Source: an uncultured Candidatus Saccharibacteria bacterium (lineage in GTDB: Bacteria; Patescibacteriota; JAUYIX01; CAYMIK01). From it: DNA of 56,612 nt. The stretch is from positions 1 to 56,612 of the forward strand of contig CAYMIK010000005.1 in NCBI GenBank assembly GCA_964390745.1, in the 5' to 3' direction. The position numbers and the translations under genes were made by a program. The notes beneath the pieces are model-generated. The model was not told the DNA's origin. It saw nothing but the letters and a program-made list of their open reading frames with translations, and searched no databases. This document shows positions 1 to 56,612 of this stretch, in pieces (position 1 is the stretch's first letter; each line of letters starts with the position of its first letter).

Positions 1-1
1 C

Positions 2-163
2 ACTCTCGCCGTGACGTCGCGACATTGGATAGGCCGCGAGCTACGTACGTTCCGGCTCAAGATCCTGCCTGGCTGGGATCAGGCGGCTGCAGCGAGCCTC
101 TCGCCGTTCATCGAGTCGTACTCGATCGTGAACGGAGAAGTCCAGGCTGAACGGGCCGCGTAA
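2..163 (+). CDS. 3' end of a hypothetical protein (5' truncated by window edge), ...SPFIESYSIVNGEVQAERAA*
   Basis: Open frame from base 2 to TAA at 161-163, translated by hand, followed by a hairpin at 221-245. Confidence 0.45.
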   Translation, partial: TLAVTSRHWIGRELRTFRLKILPGWDQAAAASLSPFIESYSIVNGEVQAERAA

Positions 164-220
164 CACGATCGCGGCAACAAGCCATCACGACTCAACAGCA
201 CCTCACACACCCCACCAACC

Positions 221-245
221 GCGGGCTACCGAACTGGCAGCCCGC
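221..245. terminator. GC-rich hairpin between convergent genes
   Basis: GCGGGCTACC-GAAC-TGGCAGCCCGC imperfect inverted repeat. Confidence 0.5.
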
Positions 246-316
246 AGAAGGATTTTATTTTGCAAAAACGGAAGCAAGCCCGGAACCACGTTTGGTCCCG
301 GTCTCGCCCCTCGTAT

Positions 317-733
317 TCATGTCGCGTCCTCCGCTTGCGCATCTTCCGCTTCCGTGACCTTGGGCGCCTCCCCCGAAAGCATGATGTAGATCGTGAGTGT
401 CTTGCAGCGAATTCGGATCCGGCCTGCCACCTCTTCCGGATTGGTTTCCCGAATGCGCCGCACGGAGAAAACCCGGTTTTCGGTGATTCCGTAAAGATAC
501 CAACGAACCTCCGCGTCGGGGTCATCGGTCTCCGTTCTCCCGATACGGTCGACCGAAATCTCAATAGTGACGTAACTGCCGCGCTCGTCCTTTCTTAACC
601 GAGCACGGCCCTGGATCCGTTCGTGGTACGTCGGGCGGTCACCGGCGTCTGGAGCCCTGCTTCCCACCTTGGGATAGATCACTTCCGCACGAACCAAGCC
701 ATGGATACTTTCTTCCAGCTGCTTCCAGTTCAT
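317..733 (-). CDS. hypothetical protein (138 aa, GC-rich)
   Basis: ORF 317..778 trimmed to ATG at 733 (MNWKQ...), which follows the gyrB terminator and an AAGG motif; no recognised domain. Confidence 0.6.
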   Translation of the reverse strand: MNWKQLEESIHGLVRAEVIYPKVGSRAPDAGDRPTYHERIQGRARLRKDERGSYVTIEISVDRIGRTETDDPDAEVRWYLYGITENRVFSVRRIRETNPEEVAGRIRIRCKTLTIYIMLSGEAPKVTEAEDAQAEDAT

Positions 734-774
734 ACGCGTCGCCTTTTCGAATGCGAGGGTCTTTATACTATAAA

Positions 775-809
775 TCAAAAAACAGGTCCGGAAAAGGCCT
801 GTTTTTTGA
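775..809 (-). terminator. intrinsic terminator of gyrB
   Basis: TCAAAAAACAGG...CCTGTTTTTTGA 12-bp stem with A/T tracts, just after the gyrB stop. Confidence 0.75.
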
Positions 810-814
810 ATCTT

Positions 815-2971
<2,157 letters not shown>

Positions 2972-3051
2972 TTAAAAATACAATCTGCACCCCTGCTGTG
3001 CATTGTTTTTTGGCTTATTTCAGCCAAAATATTAAACTCTTTTCTGGGGTT

Positions 3052-3080
3052 AATATAGCAGAAAAACAGCCTTTTTGCAA
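3052..3080 (-). promoter_or_regulatory. sigma70-type promoter of gyrB
   Basis: TTGCAA-17 nt-TATATT on minus strand with TG extension. Confidence 0.6.
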
Positions 3081-3168
3081 GGAGAAATGCCGACAAATAT
3101 GTGGATGAATTTTGGTGCTCAAAAGTACGCGAGAAATCGGCCTTAGGGTGAAGCAAACGCAACTTAAA

Positions 3169-3223
3169 CCTGGCACCCACGCGGCGGCGTTGGTGCCAGG
3201 AGTTGGGCGCTGGGAATGCGCCC
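3169..3223 (-). terminator. two GC-rich stem-loops downstream of the 248-aa kinase-like gene
   Basis: CCTGGCACC..ACGC-GGCG-GCGT..GGTGCCAGG (3169-3200) and GGGCGC-7-GCGCCC (3205-3223). Confidence 0.5.
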
Positions 3224-3244
3224 CATTCTATCCCATGTGACAGG

Positions 3245-3991
3245 TCATGCAGCGGCCGCGTAGCTGGTTGCGGGGTCGATCTGCTGGCTCCGTTGCTCAC
3301 TTGCGGTTGACGTGCGACGATACAACTCGGCCAACCGACGATTCAGGTCATCCTGGAGAACACCCCAGAACTCTTCCTTGTCGTCCCCGTTGTTCGCGAT
3401 GTGCAGGAAGCAGCCTCCATACTCGGAAGCGACATGGTTCACCTCCTTCTCGTTGGCATCGCCGTCGCGACGATCTCGCCATTCTTCGAACGACATGTTC
3501 CGCTCGTCCGACTTGCTTCCGTCACCCGTCCGCTTCGTACAGCGACGGTAACAGGTCTCGTCGTCGGCCTCGGTGACCAAGAACACGATCTCGAAGCCCA
3601 GTCGACGCGCCCACACCTCTAGGGCAACGCGTTGCTGGTGCAGTCGGATCGAGTCGAAGACGATCACGGTGCGATCAGTGGTAGCCATCTCGAGAACGCG
3701 GAGCCAGACCACCCAGGTCTGACTCAAGAAGATGGTGTGAAGCACCGTGAAGATTCGAGAGAGCAGCTTCCGGTCGCGACTTCCGTTCGCATCCGGCCCA
3801 CCGAAGAAGGTGTCGTAGATCCAGTACGGGAGATCCGAGCTGCGGAGGCGAAGCGCGTCGCGCTTGCCAACCAGATACTCCGTAGCCGCCCCCTTTCCCG
3901 TTCCCTGTTTTCCCACCAGCCCGTACACGATCCGTGAACGGAGGTGGGGGCGGATGAGTTGAAATAGCAAATCCAAGAACCGTGCGAGCAT
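3245..3991 (-). CDS. P-loop nucleoside/nucleotide monophosphate kinase-like protein (dephospho-CoA/adenylate kinase fold), paralog 2
   Basis: N-terminal Walker A GLVGKQGTGKG, IVFDSIR motif, lid-like CYRRCTKR; GAGGGG SD. Confidence 0.7.
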   Translation of the reverse strand: MLARFLDLLFQLIRPHLRSRIVYGLVGKQGTGKGAATEYLVGKRDALRLRSSDLPYWIYDTFFGGPDANGSRDRKLLSRIFTVLHTIFLSQTWVVWLRVLEMATTDRTVIVFDSIRLHQQRVALEVWARRLGFEIVFLVTEADDETCYRRCTKRTGDGSKSDERNMSFEEWRDRRDGDANEKEVNHVASEYGGCFLHIANNGDDKEEFWGVLQDDLNRRLAELYRRTSTASEQRSQQIDPATSYAAAA

Positions 3992-4065
3992 GCTTACCCC
4001 TCTCTGCGCCTTTCAAACCTCGAGTTGAACAGCAAAACAGTTCCGAGGAATTCGGAACGCGAAGA

Positions 4066-4094
4066 ACCATACCACCAAAATATCGGTTCGTCAA
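4066..4094 (-). promoter_or_regulatory. sigma70-type promoter
   Basis: TTGACG-17-TATGGT with TG extension; leader contains hairpin GTTCCGA-5-TCGGAAC. Confidence 0.6.
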
Positions 4095-4123
4095 TGAGCC
4101 CGATTTTAGGAGGTAGGCAACAA

Positions 4124-4147
4124 CCGGCTCGCGAAATCGCAAGCCGG
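4124..4147 (-). terminator. stem-loop after kinase paralog 1
   Basis: CCGGCTCGCGAAATCGCAAGCCGG imperfect inverted repeat, 3 nt beyond the stop. Confidence 0.5.
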
Positions 4148-4150
4148 CCG

Positions 4151-4738
4151 TCAACCCTCCAACAGATCAGCCATCATCTTGTCGACTTGGCTGTGAAGCT
4201 CTTCTTCACTTCGATTGTTCTCGTACACAAATTGCCCGTACCAAGCGATGAGCGCATCGGTGTCACTCTCGAACCCAGCATCCTCTTCGTCGGTTAGAAA
4301 CTCTTCCAGCGTAGCAAAGAGCCCGTCCTTCAGATTCGGGTCAGCTCGAGACCGCTCAAAACGCTTGCGATCATCGGCCGTAATGCCAAGCAGCACCACC
4401 CTTCTCCCCGTTCTCTTCGCGATTCGTCGAAGCGCGCGAAAATGCTCGCGACGCCGAACCGAGTCGAAAACGATCACCGGTGCTTGGCATTGCTTGATCT
4501 TCCGGTAGTGCAACCAGACGATCCACCACTGTCCGAGCAGAATACAGCTAAATAGCCGAAACACTCGGTGGATGTTGTCGCGATTTTTTTTGGCGCGAAG
4601 CACATCCAGCAACGCGATCACGGGCGTAACACTGAGAAAAACCGTCACGCCGTAACGCTCCACGAGATGCTTGATAGCCGTGCCCTTCCCTGCACGGCGC
4701 TTCCCAGTAACAGCGATAATGAGACCCCTCTGGTCCAT
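4151..4738 (-). CDS. P-loop nucleoside/nucleotide monophosphate kinase-like protein, paralog 1
   Basis: AVTGKRRAGKG Walker A, IVFDSVR, ITADDRKRFERS; start trimmed to ATG at 4738 following AAAGGAG. Confidence 0.72.
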   Translation of the reverse strand: MDQRGLIIAVTGKRRAGKGTAIKHLVERYGVTVFLSVTPVIALLDVLRAKKNRDNIHRVFRLFSCILLGQWWIVWLHYRKIKQCQAPVIVFDSVRRREHFRALRRIAKRTGRRVVLLGITADDRKRFERSRADPNLKDGLFATLEEFLTDEEDAGFESDTDALIAWYGQFVYENNRSEEELHSQVDKMMADLLEG

Positions 4739-4772
4739 TTCGTGCTCCTTTCTGCCGTGCATTCGGCCACTC

Positions 4773-4801
4773 GTTATAGCAAATTAAAAAATCGTCGTCA
4801 A
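4773..4801 (-). promoter_or_regulatory. sigma70-type promoter
   Basis: TTGACG-17-TATAAC on minus strand. Confidence 0.65.
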
Positions 4802-4826
4802 CAAGAACGATTCATTCGCCACAAAT

Positions 4827-7238
4827 CTATTTTCTTATCTGCGCCTGGAACTTGGAAGCAAGCCTGTTTTCCAACTGTGACTTCGCTTCGTCTACTTCTT
4901 TATCCGTCAGCGTTCTGTTTGATGTCTGATAGGTAATTCTAAACGCCAAGCTTCGCTTTCCTTCATCAATCCCTTTTCCTCGGTATACATCGAAGATTGC
5001 TACATCCGAAACCAATGGCGAAGATTTTTTCATCTCTTCCAACAAGGATCCTGCAGAGTGCATATCAGAAACAACCACGGCAATATCACGAACAACGCTC
5101 GGGAACTTCCCTACTTCTTTGTAGGAGCGCAATGTTGGGGGCTTGGCGGCGATAACGTCTGCATCAAGAACAAAGCCGAGAGTATTTTGGCGAATCTTGA
5201 AGTTATTCAAAACATCTTTTGCCACCACACCAACACAGCCCATCAGCTTGCCCTGCAGCATGACCGATGCAGACTGCGAAGGATCCATATACTCTGGCAA
5301 CCAGTCTTTTTTGAACGAAAATTCGTCCTTGGCGTAGCCGAGGCTCGTGAAGAGTGCCTCAACCTCACCTTTGGCATCATGGAACGTGAGTGGCTCTTTT
5401 GCGGAGGTCAAAGAAACATATCGATAGGGTTGCTTTGGCAACTTCTTGGAAGATCCCGGAGCAATTTCAAATTCACTCGGTTCCTTTCGGAATACACGAT
5501 CAATCTGAAATATGTTTACGACATCAAAGTTTGCGATATTCTTCGCCACAGCAGCGAGCATATTGGGAACCAATGAAACCTGCAAGTACGGCTGACCCTC
5601 GAAAGCGGTCTGAGCAAGCTTCCAATGTTCTTCGGGAGTAAACCCAACGTCCTTGAGTTTCTTTTCATCAACAAAGGAGTATGCGTAGATTTCATTTTTT
5701 CCCAAGTCACGAGAAATTTCACGAAGCTTTTTGTTAACCACAAGCTGAGGATCCTTTGCTTCCCGAACCACCTGCACACGAGGAAGCACCGAAGGGATGT
5801 TTTCGAATCCATAGATGCGCGCAATTTCTTCCACAATATCTTCAGCTATGGTGACGTCTTTCACGCCTCGCACTGAAGGAACACCAATCTTGTAATTTTC
5901 ACCTTTCGCGACAACTTCAAAACCCAAACCCTTCAAGATACTCAACGCCTTTGCCTTTGGAACGGCAACGCCTAAACTTTTTTCAATACGTTCGTGAGAA
6001 ATATTCAATGCAACATTTTTCTTGGTGTAGTTCTTTACATCTGCGACATTGCTTACAATCTGTGCGTCAGGGCACATCTCTAAAATTAATTCGCACGCAC
6101 GAAGTAACGCAGCTTCAGCAAGCTCTGGGTCTAACGTTTTCTCGAATCGAAGCGAAGCATCAGAAAGCAAGCCAAAGCGTCGTGAAGTTTTTCGAATCAT
6201 CGCCGGATCAAACGTTGCTGCTTCTACGATAATACTCGTGGTTTTGGCAGAAATTTCTGAATTGGCACCACCCATCACACCAGCAAGAGCGATGCTTTTT
6301 TTGGCATCAGCAATAACCAAATCTGCCGATTCAAGCTCTCTGCTCTGTGCATCCAAAGTTTCTAAAACTTCCTTGGGCTTGGCAAATCGAACGTGAAGCG
6401 CACCCGAAACAGAAGCCGCATCAAACGCGTGCAACGGCTGGCCCATTTCGTACATAACATAGTTAGTTACATCGACAATATTTGAAATAGGTCGAAGACC
6501 CACAGCCAAAAGTTTCGAAGCGATTTCCTGAGAAGAAGGTTCCACGCGAACGCCATCAATGCGAACAGCCATATAGCGTTTTGCGCCCTGCTTGCTTACA
6601 ATCTTCACATCCAGCTTTGACCTTTTTGGGGCCGTTTTGAGCTGTTTCCAGGTTTTTCGTTTTGGTTCATTAAACTTGGTGCCCGTGATAGCAGCAACTT
6701 CACGCGCAAAACCAATCTGGCTCCATAAATCCGCTCGGTGCGATAACGACTTGTTGTCAACTTCCAAAACGACATCATCAAGACCAAGCACCTTCATGAT
6801 TGGGACACCCAGGCGCGTTCCTTCAGGGAATACCGTAAAACCAGAATCAGAAAGTTCAAGCTCGAGTTCTTCATCAACACAGATCATCCCCTGCGATTCA
6901 AGACCGCGCATATTTCGTTTTTGAATTTCGATCCCATTGGGAAGCTTCGCGCCAGGAAGTGCCACAGGAATAATCCAATTCTCTTCAACGTGTAAAGTAT
7001 TTCCAAAGCAAATTTGCAAAACCTGATCGCCAACGTTAATGAGCGCAACGTTCAGCTTGTCGCCATCTGGATGTGGCTTAATAGACTTCACTTGCCCAGT
7101 AACAATATTTTTGTACTGCTCGTTAAAATCAATAATGCCTTCAACCTCTGCCGTTTTCAGCGTTAAATCTCGCGCAATATCACGTGGTTTTTCTGAAGTT
7201 TTTACAAATTCACGAAGCCAGTTATAAGAGATCTTCAT
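4827..7238 (-). CDS. pheT: phenylalanine--tRNA ligase beta subunit
   Basis: MKISYNWLREFV start, SQGMIC, NIVDVTNYVMYEMGQPLHAFD, RFEKTLDP, C-terminal KFPSVVRDIAVVV...SLAFRITYQ FDX-ACB domain. Confidence 0.96.
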   Translation of the reverse strand: MKISYNWLREFVKTSEKPRDIARDLTLKTAEVEGIIDFNEQYKNIVTGQVKSIKPHPDGDKLNVALINVGDQVLQICFGNTLHVEENWIIPVALPGAKLPNGIEIQKRNMRGLESQGMICVDEELELELSDSGFTVFPEGTRLGVPIMKVLGLDDVVLEVDNKSLSHRADLWSQIGFAREVAAITGTKFNEPKRKTWKQLKTAPKRSKLDVKIVSKQGAKRYMAVRIDGVRVEPSSQEIASKLLAVGLRPISNIVDVTNYVMYEMGQPLHAFDAASVSGALHVRFAKPKEVLETLDAQSRELESADLVIADAKKSIALAGVMGGANSEISAKTTSIIVEAATFDPAMIRKTSRRFGLLSDASLRFEKTLDPELAEAALLRACELILEMCPDAQIVSNVADVKNYTKKNVALNISHERIEKSLGVAVPKAKALSILKGLGFEVVAKGENYKIGVPSVRGVKDVTIAEDIVEEIARIYGFENIPSVLPRVQVVREAKDPQLVVNKKLREISRDLGKNEIYAYSFVDEKKLKDVGFTPEEHWKLAQTAFEGQPYLQVSLVPNMLAAVAKNIANFDVVNIFQIDRVFRKEPSEFEIAPGSSKKLPKQPYRYVSLTSAKEPLTFHDAKGEVEALFTSLGYAKDEFSFKKDWLPEYMDPSQSASVMLQGKLMGCVGVVAKDVLNNFKIRQNTLGFVLDADVIAAKPPTLRSYKEVGKFPSVVRDIAVVVSDMHSAGSLLEEMKKSSPLVSDVAIFDVYRGKGIDEGKRSLAFRITYQTSNRTLTDKEVDEAKSQLENRLASKFQAQIRK

Positions 7239-7242
7239 ATGT

Positions 7243-8277
7243 TTAGAATTGTTTGAGGAATCTTAGGTCGCCACTTTCAAGCAAACGAATATCACCGATG
7301 CTGTACTTCAACATGGTGAGTCGATTCATGCCAAAGCCGAAAGCAAATCCAGAATATTTCTTTGGATCAATTCCGCCGTACTCCAAAACCTTTGGATGAA
7401 TCATGCCCGCACCAAAAATTTCAAGCCAGCCAGTACTCTTGCAAAGTCGGCAGCCACTTCCATGACACACAAAGCACGTTACTTCCCCATTCACGCCCGG
7501 TTCCACGAAAGGATAATACTTTGGGCGTAATCGAACAGCGGTTTTTTCGCCAAACAAATGTTTCGCAAGCGTTTCTAGAATTGCTTTCATGTTTCCAAAT
7601 GTTACGCCTTCATCAATCAAGAAGCCTTCAATCTGGTAGAAGGTGTGTTCGTGCCGAACATCGGTCGCCTCGTTTCGAAAAACTTTTCCCGGAACAATGG
7701 CACGAAGTGGCGCACCGTAGTGCTTCATTGCACGAACCTGCATAGAAGAAGTTTGTGTTCGAAGCAACAGATCAGGTTCTTGGTCAATGAAAAACGTATC
7801 CTGCATATCACGCGCTGGGTGATCTTCAGGGGTATTCACCGCAGTGAAGTTATAAAAATCAGATTCAAGTTGCGGGCCATCGAGTACCATGAATCCCATG
7901 CCCTCAAAAAGTGCCTCGATTTCATACTGTATTTGCGTATTTGGATGCAGTGTTCCACCTTCTTTGACTTGGACTGGCTTACCAGGCTCAGTGATGTCTA
8001 CAGCAGCCTTGGAGCCATCGCCGCCAACACTTCCCTCTTTCTGTGCGAGAAGATCTTCAACAAACTTGCGAACATTTTGTGCATCTTGTCCAAACTTTCG
8101 TTTTTCTTCAATCGTAAAATCTTTCAATGAACGCAAAATTTCCGTGAGTTCGCTTTTTCGTCCAAGAAAACGAACGCGCGCATCTTCCAAAGATTTTGCA
8201 TCTTTCACAGCATCGATAATTTTTTTCGCATTATCGCGAATATTTTGCAGGTTGTCAGGTATTTCGTGTGATTGCAT
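7243..8277 (-). CDS. pheS: phenylalanine--tRNA ligase alpha subunit
   Basis: HPARDMQDTFF, LLRTQTSSMQ, FRNEATDVRHEHTFYQIEG, YPFVEPG, GFAFGFGMNRL. Confidence 0.97.
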   Translation of the reverse strand: MQSHEIPDNLQNIRDNAKKIIDAVKDAKSLEDARVRFLGRKSELTEILRSLKDFTIEEKRKFGQDAQNVRKFVEDLLAQKEGSVGGDGSKAAVDITEPGKPVQVKEGGTLHPNTQIQYEIEALFEGMGFMVLDGPQLESDFYNFTAVNTPEDHPARDMQDTFFIDQEPDLLLRTQTSSMQVRAMKHYGAPLRAIVPGKVFRNEATDVRHEHTFYQIEGFLIDEGVTFGNMKAILETLAKHLFGEKTAVRLRPKYYPFVEPGVNGEVTCFVCHGSGCRLCKSTGWLEIFGAGMIHPKVLEYGGIDPKKYSGFAFGFGMNRLTMLKYSIGDIRLLESGDLRFLKQF

Positions 8278-8663
8278 TAGGATTGCGGGACTTTAGATTG
8301 TGATACAAAAAAGAGCTCAAGAATAATCACGGCAAGAACGAAAAGCAACAAGCTCCACCACGTGAGGTAGCGGAATGATTGCAAAACGAGAACACCCGTA
8401 AAGGCCACAGAAAGAAGGATGCCTTGTCGAAATGACGTCGAAACGTATGCATACACCACTTCATTTCTGGAAAACCACACACGCAAGAAAAACCCAATGA
8501 GTGTAAAGGTTCCAACCAAGGCAAAGAAAAGCGCGATATAAAACATGACGGGCCCAATGAATCCACTGGTTCCCGGATCGATGTAAAACAAAATCAAGGC
8601 CCATGCCGCCCAGCAGATAAGCGTAGAGAGAACAAGACCCCAAATGTAATGACGAATTTTCAT
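8277..8663 (-). CDS. small 4-TM membrane protein coupled to pheS
   Basis: Four hydrophobic segments, SFRQG motif; TAATG stop/start overlap with pheS. Confidence 0.8.
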   Translation of the reverse strand: MKIRHYIWGLVLSTLICWAAWALILFYIDPGTSGFIGPVMFYIALFFALVGTFTLIGFFLRVWFSRNEVVYAYVSTSFRQGILLSVAFTGVLVLQSFRYLTWWSLLLFVLAVIILELFFVSQSKVPQS

Positions 8664-8687
8664 GCGTTTGTGCTCATGGACGCTATT

Positions 8688-8716
8688 ACTATACTGAAAA
8701 ATGAGACAAAAATCAA
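8688..8716 (-). promoter_or_regulatory. promoter of membrane protein-pheST operon
   Basis: TTGATT-17-TATAGT on minus strand. Confidence 0.55.
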
Positions 8717-8805
8717 CCGCGACTGAAAGATTGCTACCCTGTGCATATCACTCTGGCGTATAATAATGACATCTCGAGAAGTGATGCGAGATATTGGAGG
8801 CCACC

Positions 8806-9030
8806 ATGAGCAGCTACGAGGAAAATCGGGGTCGAGTGCAGTGGGCTATGCGTCAGGTGGGTTTTCCGGAAGAACAGGTCCAGGCGGAGACCAACAGAAG
8901 GGGCTACTGCTTCAACGTGGATGGCTCCATCAATCTTCTGGTGATCGCAACATGCCTAGGGCCGCGGGTCACGCAGTTGCTGAAGGGCAAGGCAGATCCG
9001 GGCCCTGCACGCATCTGGTCGCCAGCCTGA
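8806..9030 (+). CDS. small hypothetical protein (74 aa, GC-rich)
   Basis: TATAAT at 8759-8764, leader hairpin ATCTCG..CGAGAT, GGAGG SD, ATG at 8806. Confidence 0.6.
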   Translation: MSSYEENRGRVQWAMRQVGFPEEQVQAETNRRGYCFNVDGSINLLVIATCLGPRVTQLLKGKADPGPARIWSPA

Positions 9031-9048
9031 CAACGCCAGCCTGACAAC
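9021..9048 (+). repeat. 14-bp perfect tandem duplication spanning a stop codon
   Basis: GCCAGCCTGACAAC x2 (9021-9034, 9035-9048). Confidence 0.9.
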
Positions 9049-9163
9049 GGTCCGCCGCAACCGTCGTACCGGAGGCAACACTCCCGCATCAACCTCCGAG
9101 ATAAGTCACGCCCTCCAGGAACACCAAGAGGACACGGACTTATCGCGATCGATTTTCTGAAGA

Positions 9164-12067
9164 TTATTTTCGCACCGTCTTCATTCCTGCTTCACAGATA
9201 TTCAAGAAGTCACAGAAGTTGCACTGGCGGCCAGGCGTGGGAACAAAACGTGATTGTTTCAAGGTATCGATGGTTTCAATAACCTTTGCCTCAAACTTCT
9301 TCAGGTCTTCTTCACTGCGCTCGGTATCAACACGGACTCCTTCGTCTAAGAAGTACAAAGAAAGCCTCAGCGGCTTCAAGCCCAACACCCTCTGTGCCGC
9401 CAAGGCGTACAGCGAGAGCTGTTCGTCGGCATCTACGTCTTTTTGCTTTTTCACCTTTCCTGTCTTGTAGTCAACAATCGCAACACCATCCTGGTACGGG
9501 TCAATACGGTCTATTTTTCCCTTGAAGGTGTACTCGCCCATTTTCACGTTGAACTCTTTTTCAACAAAAAGTGGTGCGACAAACTTTTCCTTGTGCTCTT
9601 CAAAGTATTTCATCAGCGATTCGCGGCCTTTGTCTTTTTGTTTTTTTTCTTGCGCCTTGGAATCATACCAATCCGAAATCCAGGAATCTTCAAAGAGCTG
9701 CAGAAATTCATCTTGAGAAAGCTGCTTTCCTTGTTGAAGTTGCTTGTAGAAATTTTCCAAAGTAGCATGAATAGATTTTCCGTAGCTCAACGTATGGCGC
9801 CCAGGCGGCTGAATTTTATAGACGTGCGCATACTGGTACTGACGAGGACACGTCTCAAAAGCGGCCAGCTGTGTGTAGCTAAACTTGGACGGCAGAACCA
9901 ACTCAAAGTTCTGGTGTTGTTCAGCTTCTTCGTCGGTGTGCTCCTGAAGGGCATCAATGGCGGGAACTTGTTTCGATTCGAGAAGTGATTGTGTTTCCTG
10001 CAAAAAGACACTGGGTTTTTTCTTTCGTTTGCCGCCGTAGTCTTTTGCGCTCGTAAGGAAAAGGCCGTGACGTGCACGTGTTAGTGCTACGTAAAATAAA
10101 CGTCGTTCTTCTTGCACGTGTGCTTCTTCTTCTGGCACAGCTTCACGAATCAGGGCTTTTGGAAGTGGAATCGCTTCGCTTCGAGCTCGCGAAGGAAACC
10201 GATCCGAAACCAAATTCACCACAAAAACATACTCAAACTCAAGGCCTTTCGCTGAATGAACCGTCATAACCGAAACCATATCCGGACCTTCTTCTGGATT
10301 AGCAGGCGCCGGGTCCTCCCCTGCTTCTTGCAAGAGATCTAATTCATCTAAGAAATTTGATAGCGAATTGTTCGCATTCGCCGTTTCAAAATCACGGATC
10401 ATTTTGAAAAATTCTGCGATGTTAAGAATTTTCTTTTTCGAAGCAGCCGAATCTTCTTGCAGAAGATTTCGAACATAGCCAATGTCACCAATAAATTGAT
10501 ACAAGATTTTGCCGGCAGTTTTTGTTTTTGCCATACCGGCGTGCTTTGCTATCATCTCCAGAAGCTTTGTGGCATCCTTCTTGGTTGAATCTGAAACGGA
10601 AACAAGTTCATTGACATCTTGCAACGCATCGAGCAAAGGAATATTTTTCCTGCGTGCCTCTGCCTGAAGCTTTGTGACATCCAACATATCGAAACCAAAA
10701 AATGGCGACGACAAAATTCGGAAGGCGCTGATATTGTCAAAAGGATTGTTCAGTATTCGCAAATAGGCGCACAAATCCATAATCGTTGGCTCCGCAAACA
10801 AGCCACGCGATGCAACAAACTGGAACGGAATACCCTTGCGGTCAAGAACTTCGGTGAATTGTTCTGCCTGCGCATTAGAGCGAACCAAAACAGCAAAATC
10901 GCTCCAGGCAAGTTCAGCATCTTTTTCGCGTAGCTCCAAGATCTTCGCCGCAACGCCCATGGCTTCATCGTACTCCGTTTCAAAGTGTAGAACGCTGGGA
11001 GCTTCGGCATTTTCTTTTTGTGCTTGCAGTTTTTTGGAGATATTAAGCTTGGTCTCGAGTCGCTCCGGGTTGTTCAGCTGAATCGATTGATATGCAACAT
11101 CGAGAATTGCCTGTGTTGAGCGATAGTTTTTTGTGAGCACCACATCTTTTGCCTGAGGAAAATCGCGCTTGAATCCAAGAATGTTGGAAACTGCGGCGCC
11201 ACGAAACTTATAGATACTTTGATCATCATCACCACACACCGTAAGATTATTTCTTGGTGCGGCGAGCAATTTCACCAGTTCATACTGCGCAAAGTTAGTG
11301 TCTTGGAATTCATCCACCAAAATAAACTTAAACTTCTCACGATACTTGGCAAGCAAACTTTTTCGATCATGAAAAAGTTTCAATGCGTAGAGAATGAGAT
11401 CTCCAAAGTCCATATTCCCTGCTTCGGCCATCTTCTTCTGATACAAAACATAGGCGTCCGCAATTTCTCGCGTCTTCTTCATTTCTTCTTCGAGAATTTG
11501 TTTTTTGTCTGGGTCAACTTCGGCCGCAGCCAATTCTGAGTTTGTCTTTTCAAGTTCGCCGGCAAAAGCCAGGTACTCTTCCGGTGATATATTTTCATCT
11601 TTGGCGCGGCTGAAATGCGAGATCAAAGCATACAAAAATCGTGTTGGGTTTCCAAGCGGCCGGTAGTATTCTAAATTAAAATCATACAAGTGTTCACGCA
11701 AGAACAGCCAGGTTTCTGCTTGGCTTAAAACTTTAAAACCCGGGTCAAGGCCAATTTCCAAAGCATGTTCACGCAAAATTCGTTCGCAAAAACCGTGGAA
11801 CGTCAGAGTCCACAGGTCCACGTAGCCCATGGGAAGCAGTTTATCAACGCGCTCTTCCATTTCGGCTGCAGCCTTTTCTGTAAAGGTTAAGGCAAGCAGT
11901 TCATCTGGGGCAGCAAAGCCTTTTTGGATGAGCCAGGCTAAGCGACGCGTAATAACGGTGGTCTTCCCCGTGCCTGCGCCCGCAACAATCAAAAGCGGAC
12001 CGTCTTTGTGCGTGACGGCCGCGGCTTGCTCTTCATTTAAATCATCAAGAAGTTGGGCTTCGTTCAT
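9164..12067 (-). CDS. UvrD/PcrA-family SF1 helicase fused to a C-terminal PD-(D/E)XK nuclease (AddA/AdnA-like) with probable Fe-S cysteines
   Basis: AGAGTGKT, TFTEKAA, LVDEFQD, GDDDQSIYKFRGA, NYRST, TVHSAKGLEF, EERRLFYVALTRA; KIDRID..IVDYKTG; ETCPRQY plus CNFCDFLNIC. Confidence 0.92.
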   Translation of the reverse strand: MNEAQLLDDLNEEQAAAVTHKDGPLLIVAGAGTGKTTVITRRLAWLIQKGFAAPDELLALTFTEKAAAEMEERVDKLLPMGYVDLWTLTFHGFCERILREHALEIGLDPGFKVLSQAETWLFLREHLYDFNLEYYRPLGNPTRFLYALISHFSRAKDENISPEEYLAFAGELEKTNSELAAAEVDPDKKQILEEEMKKTREIADAYVLYQKKMAEAGNMDFGDLILYALKLFHDRKSLLAKYREKFKFILVDEFQDTNFAQYELVKLLAAPRNNLTVCGDDDQSIYKFRGAAVSNILGFKRDFPQAKDVVLTKNYRSTQAILDVAYQSIQLNNPERLETKLNISKKLQAQKENAEAPSVLHFETEYDEAMGVAAKILELREKDAELAWSDFAVLVRSNAQAEQFTEVLDRKGIPFQFVASRGLFAEPTIMDLCAYLRILNNPFDNISAFRILSSPFFGFDMLDVTKLQAEARRKNIPLLDALQDVNELVSVSDSTKKDATKLLEMIAKHAGMAKTKTAGKILYQFIGDIGYVRNLLQEDSAASKKKILNIAEFFKMIRDFETANANNSLSNFLDELDLLQEAGEDPAPANPEEGPDMVSVMTVHSAKGLEFEYVFVVNLVSDRFPSRARSEAIPLPKALIREAVPEEEAHVQEERRLFYVALTRARHGLFLTSAKDYGGKRKKKPSVFLQETQSLLESKQVPAIDALQEHTDEEAEQHQNFELVLPSKFSYTQLAAFETCPRQYQYAHVYKIQPPGRHTLSYGKSIHATLENFYKQLQQGKQLSQDEFLQLFEDSWISDWYDSKAQEKKQKDKGRESLMKYFEEHKEKFVAPLFVEKEFNVKMGEYTFKGKIDRIDPYQDGVAIVDYKTGKVKKQKDVDADEQLSLYALAAQRVLGLKPLRLSLYFLDEGVRVDTERSEEDLKKFEAKVIETIDTLKQSRFVPTPGRQCNFCDFLNICEAGMKTVRK

Positions 12068-14145
12068 GCGTTTGTGAGCTCTACTACTTTATCGGCAAAT
12101 GAATTGTACTCATCAGAATATGTGAACAAAAATACTTGAAAATCTTTTGTGAGTTCTTGAATCAATCGAGCGGTGTGTGATTTGCGGCCTGCATCAAATG
12201 TCACAAATGGATCATCTAAAATAAGTGGCGGAAACTTGCCTTCGGATTGTGCACGTGCCAAAGCAAATCGCGCAACCAGATAAATTTGATCGATGGTTCC
12301 CTGGCTCAAGTTCCCTTTTGGATTTACAAAGTCACCACGTTCTTTTGAAAATACTTCAATCTCCAGAGCATTTCCCACGCGAACCTTTTCATACCTACCG
12401 CCCGTTATTTGTGGTAAAAACTTTTCGATGGAATCCTGCAGAATATCCTGCACGGAGCTCATCGTGCGCTTTTGTGCTTCACCTAAAGTATCGCGAATCT
12501 TTTCGTACATATATATTCGCGATTGCACTTTTCGTTGTTCGAGTTCAAGCTCTTTTATTTCTTGCTTCAACTCTTCAAATTCGCCTTCGCTAAACCCAAG
12601 ACTCTCAATCACGGCCTCATGTGCGCGAATATCTTCTTGCGCTTGCTGCAAACGAGCAGTCACATCGGAAAGTTCTTGCTCCATCTCAACCATTTTCATG
12701 AAATCTTTTTCTTCGATGTTGAGATCTTTTGCGATTTTCTCAAGACCAATCTTTTGTACAGCAAGTTCTTCGCGAGCAGAGATCAGGTCTTGCTTCGAAG
12801 TTTGTCCTTCCAATGCTTCAATTTTTGCAGCCACTTCACGCCTGGTTCGCTCGGTGTTTTCCAAATCCAAGAGCTTCGCTCTCGCCTCTTCGAGGGATGC
12901 AACCTGCAAACGACTCAAGCGTTCACTAATTTCTTTTTGGAGTTGTGCTACCTCGGAAATCTTCTCATCTTCATGGCCGCTCACATCAACCGTTACCTTC
13001 CGTTTTTTCGATCGTTCCGTTAGCGCAAGAACGAGCAAGATGATCGCTACCCCAAACGAGAGCAAAAACAGCTTGGAAGCAAAGAATCCGACAACGCCAA
13101 GAATGCCGAATGCTGCCGCAAAAACAAAGAATCCAATATCCAAATTCCCTTTTCCGCCCACGTAGGTTTCTGGCGCCTGTTTTTTGGCAACATCTTTTTG
13201 AACTGCAGAAAGAACGGCGTTGAGCTCAGCAAGTTTCTCTACTTCTTCTCGCATCTTTCCAAGGTCCTCAGAAGACCCCTTGGCTTCTCGTAAGTCTGCG
13301 GATTTTTTCTCAAGGTCCTCAAGCTGTTTCAGAAGACCATTTATTCGCTCATATTCTTTGTTGATAGCAACCAGTTCTTTTTGGAGCTCTTTCGCCTCTG
13401 AACTTTTGGAAACGACATTTTCTAAGACGCTCTTGCGCTTGGCAAGTTCTTCCAATGTTTTCTTGGCGGATCCAATCTGTTCTTGGCGCGAAACGATCGT
13501 ATTGCTTCGTATCTCGAGCTCAGTATATCTGGTGCGCTTTTGTTCAAGTTGATCTGTCACCGTTCGCAAGATTCCTGGGTCAGAAACGTCACGATCAAAT
13601 CCTTTTTTCATCTTTTGAATTTCTCGATTCAATGCCCGAACAAGTGACAAGACGTTCACATCCTGACCTTCGCTCGTTACAAGTTCCTGCAAAACTTTGG
13701 CAAGCTCAGCTTTGGAGGAGTGGAGCTCGGCAACGCGATCTTGATATATACAGGCTGAAGATTCATACAGTGTTGGGCTCGAAAGTCCAGAAATTTCGGC
13801 CATCTTGGCAGAAACTTCAGGAAATGTTTTCCACGATTTTCCTTTTGCATCGCGCAGGAGCAAATACTTGTTTTGGAAATCTTTTGTCAGAATATATTTC
13901 TCTCCCACAGCATCAAACTCCAGAGAAATGGCATACAACTCTTCACTACCCCACGACTGATGTTCAAGAACATTTTTGCTTGGCTTCAAAAGCGGATTAT
14001 AAAAAAGTCCGGCGATCAATGCATGCACGAGCGTAGATTTGCCTTGCTCGTTAGGCCCAAGAACAACATTGAACCCTGCATCAAAAGGAAGATCCAAGTT
14101 TTTGAACTTCCGAAAATTCTTCAGTTGGAGTCTCGTGATACGCAT
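12064..14145 (-). CDS. SMC/Rad50-like (SbcC/YhaN-type) ABC ATPase with long coiled coil and central transmembrane hairpin
   Basis: GPNEQGKSTL Walker A, LSQGT signature, LILDDPF Walker B; hydrophobic GFFVFAAAFGILGVVGFFASKLFLLSFGVAIILLVLAL at the coiled-coil midpoint. Confidence 0.88.
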   Translation of the reverse strand: MRITRLQLKNFRKFKNLDLPFDAGFNVVLGPNEQGKSTLVHALIAGLFYNPLLKPSKNVLEHQSWGSEELYAISLEFDAVGEKYILTKDFQNKYLLLRDAKGKSWKTFPEVSAKMAEISGLSSPTLYESSACIYQDRVAELHSSKAELAKVLQELVTSEGQDVNVLSLVRALNREIQKMKKGFDRDVSDPGILRTVTDQLEQKRTRYTELEIRSNTIVSRQEQIGSAKKTLEELAKRKSVLENVVSKSSEAKELQKELVAINKEYERINGLLKQLEDLEKKSADLREAKGSSEDLGKMREEVEKLAELNAVLSAVQKDVAKKQAPETYVGGKGNLDIGFFVFAAAFGILGVVGFFASKLFLLSFGVAIILLVLALTERSKKRKVTVDVSGHEDEKISEVAQLQKEISERLSRLQVASLEEARAKLLDLENTERTRREVAAKIEALEGQTSKQDLISAREELAVQKIGLEKIAKDLNIEEKDFMKMVEMEQELSDVTARLQQAQEDIRAHEAVIESLGFSEGEFEELKQEIKELELEQRKVQSRIYMYEKIRDTLGEAQKRTMSSVQDILQDSIEKFLPQITGGRYEKVRVGNALEIEVFSKERGDFVNPKGNLSQGTIDQIYLVARFALARAQSEGKFPPLILDDPFVTFDAGRKSHTARLIQELTKDFQVFLFTYSDEYNSFADKVVELTNA

Positions 14146-15257
14146 TACAGTTCCACCTTTCCAGAGATAAGCGCAATGCCATACTGCAGAGCTTTTTCGA
14201 GTCGTTTCTTTTTCGCTGCATCTTTTTCTATTTCTATTTCACTTTGCAGAATGCGAACAAACTGCCCAATGACCAATTCATCGGGAAAGGCATTTAAGCT
14301 TTCGGGTGTAAGTTCTACCGCTGTTTGATCTTCGATATCCAAAGAGAAAAATGCATCACGGACATCTGATTTCAGTGCTTCGCGGTCAATAAATTGGGTT
14401 GGAGCAATCACTCCTCGCAAAACAACCTTTCGACTCAAAAACTGATCAGCACCCTCAAGTATCTTTTGCTGTAATTTTTCATACGTCATCTCCGAATCAA
14501 CCGTTACTTCTTTTTCGTCAAACTGAATTTGGCCCGTTTGGACCGGCTCAATGGAAACATTGCCATCATCAGCCAACATTACCACCAGGGCCTTACCGCT
14601 CCCCTTGTCTTCAAGCTTCAATGTTTCTGGGCTTCCGGCGTACCACGCCTTATTTTTAACGATTTCTTGCGCACGATGCCAGTGCCCAAAAGCAATGTAG
14701 TGAAATGGTGATTTTTCTACTTCTAAGGTAGGCACTGGGTAATCATCGGCAGCATATTTGGATTCAATAGCGTGCGAGGCGTGTAGCATCGCGACAGAAA
14801 ACTTGCACGGGTTGTGCGGAGTAAGCTTCGCCAACGGGCTCTCAACGGACTTGTTAAAAATGTTTGAGAATCCACATACCGTGAGATCGATATCGCGAAA
14901 ATCAATTTGAGGTTTTTCTGGAAGGAGCAAGGTGACATGGGCAGGCAGGCTCATTCGAAGCAAGACGGCATTGCCTTCGAGGCGATCATGCGTTCCTGCA
15001 ATCAGCACAACGCGCACGCCAGCTTTTGCAACACGCGCTAATTCCGCCTCGGCAAACTTTACCAAAGCCTCTGACGGCGTATTGGAGTCAAACAAATCAC
15101 CGGAGATAAGCATGGCATCAGCATGTCGCGAAATAGCCAAATCACAGACCTTTTTGAAGGCTGTTTTTGGCAAATCCGTCATCTCTTGTGCGCGAGCCCC
15201 CAGACGACGAAACTTTACGCCAAGATGCACATCTGCGGTGTGGATTAATGTAATCAT
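14145..15257 (-). CDS. Mre11/SbcD/YhaO-like metallophosphoesterase nuclease
   Basis: HTADVHLG, SGDLFD, AGTHD, MLHAS, AFGHWH, YAGSPE motifs. Confidence 0.88.
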   Translation of the reverse strand: MITLIHTADVHLGVKFRRLGARAQEMTDLPKTAFKKVCDLAISRHADAMLISGDLFDSNTPSEALVKFAEAELARVAKAGVRVVLIAGTHDRLEGNAVLLRMSLPAHVTLLLPEKPQIDFRDIDLTVCGFSNIFNKSVESPLAKLTPHNPCKFSVAMLHASHAIESKYAADDYPVPTLEVEKSPFHYIAFGHWHRAQEIVKNKAWYAGSPETLKLEDKGSGKALVVMLADDGNVSIEPVQTGQIQFDEKEVTVDSEMTYEKLQQKILEGADQFLSRKVVLRGVIAPTQFIDREALKSDVRDAFFSLDIEDQTAVELTPESLNAFPDELVIGQFVRILQSEIEIEKDAAKKKRLEKALQYGIALISGKVEL

Positions 15258-15326
15258 ATGCTTCGCTATTGTAGCCTTTTAAAGAGAAAAACTCAAAAAC
15301 AAAAGCTTGGAAAAATCAAGCTCCTT

Positions 15327-15758
15327 TCAATACGAAAAGTACCAACTAATCAGACCCCGCTCTTTCAACCTCGGAATCACTTCATGCTCAAAAATCGAAC
15401 CGACTTTTATGTCGGCAGGAATATCAGAATCGATCCATTTGATGAATTCAACTTCACTCGAAGGTGTTGGTTCACCTTCGAACTTTTTAACAATAAAAAC
15501 ATCCATTCGGATAACTTTTGTTTCTTGACCCGCCGCCTCTGCGTAAAAAGTGCCAAAAGGTTCAAAATCTTCTTCGTGCGTTGTTATCGAAAACTCTTCC
15601 ATCAACTCACGGACCAACGCCTGCTTGGAGCTCTCCCCTGCTTCAATGGATCCACCTGGCGCGATATAAAAATCTTTTCCGATGGATTTCTCAACCAAAA
15701 GTTTTTTGTCCCGAAGAATAATTCCGCCGGATTTGTAGATGTCGTAATGTTTTTCCAT
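15327..15758 (-). CDS. NUDIX hydrolase
   Basis: Nudix box GGSIEAGESSKQALVRELMEE. Confidence 0.9.
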   Translation of the reverse strand: MEKHYDIYKSGGIILRDKKLLVEKSIGKDFYIAPGGSIEAGESSKQALVRELMEEFSITTHEEDFEPFGTFYAEAAGQETKVIRMDVFIVKKFEGEPTPSSEVEFIKWIDSDIPADIKVGSIFEHEVIPRLKERGLISWYFSY

Positions 15759-15772
15759 GCTGCGAGTATAAC

Positions 15773-15802
15773 AAAAAACTCCTCCTTTCGGAAGAGTTTT
15801 TT
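15773..15802 (-). terminator. intrinsic terminator of the tRNA cluster
   Basis: Minus strand CTCTTCC-GAAA-GGAGGAG followed by T6. Confidence 0.75.
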
Positions 15803-15847
15803 GATGGCGGAGTCAACTGATTGAACCCGCCGTTCTTGCATTCTGAC

Positions 15848-15924
15848 TGGCGGAGCGGACGGGATTTGAACCCGCGACCTCGTCCGTGACAGGGACGCGC
15901 TCTAACCAGCTGAGCTACCGCTCC
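15848..15924 (-). tRNA. tRNA-Asp(GTC)
   Basis: GGAGCGG acceptor stem, anticodon arm CGTCC-CTGTCAC-GGACG, TTCAAAT T-loop, encoded CCA. Confidence 0.96.
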
Positions 15925-15955
15925 AAACCAGTCACAATGCAAGAAACCGAGTCCT

Positions 15956-16042
15956 CGTGACAGTTTCACAAACGAAGGTGCAATTCTTCTGAATCGCGAC
16001 TTCGTTTGTGAAAGAGCGCTCTAATCAGCTGAAGCAAGCTCC
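15956..16042 (-). pseudogene. decayed tRNA-Asp-like copy with a ~50-bp hairpin
   Basis: GGAGCTTGCTTCAGCTGATTAGAGCGCTC resembles the tRNA-Asp 5' half; 14-bp perfect IR at 15964-15977/16000-16013; CTGTCACG anticodon-loop copy at 15956-15963. Confidence 0.6.
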
Positions 16043-16107
16043 ATACCGCCATGTATTGTAATGTAATCGAAAAGACTTGTCACGTATATTCTGGCTATTC
16101 GATCTTT

Positions 16108-16182
16108 TGGTTGCGGGGGGCGGATTCGAACCGCCGACCTCCGGGTTATGAGCCCGACGAGCTGCCACTGCTCCACCCCGCG
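16108..16182 (-). tRNA. initiator tRNA-fMet(CAT)
   Basis: CGCGGGG start with C1:A72 mismatch, GGG/CCC anticodon stem, CTCATAA loop, CCA. Confidence 0.95.
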
Positions 16183-16189
16183 ACATCCT

Positions 16190-16264
16190 TGGTAGCGGCG
16201 GAGGGAATTGAACCCCCGACACGAGGATTATGATTCCTCTGCTCTACCACTGAGCTACGCCGCC
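16190..16264 (-). tRNA. tRNA with CAT anticodon, probably elongator Met (Ile2 not excluded)
   Basis: GGCGGCG stem, GAGGA-ATCATAA-TCCTC arm, TTCAATT T-loop, CCA. Confidence 0.9.
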
Positions 16265-16280
16265 TTATAGCATCAAATAA

Positions 16281-16300
16281 CTTGCTCGACGTCGAGCAAG
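16281..16300. repeat. perfect 20-bp palindrome upstream of the tRNA cluster
   Basis: CTTGCTCGACGTCGAGCAAG. Confidence 0.85.
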
Positions 16301-16343
16301 AAGATGCAGATACTCTATCACGCTTCCCTATTTATTGCAAGGC

Positions 16344-18086
16344 TCATTCCGTCGCTTGCTGAAAGCAGGTCTCACAAAAGACTTTTTCACTTCTATCTGG
16401 AGCAAAGGTTGTTTCAAATTCATTTGTGCAGCAACCCGTGCCTGCATGTTTATGATCAAGTTCGCACATACATTGCCGATGGTGAAGTTGCAAAGGATTG
16501 CGCTTCCCCATTCTTTCGTGGTGTCGACAGTTGTGACACCTTGAAGGCAACGGCAAGCCCATTTCCCGATAAAATGCGAGCTCTTGAGGAATAACCTTAA
16601 ACGCTTTTGTGCAACCATGCTGACACATACCATTGTCGTCACACGGCAAGAGCTCTTTTGTTACCTCATCTTTCACTTCGACAATTGAGTCAGGAATCTT
16701 TTCGAGTGTTGCGGTGAACGTATTGTCTGTATGCGTTTTTGGAACAAATCCGAATTTCTTTATCTCACCAGGAGGCAATGGAAAATATTCTTGCGCAATC
16801 GTCTCTTCGTATGGAGTAAGCGCAAATTCTGGTGGGAAAAATTCGCCGTATGAGTATACCCGACCGAGAGAATCGCGGTACGGCATGTCTTTCATGTGTT
16901 GGATAATTTTATCTTTCAAAGCAAAGTACTCTTCTTTCGTGTACTGTTTATTAAAGATACAGTACGATGCATTTTTTAACCCTACACATGCAAAAAGATC
17001 GTGACCATTAATACAGTTGGCAACATATTCAATATCGGAGAAGGTCAACCTTCCGTTCGTTACATCCTTCGAAACAGCCAAGAGCGAAAGCTTCACGTTG
17101 TAGCCACCAGCTTCTTCCAGCTCGTAGCAAAGTTCTCCTCCTGCAATGGTAATGTCATAACAATCCTTGGACTTCACAAACAAAATATACTGATTGTATT
17201 TGCAATCTTCGAGATCGTTACAAACAAATGATTGTTCTGCATTCTTACAGTGGTTAAGGTAATCGCCCGTAACATCTTCGTTGCCAACACCGTGAATGTA
17301 CTTTTGCGGCAGCGCAAGTCGAAGCCTCATCACCTCATCCTGAACGTTGCGTATCCCCTTTCGGCTCCCAAGTTGAAGCTCTGCAACTTTCTTTTCGTAC
17401 TCTTCTTTTGAATACTGTTCGTTAAAGATGCAGTAACTCTTGTGTTTCAAATTCACACATCCGACACAATCGTGACAATCCCGGAGATTATATGAATACG
17501 AGACATTCGTGCAACCGAAACAATCCTGGCAACTTACGCATTGGTAGCATCGTTCACAATCGAGACATTCGTAACAGAGCTGACTGTCTCGAAGGTTCGT
17601 ACAGTCAATCGAATTACGTGAGTGTAAGAATTCATTTCCATAGTAGCAATTTTCAGAGTAACCGCTATTGAAAATAAGGTAGCAATTTGTCAGTGAAATT
17701 ACATCACTGCAATACTCACTGTTCGTACCTTCGACGTTATAGGCGTGGCTCCAGGGCACTTCGTGCATGAGTTCACGAAACTGCTCAAAAAATGGTCTGG
17801 AGAAATCGTAATCCCGACCATAGTCTTTTGCGTCCCACTTATCAGAATCCCAATAATCACTATGATAGATTGTCAGATGCGAATCAGGCGGAAAAGGTGA
17901 AAGAACTTTCTTATCACTTCCAACAACATCTCGCATGTAAAGATATCGGGTTCTCCGAAATGCCATTCTTCGAATCATTCGGCACTGGGGGCACCACGTT
18001 GGTTCAGGAACGTTAATTTTATAGTAAAACGACCGGTCCTGATCGGTTATTGTAAAGTCCTTTTTGCAACTTTGACATGAAGGCAT
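16344..18086 (-). CDS. cysteine-rich zinc-ribbon/repeat protein of unknown function (family typical of CPR)
   Basis: N-terminal CQSC and CPQC, DYDFSRPFFEQF, many C-x2-C repeats, C-terminal CHNCRH and VFCETCF. Confidence 0.85.
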   Translation of the reverse strand: MPSCQSCKKDFTITDQDRSFYYKINVPEPTWCPQCRMIRRMAFRRTRYLYMRDVVGSDKKVLSPFPPDSHLTIYHSDYWDSDKWDAKDYGRDYDFSRPFFEQFRELMHEVPWSHAYNVEGTNSEYCSDVISLTNCYLIFNSGYSENCYYGNEFLHSRNSIDCTNLRDSQLCYECLDCERCYQCVSCQDCFGCTNVSYSYNLRDCHDCVGCVNLKHKSYCIFNEQYSKEEYEKKVAELQLGSRKGIRNVQDEVMRLRLALPQKYIHGVGNEDVTGDYLNHCKNAEQSFVCNDLEDCKYNQYILFVKSKDCYDITIAGGELCYELEEAGGYNVKLSLLAVSKDVTNGRLTFSDIEYVANCINGHDLFACVGLKNASYCIFNKQYTKEEYFALKDKIIQHMKDMPYRDSLGRVYSYGEFFPPEFALTPYEETIAQEYFPLPPGEIKKFGFVPKTHTDNTFTATLEKIPDSIVEVKDEVTKELLPCDDNGMCQHGCTKAFKVIPQELAFYREMGLPLPSRCHNCRHHERMGKRNPLQLHHRQCMCELDHKHAGTGCCTNEFETTFAPDRSEKVFCETCFQQATE

Positions 18087-18100
18087 GGAACGCCCGTTGG

Positions 18101-18847
18101 TTACTCTTGAACCGTAATTTTTTGCATTTCATCGCCCTGAGAAATTTTAAGAACTACATCCATACCAGACTTCACTTGTCCAAATGCCGTGTATTGACCA
18201 TCAAGCTGCGGTTGGTCTTTGGTTGTTACAATAAAGAACTGCGAGCCGTTGGTATTTGGTCCGCTATTTGCCATCGCAAGCGTTCCCACCTTGATATGAA
18301 TTGAAGGCAGTAAATCGTTAAACTTGTACCCCTTTGTTTGCAACTGCTGTATGAGTGTATCGGAAAGCCCGAGCGCCTTGGCACTTATTTCATCATCAAA
18401 TTGGTAACCTGGGCCACCCGTTCCAACGTTGGTCGCTGTTTTGTTTTTCGAGAGTGGATCGCCACCCTGAATAACGAAGTCGTTGACCACGCGATGGAAG
18501 GTTGTTCCATCGTAGAACCCTTGTTTCGCAAGCTTTACAAAGTTTTCAACAGTTTTTGGTGCCACCTTTGGAAAAAGTTCAAGAACGATATTCCCCTTAG
18601 CAGTCTGAATAGTCACAATAGGATCTTTTGCGTCCGTCGATGTTGTGGCCGTATTATTGGTTGCGTTGTTCACGGTGTCCCCTTTCTTAGCGTTTTGATT
18701 ATAAATAATAAACCAAACAGAAGCCGCAGCAACGATGGCAATAACCGCCGTTGAAACCAACCACGTCTTGCCACGTTTTTCCGAAGAAACTTCTTCGAGC
18801 TCTCGCTCTATTCTGCGTTGTTCTCTCAGTTTTTGTTGTTTGCCCAT
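18101..18847 (-). CDS. membrane-anchored cyclophilin-type peptidyl-prolyl isomerase
   Basis: [46 protein letters not shown]; one N-terminal TM; start trimmed to 18847 (TAATG overlap with gatA). Confidence 0.93.
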
Positions 18848-20322
18848 TATTTCACCACGGGTGGTTTTTCTTTGTGCCACTTTGTCACTTTTTGGTAGGC
18901 GTGACCTAGTCGCAAAATACTATATTCATCAAGTTGCTTTCCCATGAGCTGCATACCGATGGGCAAACCGGATTTTGTAAATCCAGCAGGAACAGACATC
19001 GCAGGAATTCCGGCAAGGTTTGCAGCTACCGTGTAGACATCGGCTAAGTACATCGACAAAGGATCATTCTGGCGTTCATGAATCTTGAACGGCGCAACTG
19101 GAGACGTTGGCGAAACAATCGCGTGAACATTTTTGAAGGCTTCGGCGAATTCGTCAATCACGATGCGGCGAACAGCTTGGGCTTTTTTGTAGTACGCATC
19201 GTAATAACCAGCAGACAAAACATACGAACCAATCAAGATGCGGCGTTTCACTTCTGTTCCCAAAAACTCTCGGCGCGTTTTCATGTACGTTTGCAAAAGA
19301 TCTTGGGCTTCTTCGCTTCGCATGCCGTAACGGATACCATCGTATCGTGCCATGTTTGATGAAACTTCGGCGGGGGTAACAATGTAATAAATAGGCAGTG
19401 TGTACTTTACGTGAGGCAAGGAAATTTCTACCAGTTCCGCACCAAGATTTTCGAGCTGCTTGATTGCTGGCCATACCACATCTTGAACCTCTTGCACCTC
19501 GGGACTTAGACCTATTCCGAAATATTGCTTTGGTATACCAATGCGCATACCCTTGATATCTTGATTCGCAATGAGGTTGGCATAGAAAGATTCTTTTGGG
19601 TCATGCAAACTGGTTGCATCGCGCGGGTCTTGCCCGGTGATGGCATCCAAAACGATTGCCGCATCTTCTACCGTGTGCGTCATAGGTCCTGTTTGATCGA
19701 GTCCACTTGCCATAGGAATTTCGCCGTAACGCGAAACACGGCCGTAGGTAGGCTTCAAACCAACAATATTATTGAAGCTGGCTGGCTGGCGAATGGATCC
19801 ACCCGTGTCAGTTCCGAGCGAATATACCGCTGTTCCCGTTGCAACCGAAACGGCCGAACCACCTGAAGAGCCACCAGGAACGCGATTGAGATCCCATGGA
19901 TTTTTTGTAATTTTGTAGGCAGAGGTTTCCGTTGAGGCACCCATCGTGAATTCATCAGTGTTCACTTTGCCCGTGAAAATGGCACCGGCCTTCTGAAGTT
20001 TTGCCACTGAGGTTGCCGTGTAGGGAGCAATATAATTATCAAGAACCTTTGAAGCAGCGGTAATTTTTTTGCCCTTCAACATTAAGACGTCTTTAAGCGA
20101 TGCGGGAATTCCGTAAAGCGGGCCCTTGGTTTCATCGAGGTTTTTATCAAGTTCTTTGGCTTGTTGCTCTACTTCGTTGTTGTAGACATCCAAGTACGCA
20201 TCAACTTTTGGTTCCACTTCACTCAAGCGTTTCATGGCTGACTGTGTCACTTCCAAAATCGAGACTTCTTTATCCCTGATTTTTTTAGAAAGATCTACAA
20301 GCGAAAAATCAAGCAAGTCCAT
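18847..20322 (-). CDS. gatA: Asp-tRNA(Asn)/Glu-tRNA(Gln) amidotransferase subunit A
   Basis: Amidase signature [49 protein letters not shown]. Confidence 0.97.
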
Positions 20323-20606
20323 TAGAGCACCTTCTTGGTCTTAATCTGGTTATCGGCAGATTCTGGAGCAAGCGCAATGAGATCAGCAGCGCCCGGCGTT
20401 GGTTGCACCATGTCTTCACGAAGTTCTTGAAACAACCCCGTGACATGCGCAATAGGAACAACGCCGTCCGTATTTACTTCGGAAAGCTGGTCAACATAAT
20501 CCAAAACCTGCGTAATTTCTTTACGATACTTCTCTTTTTCTTCTTCGGTCAGTTCGATTCGAGCCAACAGACTCAATTTTTCTATATCTTCGCGGGAAAG
20601 TTGCAT
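20322..20606 (-). CDS. gatC: amidotransferase subunit C
   Basis: LSREDIEKLSLLARIEL...VLDYVDQLSEVNTDGV..LREDMV; coupled to gatA. Confidence 0.93.
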   Translation of the reverse strand: MQLSREDIEKLSLLARIELTEEEKEKYRKEITQVLDYVDQLSEVNTDGVVPIAHVTGLFQELREDMVQPTPGAADLIALAPESADNQIKTKKVL

Positions 20607-20655
20607 GTTTGTTGTTCAAAAGATGGATAAACCATAACAGAAAGAGGTGGGAATT

Positions 20656-21162
20656 TCAAGAGCGCTCGATCTGCTTCTGGAGTCGCACATACAGGGGTTC
20701 GTAGCCAACCTTTTCATAGAGCCTGCCAGCGTCTGGGTTTGAAGCGCGGTATGTGAGTCGCAAATACCCTAACCCCAGTGACTTTGCATAGTCTTCTGCT
20801 TGCTGCAAAAGCTTGGAGCCAATCCCCTTGCTCTGATACGGCTTCGATACATTGAGGTCAGAAACGTGAAGAAATTCTACATTTTCTTCAGCCTTGTTTC
20901 CATCAACATACACAATCATGTGGCCTACAACTTTTTCCTGTTCTTTCACTAGATAGATCTTGCCATTACTCTCCGAGACCTTTTTGAGCATTTTGTCGGC
21001 ATAGTCAACACACATCTCAGATCCTGGCTTCAAAACATCCGGCTCTTTTTCCCACAGAGAGTCCTGAAGTTCAGCAACTTGCTGAATGAGCGATTCTCTG
21101 TCCTCTGGTTGGTATTCCACAATATTTACTGGTTGTTCAAATTTTGGACCACTTTCATTCAT
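20656..21162 (-). CDS. GNAT family N-acetyltransferase
   Basis: LNVSKPYQSKGIGSKLL acetyl-CoA motif, AGRLYEKVGY. Confidence 0.88.
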   Translation of the reverse strand: MNESGPKFEQPVNIVEYQPEDRESLIQQVAELQDSLWEKEPDVLKPGSEMCVDYADKMLKKVSESNGKIYLVKEQEKVVGHMIVYVDGNKAEENVEFLHVSDLNVSKPYQSKGIGSKLLQQAEDYAKSLGLGYLRLTYRASNPDAGRLYEKVGYEPLYVRLQKQIERS

Positions 21163-21190
21163 GTGTATCTCAAGTTTAATGATAGAGAAC

Positions 21191-22045
21191 TTATCGCTCC
21201 CAACGGGCGAAAAGTGACATTGGCAAGATCCGCTTTGACTGCAACTCCTGAAGGCCTAACTCGCCAACTTCGATGGAGCCCTTTGGTGCATAATCAGCAA
21301 CAACATTGTGCAAAGTGGTTGGCGAGATTGGAACCGCATAAGCATTCACGATCATAAACAAGGCATCCCGAGCAAGAAGTTTTACGGCATCTTGCAAAAG
21401 TGGAGCGATAGCTTCTTCGAACTGCCACACTTCCCCATGTGTTCCGCGGCCATATTTTGGCGGATCCATAATGATCGCATCGTATTTATTGCCCCGACGA
21501 ATCTCGCGCTGAACAAACTTCACCACGTCATCCGGAATCCAACGAATCTTCGGGTCTTGTAGCTTCGATGCCTTTTGGTTTTCATTGGCCCACGTGATAG
21601 CTGGCTTTGAGGCATCAACATGCACAACACTTGCTCCTGCACTTGCAGCCACCAAGGTTGAGGCGCCGGTGTATGAAAAAAGATTGAGCAATGTCACTGG
21701 CTTTTTCGCCACACGAATCTTTTTTGAAGCCCACTCCCACTGCACGGCTTGTTCAGGAAAAATTCCTACATGACCAAAGGCGGTAAGGTGCAAAACACAC
21801 GTGACTTTTTCAAAGGTCACTGTCCAGTTTTGGGGAACATTTTTCTTAATCTGCCAGCTTCCTGTTTTGTCACCCGTCTTCTGGAAGACTGCCCAGGCCG
21901 TATCCCACAGGTCCTGTGTTTGCGATGGCTTCCAAATTGCTTGGGTTTCTACGCGATCAACAATAACCGAACCAAAGCGCTCAAGCTTCCGGCCGTTACC
22001 GGAATCGAGAAGTTCGTAATCTTTCCACTGTGGGATAAGTATCAT
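21191..22045 (-). CDS. class I SAM-dependent methyltransferase (RlmI/RlmKL-like catalytic domain)
   Basis: GHVGIFPEQ, LLNLFSYTGAS, VDAS, IIMDPPKYGRG; start trimmed to MILIPQW at 22045. Confidence 0.85.
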   Translation of the reverse strand: MILIPQWKDYELLDSGNGRKLERFGSVIVDRVETQAIWKPSQTQDLWDTAWAVFQKTGDKTGSWQIKKNVPQNWTVTFEKVTCVLHLTAFGHVGIFPEQAVQWEWASKKIRVAKKPVTLLNLFSYTGASTLVAASAGASVVHVDASKPAITWANENQKASKLQDPKIRWIPDDVVKFVQREIRRGNKYDAIIMDPPKYGRGTHGEVWQFEEAIAPLLQDAVKLLARDALFMIVNAYAVPISPTTLHNVVADYAPKGSIEVGELGLQELQSKRILPMSLFARWER

Positions 22046-22122
22046 AGGGTTCCTATTGACAATTGTTGCAAAAGTTGTATATCTTGATGTGACGTCTCTC
22101 ACCCCAGCCAAGGAGCGAAGCA

Positions 22123-22398
22123 ATGTATGAACTCGCAGCCCGAAAGCCCGAGTGGGCCGGCGGTCAAACCGAAGTGGCGATGGTGCTGATCCCGATCTTC
22201 CCATGCCCGCAGTGCATGCACCTCAACGTCGTGGACACGGATGCCGTACAAGCCTTCAAGCTGCTGATCGAGGATCTCCTGCCGGTCTGCAAGCACTGCA
22301 GCGGACGACTCGACAGTGGTTGCTACAAGGTGGACGAGAGCAACCCCTACTACGACAGGGCCAAGGGCGAGCTAGTGGCACTCCATGGCCGTCGTTAA
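22123..22398 (+). CDS. small zinc-finger-like hypothetical protein (91 aa, GC-rich)
   Basis: CPQC and CKHC pairs; TTGACA at 22056-22061, AAGGAG SD. Confidence 0.65.
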   Translation: MYELAARKPEWAGGQTEVAMVLIPIFPCPQCMHLNVVDTDAVQAFKLLIEDLLPVCKHCSGRLDSGCYKVDESNPYYDRAKGELVALHGRR

Positions 22399-22408
22399 TT
22401 CCGTTCTG

Positions 22409-22434
22409 CCCCAACCGCGAGCTCGCCGTTGGGG
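22409..22434. terminator. hairpin between convergent small gene and ligA
   Basis: CCCCAAC-CGCGAGCTCGCC-GTTGGGG. Confidence 0.55.
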
Positions 22435-22442
22435 TTCGTGTG

Positions 22443-24485
22443 TTATTCTCCAATCAATTTCTTAAATTCATCTTCATCGATAATTTTTACGCCAAGGTCC
22501 TGCGCCTTCGTGAGCTTGGAGCCCGCTTCGTCCCCCGCCACAACAAAATCAGTATTTTTTGAAACCGAACTCACCACTTTGCCGCCCAAACGTTTTACTT
22601 TTTCCTTTGCCAAAGACCGCGGCATAGAAATAGAACCAGTAAAAATGAACGATTTTCCGGCAACGCCTTTCTTCTCGTGAACACGCTCTGGCTTAATAAG
22701 CGAGATATCTTGTCTCAAAAGATGCTCCACACGCTTTTTCATTTGTGGATTCTTGAAATATCCATGAATGGTTTCGGCAACTTTTTGACCAATGCCTTCG
22801 ATATGCGCAAACTCTTCCACGGGTGTTTCAGAAAGTTTTTTCACTGCAGCTTCAAGAGGTTTTCGGGCGTTGAAGATATTTTCGTGCTCAATGAACGCTG
22901 CAATGTCTGCAGAGGTCTGCTCCCCAACCAAAGGAATACCGAGTGAGTAGATAAATTTTGCCAACGTAATTTTGCGACGAGCATTCACTGATTCAATGAG
23001 GTTTTGTTCACTCTTTTCGCCGAGTCGTTCCAGCGGAGAAATATCGCCCGGCTGCAGTTGGAAGAAATCTGCGGGTTGCGTTACCAAGCCCGCATCAATG
23101 AGCTGTTCGATAATTGCCGGACCAAAACCTTCCATGTCAAAACCAGGTTTGGAGATAAAGTGAATGAGTTGTTCCACTTCTTGTGCGGCACAGGACTCTC
23201 GATTCAAGCATTTATAGGCCGCCTCGCCACTTACACGCTTCACTTCGGAGCCACACACGGGACACTTTTTTGGGAATACAAATTTCTTTTCATTTCCGGT
23301 ACGAAGCTCAGGCAGTACTTTTACAATTTCCGGAATAACATCTCCTGCCTTTTGTAAGATCACCGTATCGCCGATACGAATATCTAGTTTTTGCATGATG
23401 TCTTCATTGTGAAGCGTTGCACGGCTTACCGTTGACCCAGCAACCTTCACTGGCTTCATAACAGCAACAGGCGTAATCACACCCGTTCGCCCAACCTGTG
23501 GAATAATGTTTTCTACCACGGTAGTAACTTGCTCGGCCGGAAACTTGTACGCTACCATCCATCGCTCGGTTTTTCCTACACTTCCAAGATCCTTTTCATA
23601 ATCAATATCATTCACGACAATCACAACACCGTCAGTGCCATAATCAAGTTTCTTTCGCTTTGTTTCCCACTTGTCTAAATACTTCTGCACATCCGCGTCA
23701 TTCTTTGCGAGTTCGTTGTGTGGGTTAATTTTAAAACCAAGTTCTTTCAAAATATCGTGCACCTGCTCGTGCGTTGTTTGGCCTAGATCGGTTATGAGTT
23801 CAAAGGCAAAGAAATCAAGTTTTCGTGCAGCAGTAATCTTTGCATCCAACTGACGAATTGTTCCGGCAGCTGTGTTCCGTGGGTTTGCATAGATCTGTTT
23901 ACCCGCTTTTTCTTGGATTTTGTTAATGCGATCAAATTCTTTCTTGGTCATCACCACTTCACCACGAACCTCAATAACCTTCGGCATATTTTTTCGTGGC
24001 TTCAACTTCAACGGAATAGACCCAACTGTTTTCAGGTTCTGCGTCACGTCTTCCCCTATCCGACCGTTGCCACGCGTTGCGCCACGAACAAAGAGTCCAT
24101 CTTCGTACGTTAAAACCATAGTGAGGCCATCAAGCTTCAACTCGCAAAAATAATCAAGCTTGGCAGTGCTTGGAAGCAGTTTGGTAATTCGTTTTTTCCA
24201 TTCCAAAAATTCCTCAAACGAAAAAATATCTTGTAGTGACAAAACGGGCCGTGAGTGCTCGGCCTTTTCAAATTTACCGAGAGGTCGCCCAGCAACGCGC
24301 TGCGAAGGAGAATCTGGCGTAAGAAACTCAGGAAATTGCGTCTCAAGCTCAACAAGCTCTTTTTTGAGCGTGTCTTGCGCCGAGTCAGCAATAACCGACT
24401 TGTCATATACGTGATACTGTTCACGATAATAATCAATGAGGTGGCGGAGTTTCTCTATTCTTTTTTTGGCTTCGGGCTTTGTCAT
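22443..24485 (-). CDS. ligA: NAD-dependent DNA ligase
   Basis: ELKLDG adenylation motif, TRGNGRIGEDVT, VGRTGVITPVA, TLHN, KAGDVIPEI, C4 zinc finger, BRCT VSSVSKNTDFVVAG. Confidence 0.97.
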   Translation of the reverse strand: MTKPEAKKRIEKLRHLIDYYREQYHVYDKSVIADSAQDTLKKELVELETQFPEFLTPDSPSQRVAGRPLGKFEKAEHSRPVLSLQDIFSFEEFLEWKKRITKLLPSTAKLDYFCELKLDGLTMVLTYEDGLFVRGATRGNGRIGEDVTQNLKTVGSIPLKLKPRKNMPKVIEVRGEVVMTKKEFDRINKIQEKAGKQIYANPRNTAAGTIRQLDAKITAARKLDFFAFELITDLGQTTHEQVHDILKELGFKINPHNELAKNDADVQKYLDKWETKRKKLDYGTDGVVIVVNDIDYEKDLGSVGKTERWMVAYKFPAEQVTTVVENIIPQVGRTGVITPVAVMKPVKVAGSTVSRATLHNEDIMQKLDIRIGDTVILQKAGDVIPEIVKVLPELRTGNEKKFVFPKKCPVCGSEVKRVSGEAAYKCLNRESCAAQEVEQLIHFISKPGFDMEGFGPAIIEQLIDAGLVTQPADFFQLQPGDISPLERLGEKSEQNLIESVNARRKITLAKFIYSLGIPLVGEQTSADIAAFIEHENIFNARKPLEAAVKKLSETPVEEFAHIEGIGQKVAETIHGYFKNPQMKKRVEHLLRQDISLIKPERVHEKKGVAGKSFIFTGSISMPRSLAKEKVKRLGGKVVSSVSKNTDFVVAGDEAGSKLTKAQDLGVKIIDEDEFKKLIGE

Positions 24486-24542
24486 TTCCGCTTCAGTATA
24501 GCAAAAAACGAGCTCAAAAGTCGAGGGTTAGGCTCCTGAATC

Positions 24543-25481
24543 CTACAAGGCAAACTTATCGATGTCGCCGCCATCGAACAAGGTATAACCGAAGACATCG
24601 AGTGCATTGTTCGTCTGGCTGAAGGTTACTTCGAGCGCTCGCCGCGCATCTCCGCCCAGCGCCGAGTTATTCACCTGGCCAACGGATCGAATCGTTGGAG
24701 AATTCTTTCCCGAAACGGCATGGCTGAAGGAAACTTCGTAAATCTCTTGTGCGTGCTCTTGCTGCACCGAGTGAAGCTCAATCATATAAAGAAGTTCGTT
24801 CCCGAGCGAGCTGGTTCCGGTCACATCGAGGCCCGCTGTTCCTGCTGCCGTGTACGCGGACATATTCTGGAAGTAGTGCGTATCAATCTTAATATTACTT
24901 TCATCAGTAGCATCAAACGATGTTGTCTTACTCGAAGTAAGCTTACTGGTATCAAACGAAGAAACATTCGCAGGATCAAATGAGTACAACGTTACTTCAA
25001 GGTTGTCAGCGTCAAGTCCGGGTGCAGGATTATTCGCACTACACGAAACACATCGGAAACTTACCGTTGTGCCACTCGTTGTTGCATAAGAACCATCTTG
25101 CAAGCGATTCGGATCGAAAAGGTAGATCTTTTTCGTGCTCGATTCTACTCCGCTCGTATTCTTCGAAAGTGTCACCTGCGTCTTTTCTATGGATCCACCG
25201 GAAACCAATCCGTAGGTGTACGAGTCCTCACCAACAGCGATGGTGTTTGGCGAAGAAAGATCAGCGCCAGGAACCTTGCTTTCTTCATACAATGCTCGCT
25301 CCGCACCGGCTTCAGCAAGATAGAATGCTTTCTGACTTCGCTGATTCACCTGCACCGTGTTAAGTTCGGAAATCGAAAGTGCCGACACAGAGAAAGAAAT
25401 CACAAACATGATTCCCAACATCAAGATGACGTAGAGCAGCGAGGATCCAGAATTAGACTGCATGTTTTTTGTAAATTTCAT
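24543..25481 (-). CDS. PilX/PilK-like minor pilin
   Basis: SG|SSLLYVILML hydrophobic helix, AFYLAEAGAERAL PilX N-terminal motif. Confidence 0.8.
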   Translation of the reverse strand: MKFTKNMQSNSGSSLLYVILMLGIMFVISFSVSALSISELNTVQVNQRSQKAFYLAEAGAERALYEESKVPGADLSSPNTIAVGEDSYTYGLVSGGSIEKTQVTLSKNTSGVESSTKKIYLFDPNRLQDGSYATTSGTTVSFRCVSCSANNPAPGLDADNLEVTLYSFDPANVSSFDTSKLTSSKTTSFDATDESNIKIDTHYFQNMSAYTAAGTAGLDVTGTSSLGNELLYMIELHSVQQEHAQEIYEVSFSHAVSGKNSPTIRSVGQVNNSALGGDARRALEVTFSQTNNALDVFGYTLFDGGDIDKFAL

Positions 25482-25999
25482 TGTGCCTCCCCCATTCGTG
25501 GCATGATGCTCACCTGAAATGGCTGCGCGACACCGGCCACCGAAATGGAAATCGTCACATAACTTTTTCCCGAGCCAATATCATGACAGTACGCGGCAAA
25601 TCGGGTAACGTTCACATCAACAATACTTGATGCATTGTCAGCGGGGGTTCCGCTTTCCGTAGAAAGCTGCGTTATTTTGTGAGTGTTCTGATCCCACTCA
25701 TATGTTGTCTGGGAATCGCCTGTTGCGTCGCGATTAATAACCAGCTTCGTGGAATCGGCGCTGGGATTGTTGCAGGTCACAAGTTTTGCGGCACGAATAT
25801 CACGTGAAATAACATCTTGAAAGTAGCGAAGCTGTTGGCTCGCGCTCTGGCTTGCCAGCGTCTTCTTTTGTGCGCTCAAAATAGAGATGAATGCACCAGT
25901 TGCAAGTGCCGAAATAAGCACAAAAATACCAAGTGCGACAATGGCCTCAACGAGCGTGTAACCTTGATTGTACCTATTCTTGGTCATTGGCTTGTCCAA
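25478..25999 (-). CDS. minor pilin (PilW/PulJ-like)
   Basis: QG|YTLVEAIVALGIF class III signal peptide. Confidence 0.85.
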   Translation of the reverse strand: MDKPMTKNRYNQGYTLVEAIVALGIFVLISALATGAFISILSAQKKTLASQSASQQLRYFQDVISRDIRAAKLVTCNNPSADSTKLVINRDATGDSQTTYEWDQNTHKITQLSTESGTPADNASSIVDVNVTRFAAYCHDIGSGKSYVTISISVAGVAQPFQVSIMPRMGEAQ

Positions 26000-26607
26000 T
26001 CATAAAGTTGTGTTGTAAGCGTATAGGCCGAAGGTGCCACAAGTCCACGATTGTAGAATTGAACGGTAGCCGCAACTTCGATGTATGGAATTTTGGTGTT
26101 CGTATCAGCATCGGTGTCTTGCTTCTTCGTCAAGGTAATCATTCGTTTAAACCGGGTTACATCATTTCCTTGAGAACGAACAACGTACTGCGAAGTAGAT
26201 TCTTTATACAAAGCATAACAGTCAGGGCTTTGTGGGCTTGTGTATTCATCAATACACACACGTCCTTCACGATTCTCTGCACCCTTTGCATCCATATTGA
26301 ACGTAATGGATTGACCTATCGACAGATTCTTTGTAATGTCCGCGAAGTTCACCGTTGCGTTACAGTTTGTTGTACAGTTTGGAGAATAATGGATAAATGC
26401 GTTGTTGCTTTCACGAAAAGCACGAACGAGTTCCACTCCTTCTTCCGCAAGAAATTCCGCTTGTGTTTTGTTTTGTGCGACATCAGTCACGTTAATGGAC
26501 TGCGTTGCAAGAACAAGTGTCGCCAAAAGTGCCGATGCGAGAATACCGATAGCAACAATTGCTTCGACGAGTGTAAATCCAGATTGTTTGTTCAAGGAAT
26601 GTTTCAT
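25984..26607 (-). CDS. minor pilin (PilV-like)
   Basis: SG|FTLVEAIVAIGIL class III signal peptide. Confidence 0.85.
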   Translation of the reverse strand: MKHSLNKQSGFTLVEAIVAIGILASALLATLVLATQSINVTDVAQNKTQAEFLAEEGVELVRAFRESNNAFIHYSPNCTTNCNATVNFADITKNLSIGQSITFNMDAKGAENREGRVCIDEYTSPQSPDCYALYKESTSQYVVRSQGNDVTRFKRMITLTKKQDTDADTNTKIPYIEVAATVQFYNRGLVAPSAYTLTTQLYDWTSQ

Positions 26608-27206
26608 AAGTTTTGGATAAGACCCGAAGCGTTTGCAACGCTATCGAGAGAATAAGCAGAGAGCAAGCGATGAGCAAATCGGAAGTATACGTTGGTCTGA
26701 CATGACTCCTCGAGACACATCGGCGAGCCAGCATTTGCCGCGCCACTGGTTGTAGGTAAAAAAGTTACCGTGAGAGCCGAGAGCGAGGTATCGTCTTGAA
26801 TCGAGCCAGGTGAAGCAACATTCGTATTCACCGTTTTAATGAATGCGTTATCAGTAAGCGCAACCTTTTTTACGACGATGTCATCGCCCGAGAAGCCAGC
26901 CGTGGTGTCACTGTCTTCAAATATGGTGTACGAATTCCCCGCTTTATTTATATACACACCAACGGTGTAGACTTGGGCTTGATCTTTCTTTTGAATATTT
27001 TGTTCCGTTGCCAAGCTTTGCGCAAATCGCAGATCGGCCGTGAATTGATCACGGGCCTGGCGCACTTCTTGCCGAGATCTTCCGTCACGTAAGTTTGGAA
27101 TGGTAAATGCGATCATTACAGCAATAAGCGCGATAACAATAATCATTTCAATGAGTGTAAAACCTTGCTCTTGGTATTGGCGTTGCACGTTCGTGTTCGG
27201 TTTCAT
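26604..27206 (-). CDS. minor pilin (FimT/GspH-like)
   Basis: QG|FTLIEMIIVIALI; start trimmed to MKPNTNV at 27206 (ATGA overlap with pilD). Confidence 0.85.
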   Translation of the reverse strand: MKPNTNVQRQYQEQGFTLIEMIIVIALIAVMIAFTIPNLRDGRSRQEVRQARDQFTADLRFAQSLATEQNIQKKDQAQVYTVGVYINKAGNSYTIFEDSDTTAGFSGDDIVVKKVALTDNAFIKTVNTNVASPGSIQDDTSLSALTVTFLPTTSGAANAGSPMCLEESCQTNVYFRFAHRLLSAYSLDSVANASGLIQNL

Positions 27207-27988
27207 AAAAGTCCAATGTACCAGTGGATGATGTTGGGCCCAACAATAAGCGCGAGGATGGCCGCCAAGGAAAGGAACGGGCCAAAAGCAATCTTGTCTT
27301 TCATGCCCTTTTCTTTTCGCGCCAACACGAATCCTGCATAAACAGCACCAATGATGTACGCAGCGAACAAGCAGAAGAAGATTAAAGGCGAAGAGAGCGT
27401 GAGACCGAGGGCAATACCAAACTTCACATCGCCAAATCCAATCCACTTCCCTTTCGAGACAAGATACATAAGCCCGAAAAATCCAAACCCAATGACCGCA
27501 CCAAGCAAAATATTTACAAGTGTCTGGTTAAAAATAAACCATGAGGCAAGCGCGCCAACAACCCCCAAGAGCAACAGAATTCCATTCGGAAGAATTTGGT
27601 GATGAGCATCGTACAGGAGCAAGAAAACCAACAAAGTAATAATGACAAATCCTGCAAAGAGGCTCACAAAGAACGAAAAAGAGAAAAGCTCCGTGTGATC
27701 AATGAAGTCAGAGAACAGTGCGTACAAAGTAAAACTCACGGCCGTAAGCACTTCGATGACCGGATAGTGCCACGAAATCTTTTTGTTGCAATATCGGCAT
27801 TTTCCACTGAGGGAAAGATACGAAAGCACCGGAATAAGGTCCCATCCACCAAGCTCATGCTTGCAGTGTGGGCAAATAGAACGGCCCACAAGAAACGACT
27901 TCTTGTTGTCATAGCGAAACTCCAGCGCATTGAGGCCAGAGCCGATCACGAGACCAAATATGAATATGAAGATCGCAAGTAGTGTCAT
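27203..27988 (-). CDS. pilD: prepilin peptidase
   Basis: RSICPHCKH, DLIPVLSYLSLSGKCRYC, LYDAHHQILP, IGFGDVK, AFGPFL. Confidence 0.95.
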   Translation of the reverse strand: MTLLAIFIFIFGLVIGSGLNALEFRYDNKKSFLVGRSICPHCKHELGGWDLIPVLSYLSLSGKCRYCNKKISWHYPVIEVLTAVSFTLYALFSDFIDHTELFSFSFFVSLFAGFVIITLLVFLLLYDAHHQILPNGILLLLGVVGALASWFIFNQTLVNILLGAVIGFGFFGLMYLVSKGKWIGFGDVKFGIALGLTLSSPLIFFCLFAAYIIGAVYAGFVLARKEKGMKDKIAFGPFLSLAAILALIVGPNIIHWYIGLL

Positions 27989-28004
27989 GAAATATTTCCT
28001 TATC

Positions 28005-28032
28005 TTTGCAAAGATCAGACGATCTTTGCAAA
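28005..28032 (-). terminator. 12-bp perfect stem-loop after the major pilin gene (terminator or mRNA stabiliser)
   Basis: TTTGCAAAGATC-AGAC-GATCTTTGCAAA. Confidence 0.6.
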
Positions 28033-28048
28033 AGAAAGAAACAACTGA

Positions 28049-28504
28049 TTACAGTGTTCCGTCGCAAGACGACTTAAGTGTGTCGTCTGAGCTTCCATTT
28101 CCTTGATAGTAAGGATTGGTAGCCGTTCCTGGCTGTTCCAAATTTACACAAAGAACATAGGAAGACAGGTCAGCTGCATCGGTACCAACCTTGCCAGCAG
28201 CATATCCATACTTCTTCGTAGAATCTGATGGATCATGTGGCATGCTTGGAAGATACTTTGCCATTCCGTCTGATGCTGTGCTGTACAATGCATCTTGATC
28301 AGCTGGGAATGTGCCGCCGTGATCGTCCGCATACAGCTCAAGAGCTGTTACGATTGATCGAACGTCGGTCTTTCGTTGGCTGTCTCGAGCCTTCTGTCGT
28401 GCGACACCCAAAGCCACCAAGATCAAAACGACCAAGATAGCGATGATTGCGATCACAACGAGAAGTTCAACGAGCGTAAAGCCTTTTTTATTGTTTTTTA
28501 CCAT
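28049..28504 (-). CDS. major type IV pilin candidate
   Basis: KKG|FTLVELLVVIAIIAIL, ARDSQRKTD..LELY, C-terminal Cys pair. Confidence 0.9.
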   Translation of the reverse strand: MVKNNKKGFTLVELLVVIAIIAILVVLILVALGVARQKARDSQRKTDVRSIVTALELYADDHGGTFPADQDALYSTASDGMAKYLPSMPHDPSDSTKKYGYAAGKVGTDAADLSSYVLCVNLEQPGTATNPYYQGNGSSDDTLKSSCDGTL

Positions 28505-28551
28505 GGTAATTTTCCCTTCAATTTTTGTCTCGACCTTTGAGTGTCATTATG

Positions 28552-29760
28552 TTATTGAATAACACTTGCTAAGTTATAGATAGGAAGCAGAACAGCCGCA
28601 ATCAAGATAAACACGCCAATTCCAATAAAGACGACAATGACTGGCTCAAGGAGCGTGGTGAGAACTGCAATCGTTCGGTCGATATCAGCGCGATAAAAAT
28701 CAGCCACTTTATCCAAGACGTTATCAATATTTCCCGTTGTCTCCCCCACTGCTACCATTCGCGTGACCATGAGCGGAACATTCTTTCCACCACTTTTTTC
28801 GAGCGCTTGAGAAAGTGGCACACCAGTTTTGACTTCTTCGGCTGCTTCGTTTATGGCAACTTCGAGTACCATGTTTTGCGGGACTTTAGAAGCAATGTGC
28901 AGAGCGTCAACAATAGGAATATCACCCGAGATGAGAGTTGAGAGGTTTCGAGTGAGTCGCGTTACAGCAATTTTGTTAATGAGCGATCCCATAATTGGAA
29001 GGCGCATCTTGTTGTAGTCCCAGCTGTATCGGCCTTCTTCGGTGTGAATATAATAGTTGATAGCGAGGTACACACCAACGAAGATAATAAGGAGCAGCCA
29101 CCAGAAGTTCACAACAAAGTTGGATGCAGCAATAAGGATTCGTGTGGCAAGTGGAAGCTGTGCTCCAAACTGATCAAAGACGCTTTTGAGTTGTGGAACC
29201 ACCCAACCAAGCACATACACACTAATAACAACCAACAAGACAACAACAAAAGCTGGGTAGATCAAGGCGCTGCGTATTGCCTGGCCAAGGTTGTAGTCCT
29301 TTTCGGTTTGTTCGGCAACGCGATTGAGCATTTCAGAAAGCTTACCTGAGGCTTCACCCGAACGAACCATGCTGACAAAGAAGCTCCCAAAAACAGCCGG
29401 AAATTTTCCTAATGCATCCGAGAGTCTAGCACCAGCTTCAACATCTAACACTAAGGCGCGAATAACTTCTCGAAACTGCGGTGTCTCTGTTTGATCGATC
29501 AGAATTCGCAACGCTTGTGTCACAGGAAGTCCCGAAGCAATCATCAAAGAAAACTGTCGTGAAAATACCACAAGTTCTTTTTCATTGATGCGCAGCGAGA
29601 AAGAAATACTCTTCGCCAAAGATCGTTCTTGCCGAAGCGACAAAACAACAAATCCTTGGGATTGGAGCAATCGTATAGCAGCATCCTGGTTCCCCGCTTG
29701 GATGATGCCCATTTTTGTCTCGCCGGCTCTTGTATTTACCTTGTATTGAAATTGTGCCAT
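28552..29760 (-). CDS. pilC: type IV pilus platform protein (PilC/GspF)
   Basis: ELVVFSRQFSLMIASGLP, GEASGKLSEML, VGETTGNIDNVL, LLEPVIVV. Confidence 0.94.
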   Translation of the reverse strand: MAQFQYKVNTRAGETKMGIIQAGNQDAAIRLLQSQGFVVLSLRQERSLAKSISFSLRINEKELVVFSRQFSLMIASGLPVTQALRILIDQTETPQFREVIRALVLDVEAGARLSDALGKFPAVFGSFFVSMVRSGEASGKLSEMLNRVAEQTEKDYNLGQAIRSALIYPAFVVVLLVVISVYVLGWVVPQLKSVFDQFGAQLPLATRILIAASNFVVNFWWLLLIIFVGVYLAINYYIHTEEGRYSWDYNKMRLPIMGSLINKIAVTRLTRNLSTLISGDIPIVDALHIASKVPQNMVLEVAINEAAEEVKTGVPLSQALEKSGGKNVPLMVTRMVAVGETTGNIDNVLDKVADFYRADIDRTIAVLTTLLEPVIVVFIGIGVFILIAAVLLPIYNLASVIQ

Positions 29761-29762
29761 GA

Positions 29763-30836
29763 CTACCCTTGTAATAATGATTCAAATGTTGGAATTTCTT
29801 TGACATGATTAATGGCTTCTTCTTTTGCCACGAGCCCACTTTGAACAAGCTCAGCCAGCGATCGGTCAAATGAAACCATTCCCTCAGAGGCACCCGTTGC
29901 AATCATGTCATCGAGTTGGTAGGTCTTGCCTTCGCGAATAATGTTTTTCACCGCCAGGTTCGACATCATAATTTCACATGCAGGAACCATCGAGTCTTCA
30001 AGCGAAGGAATGAGTTTTTGGGTTACCACTCCCGTAAGTACGGTGGCCAAACGAGTTCGAATCTCCCCTTGCCTGCTGGGTGGATACAGATCCACAATCC
30101 AGTTGATGGTTTCCGAAGCATACTGGGTACCAAGTGTTGCAAAAACGAGGTGACCAGATTCTGCCACCGCGATGGTCTGCTCAATAATTTCCGGGGTATC
30201 CATTTTGCTGACCATAACCACATCAAAGCCGCCACGCTGTACACCCAGGAGCGCATCAAGCGAAGAGTTCACATCAACTCCCACTTCTTGCTGTTCGCAA
30301 AAACTTCGATCATTTTGGAGAACATATTCTATTGGGTGCTCAACCGTGATAATTCGTTTTGCCTGTGTGTGATTGATAAAGTCCAAAAGAGATGCAATAG
30401 TTGTTGACTTGCCACTTCCCTTTGGGCTAACAAACAGAATGAGGCCAGAGGGCTGAGTGGTGAAACTTTTGAGCGTCCCAGGAAGTCGGAGCGAATCAAT
30501 CGATGGAATCACTTTTGGAATATAGCGCATAGCAAGCGAGACCTTCCCCTTTTGGAAGTATGCCGAAATACGAAATCGCGCGATATCTTTGTGGGCGTAA
30601 GCAAAGTCGAGAAATTTTTGTTGATCAAACTTTTGCAGCCGGTCTTGTGGCACCATTGCAATGAGCATGGCACGAATACCATCTGCCGTTTGTACCTGCA
30701 TATCAGTAAGTTCCAAAAGGTCACCATGAATACGAACAACCGGTGGTTTCCCTACCGTTAAATACAGATCTGAGGCGCCTTTTTCTGTCACGGCACCAAA
30801 GAGTTGTTCGAGTTGGAGTTGTGAACTTTCGTACAT
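29763..30836 (-). CDS. pilT: PilT-like retraction ATPase with degenerate catalytic motifs
   Basis: ASDLYL, RFRISAY, SPKGSGKSTT, EHPIE, AESGHLVFATLG, CEIM; Walker B reads VVMVSKM. Confidence 0.85.
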   Translation of the reverse strand: MYESSQLQLEQLFGAVTEKGASDLYLTVGKPPVVRIHGDLLELTDMQVQTADGIRAMLIAMVPQDRLQKFDQQKFLDFAYAHKDIARFRISAYFQKGKVSLAMRYIPKVIPSIDSLRLPGTLKSFTTQPSGLILFVSPKGSGKSTTIASLLDFINHTQAKRIITVEHPIEYVLQNDRSFCEQQEVGVDVNSSLDALLGVQRGGFDVVMVSKMDTPEIIEQTIAVAESGHLVFATLGTQYASETINWIVDLYPPSRQGEIRTRLATVLTGVVTQKLIPSLEDSMVPACEIMMSNLAVKNIIREGKTYQLDDMIATGASEGMVSFDRSLAELVQSGLVAKEEAINHVKEIPTFESLLQG

Positions 30837-30908
30837 TCTTTTTGTTTAAAGTATTCTTGATGGCTGTTTGTATTGAGTTCAGCACAAACGCTGAACCATC
30901 ACGGACAA

Positions 30909-31337
30909 TTATTTCCCGAGAAGTTTCTGGATTTTAGAAACAACTTCCGAAGGCGTAAAGTGCGCTTTAATAAGGTAATCGCTTGCACCAAGGCTCAAGC
31001 CACGATCAACATCATCTTTCTGGCTCAAGTTCGTAAGCAAAATAACTGGAATATTTGCCCAGTCGGCGTTCTTCTTCATTTCCTCGAGAACTTCGAAGCC
31101 TGACTTTTTAGGCATAACAATATCAAGCAAAATGATATCGGGTTTTGGACCTTCTTTGAGAAGTTCTAAAGCTCGTTCGCCATTTTCTGCATGTGCAACA
31201 TCGAACCCCGTAAGTTGGAGCTTCGTTACATACATACTTGAGAGGAATGAGTCGTCCTCAGCAAGAAGTACGCGGATTTTTGCACCAGAAGCCTGTTGTG
31301 GCGCCTGCGGTGCAGCTTGGTTGTTGGCATCTGCCAT
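30909..31337 (-). CDS. stand-alone response regulator receiver protein
   Basis: LAEDD, LDIVMP, LT, LIKAH conserved; start trimmed to MADANNQ at 31337. Confidence 0.92.
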   Translation of the reverse strand: MADANNQAAPQAPQQASGAKIRVLLAEDDSFLSSMYVTKLQLTGFDVAHAENGERALELLKEGPKPDIILLDIVMPKKSGFEVLEEMKKNADWANIPVILLTNLSQKDDVDRGLSLGASDYLIKAHFTPSEVVSKIQKLLGK

Positions 31338-31341
31338 ACAT

Positions 31342-33123
31342 TTATACCGAATTAATGATGAAATTATTATTTTCTTTCGTGATGCGCAGCACTTCTTCAA
31401 GGCTTGTCTTTCCTGCTAACGCCTTCAGAAGTCCATCCTGGAAAAGTGAGATACACTTTTGCTCACGAGCTATTTTTTCAATTTCCTCCTGCGATGGTTT
31501 TTTGGGAATGAGACTCTTCAGTTCTGGACTGAGCGTTATCACTTCGTAGGTTGCGAGTCGTCCTTTGTAGCCTGCGGCACACTTTGAGCAGGCCTTTGGT
31601 CCGTAAAATTCTGGGGTGGTAATGCCAAGCGCCTGGAGCTCTTCCGGAGGAATCTTCTCGATCTCCTTCTCAACCTGTGTTCGCATCGCTGCTGGCAGTT
31701 CGATCTTTTCTTTTGATTCTTCGCACAATGTTCGAACCAGTCGCTGTGCCGCTACGGTATTGGTTGCAGAGGAAATAAGGAACGGTTCAATGCCCATATC
31801 GATCAGTCGAGGAATAGCGCCTGCTGCCGTATTCGTGTGAAGCGTAGAAAGTACGATGTGACCCGTAAGCGACGAATGTATAGCCATTTCGGCGGTTTCC
31901 TGATCTCGAATCTCCCCCACCATGATGCTGTTTGGATCTTGTCGCAAGATAGATCGCAAACCTTTTGCGAAGGTGAAACCAATGTCAGGATTAATTTGGC
32001 TTTGGTTTACGCCCGCAACAAAGTATTCAACCGGGTCTTCCAGTGTTACAACATTTGATCGCTCTTTATTCAAGATAGCAAGTGCAGCATACAATGTCGT
32101 CGTTTTACCTGAGCCAGTTGGGCCTGTCATTAAGAACATACCATAGGGCTGACTCAGCGCGTCAAGAACATCCTTTTGTCGCTTTCCCCACAGACCAAGA
32201 GATTCGAAGTCCATCATTCCCTTGGATTTATCGAGAACGCGCATCACAACCTTTTCAGCATTGTTCACTTCGCTCGATGTGACCGGCATGATAGAAACAC
32301 GGAAGTCGATGTGTTTCCCTACAAAAGTTCCACTAAATCGTCCGTCTTGCGGAAGACGCGATTCGTCGAGCTTTAGATTGGAAAGCACCTTGATACGCGA
32401 AACAACGGGCGACAACAGTTTAACCGGGAGTTTTAAAATTTCCCTGAGCTCACCATCCACTCGATAGCGCACACGAACTTCTGTTCCCAGAGGTTCGATG
32501 TGAATATCGCTGGCATCCTTTTGAATGGCATTTTTTAAAATCGAGGTGACCACTTTGGTAATTGGTGCATTTCGAACCTGGATTTCAATCGATTGATCCT
32601 CTTTGACTCGTTCGGTTTGCTCCTCAGTAGCACTTTCGGTTTGCGATTGAATGATCGCCTCTTTTACCTCTGACTCGATGTCACTGTATTCGGCGTACGC
32701 ATGATCGAAGCTTGATTGACTTATCACGTAGAAAACAAATTCGAGCCCGTTTCTGTTTGCAATAAGCTGCAACGCCTCTTCAGCTTTCAGATCGATAGGA
32801 TCAATGATCCCCAACTTGATGGCCTTCCCGTCACTTTCGAAAGCAATAAACTTGTAGGTTTTTGCAATGCGGCTCGGGATAACGTTGAGCGTTTCTTGCG
32901 GAATACTTGTGCTTGTGAGGTTGATGTACGGAAGACCAAAGAGCGAGGCCTTCATCTCTGCGAGTTCTTCTTCGGTGATTTTCGAAGAGCTCAGCACCGC
33001 CCGGGTAACATCGCCATGGTTCTTTTCGAGAGCTTTTTGGATACTCTTAACCTCAGAAGGTTTTAACTTCTTTCTTTTTGCAATTTCTGCAATCAATGCT
33101 TGGTTAAAAGATTGGTCGGCCAT
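31342..33123 (-). CDS. pilB: type IV pilus assembly ATPase (PilB/GspE)
   Basis: ASDIHIEP, RLPQDGR, GPTGSGKTTT, LEDPVE, LRQDPNSIMVGEIRD, TLHTN, Cys tetrad. Confidence 0.96.
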   Translation of the reverse strand: MADQSFNQALIAEIAKRKKLKPSEVKSIQKALEKNHGDVTRAVLSSSKITEEELAEMKASLFGLPYINLTSTSIPQETLNVIPSRIAKTYKFIAFESDGKAIKLGIIDPIDLKAEEALQLIANRNGLEFVFYVISQSSFDHAYAEYSDIESEVKEAIIQSQTESATEEQTERVKEDQSIEIQVRNAPITKVVTSILKNAIQKDASDIHIEPLGTEVRVRYRVDGELREILKLPVKLLSPVVSRIKVLSNLKLDESRLPQDGRFSGTFVGKHIDFRVSIMPVTSSEVNNAEKVVMRVLDKSKGMMDFESLGLWGKRQKDVLDALSQPYGMFLMTGPTGSGKTTTLYAALAILNKERSNVVTLEDPVEYFVAGVNQSQINPDIGFTFAKGLRSILRQDPNSIMVGEIRDQETAEMAIHSSLTGHIVLSTLHTNTAAGAIPRLIDMGIEPFLISSATNTVAAQRLVRTLCEESKEKIELPAAMRTQVEKEIEKIPPEELQALGITTPEFYGPKACSKCAAGYKGRLATYEVITLSPELKSLIPKKPSQEEIEKIAREQKCISLFQDGLLKALAGKTSLEEVLRITKENNNFIINSV

Positions 33124-33161
33124 GGCTCCTTTTATTCAGTGCAACGAACTTCGTTGTGCGA

Positions 33162-33419
33162 TTAGTATGGTGCGAACGGGTCTTCTCGTCCTACTTGCGT
33201 GCTGTCGGGTGTTGGTGCGTCTCCTGGTTGGTACTGAATATATTTCAAACCCGTATCGTTCAAAGCCGCAGTGTCGATGGCAACACCATTATTGGTGGCA
33301 GCATTTTTTGTGCGAAGTGTTTTGAAAACGTAGTAGCCAAGAGCAAGAATGATAATAACAACAAGCACCGCAACGACTATTGGTATTGTTTTTGAATTTT
33401 TTTGTGCGACGATAGCCAT
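33162..33419 (-). CDS. short single-TM PilP-like protein (85 aa)
   Basis: Start trimmed to MAIVAQK at 33419; one TM; C-terminal GREDPFAPY resembles the PilP R-x-DPF motif; sits after pilO. Confidence 0.65.
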   Translation of the reverse strand: MAIVAQKNSKTIPIVVAVLVVIIILALGYYVFKTLRTKNAATNNGVAIDTAALNDTGLKYIQYQPGDAPTPDSTQVGREDPFAPY

Positions 33420-33423
33420 AGTT

Positions 33424-34026
33424 TTATTGATTAGTGGTTGTATTGGTTGGTGTTGTCGACTCTGATGAAGGAACGGTTGTTTGCGTGAGCGGCTTGTTGA
33501 TCTTGCTGAAGTACGTCGTAAAGGTAATGGAAGAAGCCAGCGTACTTCCGGAAGTGCTAAACGATGTATTTCCCAGGTTGAAGATGCGCTTGTTCTGCTC
33601 CAGTGAACCAATAAGATCATTGAGTTGTTTGTAGTTCCCCGTTGCAACCAGCGTGACGTTCAATGGGAAAATCGTTTTTCCAGCAGCGGCAGAGTCACCT
33701 ACATTGAAGCGGATCGAAGTGATAAGTGCATGAGTAGCCTTCCCCACCGATTCCAGCTGCGCAATAACATCTGCTTCATCGTACGAATCAGGAATGTGTT
33801 CATTGAGGTCAGTGATTTTTTCTTGAGGTGTGCTGCTGTAGTTTTTGATAAGGTCTTTCGTATCAGCAAGCTGTGAAGCTACGTCCTGTTCCTTTTTGCG
33901 GGCATCGTCAAGATTGCTCTTTGAGGTCAACATATCTTGATACGCTGGGCGCGCCAAGAACAACAAGACAACCACAGCTATCGCAACAGAAACGCCGATA
34001 TAGACAAGAGATCGTTCGCGGTTCAT
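33424..34026 (-). CDS. pilO: PilO-like alignment protein
   Basis: N-terminal TM, coiled coil, GNYKQLNDLIGSLEQNKRIF; position after pilN. Confidence 0.8.
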   Translation of the reverse strand: MNRERSLVYIGVSVAIAVVVLLFLARPAYQDMLTSKSNLDDARKKEQDVASQLADTKDLIKNYSSTPQEKITDLNEHIPDSYDEADVIAQLESVGKATHALITSIRFNVGDSAAAGKTIFPLNVTLVATGNYKQLNDLIGSLEQNKRIFNLGNTSFSTSGSTLASSITFTTYFSKINKPLTQTTVPSSESTTPTNTTTNQ

Positions 34027-34628
34027 TATTTTGCCCCCTGCGTCTTAAGTTGAATCGTGTCAGGAAGTTTTGTGAGTACTCCCGGGCGAAGCTCGAGTTG
34101 CAAATCAAAGTTCACCGTTACAATTTGCGTCTTCGCATCGATGTTGTAGGTTATGTTCGATGTTGTCACGTGCAAAATATTTTTGGACTGCTCGAGTGAC
34201 AAAATATTTCGCTCAAGCGCCGTGAGATCGCTCGCGCGGCCTTGCAACTTGATGGTGTTCGATTTAATGTCGCCATTAAATGATGTGTACTGCAAACGTT
34301 TATCTGTTCGCGAAGCAATATCGCTTAAGATGCCCGTCCAATAGACGTGCTTATCAGCGAGCTTTGCCAGGTTATTAAGACGCTCAACGAAGCTGCTTGG
34401 CTCTACTGCCTGGTCTTTGAGGCCATTCAGTTCAGCTTGCTCGGAATCGGCTTTTTCTTGAACAGCAGAAGCTTGGCCATCAAAGAGGAAACTTACCAAG
34501 AAGAATCCAAGATAGACCACCACCGAGAGCCCGATGATTGCGAGCGAGATAACTAAAGCCCGAGGAATTCCGTGTTCCTCTTGCTTCTTACTATCCAACG
34601 CTTGCTTTATAAGGTTGGGATTTGCCAT
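34026..34628 (-). CDS. pilN: PilN-like alignment protein
   Basis: N-terminal TM, coiled coil, IKLQGRASDL; position after pilM. Confidence 0.78.
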   Translation of the reverse strand: MANPNLIKQALDSKKQEEHGIPRALVISLAIIGLSVVVYLGFFLVSFLFDGQASAVQEKADSEQAELNGLKDQAVEPSSFVERLNNLAKLADKHVYWTGILSDIASRTDKRLQYTSFNGDIKSNTIKLQGRASDLTALERNILSLEQSKNILHVTTSNITYNIDAKTQIVTVNFDLQLELRPGVLTKLPDTIQLKTQGAK

Positions 34629-34668
34629 GTATTTTCGTCCTTTGTTTTTATGAGTTTAATATGTTTGT

Positions 34669-35724
34669 TTATTCTCGCATCGCAAGTCCACAGGCGGTGG
34701 CAAACGAAGGAGCTATGTCCATGAGAACTTTTTCGTACTCTTTGGGGTAACTTACTTTGAGCCACGGGTTTCCAATCTCTACAGGAATTTTGAGCACCGC
34801 TTGAAAGTAGTTTCCAAAGTTTCGTAAGCCCGATGCGCCACCTGTCAAGATAACTCTTTCCACTTGCCGTGAGTACTGACCGTTAAACGTATTTACGACT
34901 CGCTGCACTTCATAGATGATTGAGTCCAAAATAGGTTTAATGGCACCTACCATCGGCGCCGAAGAAACACCACCCGGAGTTGCCAAGACCGCCAAATCCA
35001 TATCGTGTTTAAACTGCTCAGCGCGCACCACATCGATCTTCATGCTTCGTGCAATAATACCCGTAAGGTCTTGACCACCCTTATCAATCGTTCGATTCAC
35101 AAAGAGCGCTCCCCCGCTCACGATGCTGACATCCGTTGTCGAAGAACCCATATCTACAATCACCGTGTTCACTTGCGGCTCACGAATCAGTGAACGAGCA
35201 AGTGCAAACGAACCAATCTCAAGCGCATCAAGTGTAAACGATGTTTCCGAAAAGATGTTCGAAAACTTTTCGACGTAGTCCCGGGGCGCAGCAATCAGCA
35301 AGATTCTTTTTCCAACCCGTCCACCACCGTAATCAATATCTTCCACTTCCTTCCAATCAAGCACCACTTCTTCCAGTGGAGCCGGAACATACTTTGCAGC
35401 CTCACTCTGAATCGCAAACGCACGATCTTTTTCTGAAAGTTCTGGAAGATCAACAATTGATGTGAATACAGCAAAGCCTGGCAAACTCGAAACTGCCGTC
35501 TTGGTTTTTACGTTCACCTTTGAAGCAAGATCGCTTAAAGTTTTGGCGATGTTCTGCTCCAACTGTGCACCCGCTGCACGAATAATACTTTGCTGCAACG
35601 GAAATGAACCGAAGGTTTTCAGTTCAAAGTTGCCGCCGTGTTTTTCAAGTTCGACAATTTTTATACTGGAAGCACCGATATCCACGCCAAGGCGCGAGTG
35701 CTTCGAGAATCCAAAGAAGCTCAT
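34669..35724 (-). CDS. pilM: type IV pilus assembly protein PilM
   Basis: LGVDIGASSIKIVEL, VDMGSSTTD, ILTGGASGL, FATACGLAMR actin-like fold. Confidence 0.94.
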   Translation of the reverse strand: MSFFGFSKHSRLGVDIGASSIKIVELEKHGGNFELKTFGSFPLQQSIIRAAGAQLEQNIAKTLSDLASKVNVKTKTAVSSLPGFAVFTSIVDLPELSEKDRAFAIQSEAAKYVPAPLEEVVLDWKEVEDIDYGGGRVGKRILLIAAPRDYVEKFSNIFSETSFTLDALEIGSFALARSLIREPQVNTVIVDMGSSTTDVSIVSGGALFVNRTIDKGGQDLTGIIARSMKIDVVRAEQFKHDMDLAVLATPGGVSSAPMVGAIKPILDSIIYEVQRVVNTFNGQYSRQVERVILTGGASGLRNFGNYFQAVLKIPVEIGNPWLKVSYPKEYEKVLMDIAPSFATACGLAMRE

Positions 35725-35788
35725 GGCGTGTTAATTTTTCCTCCAAATACGCTGCATATTATATCACGAATGCATCTAGATAACAATC

Positions 35789-38617
35789 TTAAAAATCCAA
35801 GTTCCCGATAATTTCGCGCCAGTCCAAAATCTTATCCGTGCTGGTTGTCCCCGATCCCGGATTGAGGCCAAATCTGCCCGATCCATGGATGTCTTCTGAG
35901 GGTTCTGGCTGGTACGCGTCGGAGCCTGGAGGTGGAGGTGTCGTACAGTCCTCTACCGTAACATCGACAACAGTTGTAGCAGTGGGGCCACCTTTGGACG
36001 AAGTCACCCGCAAGCCAAGCTGGAAGGTCTGCGTTCCTACATCATCAACAGCAATATGTACCGGTGCTTGTCCAGAAGGATCATGGAGCGAACCAGAAAC
36101 AGGAAATGCACCGTTGAATGGTGGTGTTGGGCTCCCTGCGGGCACAAACCATTGATATGTATGCGTGTCACCTTGGCCGGCTGGTGGCGCAGATACCGTT
36201 GCATCGAATTGCTTTGAAACAATTGCCCCCGGCTCGCTGGCACAAACCTGTACCGGATCCAAAAGTGCCCTGGTTGGATAATATCCACACGAAACAACTA
36301 AAGAATCCTGATACGTCTGATCTGGACACTGCAAAGGATTATCAAAAGAACCGGTTGCAGAGCTTGGTAAAGATATTCCACACGGTGCATCGTCTGCAAT
36401 CTTTGCATTTGCATATAGCTCGAGGTCATTGTTGGCAACTGGCAGCGCCCCGGTCCACTGGAAGCAATTGGATCCGCAAGAAGGAAGATTGGTTTGTGGG
36501 AAGTAGTTCGCACTCTGAATTCGCAAGAAACCATTGGTGTTGCCTGCAATATTTTCCGTGAGATGGGTCGCCGTTGACACTGTGTCGGGATTGGAATATG
36601 CAGATCGATGTATCCATACTGCGGGGTCTGGCGCCGAATCAAATGTTGCATCCTGCGATGGCTTTGATACGAGATTAAATGTTGGGCTCGATACGGGGCA
36701 AGGATCGCTCGCAGCATTGTACGTTGTGCCATTCACCGGCGAGTAGTAGGTATTGCAGGCTGCGCTCGTTCCACAATCAAAGACTCCTACCTTGTCGATA
36801 TCGAGGTCCCCTGTAAACCACCCACCAACAGCCGCACCCGTTCTAAAACCAATATACGCACTTGGATACGAAGCGACTGTAGTTGACCACGTTGCCTGAA
36901 AACTCGTGGTTTTGTGGAGCCACGAACCAAGCACTGGCCTCAAACCATTTTGAATATTTTTATTTGCAACGCCCGTTTGCTGTGTTCCAAACTCAACTGA
37001 GACCGCCCCGTCACCAGTCCCCAACGGCATGGGGTCAATCCCCGCTCCCGCGCGAAGGTCGTAACATACTTGGTAGTGATGATCCTTGGTTGCGGTGAAT
37101 TGTGCTCCGTGCCAATCGCCATACACCAGACCAAGATCTTTTGAAGGATCAACTGTTTCGTACTGGTTCAGTTGCAATTTAATTCCGGCAGATTTTCCTT
37201 GCGCGCCAGCGGCAGAAAAAGGAGCACCGATGTGTACGGTGTCGCCACGTGCTGGTGATGCACTGTAATCAGTAAGCGCAAAGGACCAATCAGTACATGC
37301 AGGATTTGGCCCGTCGCATCGTCCGTCCGTGGTTAAACCGCCTGAGCCATTTTGGGGTAAGTTGCTTTTTACCTGATCGCCGTGCGTACCACCCGAAATA
37401 TCTACGTTATTCGTAAACACGTAGGTTCCCGCAGGATCATGGAAAACTTTAATTTCACCACCAGCTCCACCACCTCCAGCATCATCGTCATCAGGACAAT
37501 CGAGTCTATCAGTGCAGCTGCTTCCACCATTTCCACCAGCAGCCTTCAGAGCCCCTGTAATGCTCAGGTTTTTTGCAGAAATGAGAATACCACCACCTGC
37601 TCCACCACCACCGGCTGCTTGTTGATAGCCTTCATAATGATCAACAACACAGATGCCGAGGTTTTTGCAGGCGGTTGGGTTTTTATAGATAACCGTATCG
37701 GCTGTGTGGCCAATGTTTGGTGCCGATTGGCCGTTGGCTTGAATCGTCCCTTGGCTCGTAAAATTCGTTGCAAAAAATGAAATGGCGCCACCACCGTTAC
37801 CGCCGTAACATTTTGTGTTGGCAGAATCTTGTTTACAGTATCCGCCACCGCCGCCGCCACCCATACGAACAGCATAATCACCCTGCGCACCCGCAAAGTT
37901 CGCTGCACCACCTGGTTGTCCGCTGTAGTTACTTCCGCCACCACCATTACCGGCGTGCCCACCACCACCTGCTCCATCTGGTGGAACGTAGTATGACTTG
38001 CTGGCGCCACCACCCAAATTATAGGTTGTGTAGGTACAGCCAGGTGCACCGTTTGCACAATAGCCAACACCATCTCCCGCAAAAGGATCTGGCGTTGCAC
38101 GCGTTACGCTGCCACTCGTTGCTATGGTGTGGGTAGCTTCCCCGCCCCTACCTCCAGGGTTTCCGGTTCCGTTGGCATTCACAATCGCGTTGGGTTCAAT
38201 AACCACCGAATTGGCATAAATCTTCACATCACCATTTACCGTAAGCGTTGTTCCCGTTTTTACCGTGAGCGTCCCACTTACCGAATATTCACCAGAGCTA
38301 ATAGAAGCATCCGAAGCGATGGTGTTTGGAAGCGGAAACGGACGCGCCGTTGGCGGTGCATCGTAGGTCAAACCACTTGCTGGGCAATTTCCCGCAACCT
38401 GTCGTGTCGAATCTTGGGTTTCGATACCAAGAACTTTTTCCGCCTGCGGGAAAAATCGTGTCACAGAAGCAATAGGAATCCAACCCATTTTGGCACTCGC
38501 TCCCCCAACAAAGACAAGCGTCAACGCAAAAACGGCAACAGATACAAAAAGCGATCTTCTATTGTGAAGTGTCTGCGGTCCAAATATTCGTACTTTAAGT
38601 TTTTGATGAAATGTCAT
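35789..38617 (-). CDS. large secreted/surface protein (942 aa) with glycine-rich repeats; putative pilus-associated adhesin
   Basis: N-terminal hydrophobic segment, GGGG-rich repeats alternating with beta-strands, many Cys pairs, beta-sandwich-like regions, C-terminal LDWREI. Confidence 0.7.
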   Translation of the reverse strand: MTFHQKLKVRIFGPQTLHNRRSLFVSVAVFALTLVFVGGASAKMGWIPIASVTRFFPQAEKVLGIETQDSTRQVAGNCPASGLTYDAPPTARPFPLPNTIASDASISSGEYSVSGTLTVKTGTTLTVNGDVKIYANSVVIEPNAIVNANGTGNPGGRGGEATHTIATSGSVTRATPDPFAGDGVGYCANGAPGCTYTTYNLGGGASKSYYVPPDGAGGGGHAGNGGGGSNYSGQPGGAANFAGAQGDYAVRMGGGGGGGYCKQDSANTKCYGGNGGGAISFFATNFTSQGTIQANGQSAPNIGHTADTVIYKNPTACKNLGICVVDHYEGYQQAAGGGGAGGGILISAKNLSITGALKAAGGNGGSSCTDRLDCPDDDDAGGGGAGGEIKVFHDPAGTYVFTNNVDISGGTHGDQVKSNLPQNGSGGLTTDGRCDGPNPACTDWSFALTDYSASPARGDTVHIGAPFSAAGAQGKSAGIKLQLNQYETVDPSKDLGLVYGDWHGAQFTATKDHHYQVCYDLRAGAGIDPMPLGTGDGAVSVEFGTQQTGVANKNIQNGLRPVLGSWLHKTTSFQATWSTTVASYPSAYIGFRTGAAVGGWFTGDLDIDKVGVFDCGTSAACNTYYSPVNGTTYNAASDPCPVSSPTFNLVSKPSQDATFDSAPDPAVWIHRSAYSNPDTVSTATHLTENIAGNTNGFLRIQSANYFPQTNLPSCGSNCFQWTGALPVANNDLELYANAKIADDAPCGISLPSSATGSFDNPLQCPDQTYQDSLVVSCGYYPTRALLDPVQVCASEPGAIVSKQFDATVSAPPAGQGDTHTYQWFVPAGSPTPPFNGAFPVSGSLHDPSGQAPVHIAVDDVGTQTFQLGLRVTSSKGGPTATTVVDVTVEDCTTPPPPGSDAYQPEPSEDIHGSGRFGLNPGSGTTSTDKILDWREIIGNLDF

Positions 38618-38637
38618 GGTATTTTGCTACTTGAACG

Positions 38638-40113
38638 TTACGGTGTAACCGGATCTCCCAACCAATAACGATTAAACGCGATATTGGCAGCAGTCAGACT
38701 TCCGTACAAGGAAAGTTTTTTGTAGGTTCGTTCTTGGGCCGTTGAGATCGTTCCTTGCTCAGAGAAAAATGTTCCGGCAAGTCGCCCGACACTTCCACTA
38801 ATGGTGATGTCGCCCTTTTGAACTAATACTCCAAAGTTCGCAAGTTGGTTCAGGCTTGTGGGCGTAGTAGAAAGTCCGTCTTGATACACCAGATTGGACT
38901 CCAGAGTAACATTCGCGTTAGAAGAGACGATAGTTATAGCTCCAGATTCCCCAGCATTTCCATTGCGAAGCTTCAATCCCGAATTGGAAATCGTCACCTG
39001 TGCAGGTGCTCCCGGTGTGGCTGATTCGATATCAATAATTTTTGCTTCACTTGGCAAAATATCGTCTCGCGTAGCTTCGCATCCCACCGTATTTTCTGGA
39101 TTGATCGTTCCGGTGTTGTTACCACTTCCATCATCAACAACAGAAAGATTCACTACATCACCGACGCAGGAATAGTTTGCACGTGCCTCGAGATCCGAAA
39201 ATCGGACCTGGCCAGCAAGCGCCACCGGCGTCGAAAGGTTCACAACTTTCGTGCTATTCACGCCCTTCGTTTTGAAGCTGCTATTATTAGGATTGCAGTC
39301 CCCGGCACCAGAGATGGTTTGAATATTCCCGTTGTACATCGCAACAATATAATCAGCGTTGTAGCTACCATCCGGTGGATTACAGGTCGTAAATGAGTAC
39401 GGCGTTACGCCCGAACCAGACAAGAAACTTGCTTCTCCGTTAATATTGCCACCAGCATAAACATCGCCGCGCTGCGTGGCGACCCATGGGTATCCAAAGA
39501 AAATAGTATCACCGTAGATAGGAGAAAGCGTGTTTGTGCTGGGGTCCCGAAGCCGAACATAGACATTCACTACTTGATGGGTTTGCACGCTATTCGTAAA
39601 CGATGAACCCAAATCGGCTAAGTTGAACTCTGCGCGCTCCCCCGCGGATTCACACGGCGACGAAACAACCGTCTTCCAGCCCGAAGGGATTGGCGAGCTT
39701 AAGTCCTCACTCGTTGCAGCAACTTGGTATTGCGTGTACTTAGTTGATCCCTGGACGGTACCAGAAAAACCCAGCCACACATCTTGCGAGCTCGTATAAA
39801 ACGAATCATCAACGCATTGATCTTGTGGGCTTGGTGTTCGTGAAACGATATGAAAGCCCGGCTCACTCGCTGCTGCTTGCAAAGAAGTATCTGCCACCAC
39901 TGCACCCGCCGTTGCCGTGAGTTTCGCCTGCGTTCGTGGAACAAAAATGGAGCTTCCAAGCACCCGTGCTTTACCGCTGGTATACGTGAGCGGCACAGAG
40001 CCAAAAATCAATACAAAAAGCACGACCCAAAGGGCAACTCGGTTCAATCGTGTAGAAAGCGCAAACGTATGATTCGCACTTCGTATGTTTTTCTGTGTGC
40101 GTATTTGCCGCAC
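38638..40113 (-). CDS. membrane-anchored surface protein (491 aa), beta-rich C-terminus
   Basis: GTG start with GAGG SD, one TM, S/T/N-rich, C-terminal GVLVQKGDITI..LYGSLTAANI. Confidence 0.7.
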   Translation of the reverse strand: MRQIRTQKNIRSANHTFALSTRLNRVALWVVLFVLIFGSVPLTYTSGKARVLGSSIFVPRTQAKLTATAGAVVADTSLQAAASEPGFHIVSRTPSPQDQCVDDSFYTSSQDVWLGFSGTVQGSTKYTQYQVAATSEDLSSPIPSGWKTVVSSPCESAGERAEFNLADLGSSFTNSVQTHQVVNVYVRLRDPSTNTLSPIYGDTIFFGYPWVATQRGDVYAGGNINGEASFLSGSGVTPYSFTTCNPPDGSYNADYIVAMYNGNIQTISGAGDCNPNNSSFKTKGVNSTKVVNLSTPVALAGQVRFSDLEARANYSCVGDVVNLSVVDDGSGNNTGTINPENTVGCEATRDDILPSEAKIIDIESATPGAPAQVTISNSGLKLRNGNAGESGAITIVSSNANVTLESNLVYQDGLSTTPTSLNQLANFGVLVQKGDITISGSVGRLAGTFFSEQGTISTAQERTYKKLSLYGSLTAANIAFNRYWLGDPVTP

Positions 40114-40151
40114 AGGTAGCCTCGTGTGTGTTTGTTTTGAAAAACTTTTGA

Positions 40152-40180
40152 TTGACGCAGCACGATATACGCTCTATAAT
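40152..40180 (+). promoter_or_regulatory. sigma70 promoter for lemA-htpX
   Basis: TTGACG-17-TATAAT. Confidence 0.75.
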
Positions 40181-40211
40181 AAACGTAATCCGTGGCGTTT
40201 TTGATGGCCGA

Positions 40212-40240
40212 ATTATACCATAAACGATTCGTAACATCAA
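40212..40240 (-). promoter_or_regulatory. sigma70 promoter for the pilus operon
   Basis: TTGATG-17-TATAAT with TG extension, minus strand. Confidence 0.7.
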
Positions 40241-40271
40241 TGCTACATATTAACACTGAAAGGAAAAATAT

Positions 40272-40838
40272 ATGGGAAATGTTCTTTGGGTGATATTAGC
40301 CATAGTAGTCGTGCTTGTTTTGTGGGCAATTGCCGTCTATAACGGTCTTATTAAGGGTCGAAATCAGGTTGACGAATCATGGAGCGATATCGATGTTCAG
40401 CTCAAGCGCCGCTATGATTTGATTCCCAACTTGGTAAACACCGTTAAGGGATACGCCGCACACGAAAAAGAAGTGTTTGAGAAAGTTACTCAGGCTCGAA
40501 CAGCTGCCATGGCCGCTGAAGCCAAGGGTGACCTCAAGGGTGTTGCCGAGTCAGAAAACATGCTTTCTGGTGCTTTGAAAAGCTTGTTCGCTGTATCCGA
40601 AAGCTATCCAGAACTCAAGGCAAACCAAAACTTCTTAGAGTTGCAACGAGATTTGACCGACACAGAAGACAAAGTTCAAGCCGCACGACGCTTCTACAAT
40701 GGTAACGTTCGTGACTTCAACACTTCTTTGCAGACATTCCCCCGCAATGTTGTTGCCTCAATGTTTGGATTCAAAGAACGAACCTTCTTTGAAGTTGGAA
40801 GCGAAGCAGAACGAAATAACGTTGAAGTGAAATTCTAG
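40272..40838 (+). CDS. lemA: LemA family protein
   Basis: WSDIDVQLKRRYDLIPNLV, ESYPELKANQNF, ARRFYNGNVRDFN, FPRNVVA. Confidence 0.96.
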   Translation: MGNVLWVILAIVVVLVLWAIAVYNGLIKGRNQVDESWSDIDVQLKRRYDLIPNLVNTVKGYAAHEKEVFEKVTQARTAAMAAEAKGDLKGVAESENMLSGALKSLFAVSESYPELKANQNFLELQRDLTDTEDKVQAARRFYNGNVRDFNTSLQTFPRNVVASMFGFKERTFFEVGSEAERNNVEVKF

Positions 40839-40853
40839 TTTTAGGCAGCATAA

Positions 40854-41050
40854 CGTGAGTGTTTCTCGGGTTTGTTCTTGAAGAAGTTCGCGCAGGAGCT
40901 CTTGAGAAACCCAGGAACCTCACGTTTTTCGAAAACGACGAGCGGCACAGCAAGGGCCTTTCAAAAATGCCTGGCGCAAGCGGCCGGACGGCATTTTTGA
41001 AAGTGTCATGCCGAGCGGTTCTGAAAGAATAAACCCGAGAAACATTCATG
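40854..41050 (+). promoter_or_regulatory. highly structured intergenic element/putative cis-regulatory RNA closing over the htpX start codon
   Basis: 26-bp IR 40854-40879/41025-41050 (3 G.U pairs), inner 14-bp IR 40958-40971/40990-41003. Confidence 0.7.
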
Positions 41051-41986
41051 AATCTCTACCAAAACATCGCAAAAAATAAACGAAGGACAGTGTTCTACAC
41101 TATCATCTTTTTTATCTTTGTCGTGTTTATTGGTTGGTTCTTCGACCAATACTATCAAGCCGGAGGCGCTGGAATCTTTTTAGCGCTGCTCTTTAGCGTC
41201 CCAACCGCACTCACAAGCTACTACGCAAGCGACAAAGTGGCCCTCGCCGTAAACGGCGCCAAAGCCATCGAGCCCGAACAAGGATCTGAAGAAAAACAGC
41301 TCTATCGTTTAGTAGAAAATATTGCCATCACTGCGGGCATCCCCGTGCCAAAGATTTACATTATCCCCGATGAGGCGATGAACGCATTTGCCACCGGACG
41401 AGACCCAAAGCATGCATCCATCGCATTTACATCGGGAATACTAAAGAAACTCGACAAACTGGAGCTTGAGGGAGTAATCGCTCACGAACTTTCGCACGTA
41501 AAGAACTACGACATTCGCTTGTCTACGGTGATTGTCATCTTGGTAGGGCTGATCGCACTCCTCTCTGACTTCTTCATACGATGGAGTTGGTTTGGAGGAC
41601 GCCGAAGAAGCAACGACAACGAAGGTGGCGCTGGCGGAATTCTTATGATCGTTGGAATCATCTTGATCGTTCTCTCCCCTCTCATTGCACAGCTTATTTC
41701 TTTGGCGGTCTCGCGACGCAGAGAATTTCTCGCAGATTCTTCGGGAGCGTTGCTTACGCGTTACCCTGAAGGCCTAGCAAAAGCGCTGCAAAAAATTTCT
41801 CAGGACACCGATCCGCTTGATCATGCCAATAACGCAACCATGCACTTGTACATTGCGAATCCCAAGCCACGAAAGGGCGCTGGAATTGCGAAATTCTTCT
41901 CAACACACCCACCTATCGAAGAGCGCATTCAGGCACTGATGGGAATGGACATAGAGAAGTTTGAGAAGGAATATCTCGAGAAATAG
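41048..41986 (+). CDS. htpX: M48 zinc metalloprotease HtpX
   Basis: NAFATGR, HELSH zinc motif, SRRREFLAD, STHPPIEERI. Confidence 0.95.
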   Translation: MNLYQNIAKNKRRTVFYTIIFFIFVVFIGWFFDQYYQAGGAGIFLALLFSVPTALTSYYASDKVALAVNGAKAIEPEQGSEEKQLYRLVENIAITAGIPVPKIYIIPDEAMNAFATGRDPKHASIAFTSGILKKLDKLELEGVIAHELSHVKNYDIRLSTVIVILVGLIALLSDFFIRWSWFGGRRRSNDNEGGAGGILMIVGIILIVLSPLIAQLISLAVSRRREFLADSSGALLTRYPEGLAKALQKISQDTDPLDHANNATMHLYIANPKPRKGAGIAKFFSTHPPIEERIQALMGMDIEKFEKEYLEK

Positions 41987-42103
41987 AAGAGAGCTCGCCG
42001 CGCGTGTTGCGTACGTGAGCTCGTTCTCCATTCGGCCTGTGGCCGACGCCTCTTTCTGAGGGTTGCGCTCCCACACTGTGGGAGCTTTTGTTGTCGCCGC
42101 ATC

Positions 42104-42361
42104 TCACCGAATTGGGAGTATGATCGGCGGAAGCGGGACCAGCGGCGGAAGAACCGGGAGCACCGGTTGCACCGCTGCGTGCGCTTCGGGATTTCCCAGA
42201 GCGGCCAGCACGACGCTCGCCACACCCAGCAAGATGGTGAATATGCCCAGCACCACGAGCGCTGCGGCAAAATCCACCTTCTTCCCAGAGAACACTACCT
42301 TTGCTCCCCAGGCGTACTCCACAGCTCCAGCCAAGACGAAGTAGAGCCATGCCATCGACAT
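42104..42361 (-). CDS. small membrane protein with SMR/SugE-like first helix and Pro-rich tail
   Basis: MAWLYFVLAGAVEYAW; AGGAG SD; TTGACA-17-TACGTT promoter upstream. Confidence 0.6.
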   Translation of the reverse strand: MSMAWLYFVLAGAVEYAWGAKVVFSGKKVDFAAALVVLGIFTILLGVASVVLAALGNPEAHAAVQPVLPVLPPLVPLPPIILPIR

Positions 42362-42479
42362 CGGAAGCTCCTAACGGGCTCGGTTGAGCCCAAAGATGGA
42401 CTAACAAACGTATACCAAATAGGCTCCAATGTCAATGGTAGCCTCTTTTCGTATTTTATAAAAATTTAACGCTGCTCCG

Positions 42480-42947
42480 CTAATCTGAAAGTCCCAGCGT
42501 GCCGAGCGTCTCCCAAACAACCCCTTCAGGAAAACCACGGCTGATCAAGTAGCGCCCAACCTTCTCCATCTGCTTTTGCCGAGGAATACCCGCAACATCA
42601 AAGAGCTTCTTTTTTCCAGAGGCAACAGCAACTTTTTTCACGCGCGACTCAGGATACTGCCGAGCAAGACATCGCGAAATAATCTCAGAGCTCACTCCCC
42701 TTCGTGCCAATCGCACACGAAGAGCATTCGGACCCAACAAACGATTTTTGATTGAAAATTCTATGAATTCTTTCGTATACGATTCATCATCAACAATTCC
42801 CTCATCTTTGAGTGCCTGCAAAGCTTCGAGAATTTCTGCATCGGAATATGACTTTTTCTTCAGATACTTTCGTATTTCAAACTCTGTTCGCGCCATCTGC
42901 GCAAGATACGATACCGCTTTAATATATGCCGAAACATTGTTTTTCAT
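42480..42947 (-). CDS. recX: regulatory protein RecX
   Basis: AVSYLAQMARTEFEIRKYLKKK, DDESY, GPNALRVRLARRGV, YLISRGF. Confidence 0.85.
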   Translation of the reverse strand: MKNNVSAYIKAVSYLAQMARTEFEIRKYLKKKSYSDAEILEALQALKDEGIVDDESYTKEFIEFSIKNRLLGPNALRVRLARRGVSSEIISRCLARQYPESRVKKVAVASGKKKLFDVAGIPRQKQMEKVGRYLISRGFPEGVVWETLGTLGLSD

Positions 42948-42959
42948 AGAGATAATTGT

Positions 42960-43664
42960 ATGCCAGAAAGATTAAAAAAAGCAAAGGAGTTTCTGTTGGA
43001 ACTCATCTTTCCTACTTTTTGCCTCGTGTGCAAAAAAGAGGATGTGAATTTTGTTTGCACTACATGCTCAAGCAAACTCCAGCCGGAGCAATCCGCGGTG
43101 TGCCCCATTTGCCTCAAGACAGAAAGCGAATTCATTTGTTCTTTGTGCCGAGCACAAACACCACTCTCGTCACTCACCTACTGTTTTTCCTACGAAGACA
43201 AAAGAGTGGCGCATCTGATTCATGCATTGAAATATAGAAGCATTCACAAACTTTCAGAATTCTTCGCCGAGAAAATGTTTCAGAAAGTTTCCTATTACCC
43301 GTTCAATGATAGCTGGATCATTATCCCCGTCCCGCTCCATTGGCAGCGAATGAACGAGCGGGGCTACAACCAATCGAAACTGATTTCGGCAAAACTTGCT
43401 GCTCGTTTACATATCACTTTGGAAACAACTGCGCTCGTAAAAACACATTACACCAAAACACAGACAAAATTTTCAAAAGAGGAACGAAGAGAAAATCTTG
43501 CGGGTCAATTTGCTGTCGTAACTCAAGAAAAAGTTATGGGCAAGAATATTCTCCTTGTCGATGACGTGGCTACTACCCTCGCTACCCTTGAGATCTGCGC
43601 TACGACTCTCAAGGGAGCAGGCGCAACAAATGTTTGGGCGCTTACCATTGCTCGGGCTAAATGA
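42960..43664 (+). CDS. comF: ComF family competence protein (phosphoribosyltransferase fold)
   Basis: LIFPTFCLVC double zinc ribbon, PVPLHWQRMNERGYNQS, ERRENL, LLVDDVATT. Confidence 0.92.
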   Translation: MPERLKKAKEFLLELIFPTFCLVCKKEDVNFVCTTCSSKLQPEQSAVCPICLKTESEFICSLCRAQTPLSSLTYCFSYEDKRVAHLIHALKYRSIHKLSEFFAEKMFQKVSYYPFNDSWIIIPVPLHWQRMNERGYNQSKLISAKLAARLHITLETTALVKTHYTKTQTKFSKEERRENLAGQFAVVTQEKVMGKNILLVDDVATTLATLEICATTLKGAGATNVWALTIARAK

Positions 43665-43713
43665 TTGACTTTACGCTCAAAATATCGTAGGTTGAGAGGG
43701 TTCGTATAGTCGC

Positions 43714-43803
43714 GGAGAGATGGCTGAGTGGTCGAAAGCGACGGTCTTGAAAACCGTTAGGCCAGAAATGGCCTCGGGGGTTCGAATCCCTCTCTCTCCG
43801 CCA
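43714..43803 (+). tRNA. tRNA-Ser(TGA)
   Basis: GGAGAGA stem, ACGGT-CTTGAAA-ACCGT arm, long variable arm, CCA. Confidence 0.96.
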
Positions 43804-43807
43804 GTGA

Positions 43808-43888
43808 GTACCTTGGGGTTCATACTTTGGAATGTTTCGAGACAAGTTTGGCATCGAATGGACAGTAGAACTTGATTCAAAGAAGTAA
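43808..43888 (+). pseudogene. orphan 3' fragment of a VOC/PhnB-family gene
   Basis: Hand translation VPWGSYFGMFRDKFGIEWTVELDSKK*; in-frame TGA directly upstream, no start codon. Confidence 0.7.
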
Positions 43889-44388
43889 AATATCATTGGC
43901 ACAAACATAGAGTCCTTGTCTCTTTCAATCCAAAAGCGCATACTGGAGCCACCGGACAACCTGCGATAGCGTCATGGCTCGACTCTGGCCAAAGCAGGCC
44001 CAAAACAAAGGACGGAAATGAGACTCGGACACCCCGCAAAAGGTTCCAACTCAGGAGTACGTTACGGTCTTGCCTGGAAGCCACGGAAATCCGCTGGCAA
44101 ACGAGGCGCCATGTCGCCACAAAAGAAAGCACAAGCAGCGCGAAAAAGAGCATATCGATAACGATATGTGGTTTTTGATACGCTCACAGCTGGTCTTTTT
44201 ATTTTGCTTCATTTCTCACCCCCCCCAACAACCAATTTCCCCGGTCATCTCTTGACTCCCGCAACAAAAGGTGTATCATCGCAAGGTCGGTAAAACCAAA
44301 TAATCAGGCAGGGTGAGGCCTTTTGTTTTGGGCCATTAAAAACTGTCAGCAGTCCTGGTTGTTTGTTTCATTTTTTTAGAGAATATTT

Positions 44389-46200
44389 ATGGAAAACGAG
44401 AAAAAACTCAATCAATTTTATGCTACTGCTATTTGTGGAAACGACATCCTGAGCTCCGTTCTCTACGTCTCTGGCTTCGCCATTCTTTGGGCTGGCGTTT
44501 ATGCTCCACTCGTCCTCCTCGGCATTGGAGGCGTTTTATTTTTATACAAGATGATCTACACCGAAGTAGTTGAAGCGCTTCCTATTAATGGTGGTGCCTA
44601 TAACGGACTTTTGAATGGTACCTCAAAGAAAATTGCCGCTATCGCAGGTTCCATCACGTTCCTTTCATATGTTGCAACGGCAGTAATTTCAGCCAAGACC
44701 GCTATCGCCTATCTCACGCGTATTATCGATGCGGACAAAATAACCCAGACACTCAAGCTCGCCTGGCTCAAGTTTGTCCCTGGTTTCGAAACCAACGAAA
44801 AGGTATTTATCCTTGTTTTCACTTCAGTACTTCTGCTTGCCTTCGCGCTTCTCGTAAGCATGGGCATCAAAGACTCAGCTCGCGTGGCATTGGGCATATT
44901 CATCATTCATATTCTTGTACTCATTGTCTTCTTGGTTCTCTCTGCGGTGTTTGTTGGCAATCACGGTTTTGGTAACTTCGTTGAAAACTTCCACAAAACA
45001 CATGGCCTCGTTGTACAGCATCACTACGGCATGTGGACCATGATCTTCTTTAGTTTTGCAGCTTCATTGCTTGGTGTTTCCGGATTCGAAAGTTCCGCAA
45101 ACTTCGTCGAAGAACAACAAAAGGGTGTTTTCCGAAAGACACTTCGAAACATGCTCATTGGCGTTACCGTGTTCAACCCGCTCGTCGCATTTGCTGTTCT
45201 CTCTGTCATGCCCTACGACATGATCGTTCATGCGAGCGACTTCCTCCTTGCAGATGGTGCTCAGGTGGTGGGCGGAACAATATTCAAAGCTATTGTTGTT
45301 GGTGATGCCCTTCTGGTTCTTGCTGGCGCCGTTCTCACGAGCTATGTAGGTGTTTCCGGTCTTCTCTCTCGAATGGCCGGTGACCGTTGCATTCCAACAC
45401 TCTTGAACAAACAGAACAAGCATCACGCACACAGCCGCATCATCTTTTTGTTCTTCGTTTTGTGCGTTTCCATTTTGTACTTCACAAACGGCGAGACACA
45501 AAGCCTCGGTGGTGTATATGCTATCGCCTTCTTGAGCGTTATGAGTATGTTCGCCGTTGGAAATCTTATCCTTAAGGTCACGCGCCCAGACCTTCAGAGA
45601 ACCTACAAGGCTCGATGGTATTTTGTTATCCCAGCGTTCCTCGCTACGGCCATTGGGATTGCCGGTCAAATCAACATTAATCACAACAACTTTAACATCT
45701 TCTTGTCGTACTTTATTCCGGTCGTAGTTATCGTAAGTATCGTCCTCTTCCAAGACGTCATCGTGAGCGCGCTTGAGCGAGGAACACAGAACTTCAAACT
45801 CTTGAATGCCTGGCTTCACAAGCTCTTCGACGAAATTACGAAAGACGAGATTATCGTTTTCGTAAGTAGTGTATCTCGACTCTTTTCGATCCTGGAATAC
45901 GTTGATAAGAACGAATCTGGACGAAATATCGTTCTCGTTCACTGCAAACCACTTCCTGGCGACGACAGAGAACCAGGACTACAAGAGATCGAAGAAACCC
46001 TTACCCACCTTCGAAAAGCAAACGTATTTCCCCAATTTAAAATTCGCATTGTCTTGAAGGACAAAGTCTTTGGTCCTGAAGTTGTAGATGAAGTTGCACG
46101 CGAACTCAAGGTAAACAAAAGCAAGGTATTCATTGGCTCGGTACACGACCATCACCCATTCGAATACTCTGATTTCGAAGGCGCACGAATTATTTTCTAG
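44389..46200 (+). CDS. APC-superfamily permease, KimA/YdaO-like, with C-terminal cytoplasmic domain
   Basis: GNDILSSVLY, GGAYN, SGFESSAN, about 12 TMs, soluble C-terminal domain; TTGACT-16-TATCAT at 44252-44279. Confidence 0.85.
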   Translation: MENEKKLNQFYATAICGNDILSSVLYVSGFAILWAGVYAPLVLLGIGGVLFLYKMIYTEVVEALPINGGAYNGLLNGTSKKIAAIAGSITFLSYVATAVISAKTAIAYLTRIIDADKITQTLKLAWLKFVPGFETNEKVFILVFTSVLLLAFALLVSMGIKDSARVALGIFIIHILVLIVFLVLSAVFVGNHGFGNFVENFHKTHGLVVQHHYGMWTMIFFSFAASLLGVSGFESSANFVEEQQKGVFRKTLRNMLIGVTVFNPLVAFAVLSVMPYDMIVHASDFLLADGAQVVGGTIFKAIVVGDALLVLAGAVLTSYVGVSGLLSRMAGDRCIPTLLNKQNKHHAHSRIIFLFFVLCVSILYFTNGETQSLGGVYAIAFLSVMSMFAVGNLILKVTRPDLQRTYKARWYFVIPAFLATAIGIAGQININHNNFNIFLSYFIPVVVIVSIVLFQDVIVSALERGTQNFKLLNAWLHKLFDEITKDEIIVFVSSVSRLFSILEYVDKNESGRNIVLVHCKPLPGDDREPGLQEIEETLTHLRKANVFPQFKIRIVLKDKVFGPEVVDEVARELKVNKSKVFIGSVHDHHPFEYSDFEGARIIF

Positions 46201-46224
46201 CCTTCCAGCACACAAAAAAGAGAC

Positions 46225-46743
46225 TCAAAAAAGTATGGCGTGGTAGCCGTACTTTTTTAGTAGAGGTTGAATGTCTTCATATTTCTTCCCCGCAAGCAAA
46301 CCGCCCGCAATTCCCTTTTCTTGTGTAATCTCCGCCAGGCAAAACTCAGGCATCTCAAATGCTTCGAGCTCTTCCTGTTTCTCAAATTCAAAATCAATCA
46401 TCACGAGCCCAAAAAGATCACCCTGAAAGACATCCAGCTCCCCCGTTCTTCCTTGCCACGAATACTGGTATCGCATCTTTGAAAGAAGCTTTCCACTTGC
46501 AGTCATGAATCCCTTGTATTCGTCTTTCTCGAGCGGAATAGTGGTCTCTCGTTTTATAGAAGCGTCCTGGCCCGGGATATCAACTTTTTTAGTGATATAC
46601 ATCTTCTCTCCGACCTTCCGAACTCTGACGTGTGGGTGTTCCGCAGATTGTGGAATATACAAATCAATCACTTCTTCTTTGGGGAAGTTTTGTAGGTCCT
46701 TTGGAAGAGACTTCAGTAGATAGGTTCGTTCGCGTTCAATCAT
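46225..46743 (-). CDS. CYTH/triphosphate tunnel metalloenzyme family protein
   Basis: N-terminal EIER-type motif (MIERERTYL), RVRK, KMRY, ELDVF, IDFEF. Confidence 0.82.
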   Translation of the reverse strand: MIERERTYLLKSLPKDLQNFPKEEVIDLYIPQSAEHPHVRVRKVGEKMYITKKVDIPGQDASIKRETTIPLEKDEYKGFMTASGKLLSKMRYQYSWQGRTGELDVFQGDLFGLVMIDFEFEKQEELEAFEMPEFCLAEITQEKGIAGGLLAGKKYEDIQPLLKKYGYHAILF

Positions 46744-46747
46744 AAAG

Positions 46748-47248
46748 CTATTGTTTTGTTGGCTCGAGATTTCCGACCTCGTTTATCTTTCTTTGTACAA
46801 TTTCTTCCGTTGCGGGATCAAATTCCAAAACAGCCGATACGTATCCATTCGGATGGTTCGCAGGGGCTTCGGCAAGCATACCCACAATCTTAAATTCATG
46901 ATCAGGATACTTCCACTTTCGTACAATCTCCATACCTTTTTTCAGGCCTTCAATGTGTGCAGCAGCATCTCCAGAAAAGCCACCACAGTTACTATGCCCA
47001 CCAACAATGAGGAGTTTGGATTTATGGCCTACCATAGAAACTCCAACGCGGAATTTCATCGCATCGAGAACTTTACCATCAATTTTTGCTAACGCGTCTT
47101 CTGGTCCAGCCAAGGTTGGCGTATCAACACCTAAGACGCCGTAGCGTCTTTTCGCTTCTTCAACAATAGGCTCTCTCGCTCTTCCATCCATACAAACAAT
47201 AGCGCATGCCCAAGGCGAAAGTGCCGTGGTATCAAAAAGTTTTCCCAT
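46748..47248 (-). CDS. putative carbonic anhydrase (C-x-D-x-R ... H-x2-C zinc site)
   Basis: CMDGR and GHSNCGG motifs, TLAGP. Confidence 0.75.
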   Translation of the reverse strand: MGKLFDTTALSPWACAIVCMDGRAREPIVEEAKRRYGVLGVDTPTLAGPEDALAKIDGKVLDAMKFRVGVSMVGHKSKLLIVGGHSNCGGFSGDAAAHIEGLKKGMEIVRKWKYPDHEFKIVGMLAEAPANHPNGYVSAVLEFDPATEEIVQRKINEVGNLEPTKQ

Positions 47249-47303
47249 ATTGAATCCATATTACAACACAGGTATTCTAAATGTTTTGCATGCAAAGAGC
47301 AAC

Positions 47304-47525
47304 TTATCGGATGAGTTTTTTGAGGCTTTCTTTTCTTGCCTTAGCAGCCGCCTGAAATCGCCTTCGCGCCGCCTCAGAAGAAGAAACGCGAACCTCAGGA
47401 GAAGAGCCACGACTCCAATAACCGTAACGTTCATGTGAAGTTGCGTTTGTCACAAACCCGATATGTTGTCTTGAGCGCAAGGCTCTTACGGAGCCTATGC
47501 GGATGCCTTTGGTGGTAGTAACCAT
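47304..47525 (-). CDS. small basic hypothetical protein (73 aa)
   Basis: GGGAGG SD 5 nt before ATG, TATAGT upstream; Arg/Lys/Ala-rich C-terminal helix. Confidence 0.55.
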   Translation of the reverse strand: MVTTTKGIRIGSVRALRSRQHIGFVTNATSHERYGYWSRGSSPEVRVSSSEAARRRFQAAAKARKESLKKLIR

Positions 47526-47580
47526 AAGACCTCCCTACTACTATAGTAGGCCGATGGTTACGGAATGCAAGCCCGGGCGA

Positions 47581-48021
47581 CTACCAATACGCTTCGCTCG
47601 TGAGGTATTTCTTTTTTGCTTCTTTTGCGTTCAAATCAATGAGTTGCCTCAGAACCTTTGGGTCTACATCCGAAAGCCGTTGAATATACAGACACGATCC
47701 ACCAACAGAATGCTTTCCCAGCTTCTTCAAGAGGGCTGACTTATTTTTATATCCCATGAGGAGATACAACGTGATATTCTTTTTTCTTGGAGAAAAGCCG
47801 GTCGAAAACCAGTCAAGTTCCCGGCCACTCGCATACTTCATATGGCATTCGCCAAATCCAACAATGGCACTCCCCCACATCTTTCCCTTGTCTTTGGTTG
47901 TAGCCTGCATCATCTTCGCAAGAGTTTTACAGTCCTTTTGGATCGCTGGGTCTTTGATCGTTGCAATAAACTGGGCGATGGTCTGTTTTGTTGGTTGAGT
48001 TTTGAGCTTTGCGTTTGCCAT
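47581..48021 (-). CDS. DUF1801 (YdhG-like) domain protein
   Basis: KMWGSAIVGFG, WFSTGFSPRKKNITLY, LGKHSVGGSCLYI. Confidence 0.88.
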   Translation of the reverse strand: MANAKLKTQPTKQTIAQFIATIKDPAIQKDCKTLAKMMQATTKDKGKMWGSAIVGFGECHMKYASGRELDWFSTGFSPRKKNITLYLLMGYKNKSALLKKLGKHSVGGSCLYIQRLSDVDPKVLRQLIDLNAKEAKKKYLTSEAYW

Positions 48022-48236
48022 TATTTTGGATCAAAATTTGTTACTCTTACCTGCTTGCCGGTTTTATCGAATGTTGTCCAGTTCCCTACCTTCTTACTGT
48101 TCTTAAAATACCCCGAGCCCATCTTTGAACCATCAAGCCGAAACCACTCCCAGTAGCCGGTCATCTTACCATTTTCGGTCCAACCCTTTGCCCAGAGACT
48201 TCCATCATTATGATTTTTAATGAATCTTTTTTTCAT
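48021..48236 (-). CDS. small MORN-variant/YwqK-like repeat protein
   Basis: GKMTGYWEWFRLDG..GYFKNSKKVGNWTTFDKTG repeats. Confidence 0.75.
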   Translation of the reverse strand: MKKRFIKNHNDGSLWAKGWTENGKMTGYWEWFRLDGSKMGSGYFKNSKKVGNWTTFDKTGKQVRVTNFDPK

Positions 48237-48597
48237 GATTTTTGAAAAATTTATGTATATTGGCAGGAAAGTAATCTTTTCCTTTTATCATTTTACCAGG
48301 TCCATAATCTTTGCTCATATTTGATCGATGGACTTCTTCAAAAATCTCTTCGATCTTGTCCTGGAGGCCATGTTCAATAACCGTACCATACACACAATAA
48401 AGGATATCGCAGAGCTCTTTGGCAATTATTTCGATGTTATCATTTTCAACACCTTGGTGGAGATACTCCTCCACTTCATCATGCATAAGTACGTATCGAA
48501 GGTTGGAACGATCTTTTGGAATAAGCGAAGGCTCCTCAGAGACAAATGCCCTGAATTTCTTGTGGAATGTTTTTACGAGATCGAGTTGTTTCTTCAT
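48217..48597 (-). CDS. MazG-like NTP pyrophosphatase (PRA-PH/DR2231-like)
   Basis: VKTFHKKF, LMHDEVEEY, KELCDILY, FEEVHRSNMSK; start trimmed to MKKQL at 48597. Confidence 0.85.
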   Translation of the reverse strand: MKKQLDLVKTFHKKFRAFVSEEPSLIPKDRSNLRYVLMHDEVEEYLHQGVENDNIEIIAKELCDILYCVYGTVIEHGLQDKIEEIFEEVHRSNMSKDYGPGKMIKGKDYFPANIHKFFKNHEKKIH

Positions 48598-48640
48598 ATC
48601 AGAAAAGTTTCTGCGAGACGTCGGCTTACACAAACTTTTC

Positions 48641-48734
48641 TGGCGGAGAGGGAGGGATTCGAACCCTCGCGGCGGAAAATCTCCACCCTACAGGTTTAGC
48701 AAACCCGCCTCTTCAACCACTTGAGTACCTCTCC
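48641..48734 (-). tRNA. tRNA-Ser(GCT)
   Basis: GGAGAGG stem, CGGGT-TTGCTAA-ACCTG arm, long variable arm, CCA. Confidence 0.95.
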
Positions 48735-48850
48735 GCGGCCCCATATTTGTAACATCATTCGCTCAAAAAGTCTAGAGTAAATCATTAAGGAGCGTGATCG
48801 TGCAAAGAATCGCAAAATGGTATATAATAGCGCTACAGAAAAACAAGACG

Positions 48851-49438
48851 ATGGATATCCAAAAAACAAAAAAAGAAACTGCCCGCAGAACGCACTTAGC
48901 GCTCAAAAAACAGCATGCAGATGGCAAAAGCGACACGGGCGATGTTCGAACCAATGAAGAGAAACAGTGGTTTACTACCATTTTTATGGAATGGAATCCT
49001 TTAGAGTTTCGCGAAATGGCTCGAGGCGACAACTGGTACTTGTGGCTCGGCGTTATCACGGCGATTCTGATTACCATTTTCATTCTGACAAAAACCTATA
49101 TTGTTGCTGTCACCTTTTTCTTGGTGGCAGTTGTTTTGGTTATGTTCGCACAGAAACCCTCGAAACGCGTTCGAGTTCGTCTCACCGATACCGGCATCGA
49201 AATTCGTGATAAATTTTACCCATACCACTCACTCAAAAGTTTTTGGATTCTGTACGAGCCGCCACACATTACTACATTAAACTTTGAACAAAAAAGCAAA
49301 GTTACACTGAACATCAATGTTGAAATTGAGAACGAAGATCCCGTAGCCATTCGAGACATCTTGCTGCAGTACCTTCCAGAAGATGAGGAAAAAGAAGAAG
49401 ACATCGTAGACACGATCGCTCGCCGTCTCCGTTTTTAG
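48851..49438 (+). CDS. conserved 2-TM membrane protein with PH-like C-terminal domain
   Basis: EW..LEF..RGDNWY, two TMs, GIEIRDKFYPYHSLKSFWI; start trimmed to MDIQ at 48851. Confidence 0.75.
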   Translation: MDIQKTKKETARRTHLALKKQHADGKSDTGDVRTNEEKQWFTTIFMEWNPLEFREMARGDNWYLWLGVITAILITIFILTKTYIVAVTFFLVAVVLVMFAQKPSKRVRVRLTDTGIEIRDKFYPYHSLKSFWILYEPPHITTLNFEQKSKVTLNINVEIENEDPVAIRDILLQYLPEDEEKEEDIVDTIARRLRF

Positions 49439-49467
49439 TTGACATAAACGCTCCCCTCTTATAGGAT
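49439..49467 (+). promoter_or_regulatory. promoter of tRNA-Arg
   Basis: TTGACA-17-TAGGAT. Confidence 0.7.
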
Positions 49468-49509
49468 AGCAGGAGCTGTTTTGGAATCGCATTTCAATAC
49501 GCCCATCGT

Positions 49510-49586
49510 GCACCCGTAGCTCAGTTGGATAGAGCGTGAGCTTGCGGAGCTCAAGGTCATAGGTTCGAATCCTGTCGGGTGCACCA
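49510..49586 (+). tRNA. tRNA-Arg(GCG), integration target
   Basis: GCACCCG/CGGGTGC stem, TGAGC-TTGCGGA-GCTCA arm, TTCGAAT T-loop, CCA. Confidence 0.95.
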
Positions 49587-51020
49587 ATCAGTACGTGAGG
49601 TCTCATAAATTGCATCGAACGGTTTTTTAAAAGTTATCTTAGCGGAATTTCCAGAAACAAATAAGTTTGAAACTAGGGTCCGAAGCACTTCGGGCTTATT
49701 TTCATCTGCAACGAATTTATAGCTATGGTAAGCGCTTTGTGCCAGTTTGAAAAATTCCTCAACATCTCGAATTATCTCATCATCATTTACGTCAAATTCA
49801 TTCAGTTTCTGCTTTAAACTTTCTTTCTCTGTGGCCAATTGCTGTTGCAATTCGTAGTACGTTTCCTCATTCCCCTCTTCAATGAGTTGATGCTCCAAGA
49901 GCTTCGTCATTTTTGTTTTAACAATTTGGTAGCGGCGCTGAAGCTTTACATGCTCTGCACGCCGAGTTGCGGTGAGCTCATGAACCTTTCGTGAAATAAT
50001 ATCGCGAATCAATTGCATGGTTCCATTATTAAAGTTTATCTTCTTCAGTTCGTCTTCTACGACCTGTTCAATACAGCGTTCTGAAATTGCCTTTTGCTGA
50101 CAGTCCTTGGTTCGGCACAAATAGTATCGGTAGTTTATTTTTGTAATCTGAGGATAGCATGCCCTATGACATAGCATACAAAAAACTTTACCACGAAAGA
50201 TAAAGAAACGCTTTAATTTTTCTTGACTCTTGGGGCGCGTGTTGCTCTCTAGGGACTGTACCTTTCTAAATAGTTCCATGGAAACTATAGGGGCATGCGT
50301 GCCGTTATAGGTTCCACGCAGGAGACCATTGCGTCGAACCCCCATATTGATAACACCAGCGTAAAAAGAATTACTCAACATGCCAGCGATTGAATTTTTG
50401 CTTACTACGTTACCGGACTTTGTCAGCAGTCCCTCCTCTTTCATTACGGTTGCCAATTTTTCAAATGAATATGCCCCTGTAGCGCGTAGTTTAAACATCT
50501 TTAGTATCAACGGTGCCCTATCTCCATCTAAAACCTTCAACCCCTTTCCCGCATTGGCATATCCAAGAGGTGCAGGAAAAGGATATTGTCCTGCTTCGAG
50601 TGACGACTTCATTCCCCGGACAACATTATCTCTGAGGTTGTCTGAATATATGGTTGCTACACCGAAGTGAAAGAAGAACATGAGTGTATCTTTTTCGGTA
50701 TGCACACCGTCAGACGTACGAATCTCCTTAACTTCACCGGTTCGAATTGCATCTATTATTCGACCACCATCAGTACCATTTCGGGCTAGCCGGTCAAGTT
50801 TCCATGTTAGTATCGCCTCTGCGCCTCCCGTTCTAATAAACTCCATCATGTCTAAAAATACTGGGCGACCCGCCTCTTTGGCAGACCTCTCCTCTGTGTA
50901 GCACCGTACTATTTCAAGACCCTTGCTAATCTTAGCCATTTCCTGAAGCTGGTCCGGTATAGATTTAATCTGCTTTTCTTCGGACTCATTTGATTTGCGA
51001 GCATAGATAACATACTTCAT
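49557..51020 (-). CDS. large serine recombinase (resolvase + recombinase + zinc ribbon + coiled coil)
   Basis: YARKS catalytic Ser, WKLDRLAR, APLGY, HAPIVS.ELF, CMLC..C zinc ribbon. Confidence 0.93.
   Translation of the reverse strand: MKYVIYARKSNESEEKQIKSIPDQLQEMAKISKGLEIVRCYTEERSAKEAGRPVFLDMMEFIRTGGAEAILTWKLDRLARNGTDGGRIIDAIRTGEVKEIRTSDGVHTEKDTLMFFFHFGVATIYSDNLRDNVVRGMKSSLEAGQYPFPAPLGYANAGKGLKVLDGDRAPLILKMFKLRATGAYSFEKLATVMKEEGLLTKSGNVVSKNSIAGMLSNSFYAGVINMGVRRNGLLRGTYNGTHAPIVSMELFRKVQSLESNTRPKSQEKLKRFFIFRGKVFCMLCHRACYPQITKINYRYYLCRTKDCQQKAISERCIEQVVEDELKKINFNNGTMQLIRDIISRKVHELTATRRAEHVKLQRRYQIVKTKMTKLLEHQLIEEGNEETYYELQQQLATEKESLKQKLNEFDVNDDEIIRDVEEFFKLAQSAYHSYKFVADENKPEVLRTLVSNLFVSGNSAKITFKKPFDAIYETSRTDWCTRQDSNL
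49567..49587 (+). repeat. att core, tRNA-proximal copy
   Basis: GAATCCTGTCGGGTGCACCAA identical to 55341-55361. Confidence 0.93.
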
Positions 51021-51445
51021 CTTTCCTCAACAATTTTATTAATAGCATCTCGTAGCACGTCGCGGTCTTTTGCGGCCGCTACTTCAATGGATGACACCAT
51101 GATATTCGAAGAGTTTTTGACAAATCCATGTATTTCTAGCATCAACTTTATTGCATTCAAGTTACCATCCTGCACCAAACTGCGTAATTTTACGTAAGCA
51201 TCAAAGACGTCAACGCGGGAATTCTCAAGAAGTTTTTCAGCACACACCGCCATTACAGTTGATATTGGTGGTGTAACGCTCCAGTTATACAAGGTTTTCC
51301 GTGCCACACCAAGTTGCTTTGCCATTTCTTCAAAAGTTTGTGGTTCACGTAGCGACTTTGGAAGTAACCTCCATTCTATGAACTTCTTCTGTTCGGGTGT
51401 AGTTTCTGGGTAATTTGCGAAATTAATTAATTCCATCATACTCAC
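51017..51445 (-). CDS. HTH protein, phBC6A51/terminase-small-subunit-like
   Basis: EEMAKQLGVARKTLYNW HTH; GNLNAIKLMLEI resembles TerS-type G-x-x-x-A-x-K helix; ATGA-coupled to integrase. Confidence 0.65.
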   Translation of the reverse strand: MSMMELINFANYPETTPEQKKFIEWRLLPKSLREPQTFEEMAKQLGVARKTLYNWSVTPPISTVMAVCAEKLLENSRVDVFDAYVKLRSLVQDGNLNAIKLMLEIHGFVKNSSNIMVSSIEVAAAKDRDVLRDAINKIVEER

Positions 51446-51732
51446 TTTTTGGGTTTGAGACTATCTCGTCGGGTCTTCCTATTCTTTCGCTCAAACTTTA
51501 TTTCCTTTGTTAAGAGCTTATTAAAGTATGCTGCTGGGTTTTGAATCTTTTCAATATTTGCTCTGCGCATTTTTGCCACAGACTTTTTGAATGGCATAAT
51601 TCCATTCCATTTATAGGTGTGGAGAAAGAAGTCCATGAATGGTTCAACTAGTTCCGATGCTAACATCCAGAGATAACTTTCATCATTGTTGGTTGGCTTG
51701 TAGCTCTGAGTCTTTATCGTATTTTTATACAT
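51442..51732 (-). CDS. hypothetical protein with IQNPAAYF motif (replication-protein C-terminal-like)
   Basis: IQNPAAYFNKLL; basic C-terminus; ATGA overlap with next gene. Confidence 0.6.
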   Translation of the reverse strand: MYKNTIKTQSYKPTNNDESYLWMLASELVEPFMDFFLHTYKWNGIMPFKKSVAKMRRANIEKIQNPAAYFNKLLTKEIKFERKNRKTRRDSLKPKK

Positions 51733-51796
51733 ATCGATATATTTATTAGTTATTGCTTATTTATTCTTACTTATTGAGACTTCTGCATTTAGCTAC

Positions 51797-52240
51797 TTAC
51801 GGTGGGAACTTTAATCGCTCACTTAAGCCATCTCTTTGTTCCTTTAACCTCTGCTCTGCCTTTACATTATTCTGCGCCTGCTCGCCCATTGAACCGCCAA
51901 AGCTCTGCATCAGTTCTTGAGGACTGGTTGTATTTTTAGCTTTTACAACAGGATAACCAACAAGCGCGACTTCTACGCCAAGTCTTTTCCCTTGCTGTAG
52001 CGCTTTAGCTATATATTTCTTATCTGCTAGTCTCCTTATCGTTCTACCAACCTGGTCCACGCTTAGTCCGGAACGTCTTGAAATATCAGCGTAGATACAT
52101 TTAGTCGTTCCTGTATAAAAAGATGCCTTGAGAAAGAGAAGGCACAGAATGCCAAATTCCTCAAAGTCAATCGTACCCGCATCTAAATCATATGCATACT
52201 GTCTCGGTACTTGTGCGAAGTTTTTTTGCTTTTGAACCAT
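51797..52240 (-). CDS. winged-HTH protein, phage replication initiator N-terminal-like
   Basis: NFAQVP start, ISRRSGLSVDQVGRTIRRLADKKYI wHTH; GGGAG SD. Confidence 0.65.
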   Translation of the reverse strand: MVQKQKNFAQVPRQYAYDLDAGTIDFEEFGILCLLFLKASFYTGTTKCIYADISRRSGLSVDQVGRTIRRLADKKYIAKALQQGKRLGVEVALVGYPVVKAKNTTSPQELMQSFGGSMGEQAQNNVKAEQRLKEQRDGLSERLKFPP

Positions 52241-52242
52241 TT

Positions 52243-52310
52243 TGACACTCCCAGTTGCCCATTTTGGTTCAGTAAGCAGGGAGTGTCATTATTCCCATAC
52301 TGAACCAAAA
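52243..52310 (-). promoter_or_regulatory. interleaved double inverted repeat (pseudoknot-like) over the RBS of the wHTH gene
   Basis: TGACACTCCC(52243-52)/GGGAGTGTCA(52279-88) and TTTTGGTTCAGTA(52262-74)/TACTGAACCAAAA(52298-310), both perfect. Confidence 0.8.
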
Positions 52311-52328
52311 CAGGAAACGAATTACTTA

Positions 52329-52448
52329 TTAATCTGACTTCGAATTAATGAATTTATTTAAACTTAAATCATTCTTCTTTTCCTTGAGCCAAAGCTCAAA
52401 AAGAAGGTTTATGTATTCTTCAAAATTTTTTTGTTCTTCGCTATTCAT
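52329..52448 (-). CDS. possible 39-aa peptide below ORF-track threshold
   Basis: Hand translation MNSEEQKNFEEYINLLFELWLKEKKNDLSLNKFINSKSD*. Confidence 0.35.
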   Translation of the reverse strand: MNSEEQKNFEEYINLLFELWLKEKKNDLSLNKFINSKSD

Positions 52449-52457
52449 AATTCCAAT

Positions 52458-52503
52458 AAAAAAACCCAGCTAAAAGCCAACTTGGTTGGTTTTCAACTGG
52501 GTT
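52458..52503 (-). terminator. intrinsic terminator after zinc-finger gene
   Basis: Minus strand AACCCAG..AAAACCAAC-CAA-GTTGGCTTTT..CTGGGTTTTTTT. Confidence 0.7.
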
Positions 52504-52551
52504 CATTTAAACGCGGTTGCCCGCGCTATTTCTTATACCCACAATAGGTTT

Positions 52552-52878
52552 TTAATCTTCTAAAGGCACTGTATTCTCAATTTCCGAACTTGTCAAATCT
52601 GCCGTTGTATATGCACGCTGAGGACCCCACATAATAACCTTCTCGCCTTTTTCGTTGGTGTTGCGTTGCGGTGGAAATACAATTAGTAATTCGTGACAGT
52701 TGTAACATGTGTAAACTTTTTCTTTATTGTCAGTAAGTCTAGTAACAATAACACCAGACTTTTTCCGTCCTAAAAAGTGGCCGCAATTGGCGCATTTAAC
52801 ACGTCGCTTGCCATTATCTTTAAATGTAGGTGTTGCTGTCATTACTTTTTTTAATACTACGTGGGTATTTTTGAACAC
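52552..52878 (-). CDS. C4 zinc-finger protein (Mu Com-like spacing)
   Basis: VKCANCGHFLG and YTCYNCHEL pairs. Confidence 0.65.
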   Translation of the reverse strand: MFKNTHVVLKKVMTATPTFKDNGKRRVKCANCGHFLGRKKSGVIVTRLTDNKEKVYTCYNCHELLIVFPPQRNTNEKGEKVIMWGPQRAYTTADLTSSEIENTVPLED

Positions 52879-52977
52879 TTATTGCACAATGTCAATGACT
52901 TCTCCATTCTTAAGCCACTTCACATCCACGAGCACCCATGCTATCGTTGCCACATAATAAGTGAATAAAAGGGTTAT

Positions 52978-53589
52978 ATGCCTACTGAGAATGCGACCAA
53001 AGAAGCGCCAAATCAAGAGGTTGCACTAACAAAGAAAAAGCCATGGTGGCAGAACTGTTGGGTTATAGGTGTTGGTATTTTTCTTTTAATGGGCATTTCG
53101 GGGCTCATATCCCAATCATATAAAGTAGCAACAGATAAAGTTGAAAATAACACAACGCAAGTTACTACGCCTCAAGCTCAAAATACTGAGACAGAAGACG
53201 AGAAAGCGGCACGTCTAGCGGATGAAGAAAAATACAAACTCACGTATTCGCTATACAAAACCGGCCACAATAACCGTGTCGAAAACTTTGAGTTCCTCAT
53301 GAAAGGGACACCAAGGAATGACGCCGCAATTTCAGATTTAGTGAAAAAAGCAAAGAGTGAAAACTGTACTCGTTCTTGTAACGTCTACCTGTATAATGAC
53401 GAAGAAGCGGCCAATCTCGACTATATAAATAGTTTTACTTCAGAAGTCGATGGAACTAAATACGAACAATGGATGAAAGACCATTACTCCTTTATCGCAG
53501 ACCATCTAGTTGCATCGATTGAATTCACAGGTGACAAGGTAAATATGTACCCATACAAAGACACCTCTCTATATAACAAATATAAATAG
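52978..53589 (+). CDS. single-TM membrane protein with extracytoplasmic domain
   Basis: KKKPWWQNCWVIGVGIFLLMGISG TM, Thr/Gln-rich linker, globular C-terminus. Confidence 0.75.
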   Translation: MPTENATKEAPNQEVALTKKKPWWQNCWVIGVGIFLLMGISGLISQSYKVATDKVENNTTQVTTPQAQNTETEDEKAARLADEEKYKLTYSLYKTGHNNRVENFEFLMKGTPRNDAAISDLVKKAKSENCTRSCNVYLYNDEEAANLDYINSFTSEVDGTKYEQWMKDHYSFIADHLVASIEFTGDKVNMYPYKDTSLYNKYK

Positions 53590-53735
53590 TTTATATTGGG
53601 TTTCCGTAATATAACATTACTGACCTTTGTATTCGTATTTTCCAAAAGGTTTGACACACACAGCCATACAGCGTAAGCTGCAATGTTGATATTGCACAAC
53701 TTATCGAAGCAACTAGATAACTTTCAAAAAAGGAA

Positions 53736-55055
53736 ATGGCGAAGCTGACCTTAACCTTAACTGAGATGCAAGATTTAGCCAAAACTCGTGGTGGCGAGTG
53801 TTTGTCTTCTGTTTACGTTAATTGCGACATGAAGCTTAAATGGAAATGCGCAAAAGGTCATATTTGGACAGCGTCTGCGACCAGTGTTAAGCATAATGGT
53901 TCGTGGTGTTACGAATGCTCAAGGTCAAGAAAATATACCCTGAGCGATATGCAAAAATTAGCGTCCAAGCACAAAGGGAAGTGCCTATCAACAGAATATA
54001 TCAATCGGCACAGTAAACTTGAATGGGCCTGCGAGAAAGGTCACACATGGAGTACTGCCCCTAAATATATTCTAGATGGAAGTTGGTGTCCAAAGTGCGT
54101 CCATGAGAGTTTACTTAAGACGAAAGAGGATATGGTTAAACTTGCTAGTAAAAATGGCGGCATTTTGCTTTCTACAAAATACATAAATGCCAAAACTAAG
54201 CTCAAATGGCAATGCAAGAATGGTCACATTTGGGAGACCAATCCTGACAATGTGAAAAAAGGTTCATGGTGCCCATTTTGCAATAAAAATTACCTTAGTT
54301 TAGAAATATGTAGAAAGATGGCAGAAAGTAGGGACGGTAAGTTTCTTAGCCAAACATACAAAAACCAACTAACACCATACTTATGGCAATGTAAACATGG
54401 TCATACATGGAAGACAACTACCATGGTAATTAGACGAGGAGCTTGGTGCCCAGACTGTGCTAGAACTGAGATGGGGCTCAATTCAAGAAAATATCTCATT
54501 TCGGACTTGCAAGTATACGCGAAAAAGAAAGGTGGCCTCCTGTTATCAAGGCAGTACACTTTAGCAAAAATTAAATACGATTGGAAATGTAAAAAAGGGC
54601 ACACATGGAAAACTGCGTGGTGTCAGATGAAAATAACCGAGTCGTGGTGCCCAGTGTGCAATGACAGTAAAATGGAAACTTATTGTCGACAAATACTCGA
54701 ACGTAAACTCAAAACGCTGTTTCCAAAAAAAAGACCAGATTGGTTGCGCAATGACCGTGGCTACCTCTTAGAACTTGATGGCTACTCAGAAAAACTCGCG
54801 CTAGCCTTTGAGTACAATGGTGAACAACATGATAAGCGTATTGTCTATTTTCACAAAACAGAGAATGCACTCCTTACTCAAAAGAAAAATGACTACATCA
54901 AAATTCTGACTTGTCTAAATAAGAGAGTGTATCTTATTACTATTCCGTTCTTCGTACCAGCTAATAAACTTGAGATGTTTATTCAGGCGCATCTAAATAA
55001 TTACAACAAACTCAAAAACGACCAGGCGCTATACGATGCTTGGTTTAAAATATAG
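53736..55055 (+). CDS. five-repeat zinc-ribbon protein with C-terminal PD-(D/E)XK (Vsr-like) endonuclease domain
   Basis: 5 x W-x-C-x2-GH-x-W...WCx2C repeats; LELDGY..LAFEYNGEQH. Confidence 0.8.
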   Translation: MAKLTLTLTEMQDLAKTRGGECLSSVYVNCDMKLKWKCAKGHIWTASATSVKHNGSWCYECSRSRKYTLSDMQKLASKHKGKCLSTEYINRHSKLEWACEKGHTWSTAPKYILDGSWCPKCVHESLLKTKEDMVKLASKNGGILLSTKYINAKTKLKWQCKNGHIWETNPDNVKKGSWCPFCNKNYLSLEICRKMAESRDGKFLSQTYKNQLTPYLWQCKHGHTWKTTTMVIRRGAWCPDCARTEMGLNSRKYLISDLQVYAKKKGGLLLSRQYTLAKIKYDWKCKKGHTWKTAWCQMKITESWCPVCNDSKMETYCRQILERKLKTLFPKKRPDWLRNDRGYLLELDGYSEKLALAFEYNGEQHDKRIVYFHKTENALLTQKKNDYIKILTCLNKRVYLITIPFFVPANKLEMFIQAHLNNYNKLKNDQALYDAWFKI

Positions 55056-55065
55056 AAAACCTTAC

Positions 55066-55263
55066 TTATCGTATATGAGCGTGGGGTCCAATTGAAGGGA
55101 AACCTGATAGACCTCCCTTTGAAACGGCCATAAAGGGAATATTTTCATCGCTAAGGGCTACACCAGCTTCAAATGCGACTGCTTTTGCAAACTCAAAGGT
55201 TGAGTTCTTTTTGTATCCCATATCTCGCAGATATAAATTTTCGTCGCTGCGTATTGTTTTCAT
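55066..55263 (-). CDS. small hypothetical protein (65 aa)
   Basis: ORF from track at the right end of the element; no domain recognised. Confidence 0.4.
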   Translation of the reverse strand: MKTIRSDENLYLRDMGYKKNSTFEFAKAVAFEAGVALSDENIPFMAVSKGGLSGFPSIGPHAHIR

Positions 55264-55340
55264 GGACTTATATTATACTCAACTGTGCACGAACGCAAAT
55301 GAGAGAGGTGATGAGTTTCTCCCAGACATCAGTTTGAGAT

Positions 55341-55361
55341 GAATCCTGTCGGGTGCACCAA
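55341..55361 (+). repeat. att core, distal copy (duplicated tRNA-Arg 3' end)
   Basis: GAATCCTGTCGGGTGCACCAA. Confidence 0.93.
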
Positions 55362-55366
55362 AGAAT

Positions 55367-55389
55367 TATCCCAGATTTCTGGGATCTTT
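55367..55389 (+). terminator. hairpin just beyond the distal att, probably the original tRNA-Arg terminator
   Basis: ATCCCAG-ATTT-CTGGGAT followed by CTTT. Confidence 0.5.
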
Positions 55390-55469
55390 AAATTTTGACA
55401 TTTGTAAAAAACCCGCTAAACTCATGAGCTGTGTTCGGATGGGCCGAATCAGCTTGTTCGAGGTGAGCA

Positions 55470-55925
55470 ATGAATCGGATGCGCGTTTTTGTGCCGAACT
55501 CGTTTTACTACGCCGTTCGATTCCCTGAGCTTCTCAACGCAGCGAGCGTTGCGATCAGGGCTTGCGGCGCCAGTGCAGAAGAGGGATTCCCTCAACGATC
55601 GAAGGAATACCTGCTGTTCGGGCGCGGACTCGGAACACTCCTACTACCAAGAGAACCCAGCATCTGGGATGAGAACGTCAGCGGATACTTCATGCTCTTC
55701 GAAAGGAGGCAAGGAAAGAAAGGGGTCAAATACTGGGAGGTCAATTCCGATCGAAACCAGTCACCCGACTCCGAGAGCGAATGGATGCTCGAAGTGTCCA
55801 ACGAAGATCCTGGACCAGATGTCGAGGCTCAGCGCATGACGCTGGCTTGGGTCAATGGTGACCCCGGTCAGTGGATCTACGTACGGAAGTTCAATACGGG
55901 GTGTCGTCTTCCCAATGCGGCCTAG
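55470..55925 (+). CDS. hypothetical protein (151 aa, GC-rich)
   Basis: TTGACA-16-TAAACT at 55395-55422, leader hairpin, GAGGTG SD. Confidence 0.65.
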   Translation: MNRMRVFVPNSFYYAVRFPELLNAASVAIRACGASAEEGFPQRSKEYLLFGRGLGTLLLPREPSIWDENVSGYFMLFERRQGKKGVKYWEVNSDRNQSPDSESEWMLEVSNEDPGPDVEAQRMTLAWVNGDPGQWIYVRKFNTGCRLPNAA

Positions 55926-55987
55926 CCCACAAGGCGAGGCTTTCCCGATGCGATGATTGCCCTCCTAACCCCACGGAGGCAGTCGTC

Positions 55988-56491
55988 ATGTCAGTCAGTA
56001 ATGTGGTGTACGTTTCAGGTGCTCTGACCGATGTGCCGCATGACAAGCGGCAGCAGTACATCGAGTTCTGCGAGAGCATCGGTCACCTTATCACAGCGAT
56101 GGACCTTCGCGTCTACGTGCCACACTGGAACACCGACCCAGTGAAGCACAAGGACGTCACACCAAAGCAGGTCGACTTGATCGACCGAACTGCGGTGACC
56201 TCCGCGATGCTCGTGATCGCGGTCGTAGACAACCCTTCGCTTGGTGTGGGTATTGAGGTTGAGATGGCCTACCACGCCAACAAGCCTGTCGTGCTCCTGT
56301 GCAAGCAGGATCTCGTCGAGGCTCGTAAGATCAGTCGGTTGGTTCGTGGAAATCCAGCGGTTATTCGTGAGATCATCTACTCGGACTTCGAGGAAGCGAG
56401 ATCTCTGCTGGGAGTTTTCCTAGACTCGTTCCTGAAAGAGCTGCGAGAGAGCGTCTTGCCAGCAACGCTGGTGCCCGCACTGAGTCGGTAA
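55988..56491 (+). CDS. nucleoside 2-deoxyribosyltransferase / DNPH1(RCL)-like N-glycosidase
   Basis: VYVSGAL, IDRTAV, PSLGVGIEV..A..ANKPV; start trimmed to ATG 55988 after GGAGG. Confidence 0.8.
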   Translation: MSVSNVVYVSGALTDVPHDKRQQYIEFCESIGHLITAMDLRVYVPHWNTDPVKHKDVTPKQVDLIDRTAVTSAMLVIAVVDNPSLGVGIEVEMAYHANKPVVLLCKQDLVEARKISRLVRGNPAVIREIIYSDFEEARSLLGVFLDSFLKELRESVLPATLVPALSR

Positions 56492-56612
56492 GTCGAAAGA
56501 GGGTTTGAGCGCACCCCATGTCGCTCCCCCGCCAGGTCTAATAGACTGGCGGGTGCTTTACATTATCCAAAATAAAAGTTTCAATCAATTTTGTTAGCGC
56601 ACTGGTTCGAAC

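Follow-up and report, generated by a model that had tools for sequence, protein, structure and literature searches.

Correia elements of Neisseria (also termed NEMIS) and ERIC sequences of enterobacteria have terminal inverted repeats of about 26 bp that flank a core of 50–150 bp (PMC2229807, PMC2649163). Their long RNA hairpins can be cut by RNase III (Correia) or RNase E (ERIC) and alter the expression of neighbouring genes, in an orientation-dependent manner in the case of ERIC (PMC2229807, PMC2649163). The element described here, located between lemA and htpX in a 56.6-kb stretch of DNA from an uncultured Candidatus Saccharibacteria bacterium (the whole stretch is hereafter called the window), resembles them in being intergenic and probably co-transcribed, with similar repeats and core and a long predicted RNA hairpin. 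However, Correia and ERIC elements are mobile, occur in many copies and produce TA target duplications, whereas the htpX element is single-copy and bound to its locus, shows no duplication, carries a start codon in one of its arms and is vertically conserved in a clade.

Long-distance helices that close a start codon at equilibrium are also familiar from the MS2 maturation gene, the metastable hairpins of hok mRNA and rpmI–rplT, where a local hairpin forms first in the nascent RNA. The htpX start is likewise predicted to be closed by a long-distance helix, after a local hairpin between the 5' arm and a segment that we call X. The predicted htpX helix is nevertheless much longer (26 bp, near perfect) and belongs to an element that inverts as DNA, which those systems are not known to do.

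Similarly to fimS, hin and the Bacteroides invertons, the element is a short, repeat-bounded segment just 5' of a gene, found in both orientations; unlike them, it has neither a nearby invertase nor a recognisable internal promoter, its orientation is fixed within repeatedly sampled strains, and its repeat sequences vary among relatives. The hairpin-loop 'flip-flop' inversions of plastids occur recurrently and homoplasiously in non-coding DNA and are treated as neutral (PMC6342102, PMC12928735). With these, the element shares a stem-loop whose loop is the exact reverse complement in very close relatives, but the htpX flips are nested (an 18-nt loop plus a segment of about 145 bp) and lie in a conserved bacterial spacer, beside a start codon. 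Finally, its centre is similar to a bidirectional intrinsic terminator, with an A-tract, a GC-rich stem-loop and a T-tract 3' of lemA, and relatives have a plain version; in contrast to such terminators, this inner hairpin stands between co-directional genes, within about 150 further nt of conserved palindromic structure.

Locus and predicted RNA fold

The features of the locus are the following.

40152–40180, + strand: sigma70-like promoter 5' of lemA (TTGACG-17-TATAAT), conserved in relatives L002, L003 and L131
40272–40838, + strand: lemA, 188 aa (Pfam LemA, E 2e-62)
40854–40879, + strand: 5' arm, the left of the two inverted repeats that make up the 26-bp closing helix, CGTGAGTGTTTCTCGGGTTTGTTCTT
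40882–40894, + strand: 5' strands of the middle helices (AGAA, GUUCG, GCA), within the conserved block GAAGAAGCTC...GGAGCTCTTGA
40904–40926, + strand: X, a third, degenerate version of the arm that repeats the 3' arm in direct orientation, pairing with the 5' arm into the local hairpin 40852–40926
40958–41003, no strand assigned: inner hairpin, a 14-bp perfect stem with A5/T5 tracts and a GC-rich apex, resembling a bidirectional intrinsic terminator
40972–40989, no strand assigned: 18-nt loop of the inner hairpin, exact reverse complement in contigs from six other samples (X1–X6) and in L132
40997–41024, + strand: most conserved block, TTGAAAGTGTCATGCCGAGCGGTTCTGA, with the 3' strands of the middle helices and a weak ECF-like motif, TGAAAG-N16-TCTGA
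41025–41050, + strand: 3' arm, right inverted repeat, AAGAATAAACCCGAGAAACATTCATG, taking in the htpX ATG (41048–41050)
41048–41986, + strand: htpX, 312 aa, Peptidase_M48, start taken from the conserved N-terminus

Transcription through the element probably starts at the promoter 5' of lemA, and a promoter scan detected no sigma70-like promoter or consensus within the lemA–htpX spacer. In relative L138 the spacer measures only 9 nt, which implies an operon. The true start of htpX is ATG 41048–41050, as the initial annotation had it, for the N-terminus MNLYQNIAKNKRR is kept in all orthologues. In one public record, HtpX begins 30 codons too early, within the element. Two other readings of the spacer were discarded: a small protein (a 57-codon ORF at 40859–41032, plus other frames), whose frames and stops vary in every orthologue, and a resemblance of GCCGAGCGGTT to a tRNA-Ser D-arm, which has p 0.41 against shuffles and at which ARAGORN finds nothing.

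The closing helix can be read directly from the sequence. The 5' arm is complementary to the 3' arm over 26 bp, AUG included, with only three deviations, each a G·U pair on the + strand, and the two arms enclose a core of 145 nt. Inward there follow a GA/GA internal loop (40880–81/41023–24) and the pairing AGAA/TTCT (40882–85/41019–22), corresponding to the tandem loop and 4 further bp of the initial annotation, whose perfect 14-bp inner stem (40958–71/40990–41003) is present as well. The + strand of 40840–41065 folds at −96.4 kcal/mol, as compared to −60.8 ± 4.6 kcal/mol in 200 shuffles, none of which equals it; at z −7.75, the proposed structure of about 200 nt closing over the htpX AUG is real and non-random in this genome. 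The − strand reaches −84.3 kcal/mol (z −5.6). The arm is found at just two sites in the window, with no match at all in 100 shuffles, and the arm pair is the top-ranking short-range inverted repeat of the window. With its 26 bp and three G·U pairs, followed by 4 + 5 bp past the internal loop, the helix is long enough for RNase III (about 20 bp or more of near-perfect dsRNA). A comparison with Rfam matched no family on either strand: a permissive search of 40500–41400 (to E = 10) and a gathering-threshold search of the whole window returned chance matches and tRNAs only.

At 37 °C the htpX start is predicted to be sequestered, with an unpaired probability of 0.00 for positions −20 to −1 and 0.01 for the AUG. 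Such a burial of the AUG and the 20 nt upstream would suit an RNA thermometer, as was initially suggested, and in other bacteria htpX belongs to the heat-shock genes. However, a helix of 26 + 4 + 5 bp (−94 to −100 kcal/mol in total) is far too stable for that role: the predicted unpaired probability of −20 to +3 stays at 0.00–0.02 from 20 to 50 °C. Neither ROSE, fourU nor any other Rfam thermometer was matched, and sequestration varies among orthologues instead of being conserved, which leaves a thermometer very improbable. Ribosome coupling from lemA, another early suggestion, is still conceivable, but the helix lies 15 nt past the lemA stop, presumably beyond the reach of a terminating ribosome.

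The 5' arm has a second possible partner. The sequence AACGTGAG (40852–59) is exactly complementary to CTCACGTT (40919–26), and this alternative pairing, which the initial annotation limited to 8 bp, does exist, but its extent had been understated: the 5' arm and 40904–40926 can pair over about 20–30 bp, with a ΔG of about −35 kcal/mol that none of 300 shuffles matched. In L132, where X covaries with the arms, as would be expected of a cis-acting RNA switch, the hairpin is just as significant (−35 kcal/mol, 0/300 shuffles) despite different arm sequences. When the folding of nascent transcripts was simulated, the 5' arm folded locally before the 3' arm was present in all six transcripts tested, and the predicted barrier from the open to the closed form was about 8–17 kcal/mol.

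The inner hairpin has the sequence traits of a bidirectional intrinsic terminator, namely a GC-rich stem-loop, a T-run and a mirrored A-run. A terminator scan gave a match on the − strand (40981–40969, followed by ATTTTTGAAA), with a symmetric arrangement on the + strand (GGCATTTTTG). Both tracts, A and T, are kept without change in 8/8 orthologues, whichever the orientation, and two relatives devoid of the element (L008 and L136) have a simple A-tract/stem/T-tract hairpin in the same position.

Conservation and repeated inversion of the element

All relatives whose HtpX is at least 81% identical, i.e., the clade carrying the palindromic element, have orthologous spacers of about 200–224 nt, and the matches of a profile HMM of the element were confined to lemA–htpX spacers (913 kb searched). 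In a small clade of Patescibacteria, the spacer of the lemA–htpX pair is thus filled by a nested palindrome of about 195 bp, specific to the lineage and present as a single copy. Identity of the element among orthologues is 54–73% (mean 59%; 38% in shuffled controls), while four-fold sites are saturated (33–41% identity). The invariant blocks include GGAGCT, TGCCG, AAAA and TTTT, and the interior conserved blocks retain their sequence in either orientation. The arms change faster than the interior, and in concert.

Compensatory changes occur at 31 of the 53 consensus pairs. This covariation is not clean evidence of selection on RNA, because homogenisation of the repeats at the DNA level gives the same pattern. 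The reading offered in the initial annotation is only partly supported. Burial of the AUG is not conserved (its predicted unpaired probability is 0.43 to 0.77 in L006, L008 and L009, the last two being loci without the element), and the element is inverted in five of the eight orthologous loci.

The 26-bp terminal inverted repeats, the core of about 145 bp, the intergenic and co-transcribable location and the occurrence of both orientations are reminiscent of a mobile MITE-like insertion (cf. Correia and ERIC; PMC2229807, PMC2649163), as the initial annotation also proposed. Against this, the 56.6-kb contig contains no second copy, four metagenome assemblies contain one locus only at 80% likeness or more, and the profile recognises no site other than lemA–htpX spacers. 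There is no target-site duplication (the flanks read ...CATAA/CGTG...CATG/AATCT), the right repeat holds the conserved htpX start codon, and the element predates the saturation of synonymous sites, yet its locus is always the same. We therefore give this explanation hardly any credence. Two further scans yielded nothing on this point. With the arm as the query, GTDB genomes gave a sole match, which lies in a Saccharibacteria contig and is a coding coincidence (VFLGFIL); the species is evidently absent from those genomes, so the scan is uninformative on copy number. A 16-base motif taken from the conserved block and scanned against metagenomes was too unspecific, giving more than 120 chance matches and none with the element.

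The initial annotation missed that the arms of the helix bound, as inverted repeats, a stretch of DNA whose orientation has switched repeatedly in evolution. Designating as A the + orientation seen in the window and as B the inverted one, A is found in the window, L132 and L003–5, and B in L002, L135, L131, L133, L134, L006 and L007, that is, in three lineages each. Neither orientation class was monophyletic in 300 bootstrap trees, and L132 (A) joined L002/L135 (B) at 89%, showing that at least two independent inversions of the whole segment took place during divergence of the clade.

On a smaller scale, the 18-nt inner loop has the reverse orientation in six metagenome samples (X1–X6) that are near-identical in other respects and whose outer orientation is the same (A) as in the window, judging from consensus contigs only, at 2–5x depth; runs X7–X13, in which the element was not covered, were left out. 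The whole-segment flips were caused by the 26-bp inverted repeats, while the 14-bp inner repeats flipped the loop between near-identical strains, and the likely cause in both cases is recombination, or template switching during replication, between the repeats. Orientation is constant in each strain sampled more than once (A in the window with X1–X6 and in L003–5; B in L006/7, L131/133/134 and L002/135). Since the sole mixed case, L132 (A) versus L002/L135 (B), involves 93–94% HtpX identity, flipping of the whole segment must be slow.

These observations bear on the possibility of a programmed inverton, in which the 26-bp repeats would be recombination sites and a directional signal inside, for example a promoter (TGAAAG-N16-TCTGA, 40998–41024), would be directed at htpX in A but would face the other way, antisense to lemA, in B. 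The two orientations at one locus with at least two independent flips would fit, as would the polarity of the interior, conserved regardless of the flanks, and the nested loop flip, a sign that the locus is recombinationally active. Moreover, htpX is an envelope-stress gene, and in A the most conserved block lies 25–50 nt upstream of its ATG, containing GAAA-N16-TCTGA, ECF-like by the standard of the sigmaE and sigmaW consensus sequences. Nonetheless, we consider an inverton unlikely. A scan of 25 contig ORFs, among them every neighbour within 5 kb, found no recombinase or invertase domain; flipping is slow, with one orientation per strain across samples; and the arm sequences diverge strongly among relatives, unlike conserved recombinase sites. 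The element contains no sigma70 promoter. Relatives that lack the element have no ECF-like motif 5' of htpX, and the single occurrence of this motif in the window compares with a chance expectation of 0.9, for which reason an ECF-type regulon was also rejected.

Inversion also changes the meaning of the wobble pairs. The strand-biased G·U pairs had been taken to indicate selection at the RNA level, but this argument fails, because the same mismatches are C·A on the mRNA strand in the inverted orthologues (5/8). In B genomes the sense strand has a minimum free energy of −70 to −85 kcal/mol, versus −90 to −117 for the antisense strand; the helix in the mRNA, the putative RNase III duplex, is weaker and contains C·A mismatches, and X is not recognisable in the five inverted genomes. 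The mismatches of B genomes are in line with a local excess of C over G on the sense strand, whereas those of A genomes are G·U or absent, contrary to local compositional bias. A strand bias due to replication or transcription, which fits B but not A, was accordingly dismissed as the sole source of the wobble polarity.

Viewed along the element itself, G·U pairs sit on the top strand (+ in the window) in nearly all genomes (about 27 G·U versus 4 A·C cells), and in 6/8 genomes, including all the inverted ones, this strand folds better than the bottom one by 12–35 kcal/mol. An independent small RNA gene on the top strand, transcribed whichever way the element lies, might account for both facts. 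It would, however, lack a shared promoter, as the top-strand 5' arm is preceded by the 3' end of lemA in A and by the 5' end of htpX in B. The polarity can be explained otherwise, by tolerance of G·U in the RNA of A genomes and, for B genomes, by a sense strand whose composition is biased toward C; taking into account the negative Rfam result too, we deem such a gene quite improbable.

The element might also be a neutral or selfish palindrome, namely a terminator hairpin enlarged by template switching (quasi-palindrome correction) and still confined to the regulatory role of the terminator from which it arose. Template switching would keep the arms complementary, generate third copies such as X and flip loops or segments, and indeed the arms evolve quickly but concertedly, the third copy tracks them, and inversions of both the loop and the whole segment are seen. 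The same spacer is occupied by unrelated palindromes in L009 and L137 and by plain terminators in L008 and L136, and the B-genome mismatches are those that the sense-strand bias would produce. On the other hand, an invariant interior and an identity of 59% at a divergence that saturates synonymous sites imply purifying selection on the sequence, rather than on complementarity alone. The element persists in every clade lineage sampled, and the G·U or missing mismatches of A genomes run opposite to the local bias. A neutral origin and maintenance thus appears to us improbable.

A possible kinetic gate on htpX translation

The explanation that we tentatively prefer, while according it somewhat less than even chances, is that of an intergenic structure built around a bidirectional terminator-like hairpin, which would gate htpX translation kinetically and would likely be a substrate of RNase III, and whose repeats also cause occasional inversions. 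According to this model, lemA and htpX would be transcribed together from the lemA promoter, and the inner hairpin would terminate a fraction of the transcripts. In the read-through RNA, the 5' arm would pair with X first, so that the htpX AUG would stay accessible for about seconds; X would then give way to the 3' arm, resulting in a closing duplex of 26–30 bp that would occlude the AUG and be of sufficient length for RNase III. The element might thereby keep the output of htpX lower than that of lemA and limit translation to young transcripts, with no temperature sensing involved.

This RNA gate suits genomes with orientation A far better than those with B, because in the latter the mRNA-strand helix is weaker and has C·A mismatches and X is not recognisable. 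Furthermore, a role purely at the RNA level, within the mRNA, does not explain why the interior sequence is conserved across both orientations. A heritable, recombinase-independent flip of the DNA might also set the RNA gate, with A locking the AUG in a 26-bp helix tolerant of G·U, through the 5' arm, X and the 3' arm, after a short co-transcriptional window, and B, with its C·A mismatches and no X, being constitutively open; alternatively, the flip might aim an envelope-stress (ECF-type) promoter toward htpX or away from it. We judge this reading rather doubtful.

Implications for Patescibacteria

The locus advises caution in structure prediction. What looks like a long 'RNA helix' in a bacterial spacer can equally well be an inverted repeat at the DNA level, and covariation and G·U strand bias, which usually serve as signs of selection on RNA, can be mimicked or reversed by inversion combined with compositional bias. 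Caution applies to annotation too, given the HtpX start miscalled in the public record mentioned above.

Patescibacteria have tiny genomes with few recognisable regulators, and to our knowledge the control of their stress genes is almost unstudied. The element provides a concrete, testable case of cis-regulation in this group, with an occluded htpX start, a covarying alternative hairpin and repeated flips. If the flip does set the gate or aim such a promoter, a membrane-stress protease would be under inversion-operated control in bacteria with reduced genomes and few regulators.

Anatomy of the lemA-htpX spacer

The element, a nested palindrome of ~195 nt, lies between lemA (Pfam LemA, E 2e-62) and a gene for an HtpX-type M48 peptidase, whose homologues place the contig in Patescibacteria (CPR). 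Its parts are as follows.

40854-40879, + strand: 5' arm
40904-40926, + strand: X, a direct but degenerate repeat of the 3' arm (GAGAAACCCAGGAACCTCACGTT)
40958-71 and 40990-41003: perfect 14-bp inner stem
40972-40989: 18-nt loop of the inner hairpin
41025-41050, + strand: 3' arm, its final three bases being the ATG of htpX

The two arms are complementary over 26 positions, with three G.U pairs as the only deviations. Conservation of MNLYQNIAKNKRR across all orthologues identifies the ATG at 41048 as the genuine htpX start. RNAfold gave -96.4 kcal/mol for 40840-41065 on the + strand, against -60.8 +/- 4.6 for 200 dinucleotide shuffles (z -7.75), and -84.3 kcal/mol for the reverse strand (z -5.6). 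Sequence and fold thus confirm the AUG-containing 26-bp helix of the initial annotation, and the inner stem that it described is also present, amid small hairpins. Beyond a GA/GA internal loop, the closing helix gains 4+5+3 more pairs. The observation is real, and the anatomy is more interesting than first described; all functional statements below are computational.

The arms form the strongest short-range inverted repeat in the 56.6-kb contig, and their sequence did not recur in the window (matches in shuffles, 0/100). No second copy of the element was found in the contig, and in four metagenome assemblies (organism at 3-5x depth) searches at >=80% likeness returned contigs of one locus only, with no unlike flanks. 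A MITE, as the initial annotation had considered, was rejected: the element is single-copy, lacks target-site duplications at its ends, and includes the conserved htpX start codon in its right repeat. We regard a mobile insertion of this kind as extremely improbable.

Two other inverted repeats in the window stood out. An 18-nt repeat (15833-15850 / 15928-15945, 94% complementary) brackets tRNA-Asp (15848-15924, minus strand); it would lengthen the precursor acceptor stem and is a candidate processing helix. A 32-nt repeat (53488-53519 / 53703-53734, 75%, 183-nt interior) spans the end of ORF 52978-53589 and ends immediately ahead of ORF 53736-55055, an arrangement that recalls the htpX case.

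We compared the contigs encoding the closest HtpX homologues, all of which had the gene order lemA-spacer-htpX.

Table. Relatives: HtpX identity to the window; strand matched by the element profile; spacer; predicted P(unpaired), 20 nt before the htpX AUG at 37 C (unmarked values from one run; "separate" marks a run with different flanks)
Window; plus; 0.00 (also 0.00 at 20 and 50 C)
L002; 91%; minus; 0.10
L003-5; 87%; plus; 0.02 (L003)
L006-7; 81%; minus; 0.43 (L006; separate 0.29)
L131; HtpX 90% cluster; minus; separate 0.23
L132; HtpX 90% cluster; plus; separate 0.12
L133/134; HtpX 90% cluster; minus; separate 0.23 (L133)
L135; HtpX 90% cluster; minus
L008; 70%; no match; 97 nt (2904-3000), a single plain A-tract/stem/T-tract terminator-like hairpin; 0.53
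L009-10; 69%; no match (L009); in L009 (2781-3000) a non-homologous palindrome, 20-bp closing helix ending ~40 nt before the ATG; 0.77 (L009)
L136; 66%; ~40 nt (1398-1440), plain A-tract/stem/T-tract hairpin ending 9 nt before the ATG
L137; 64%; in 1241-1420 an unrelated palindrome, 16-bp hairpin
L138; 60%; 9 nt

The spacer measured 203-224 nt in all relatives whose HtpX identity is 81% or more. This survey implies that lemA and htpX ancestrally formed an operon, or nearly so, and were separated by a terminator-like hairpin; the element is an elaboration specific to the clade. Given the differing structures in distant relatives, the spacer seems prone to palindrome growth. In L132 (GCA_964573485.1, CAZNJS010000014.1), the public HtpX (281-1306, 341 aa) starts 30 codons too far upstream, within the element; the conserved N-terminus puts the true start at 371.

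Of sigma70-like promoters, a good one was found upstream of lemA and none inside the lemA-htpX spacer. The spacer upstream of lemA (40114-40271) carries two such promoters back to back.

40152-80, + strand: sigma70-like, TTGACG-17-TATAAT
40240-12, - strand: sigma70-like, TTGATG-17-TATAAT with TG extension

Both, with the conserved block GATTATACCAT...GTAACATCAA, are kept in L002, L003 and L131. Further upstream, 28552-40113 encodes a type IV pilus-like cluster (PilM, PilO-like, T2SSE ATPase, T2SSF platform) and, after it, two large proteins that match no Pfam family (35789-38617, 942 aa, glycine-rich; 38638-40113, 491 aa) and are syntenic with lemA in relatives.

Inversions of the element and of its inner loop

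Aligned in gene orientation, the spacers appear unrelated. Pairwise local alignment matched those of L002 and L006 to the window solely as reverse complement; for L006 the score was 86 reversed and 49 forward, the latter coming entirely from the palindromic inner hairpin. A profile HMM made from eight orientation-corrected elements and searched against 913 kb of DNA matched lemA-htpX spacers only, on either strand, and nothing elsewhere in the window. The two orientations, A (plus, as in the window) and B (minus), are interleaved on the HtpX tree: either class was monophyletic in 0/300 bootstrap replicates, L132 (A) clustered with L002/L135 (B) at 89%, and a similarity matrix of the elements themselves likewise failed to make B monophyletic. 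The pattern therefore requires two or more independent inversions. Because the repeats are shorter than the assembly k-mers, the orientations are presumably not assembly artefacts. In L131/L133 the element (L131:1298-1500, L133:1297-1500) is 78% identical to that of L006 (522-730) and 53-61% to others, yet their HtpX shares 92% identity with window and L002 against 82% with L006, which suggests recombination at or near the spacer.

A smaller inversion was evident in six wastewater or sludge runs carrying the same locus, with flanks essentially identical to the window (0-1 other differences around the element) and the same outer segment orientation. Twelve differences in the inner loop jointly make it the exact reverse complement, GTCCGGCCGCTTGCGCCA. 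L132 has this loop in the same sequence and orientation, indicating that the window's loop flipped recently.

We found no recombinase near the element, orientation was stable within strains sampled repeatedly, and arm sequences were not conserved between relatives; for these reasons the best explanation of the inversions is that they are side effects of the repeats, arising by recombination or by template switching during replication. It seems unlikely that the element is a programmed inversion switch whose conserved block holds a directional signal. The most conserved block does contain TGAAAG-N16-TCTGA (40998-41024), which resembles ECF sigma promoters and is a lead only, but this motif is at chance frequency (one match in the window vs 0.9 expected).

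Conservation of the element and its strand bias

Between lineages, the four-fold degenerate sites in lemA and htpX have reached saturation (33-41% identity). Identity among orientation-corrected elements is 54-73%, with a mean of 59%; shuffled controls put through the same alignment give 38% (at most 42%). Invariant columns fall into four clusters: GAAGAAGCTC...GGAGCTCTTGA, GCGAC, the A and T tracts of the inner hairpin, and TGCCNGANCGNTTCNGA. Such identity despite saturation, together with the invariant columns, means that the element is under selection, and the conserved blocks count against a functionless palindrome kept by template switching, which we consider improbable. Among the 53 consensus pairs given by RNAalifold, compensatory changes occur in 31. 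The arms change fastest, still remaining complementary within each genome; selection on the RNA and homogenisation of the repeats at the DNA level could each account for their covariation.

On the element's top strand (the window's + strand), G.U cells outnumber A.C cells ~27 to 4. Strand-biased wobbles had been taken to suggest RNA-level selection. That argument does not hold in general, since in the five B genomes this strand is antisense to lemA-htpX. An independent top-strand RNA appears very unlikely. Minimum free energies were -70 to -85 (sense) and -90 to -117 kcal/mol (antisense) in B genomes, and -100 to -108 and -87 to -112 kcal/mol, respectively, in A genomes. Third codon positions of lemA/htpX are C-rich on the sense strand in 7/8 genomes (GC skew -0.15 to -0.31; L006, about -0.02). 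The C.A mismatches of B genomes match this background; the helices of A genomes, which are perfect or deviate by G.U alone, run counter to it. Plausibly, the closing helix is constrained at the RNA level in A genomes, with this constraint relaxed in those of orientation B.

Predicted start-codon burial and co-transcriptional folding

A thermometer, one of the functions initially suggested, was rejected: the 26-bp duplex with its extensions is far too stable for temperature sensing, the window's predicted P(unpaired) is 0.00 at 20, 37 and 50 C, and burial is not conserved across relatives. Its probability is minimal.

The 5' arm also pairs with X, in a duplex of about -35 kcal/mol (0/300 shuffles as good). 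The 8-bp alternative pairing of the initial annotation therefore exists, although it is only the end of this much longer one. In L132, which differs in arm sequence, a third copy matches the local arms and the statistics are the same; L003 has a weaker version, and none was found in B genomes. When 5'-truncated transcripts of six genomes were folded in silico, the lemA-proximal arm of each first entered a strong local hairpin, which at 90 nt had -32 to -37 kcal/mol (L006, -27). Only with the 3' arm added did the minimum shift to the long-range helix, a shift that L006 never made. An estimated open-to-closed barrier of 8-17 kcal/mol suggests that refolding would take seconds or longer.

The lemA-htpX spacer is thus occupied by a nested palindrome that is conserved and present once, has a core resembling a bidirectional terminator as well as a third copy of the arm, and has inverted more than once in its past. 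Our tentative reading, to which we give somewhat less than even odds, combines this core with co-transcriptional AUG gating and by-product inversions. The inner hairpin would stop some of the transcripts from the lemA promoter; in those that read through, the 5' arm would pair first with X, leaving the AUG briefly free, until the 3' arm displaced X and shut a 26-30-bp duplex over the start codon, long enough also for RNase III. HtpX synthesis would thus be kept low and coupled to new transcription.

In logic the element, by its predicted occlusion, resembles the MS2 maturation gene and hok, where long-range pairing occludes the start codon and leaves a co-transcriptional window. In DNA behaviour it is like plastid hairpin-loop flip-flop inversions (PMC6342102, PMC12928735). 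Closest in anatomy and presumed RNA behaviour are Correia and ERIC elements, which have repeats of 26 bp, are co-transcribed as hairpins, are acted on by RNase III or RNase E, and exert effects that depend on orientation (PMC2229807, PMC2649163), but their defining multiple copies and target duplication are absent here. The likeness to invertons is limited to a segment bounded by inverted repeats that is found in both orientations, here between lineages, and our literature search found no paper linking invertons with Patescibacteria. Judged by title and abstract, none of the papers that mention lemA, htpX and intergenic together seems to concern such a spacer. Structured operon spacers and inverted-repeat flip-flops are both already known kinds, and the element is a variation on both.

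Follow-up and report, generated by a model that had tools for sequence, protein, structure and literature searches.

What do two perfect, interleaved inverted repeats do when one of them covers a ribosome-binding site? The locus that raises this question lies on a mobile element within the 56,612-nt stretch of DNA analysed here (the window), where two repeats, A:A' and B:B', run up to the start codon of a gene for a 147-aa protein. We put the odds at roughly one in two that they act as RNA, in a cis-acting mRNA leader that limits translation initiation of this winged-helix gene by pairing its Shine-Dalgarno (SD) sequence with an upstream anti-SD.

The element, its operon and the repeats

The repeats belong to a compact integrated element. 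The host element is 5.8 kb long and sits in the 3' end of tRNA-Arg(gcg), bounded by 21-bp direct repeats (att, GAATCCTGTCGGGTGCACCAA, plus strand): the left copy lies in the tRNA 3' end at 49567-49587, the right copy at 55341-55361. GC content between them is 38-39%, versus 44-47% in the flanks. The minus strand carries, in order, a zinc-ribbon protein gene (52552-52842/52878), a terminator, an AT-rich stretch, the repeat structure, the 147-aa gene (51797-52240), p96, encoding a 96-aa protein (51442-51732), a gene for a 142-aa HTH_Tnp_1_2 or small-terminase-like protein (51017-51445), and the gene for a large serine integrase (49557-51020), which overlaps the tRNA by its final codons. A preliminary description of this DNA had given the order as winged-helix gene, HTH gene and integrase; we confirmed it, adding p96 after the winged-helix gene. 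A role of the repeats as attP or as an inversion site was dismissed because the att repeats sit at the ends of the element, and because serine-recombinase sites are nested rather than interleaved and inversion spacers are far longer than 23–26 bp.

The 147-aa gene encodes a predicted winged-helix DNA-binding protein. No Pfam, NCBIfam or PDB sequence match rose above threshold. Pfam HTH_36 (20.3 bits, cutoff 25) and MarR_2 (16.9 bits, cutoff 27) matched below it, and PHROG 270 and 186, an initiator family and a DnaD-like family, matched the winged-helix part only, at E ~1e-3. The fold looks MarR-like in an AF2 model (pLDDT 70) whose topology fits the MarR succession alpha1-alpha2-beta-alpha3-alpha4-wing-alpha5-alpha6; the top 50 Foldseek matches in the PDB were almost all MarR family members, at TM scores of only 0.34–0.47. 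The preliminary description had called this a putative replication gene, a label whose only backing is the two PHROG matches, and the predicted structure best matches MarR regulators. A role in replication is not established.

Two helices share the 5' leader of this gene in strict alternation. Read directly and located by script, the minus (mRNA) strand runs B, 9 nt, A, 4 nt, B', 9 nt, A', AA, ATG, with the sequence ...CCTG TTTTGGTTCAGTA TGGGAATAA TGACACTCCC TGCT TACTGAACCAAAA TGGGCAACT GGGAGTGTCA AA ATG GTTCAAAAG. B (TTTTGGTTCAGTA, 52310-52298) is the 5' arm of the 13-bp helix and B' (TACTGAACCAAAA, 52274-52262) its 3' arm. The 23-nt loop of hairpin B:B' holds the 9-nt linker 1 (TGGGAATAA, 52297-52289), the anti-SD arm A (TGACACTCCC, 52288-52279) and the TGCT spacer (52278-52275). 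Beyond B' come the 9-nt linker 2 (TGGGCAACT, 52261-52253), A' (GGGAGTGTCA, 52252-52243), the AA (52242-52241) and the ATG (52240-52238), which is the earliest possible start of the 147-aa ORF. The two hairpin loops measure 23 and 26 nt, and an inverted-repeat search found A:A' and B:B' to be perfectly Watson-Crick in all 23 core pairs (10 + 13). The all-Watson-Crick core is equally compatible with a DNA-level palindrome, an observation that speaks against RNA-level occlusion.

The A:A' repeat falls exactly on the ribosome-binding site. Its 3' arm contains the SD GGGAG (52252-52248), 7 nt before the ATG, the sole possible start codon; the SDs of element genes and host genes are similar. As a hairpin, A:A' pairs at 10/10 bp and scores -17 kcal/mol. 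TGGG opens both 9-nt linkers, and a third copy of TGGTTCA (52239-52233) lies over the start codon, where it offers B' a 7-bp alternative partner. The preliminary description of the repeats was correct to the base in every part, from the interleaved H-type topology to the well-placed SD, the shared linker starts and the alternative pairing at the start codon. No further copies of A or B were found in the element, which argues against dispersed protein-binding sites.

The arrangement of the repeats is non-random, and chance is excluded. The window has ten perfect inverted repeats that are 10 nt or longer and have gaps of 3–40 nt, and the B/A pair is the sole interleaved one. In 200 dinucleotide shuffles of the whole window, any interleaved pair with both repeats at least 10 nt long arose in 1/200, and the mean number of repeats reaching 13 nt was 0.03 per shuffle. 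We also enumerated all two-helix H-type pseudoknots, using ViennaRNA stacking energies, Dirks-Pierce-type penalties and simple steric limits. By this crude, home-made score, which is not a validated predictor, the best H-type pseudoknot of the native 90-nt stretch (14 + 10 bp) reached -31.4 kcal/mol; 500 shuffles gave a mean of -5.8 (sd 2.9, minimum -17.7), placing the native sequence at z -8.9. Applied to 975 kb of other loci, the interleaved-repeat detector returned only two cases, both unrelated and both away from ribosome-binding sites.

Folding, transcription and relatives

The leader has two competing folds of nearly the same energy. Its nested minimum free energy (MFE) structure is an extended B hairpin, in which the mRNA segment 52318-52311 lengthens the B helix at the RNA level only, forming an inverted repeat with 21-nt arms at 86%. 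From the base upward, GUU (52318-52316) pairs with AAC (52256-52254), a U/C mismatch follows, CCUG (52314-52311) pairs with UGGG (52261-52258) through two G-U pairs, and the 13 perfect pairs complete a helix of ~20 pairs. B:B' has a probability of ~1.0 in the nested ensemble. GGGA in linker 1 (UGGGAAUAA) can pair with UCCC of A in this SD-open fold, where the anti-SD is masked and A' is unpaired with A. The nested MFE of -30.2 to -32.5 kcal/mol compares with a pseudoknot estimate of -30 to -31.4 kcal/mol, so the two states are near-isoenergetic, equal within the error of such estimates. Forcing A:A' alone gave -27.2 versus -32.5, a cost of ~5 kcal/mol.

Geometry allows the pseudoknot and separates it from the extended hairpin. 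Measured on A-form phosphate coordinates, loop 1 (9 nt) must span ~25 Å across 10 bp in the deep groove, and loop 3 (9 nt; linker 2, UGGGCAACU) must span ~45 Å across 13 bp in the shallow groove; both are feasible. With the 4-bp B extension in place, on the same coordinates, loop 3 would shrink to 5 nt for ~56 Å, which is infeasible. The extension must therefore open in the pseudoknot, making the SD-open extended hairpin and the SD-closed pseudoknot mutually exclusive. The pseudoknot is thus sterically and, in our crude model, energetically plausible, about as stable as the nested fold.

Folding alone does not assign the structure to one strand. The antisense strand folds equally well (z -5.1 versus -4.3) and has its own inner hairpin with G-U pairs. 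The two G-U pairs of the B extension occur on the mRNA strand only, and each strand gains two G-U pairs, in different sub-helices; strand asymmetry is accordingly not decisive. Rfam 15 gave nothing at gathering score for the leader and no family match at E<=10, with best local scores of 8–28 bits against thresholds of 39–100. The match to a frameshift element was dismissed at 27.8 bits against a threshold of 88, and inspection disposed of a frameshift-stimulator role as well: a slippery site is lacking, as is any ORF that runs into the structure.

Transcription into the leader is constrained from upstream. A strong intrinsic terminator, a long stem followed by U7 (52509-52457, minus strand; -35 kcal/mol, z -6.5), ends the transcript of the zinc-ribbon gene, leaving the operon dependent on a promoter of its own or on read-through. 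Directly beside the repeats lies an AT-rich block of 150 bp (52310-52459, 22–30% GC). A putative 39-codon ORF (52448-52329, minus strand) occupies the AT-rich stretch between terminator and structure; it is the sole upstream ORF, and its stop is 89 nt short of the ATG and 18 nt short of B. The top sigma-70-like site in the stretch from the terminator to B reaches 8/12. Divergent promoter-like sites lie at about 52895 and 52919. A consensus scan gave no sign of an antisense RNA gene: it found no plus-strand promoter of at least 8/12 and no U-run after either plus-strand hairpin.

The best promoter-like site of the 230-nt interval lies within the repeats themselves. This candidate sigma-70-type promoter, ATGACA-17 nt-CAAAAT (52289-52261, minus strand), is a consensus match only, at 9/12, and the scanned region should contain ~3 such sites by chance. 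Its -35 hexamer shares the first 5 nt of A, its -10 hexamer overlaps the last 5 nt of B', and the start would lie near 52255. A start there, inside the structure, would exclude A from the mRNA, which counts against RNA-level occlusion. The candidate resembles the leftward promoter of the element, TTGACA-17-AAAAAT; the host tRNA promoters, TTGAC(A/T)-17-TAG(G/A)NT, are a poorer fit, as the candidate lacks T at position 1 of both hexamers. In a predicted transcript from 52255, the SD is 80–87% unpaired at 4/5 of its bases.

The gene and its leader stand without usable relatives, so no covariation was obtainable. A word-indexed search of 5.8 billion clusters returned only the 147-aa protein itself, from this contig. 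An exhaustive HMMER search added three homologues at 32–34% identity; their genes lack the leader and overlap or abut upstream genes, to which they are translationally coupled. The exact B+A DNA pattern had zero matches in genome and metagenome contigs, and the 15 matches to a relaxed B...B' pattern were all unrelated long palindromes. The locus itself turned up, at very low depth, in five wastewater or related DNA runs, whose contigs agree fully with the window throughout the element; the tRNA aside, no variant was seen there. We found no RNA sequencing runs containing it.

Related elements do not carry a comparable leader either. The closest integrase is 45% identical, and its element bears other cargo, another leader and a different winged-helix gene, which is preceded by a TTGACA-17-TTACAAT promoter of its own and by a leader with a terminator-like hairpin. 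Integrase homologues at 80 further loci, mostly in Patescibacteria, share 30–34% identity. At these loci we found no winged-helix, HTH or zinc-ribbon homologue, only marginal matches to p96 and p203, and no comparable interleaved repeat at any ribosome-binding site. Scans of viral contigs yielded nothing close, and BLAST matches to phages and plasmids were confined to the tRNA.

Proposed RNA-level occlusion and its rivals

The leader may work as a constitutive brake or as a two-state gate on translation. During transcription, hairpin B:B' would form first and present A (UGACACUCCC) in its 23-nt loop. As A' (GGGAGUGUCA) emerged, ending 2 nt before the AUG, it would pair with A, giving a hairpin-loop/3'-tail H-type pseudoknot in which the SD is buried. 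A competing nested fold of about the same energy, combining the extended B:B' hairpin with pairing of GGGA in the linker to UCCC of A, would mask the anti-SD and leave the SD open. We infer three things here: the gene's transcript includes A and B, the pseudoknot forms in vivo, and the pseudoknot reduces translation. Arms of 13 and 10 perfect bp exceed a protein half-site, and loop lengths of 23 and 26 nt fit RNA hairpins rather than operators; both favor an RNA-level structure.

A variant of this occlusion would depend on where transcription begins. If the internal promoter is real, transcripts from ~52255 would lack A, B and B' and keep the SD open, and only RNA reading through the terminator would carry A and be silenced. 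This fold-back insulation takes up about a third of the weight that we give to RNA-level occlusion, and the mostly unpaired SD of the 52255 transcript is consistent with it. Rather unlikely, in our view, is a more elaborate device: a bistable RNA without sequence relatives, in which a long-stemmed H-type pseudoknot (13–14 + 10 bp) that hides the SD alternates with an extended hairpin that masks the anti-SD. Such a device would gate the regulator-integrase operon of this tRNA-integrated element, whose host is probably one of the Patescibacteria, and be thrown by an element- or helper-encoded factor as an induction checkpoint.

The main contender at the DNA level would make the arms operators. 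The winged-helix (MarR-like) or the zinc-ribbon protein of the element would bind them around the ATGACA-17-CAAAAT promoter and autorepress, with A on the -35, B' on the -10, A' on +3 to +12 and B on the upstream region. The promoter-like site does fall exactly within the repeats, has the form of the element's leftward promoter and would supply the operon with the promoter that the upstream terminator calls for. The encoded protein is, by prediction, a winged-helix DNA binder of MarR-like topology, every core pair is Watson-Crick, and MarR-like winged-helix proteins commonly autoregulate. The geometry is awkward, however: both arm pairs are spaced 36 bp from center to center, ~3.4 turns, which puts them on different faces of the helix and far beyond the reach of a dimer. 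We also found no short-range palindrome of the MarR-operator type, the 13-bp arms (21 with the extension) are longer than a half-site, the promoter departs from host promoters at the first T of each hexamer, and several such sites (~3) would arise by chance alone. Autorepression through operators is thus an unlikely explanation of the repeats. The repeats might instead be a replication origin or another DNA site, as the preliminary description had also proposed, providing initiator-binding or unwinding elements for the excised circle or a packaging site. The AT-rich block adjoins them, the downstream protein is weakly similar to initiator and DnaD-like winged-helix domains, and a gene for a small-terminase-like HTH protein belongs to the operon. 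Neither iterons nor direct repeats were found, though, and the initiator match is marginal, in a protein of 147 aa that has no helicase-loading or catalytic domain. An origin would also leave unexplained why A' coincides so exactly with the SD and start codon, and we know of no origin or pac architecture with the interleaved order; we consider such a site distinctly improbable.

The remaining alternatives account for less of the arrangement. As RNA, the ~20-bp extended B helix could serve as an RNase III site or a 5' stabilizer, or the leader could be the target of a trans-acting RNA or protein, such as a CsrA-like GGA binder. About two turns with one mismatch is the size of an RNase III substrate, a cut in the helix would separate A from A' and free the SD, and both linker 1 and the SD contain GGA motifs. 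These roles leave the 10-nt perfect complementarity of A to the SD region unexplained, and we hold them to be quite doubtful. That the repeats are a functionless relic or a chance arrangement would agree with a single instance that has no relatives, but is very improbable in light of the shuffle statistics and of how precisely the repeats fall on the SD of the operon's first gene.

If RNA-level occlusion is the correct reading, the locus shows in compact, fully specified form how the first gene of an integrase operon can be silenced at translation, and does so in a lineage, probably candidate-phyla-radiation bacteria, in which almost nothing is known about the regulation of mobile elements. 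With both helices perfect, the locus lends itself readily to compensatory-mutation tests and to use as a synthetic translational gate. Occlusion of the SD is a very common and well understood principle, and the general importance of one unreplicated locus in an uncultured organism is modest.

Comparison with known systems

The leader resembles the pseudoknot-controlled plasmid rep genes in outline and departs from them in logic. In IncI-alpha/IncB plasmids (ColIb-P9 repZ, pMU720 repA), as here, a hairpin loop pairs with a distal segment by the ribosome-binding site and a short ORF lies upstream. The preliminary description had taken IncI/IncB as its precedent, a parallel of opposite polarity: RepZ is translated only if the pseudoknot forms, which antisense RNA prevents (PMC8053102), whereas here the 3' partner is the SD itself and pairing would repress. 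The distal partner lies beside the SD in the plasmids and on it, as the GGGAG of A', in our leader. The plasmid leader-peptide ORF is coupled to rep, whereas the upstream ORF here, ending 89 nt before the ATG, is uncoupled; the plasmids encode a countertranscribed antisense Inc RNA, whereas our consensus scan found no antisense promoter or terminator. Their helices are a few bp long versus 10–13 bp here, and the proteins are unrelated. Membership of the IncI/IncB type thus fails on three defining features: polarity, a coupled leader peptide and an antisense gene.

Some riboswitches share the topology, and autoregulated ribosomal or phage messages also have a pseudoknot at the initiation site. 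The SAM/SAH, SAM-II/V and preQ1 riboswitches bury the SD in the same H-type topology as here, a stem-loop helix joined by a pseudoknot helix in which the loop pairs with an SD-bearing 3' tail (PMC7367207). They differ in using short ligand-gated helices and conserved cores, whereas the 13 and 10 perfect pairs of this leader are far longer and stabler, with no conserved core or ligand logic and a downstream gene that is not metabolic. In E. coli rpsO/S15, the alpha operon/S4 and T4 gene 32, the pseudoknot form is the repressed one and is stabilized by the encoded RNA-binding protein. These leaders likewise place an alternative hairpin and pseudoknot around the initiation site, but the winged-helix protein encoded here is predicted to bind DNA and has no apparent link to RNA.

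The nearest functional analogue is the SD-sequestering 5' UTRs of mobile-element genes. At its left end, IS200 guards tnpA with a terminator against incoming transcription and then with an SD-sequestering repeat in the 5' UTR (PMC4513863). The same succession is seen here, with the terminator at 52509-52457 followed by an inverted repeat that holds the SD in its 3' arm. In IS10/IS50 fold-back inhibition, native transcripts start beyond the 5' arm, so that only read-through RNA is silenced; A would likewise lie upstream of the start if the internal candidate promoter is real. Those elements use one hairpin before a transposase gene, whereas this leader has two interleaved perfect repeats before a winged-helix gene that heads an integrase operon, with no antisense RNA gene evident and no sequence similarity to either. 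What would be new at this single locus is the use of two interleaved helices, as a variant of the well known principle of SD occlusion.

Integrase terminus and element cargo

The 3' end of the serine-integrase gene overlaps the attachment site of the mobile element. Its reading frame, which ends at 49557, runs out through the 21-bp att repeat (49567-49587; other att copy at 55341-55361), and the codons for the C-terminus, ..WCTRQDSNL, lie opposite the T-arm and acceptor of tRNA-Arg, on the complementary strand. Because the consensus that we derived from 30 integrase homologues, whose named members are Patescibacteria, also ends in ...DSN, overlap between the integrase 3' end and a tRNA-derived att site may be a trait of the family.

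On the plus strand, the element carries as cargo a 439-aa zinc-finger protein (53736-55055) built from five DUF4379/CapR-type zinc-finger repeats. This protein matches a PHROG strongly (E 1e-59), and that PHROG is annotated as an HNH endonuclease. The gene 5' of it encodes a membrane protein of 203 aa, for which a superinfection-exclusion family gives a faint match.

Upstream region and proposed leader of the regulator-integrase operon

The zinc-ribbon gene and the regulator-integrase operon are set apart by an intrinsic terminator of very high stability (z -6.5); with the small GC hairpin (CGCGGGCAACCGCG) 5' of it, it occupies 52457-52525 on the minus strand. Between this terminator and the interleaved repeats, a stretch of 22-30% GC surrounds an ORF of 39 codons (MNSEEQKNFEEYINLLFELWLKEKKNDLSLNKFINSKSD; 52329-52448, minus strand). 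Its ribosome-binding site is weak, and the ORF has neither a family match nor a promoter of its own. It may be a true coding sequence, or the stretch may instead serve as an AT-rich element of the DNA. Regions upstream of host tRNA genes (window 43620-43713, 49420-49509, 16265-16350 and 48735-48820) suggest TTGAC(A/T)-17-TAG(G/A)NT as the promoter form in this organism.

The interleaved inverted repeats, with arms B, A, B' and A', also give rise to two further ATGs. Read on the minus strand, arms B and B' both finish with an A, and each of these As forms an ATG with the TGGG-initial linker that follows; both ATGs lack a Shine-Dalgarno sequence. The ATG at the end of B begins an ORF of 9 codons (52298-52269, minus strand) that traverses A and ends at a TGA within B'. 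From the ATG at the end of B', an ORF of 24 codons (52262-52188, minus strand) runs over the main start out of frame. The sequence CAAAATGG occurs there in two minus-strand copies, at 52266-52259 and 52244-52237.

Structured sites at other loci

Another interleaved pair of perfect inverted repeats, of 10 and 15 nt, lies on an Omnitrophota contig (L078, 1605-1694), within a serine-integrase coding region. The locus with the closest integrase (L001, 1600-2200; 45% identity) has a near-consensus promoter for a winged-helix gene upstream of int, and clustered GGAAAA-type repeats farther upstream of the same gene. The 5' UTR of that gene contains a terminator-like hairpin with a U-run. Compared with the element in the window, this locus has a structured leader at the same position but of a different kind.
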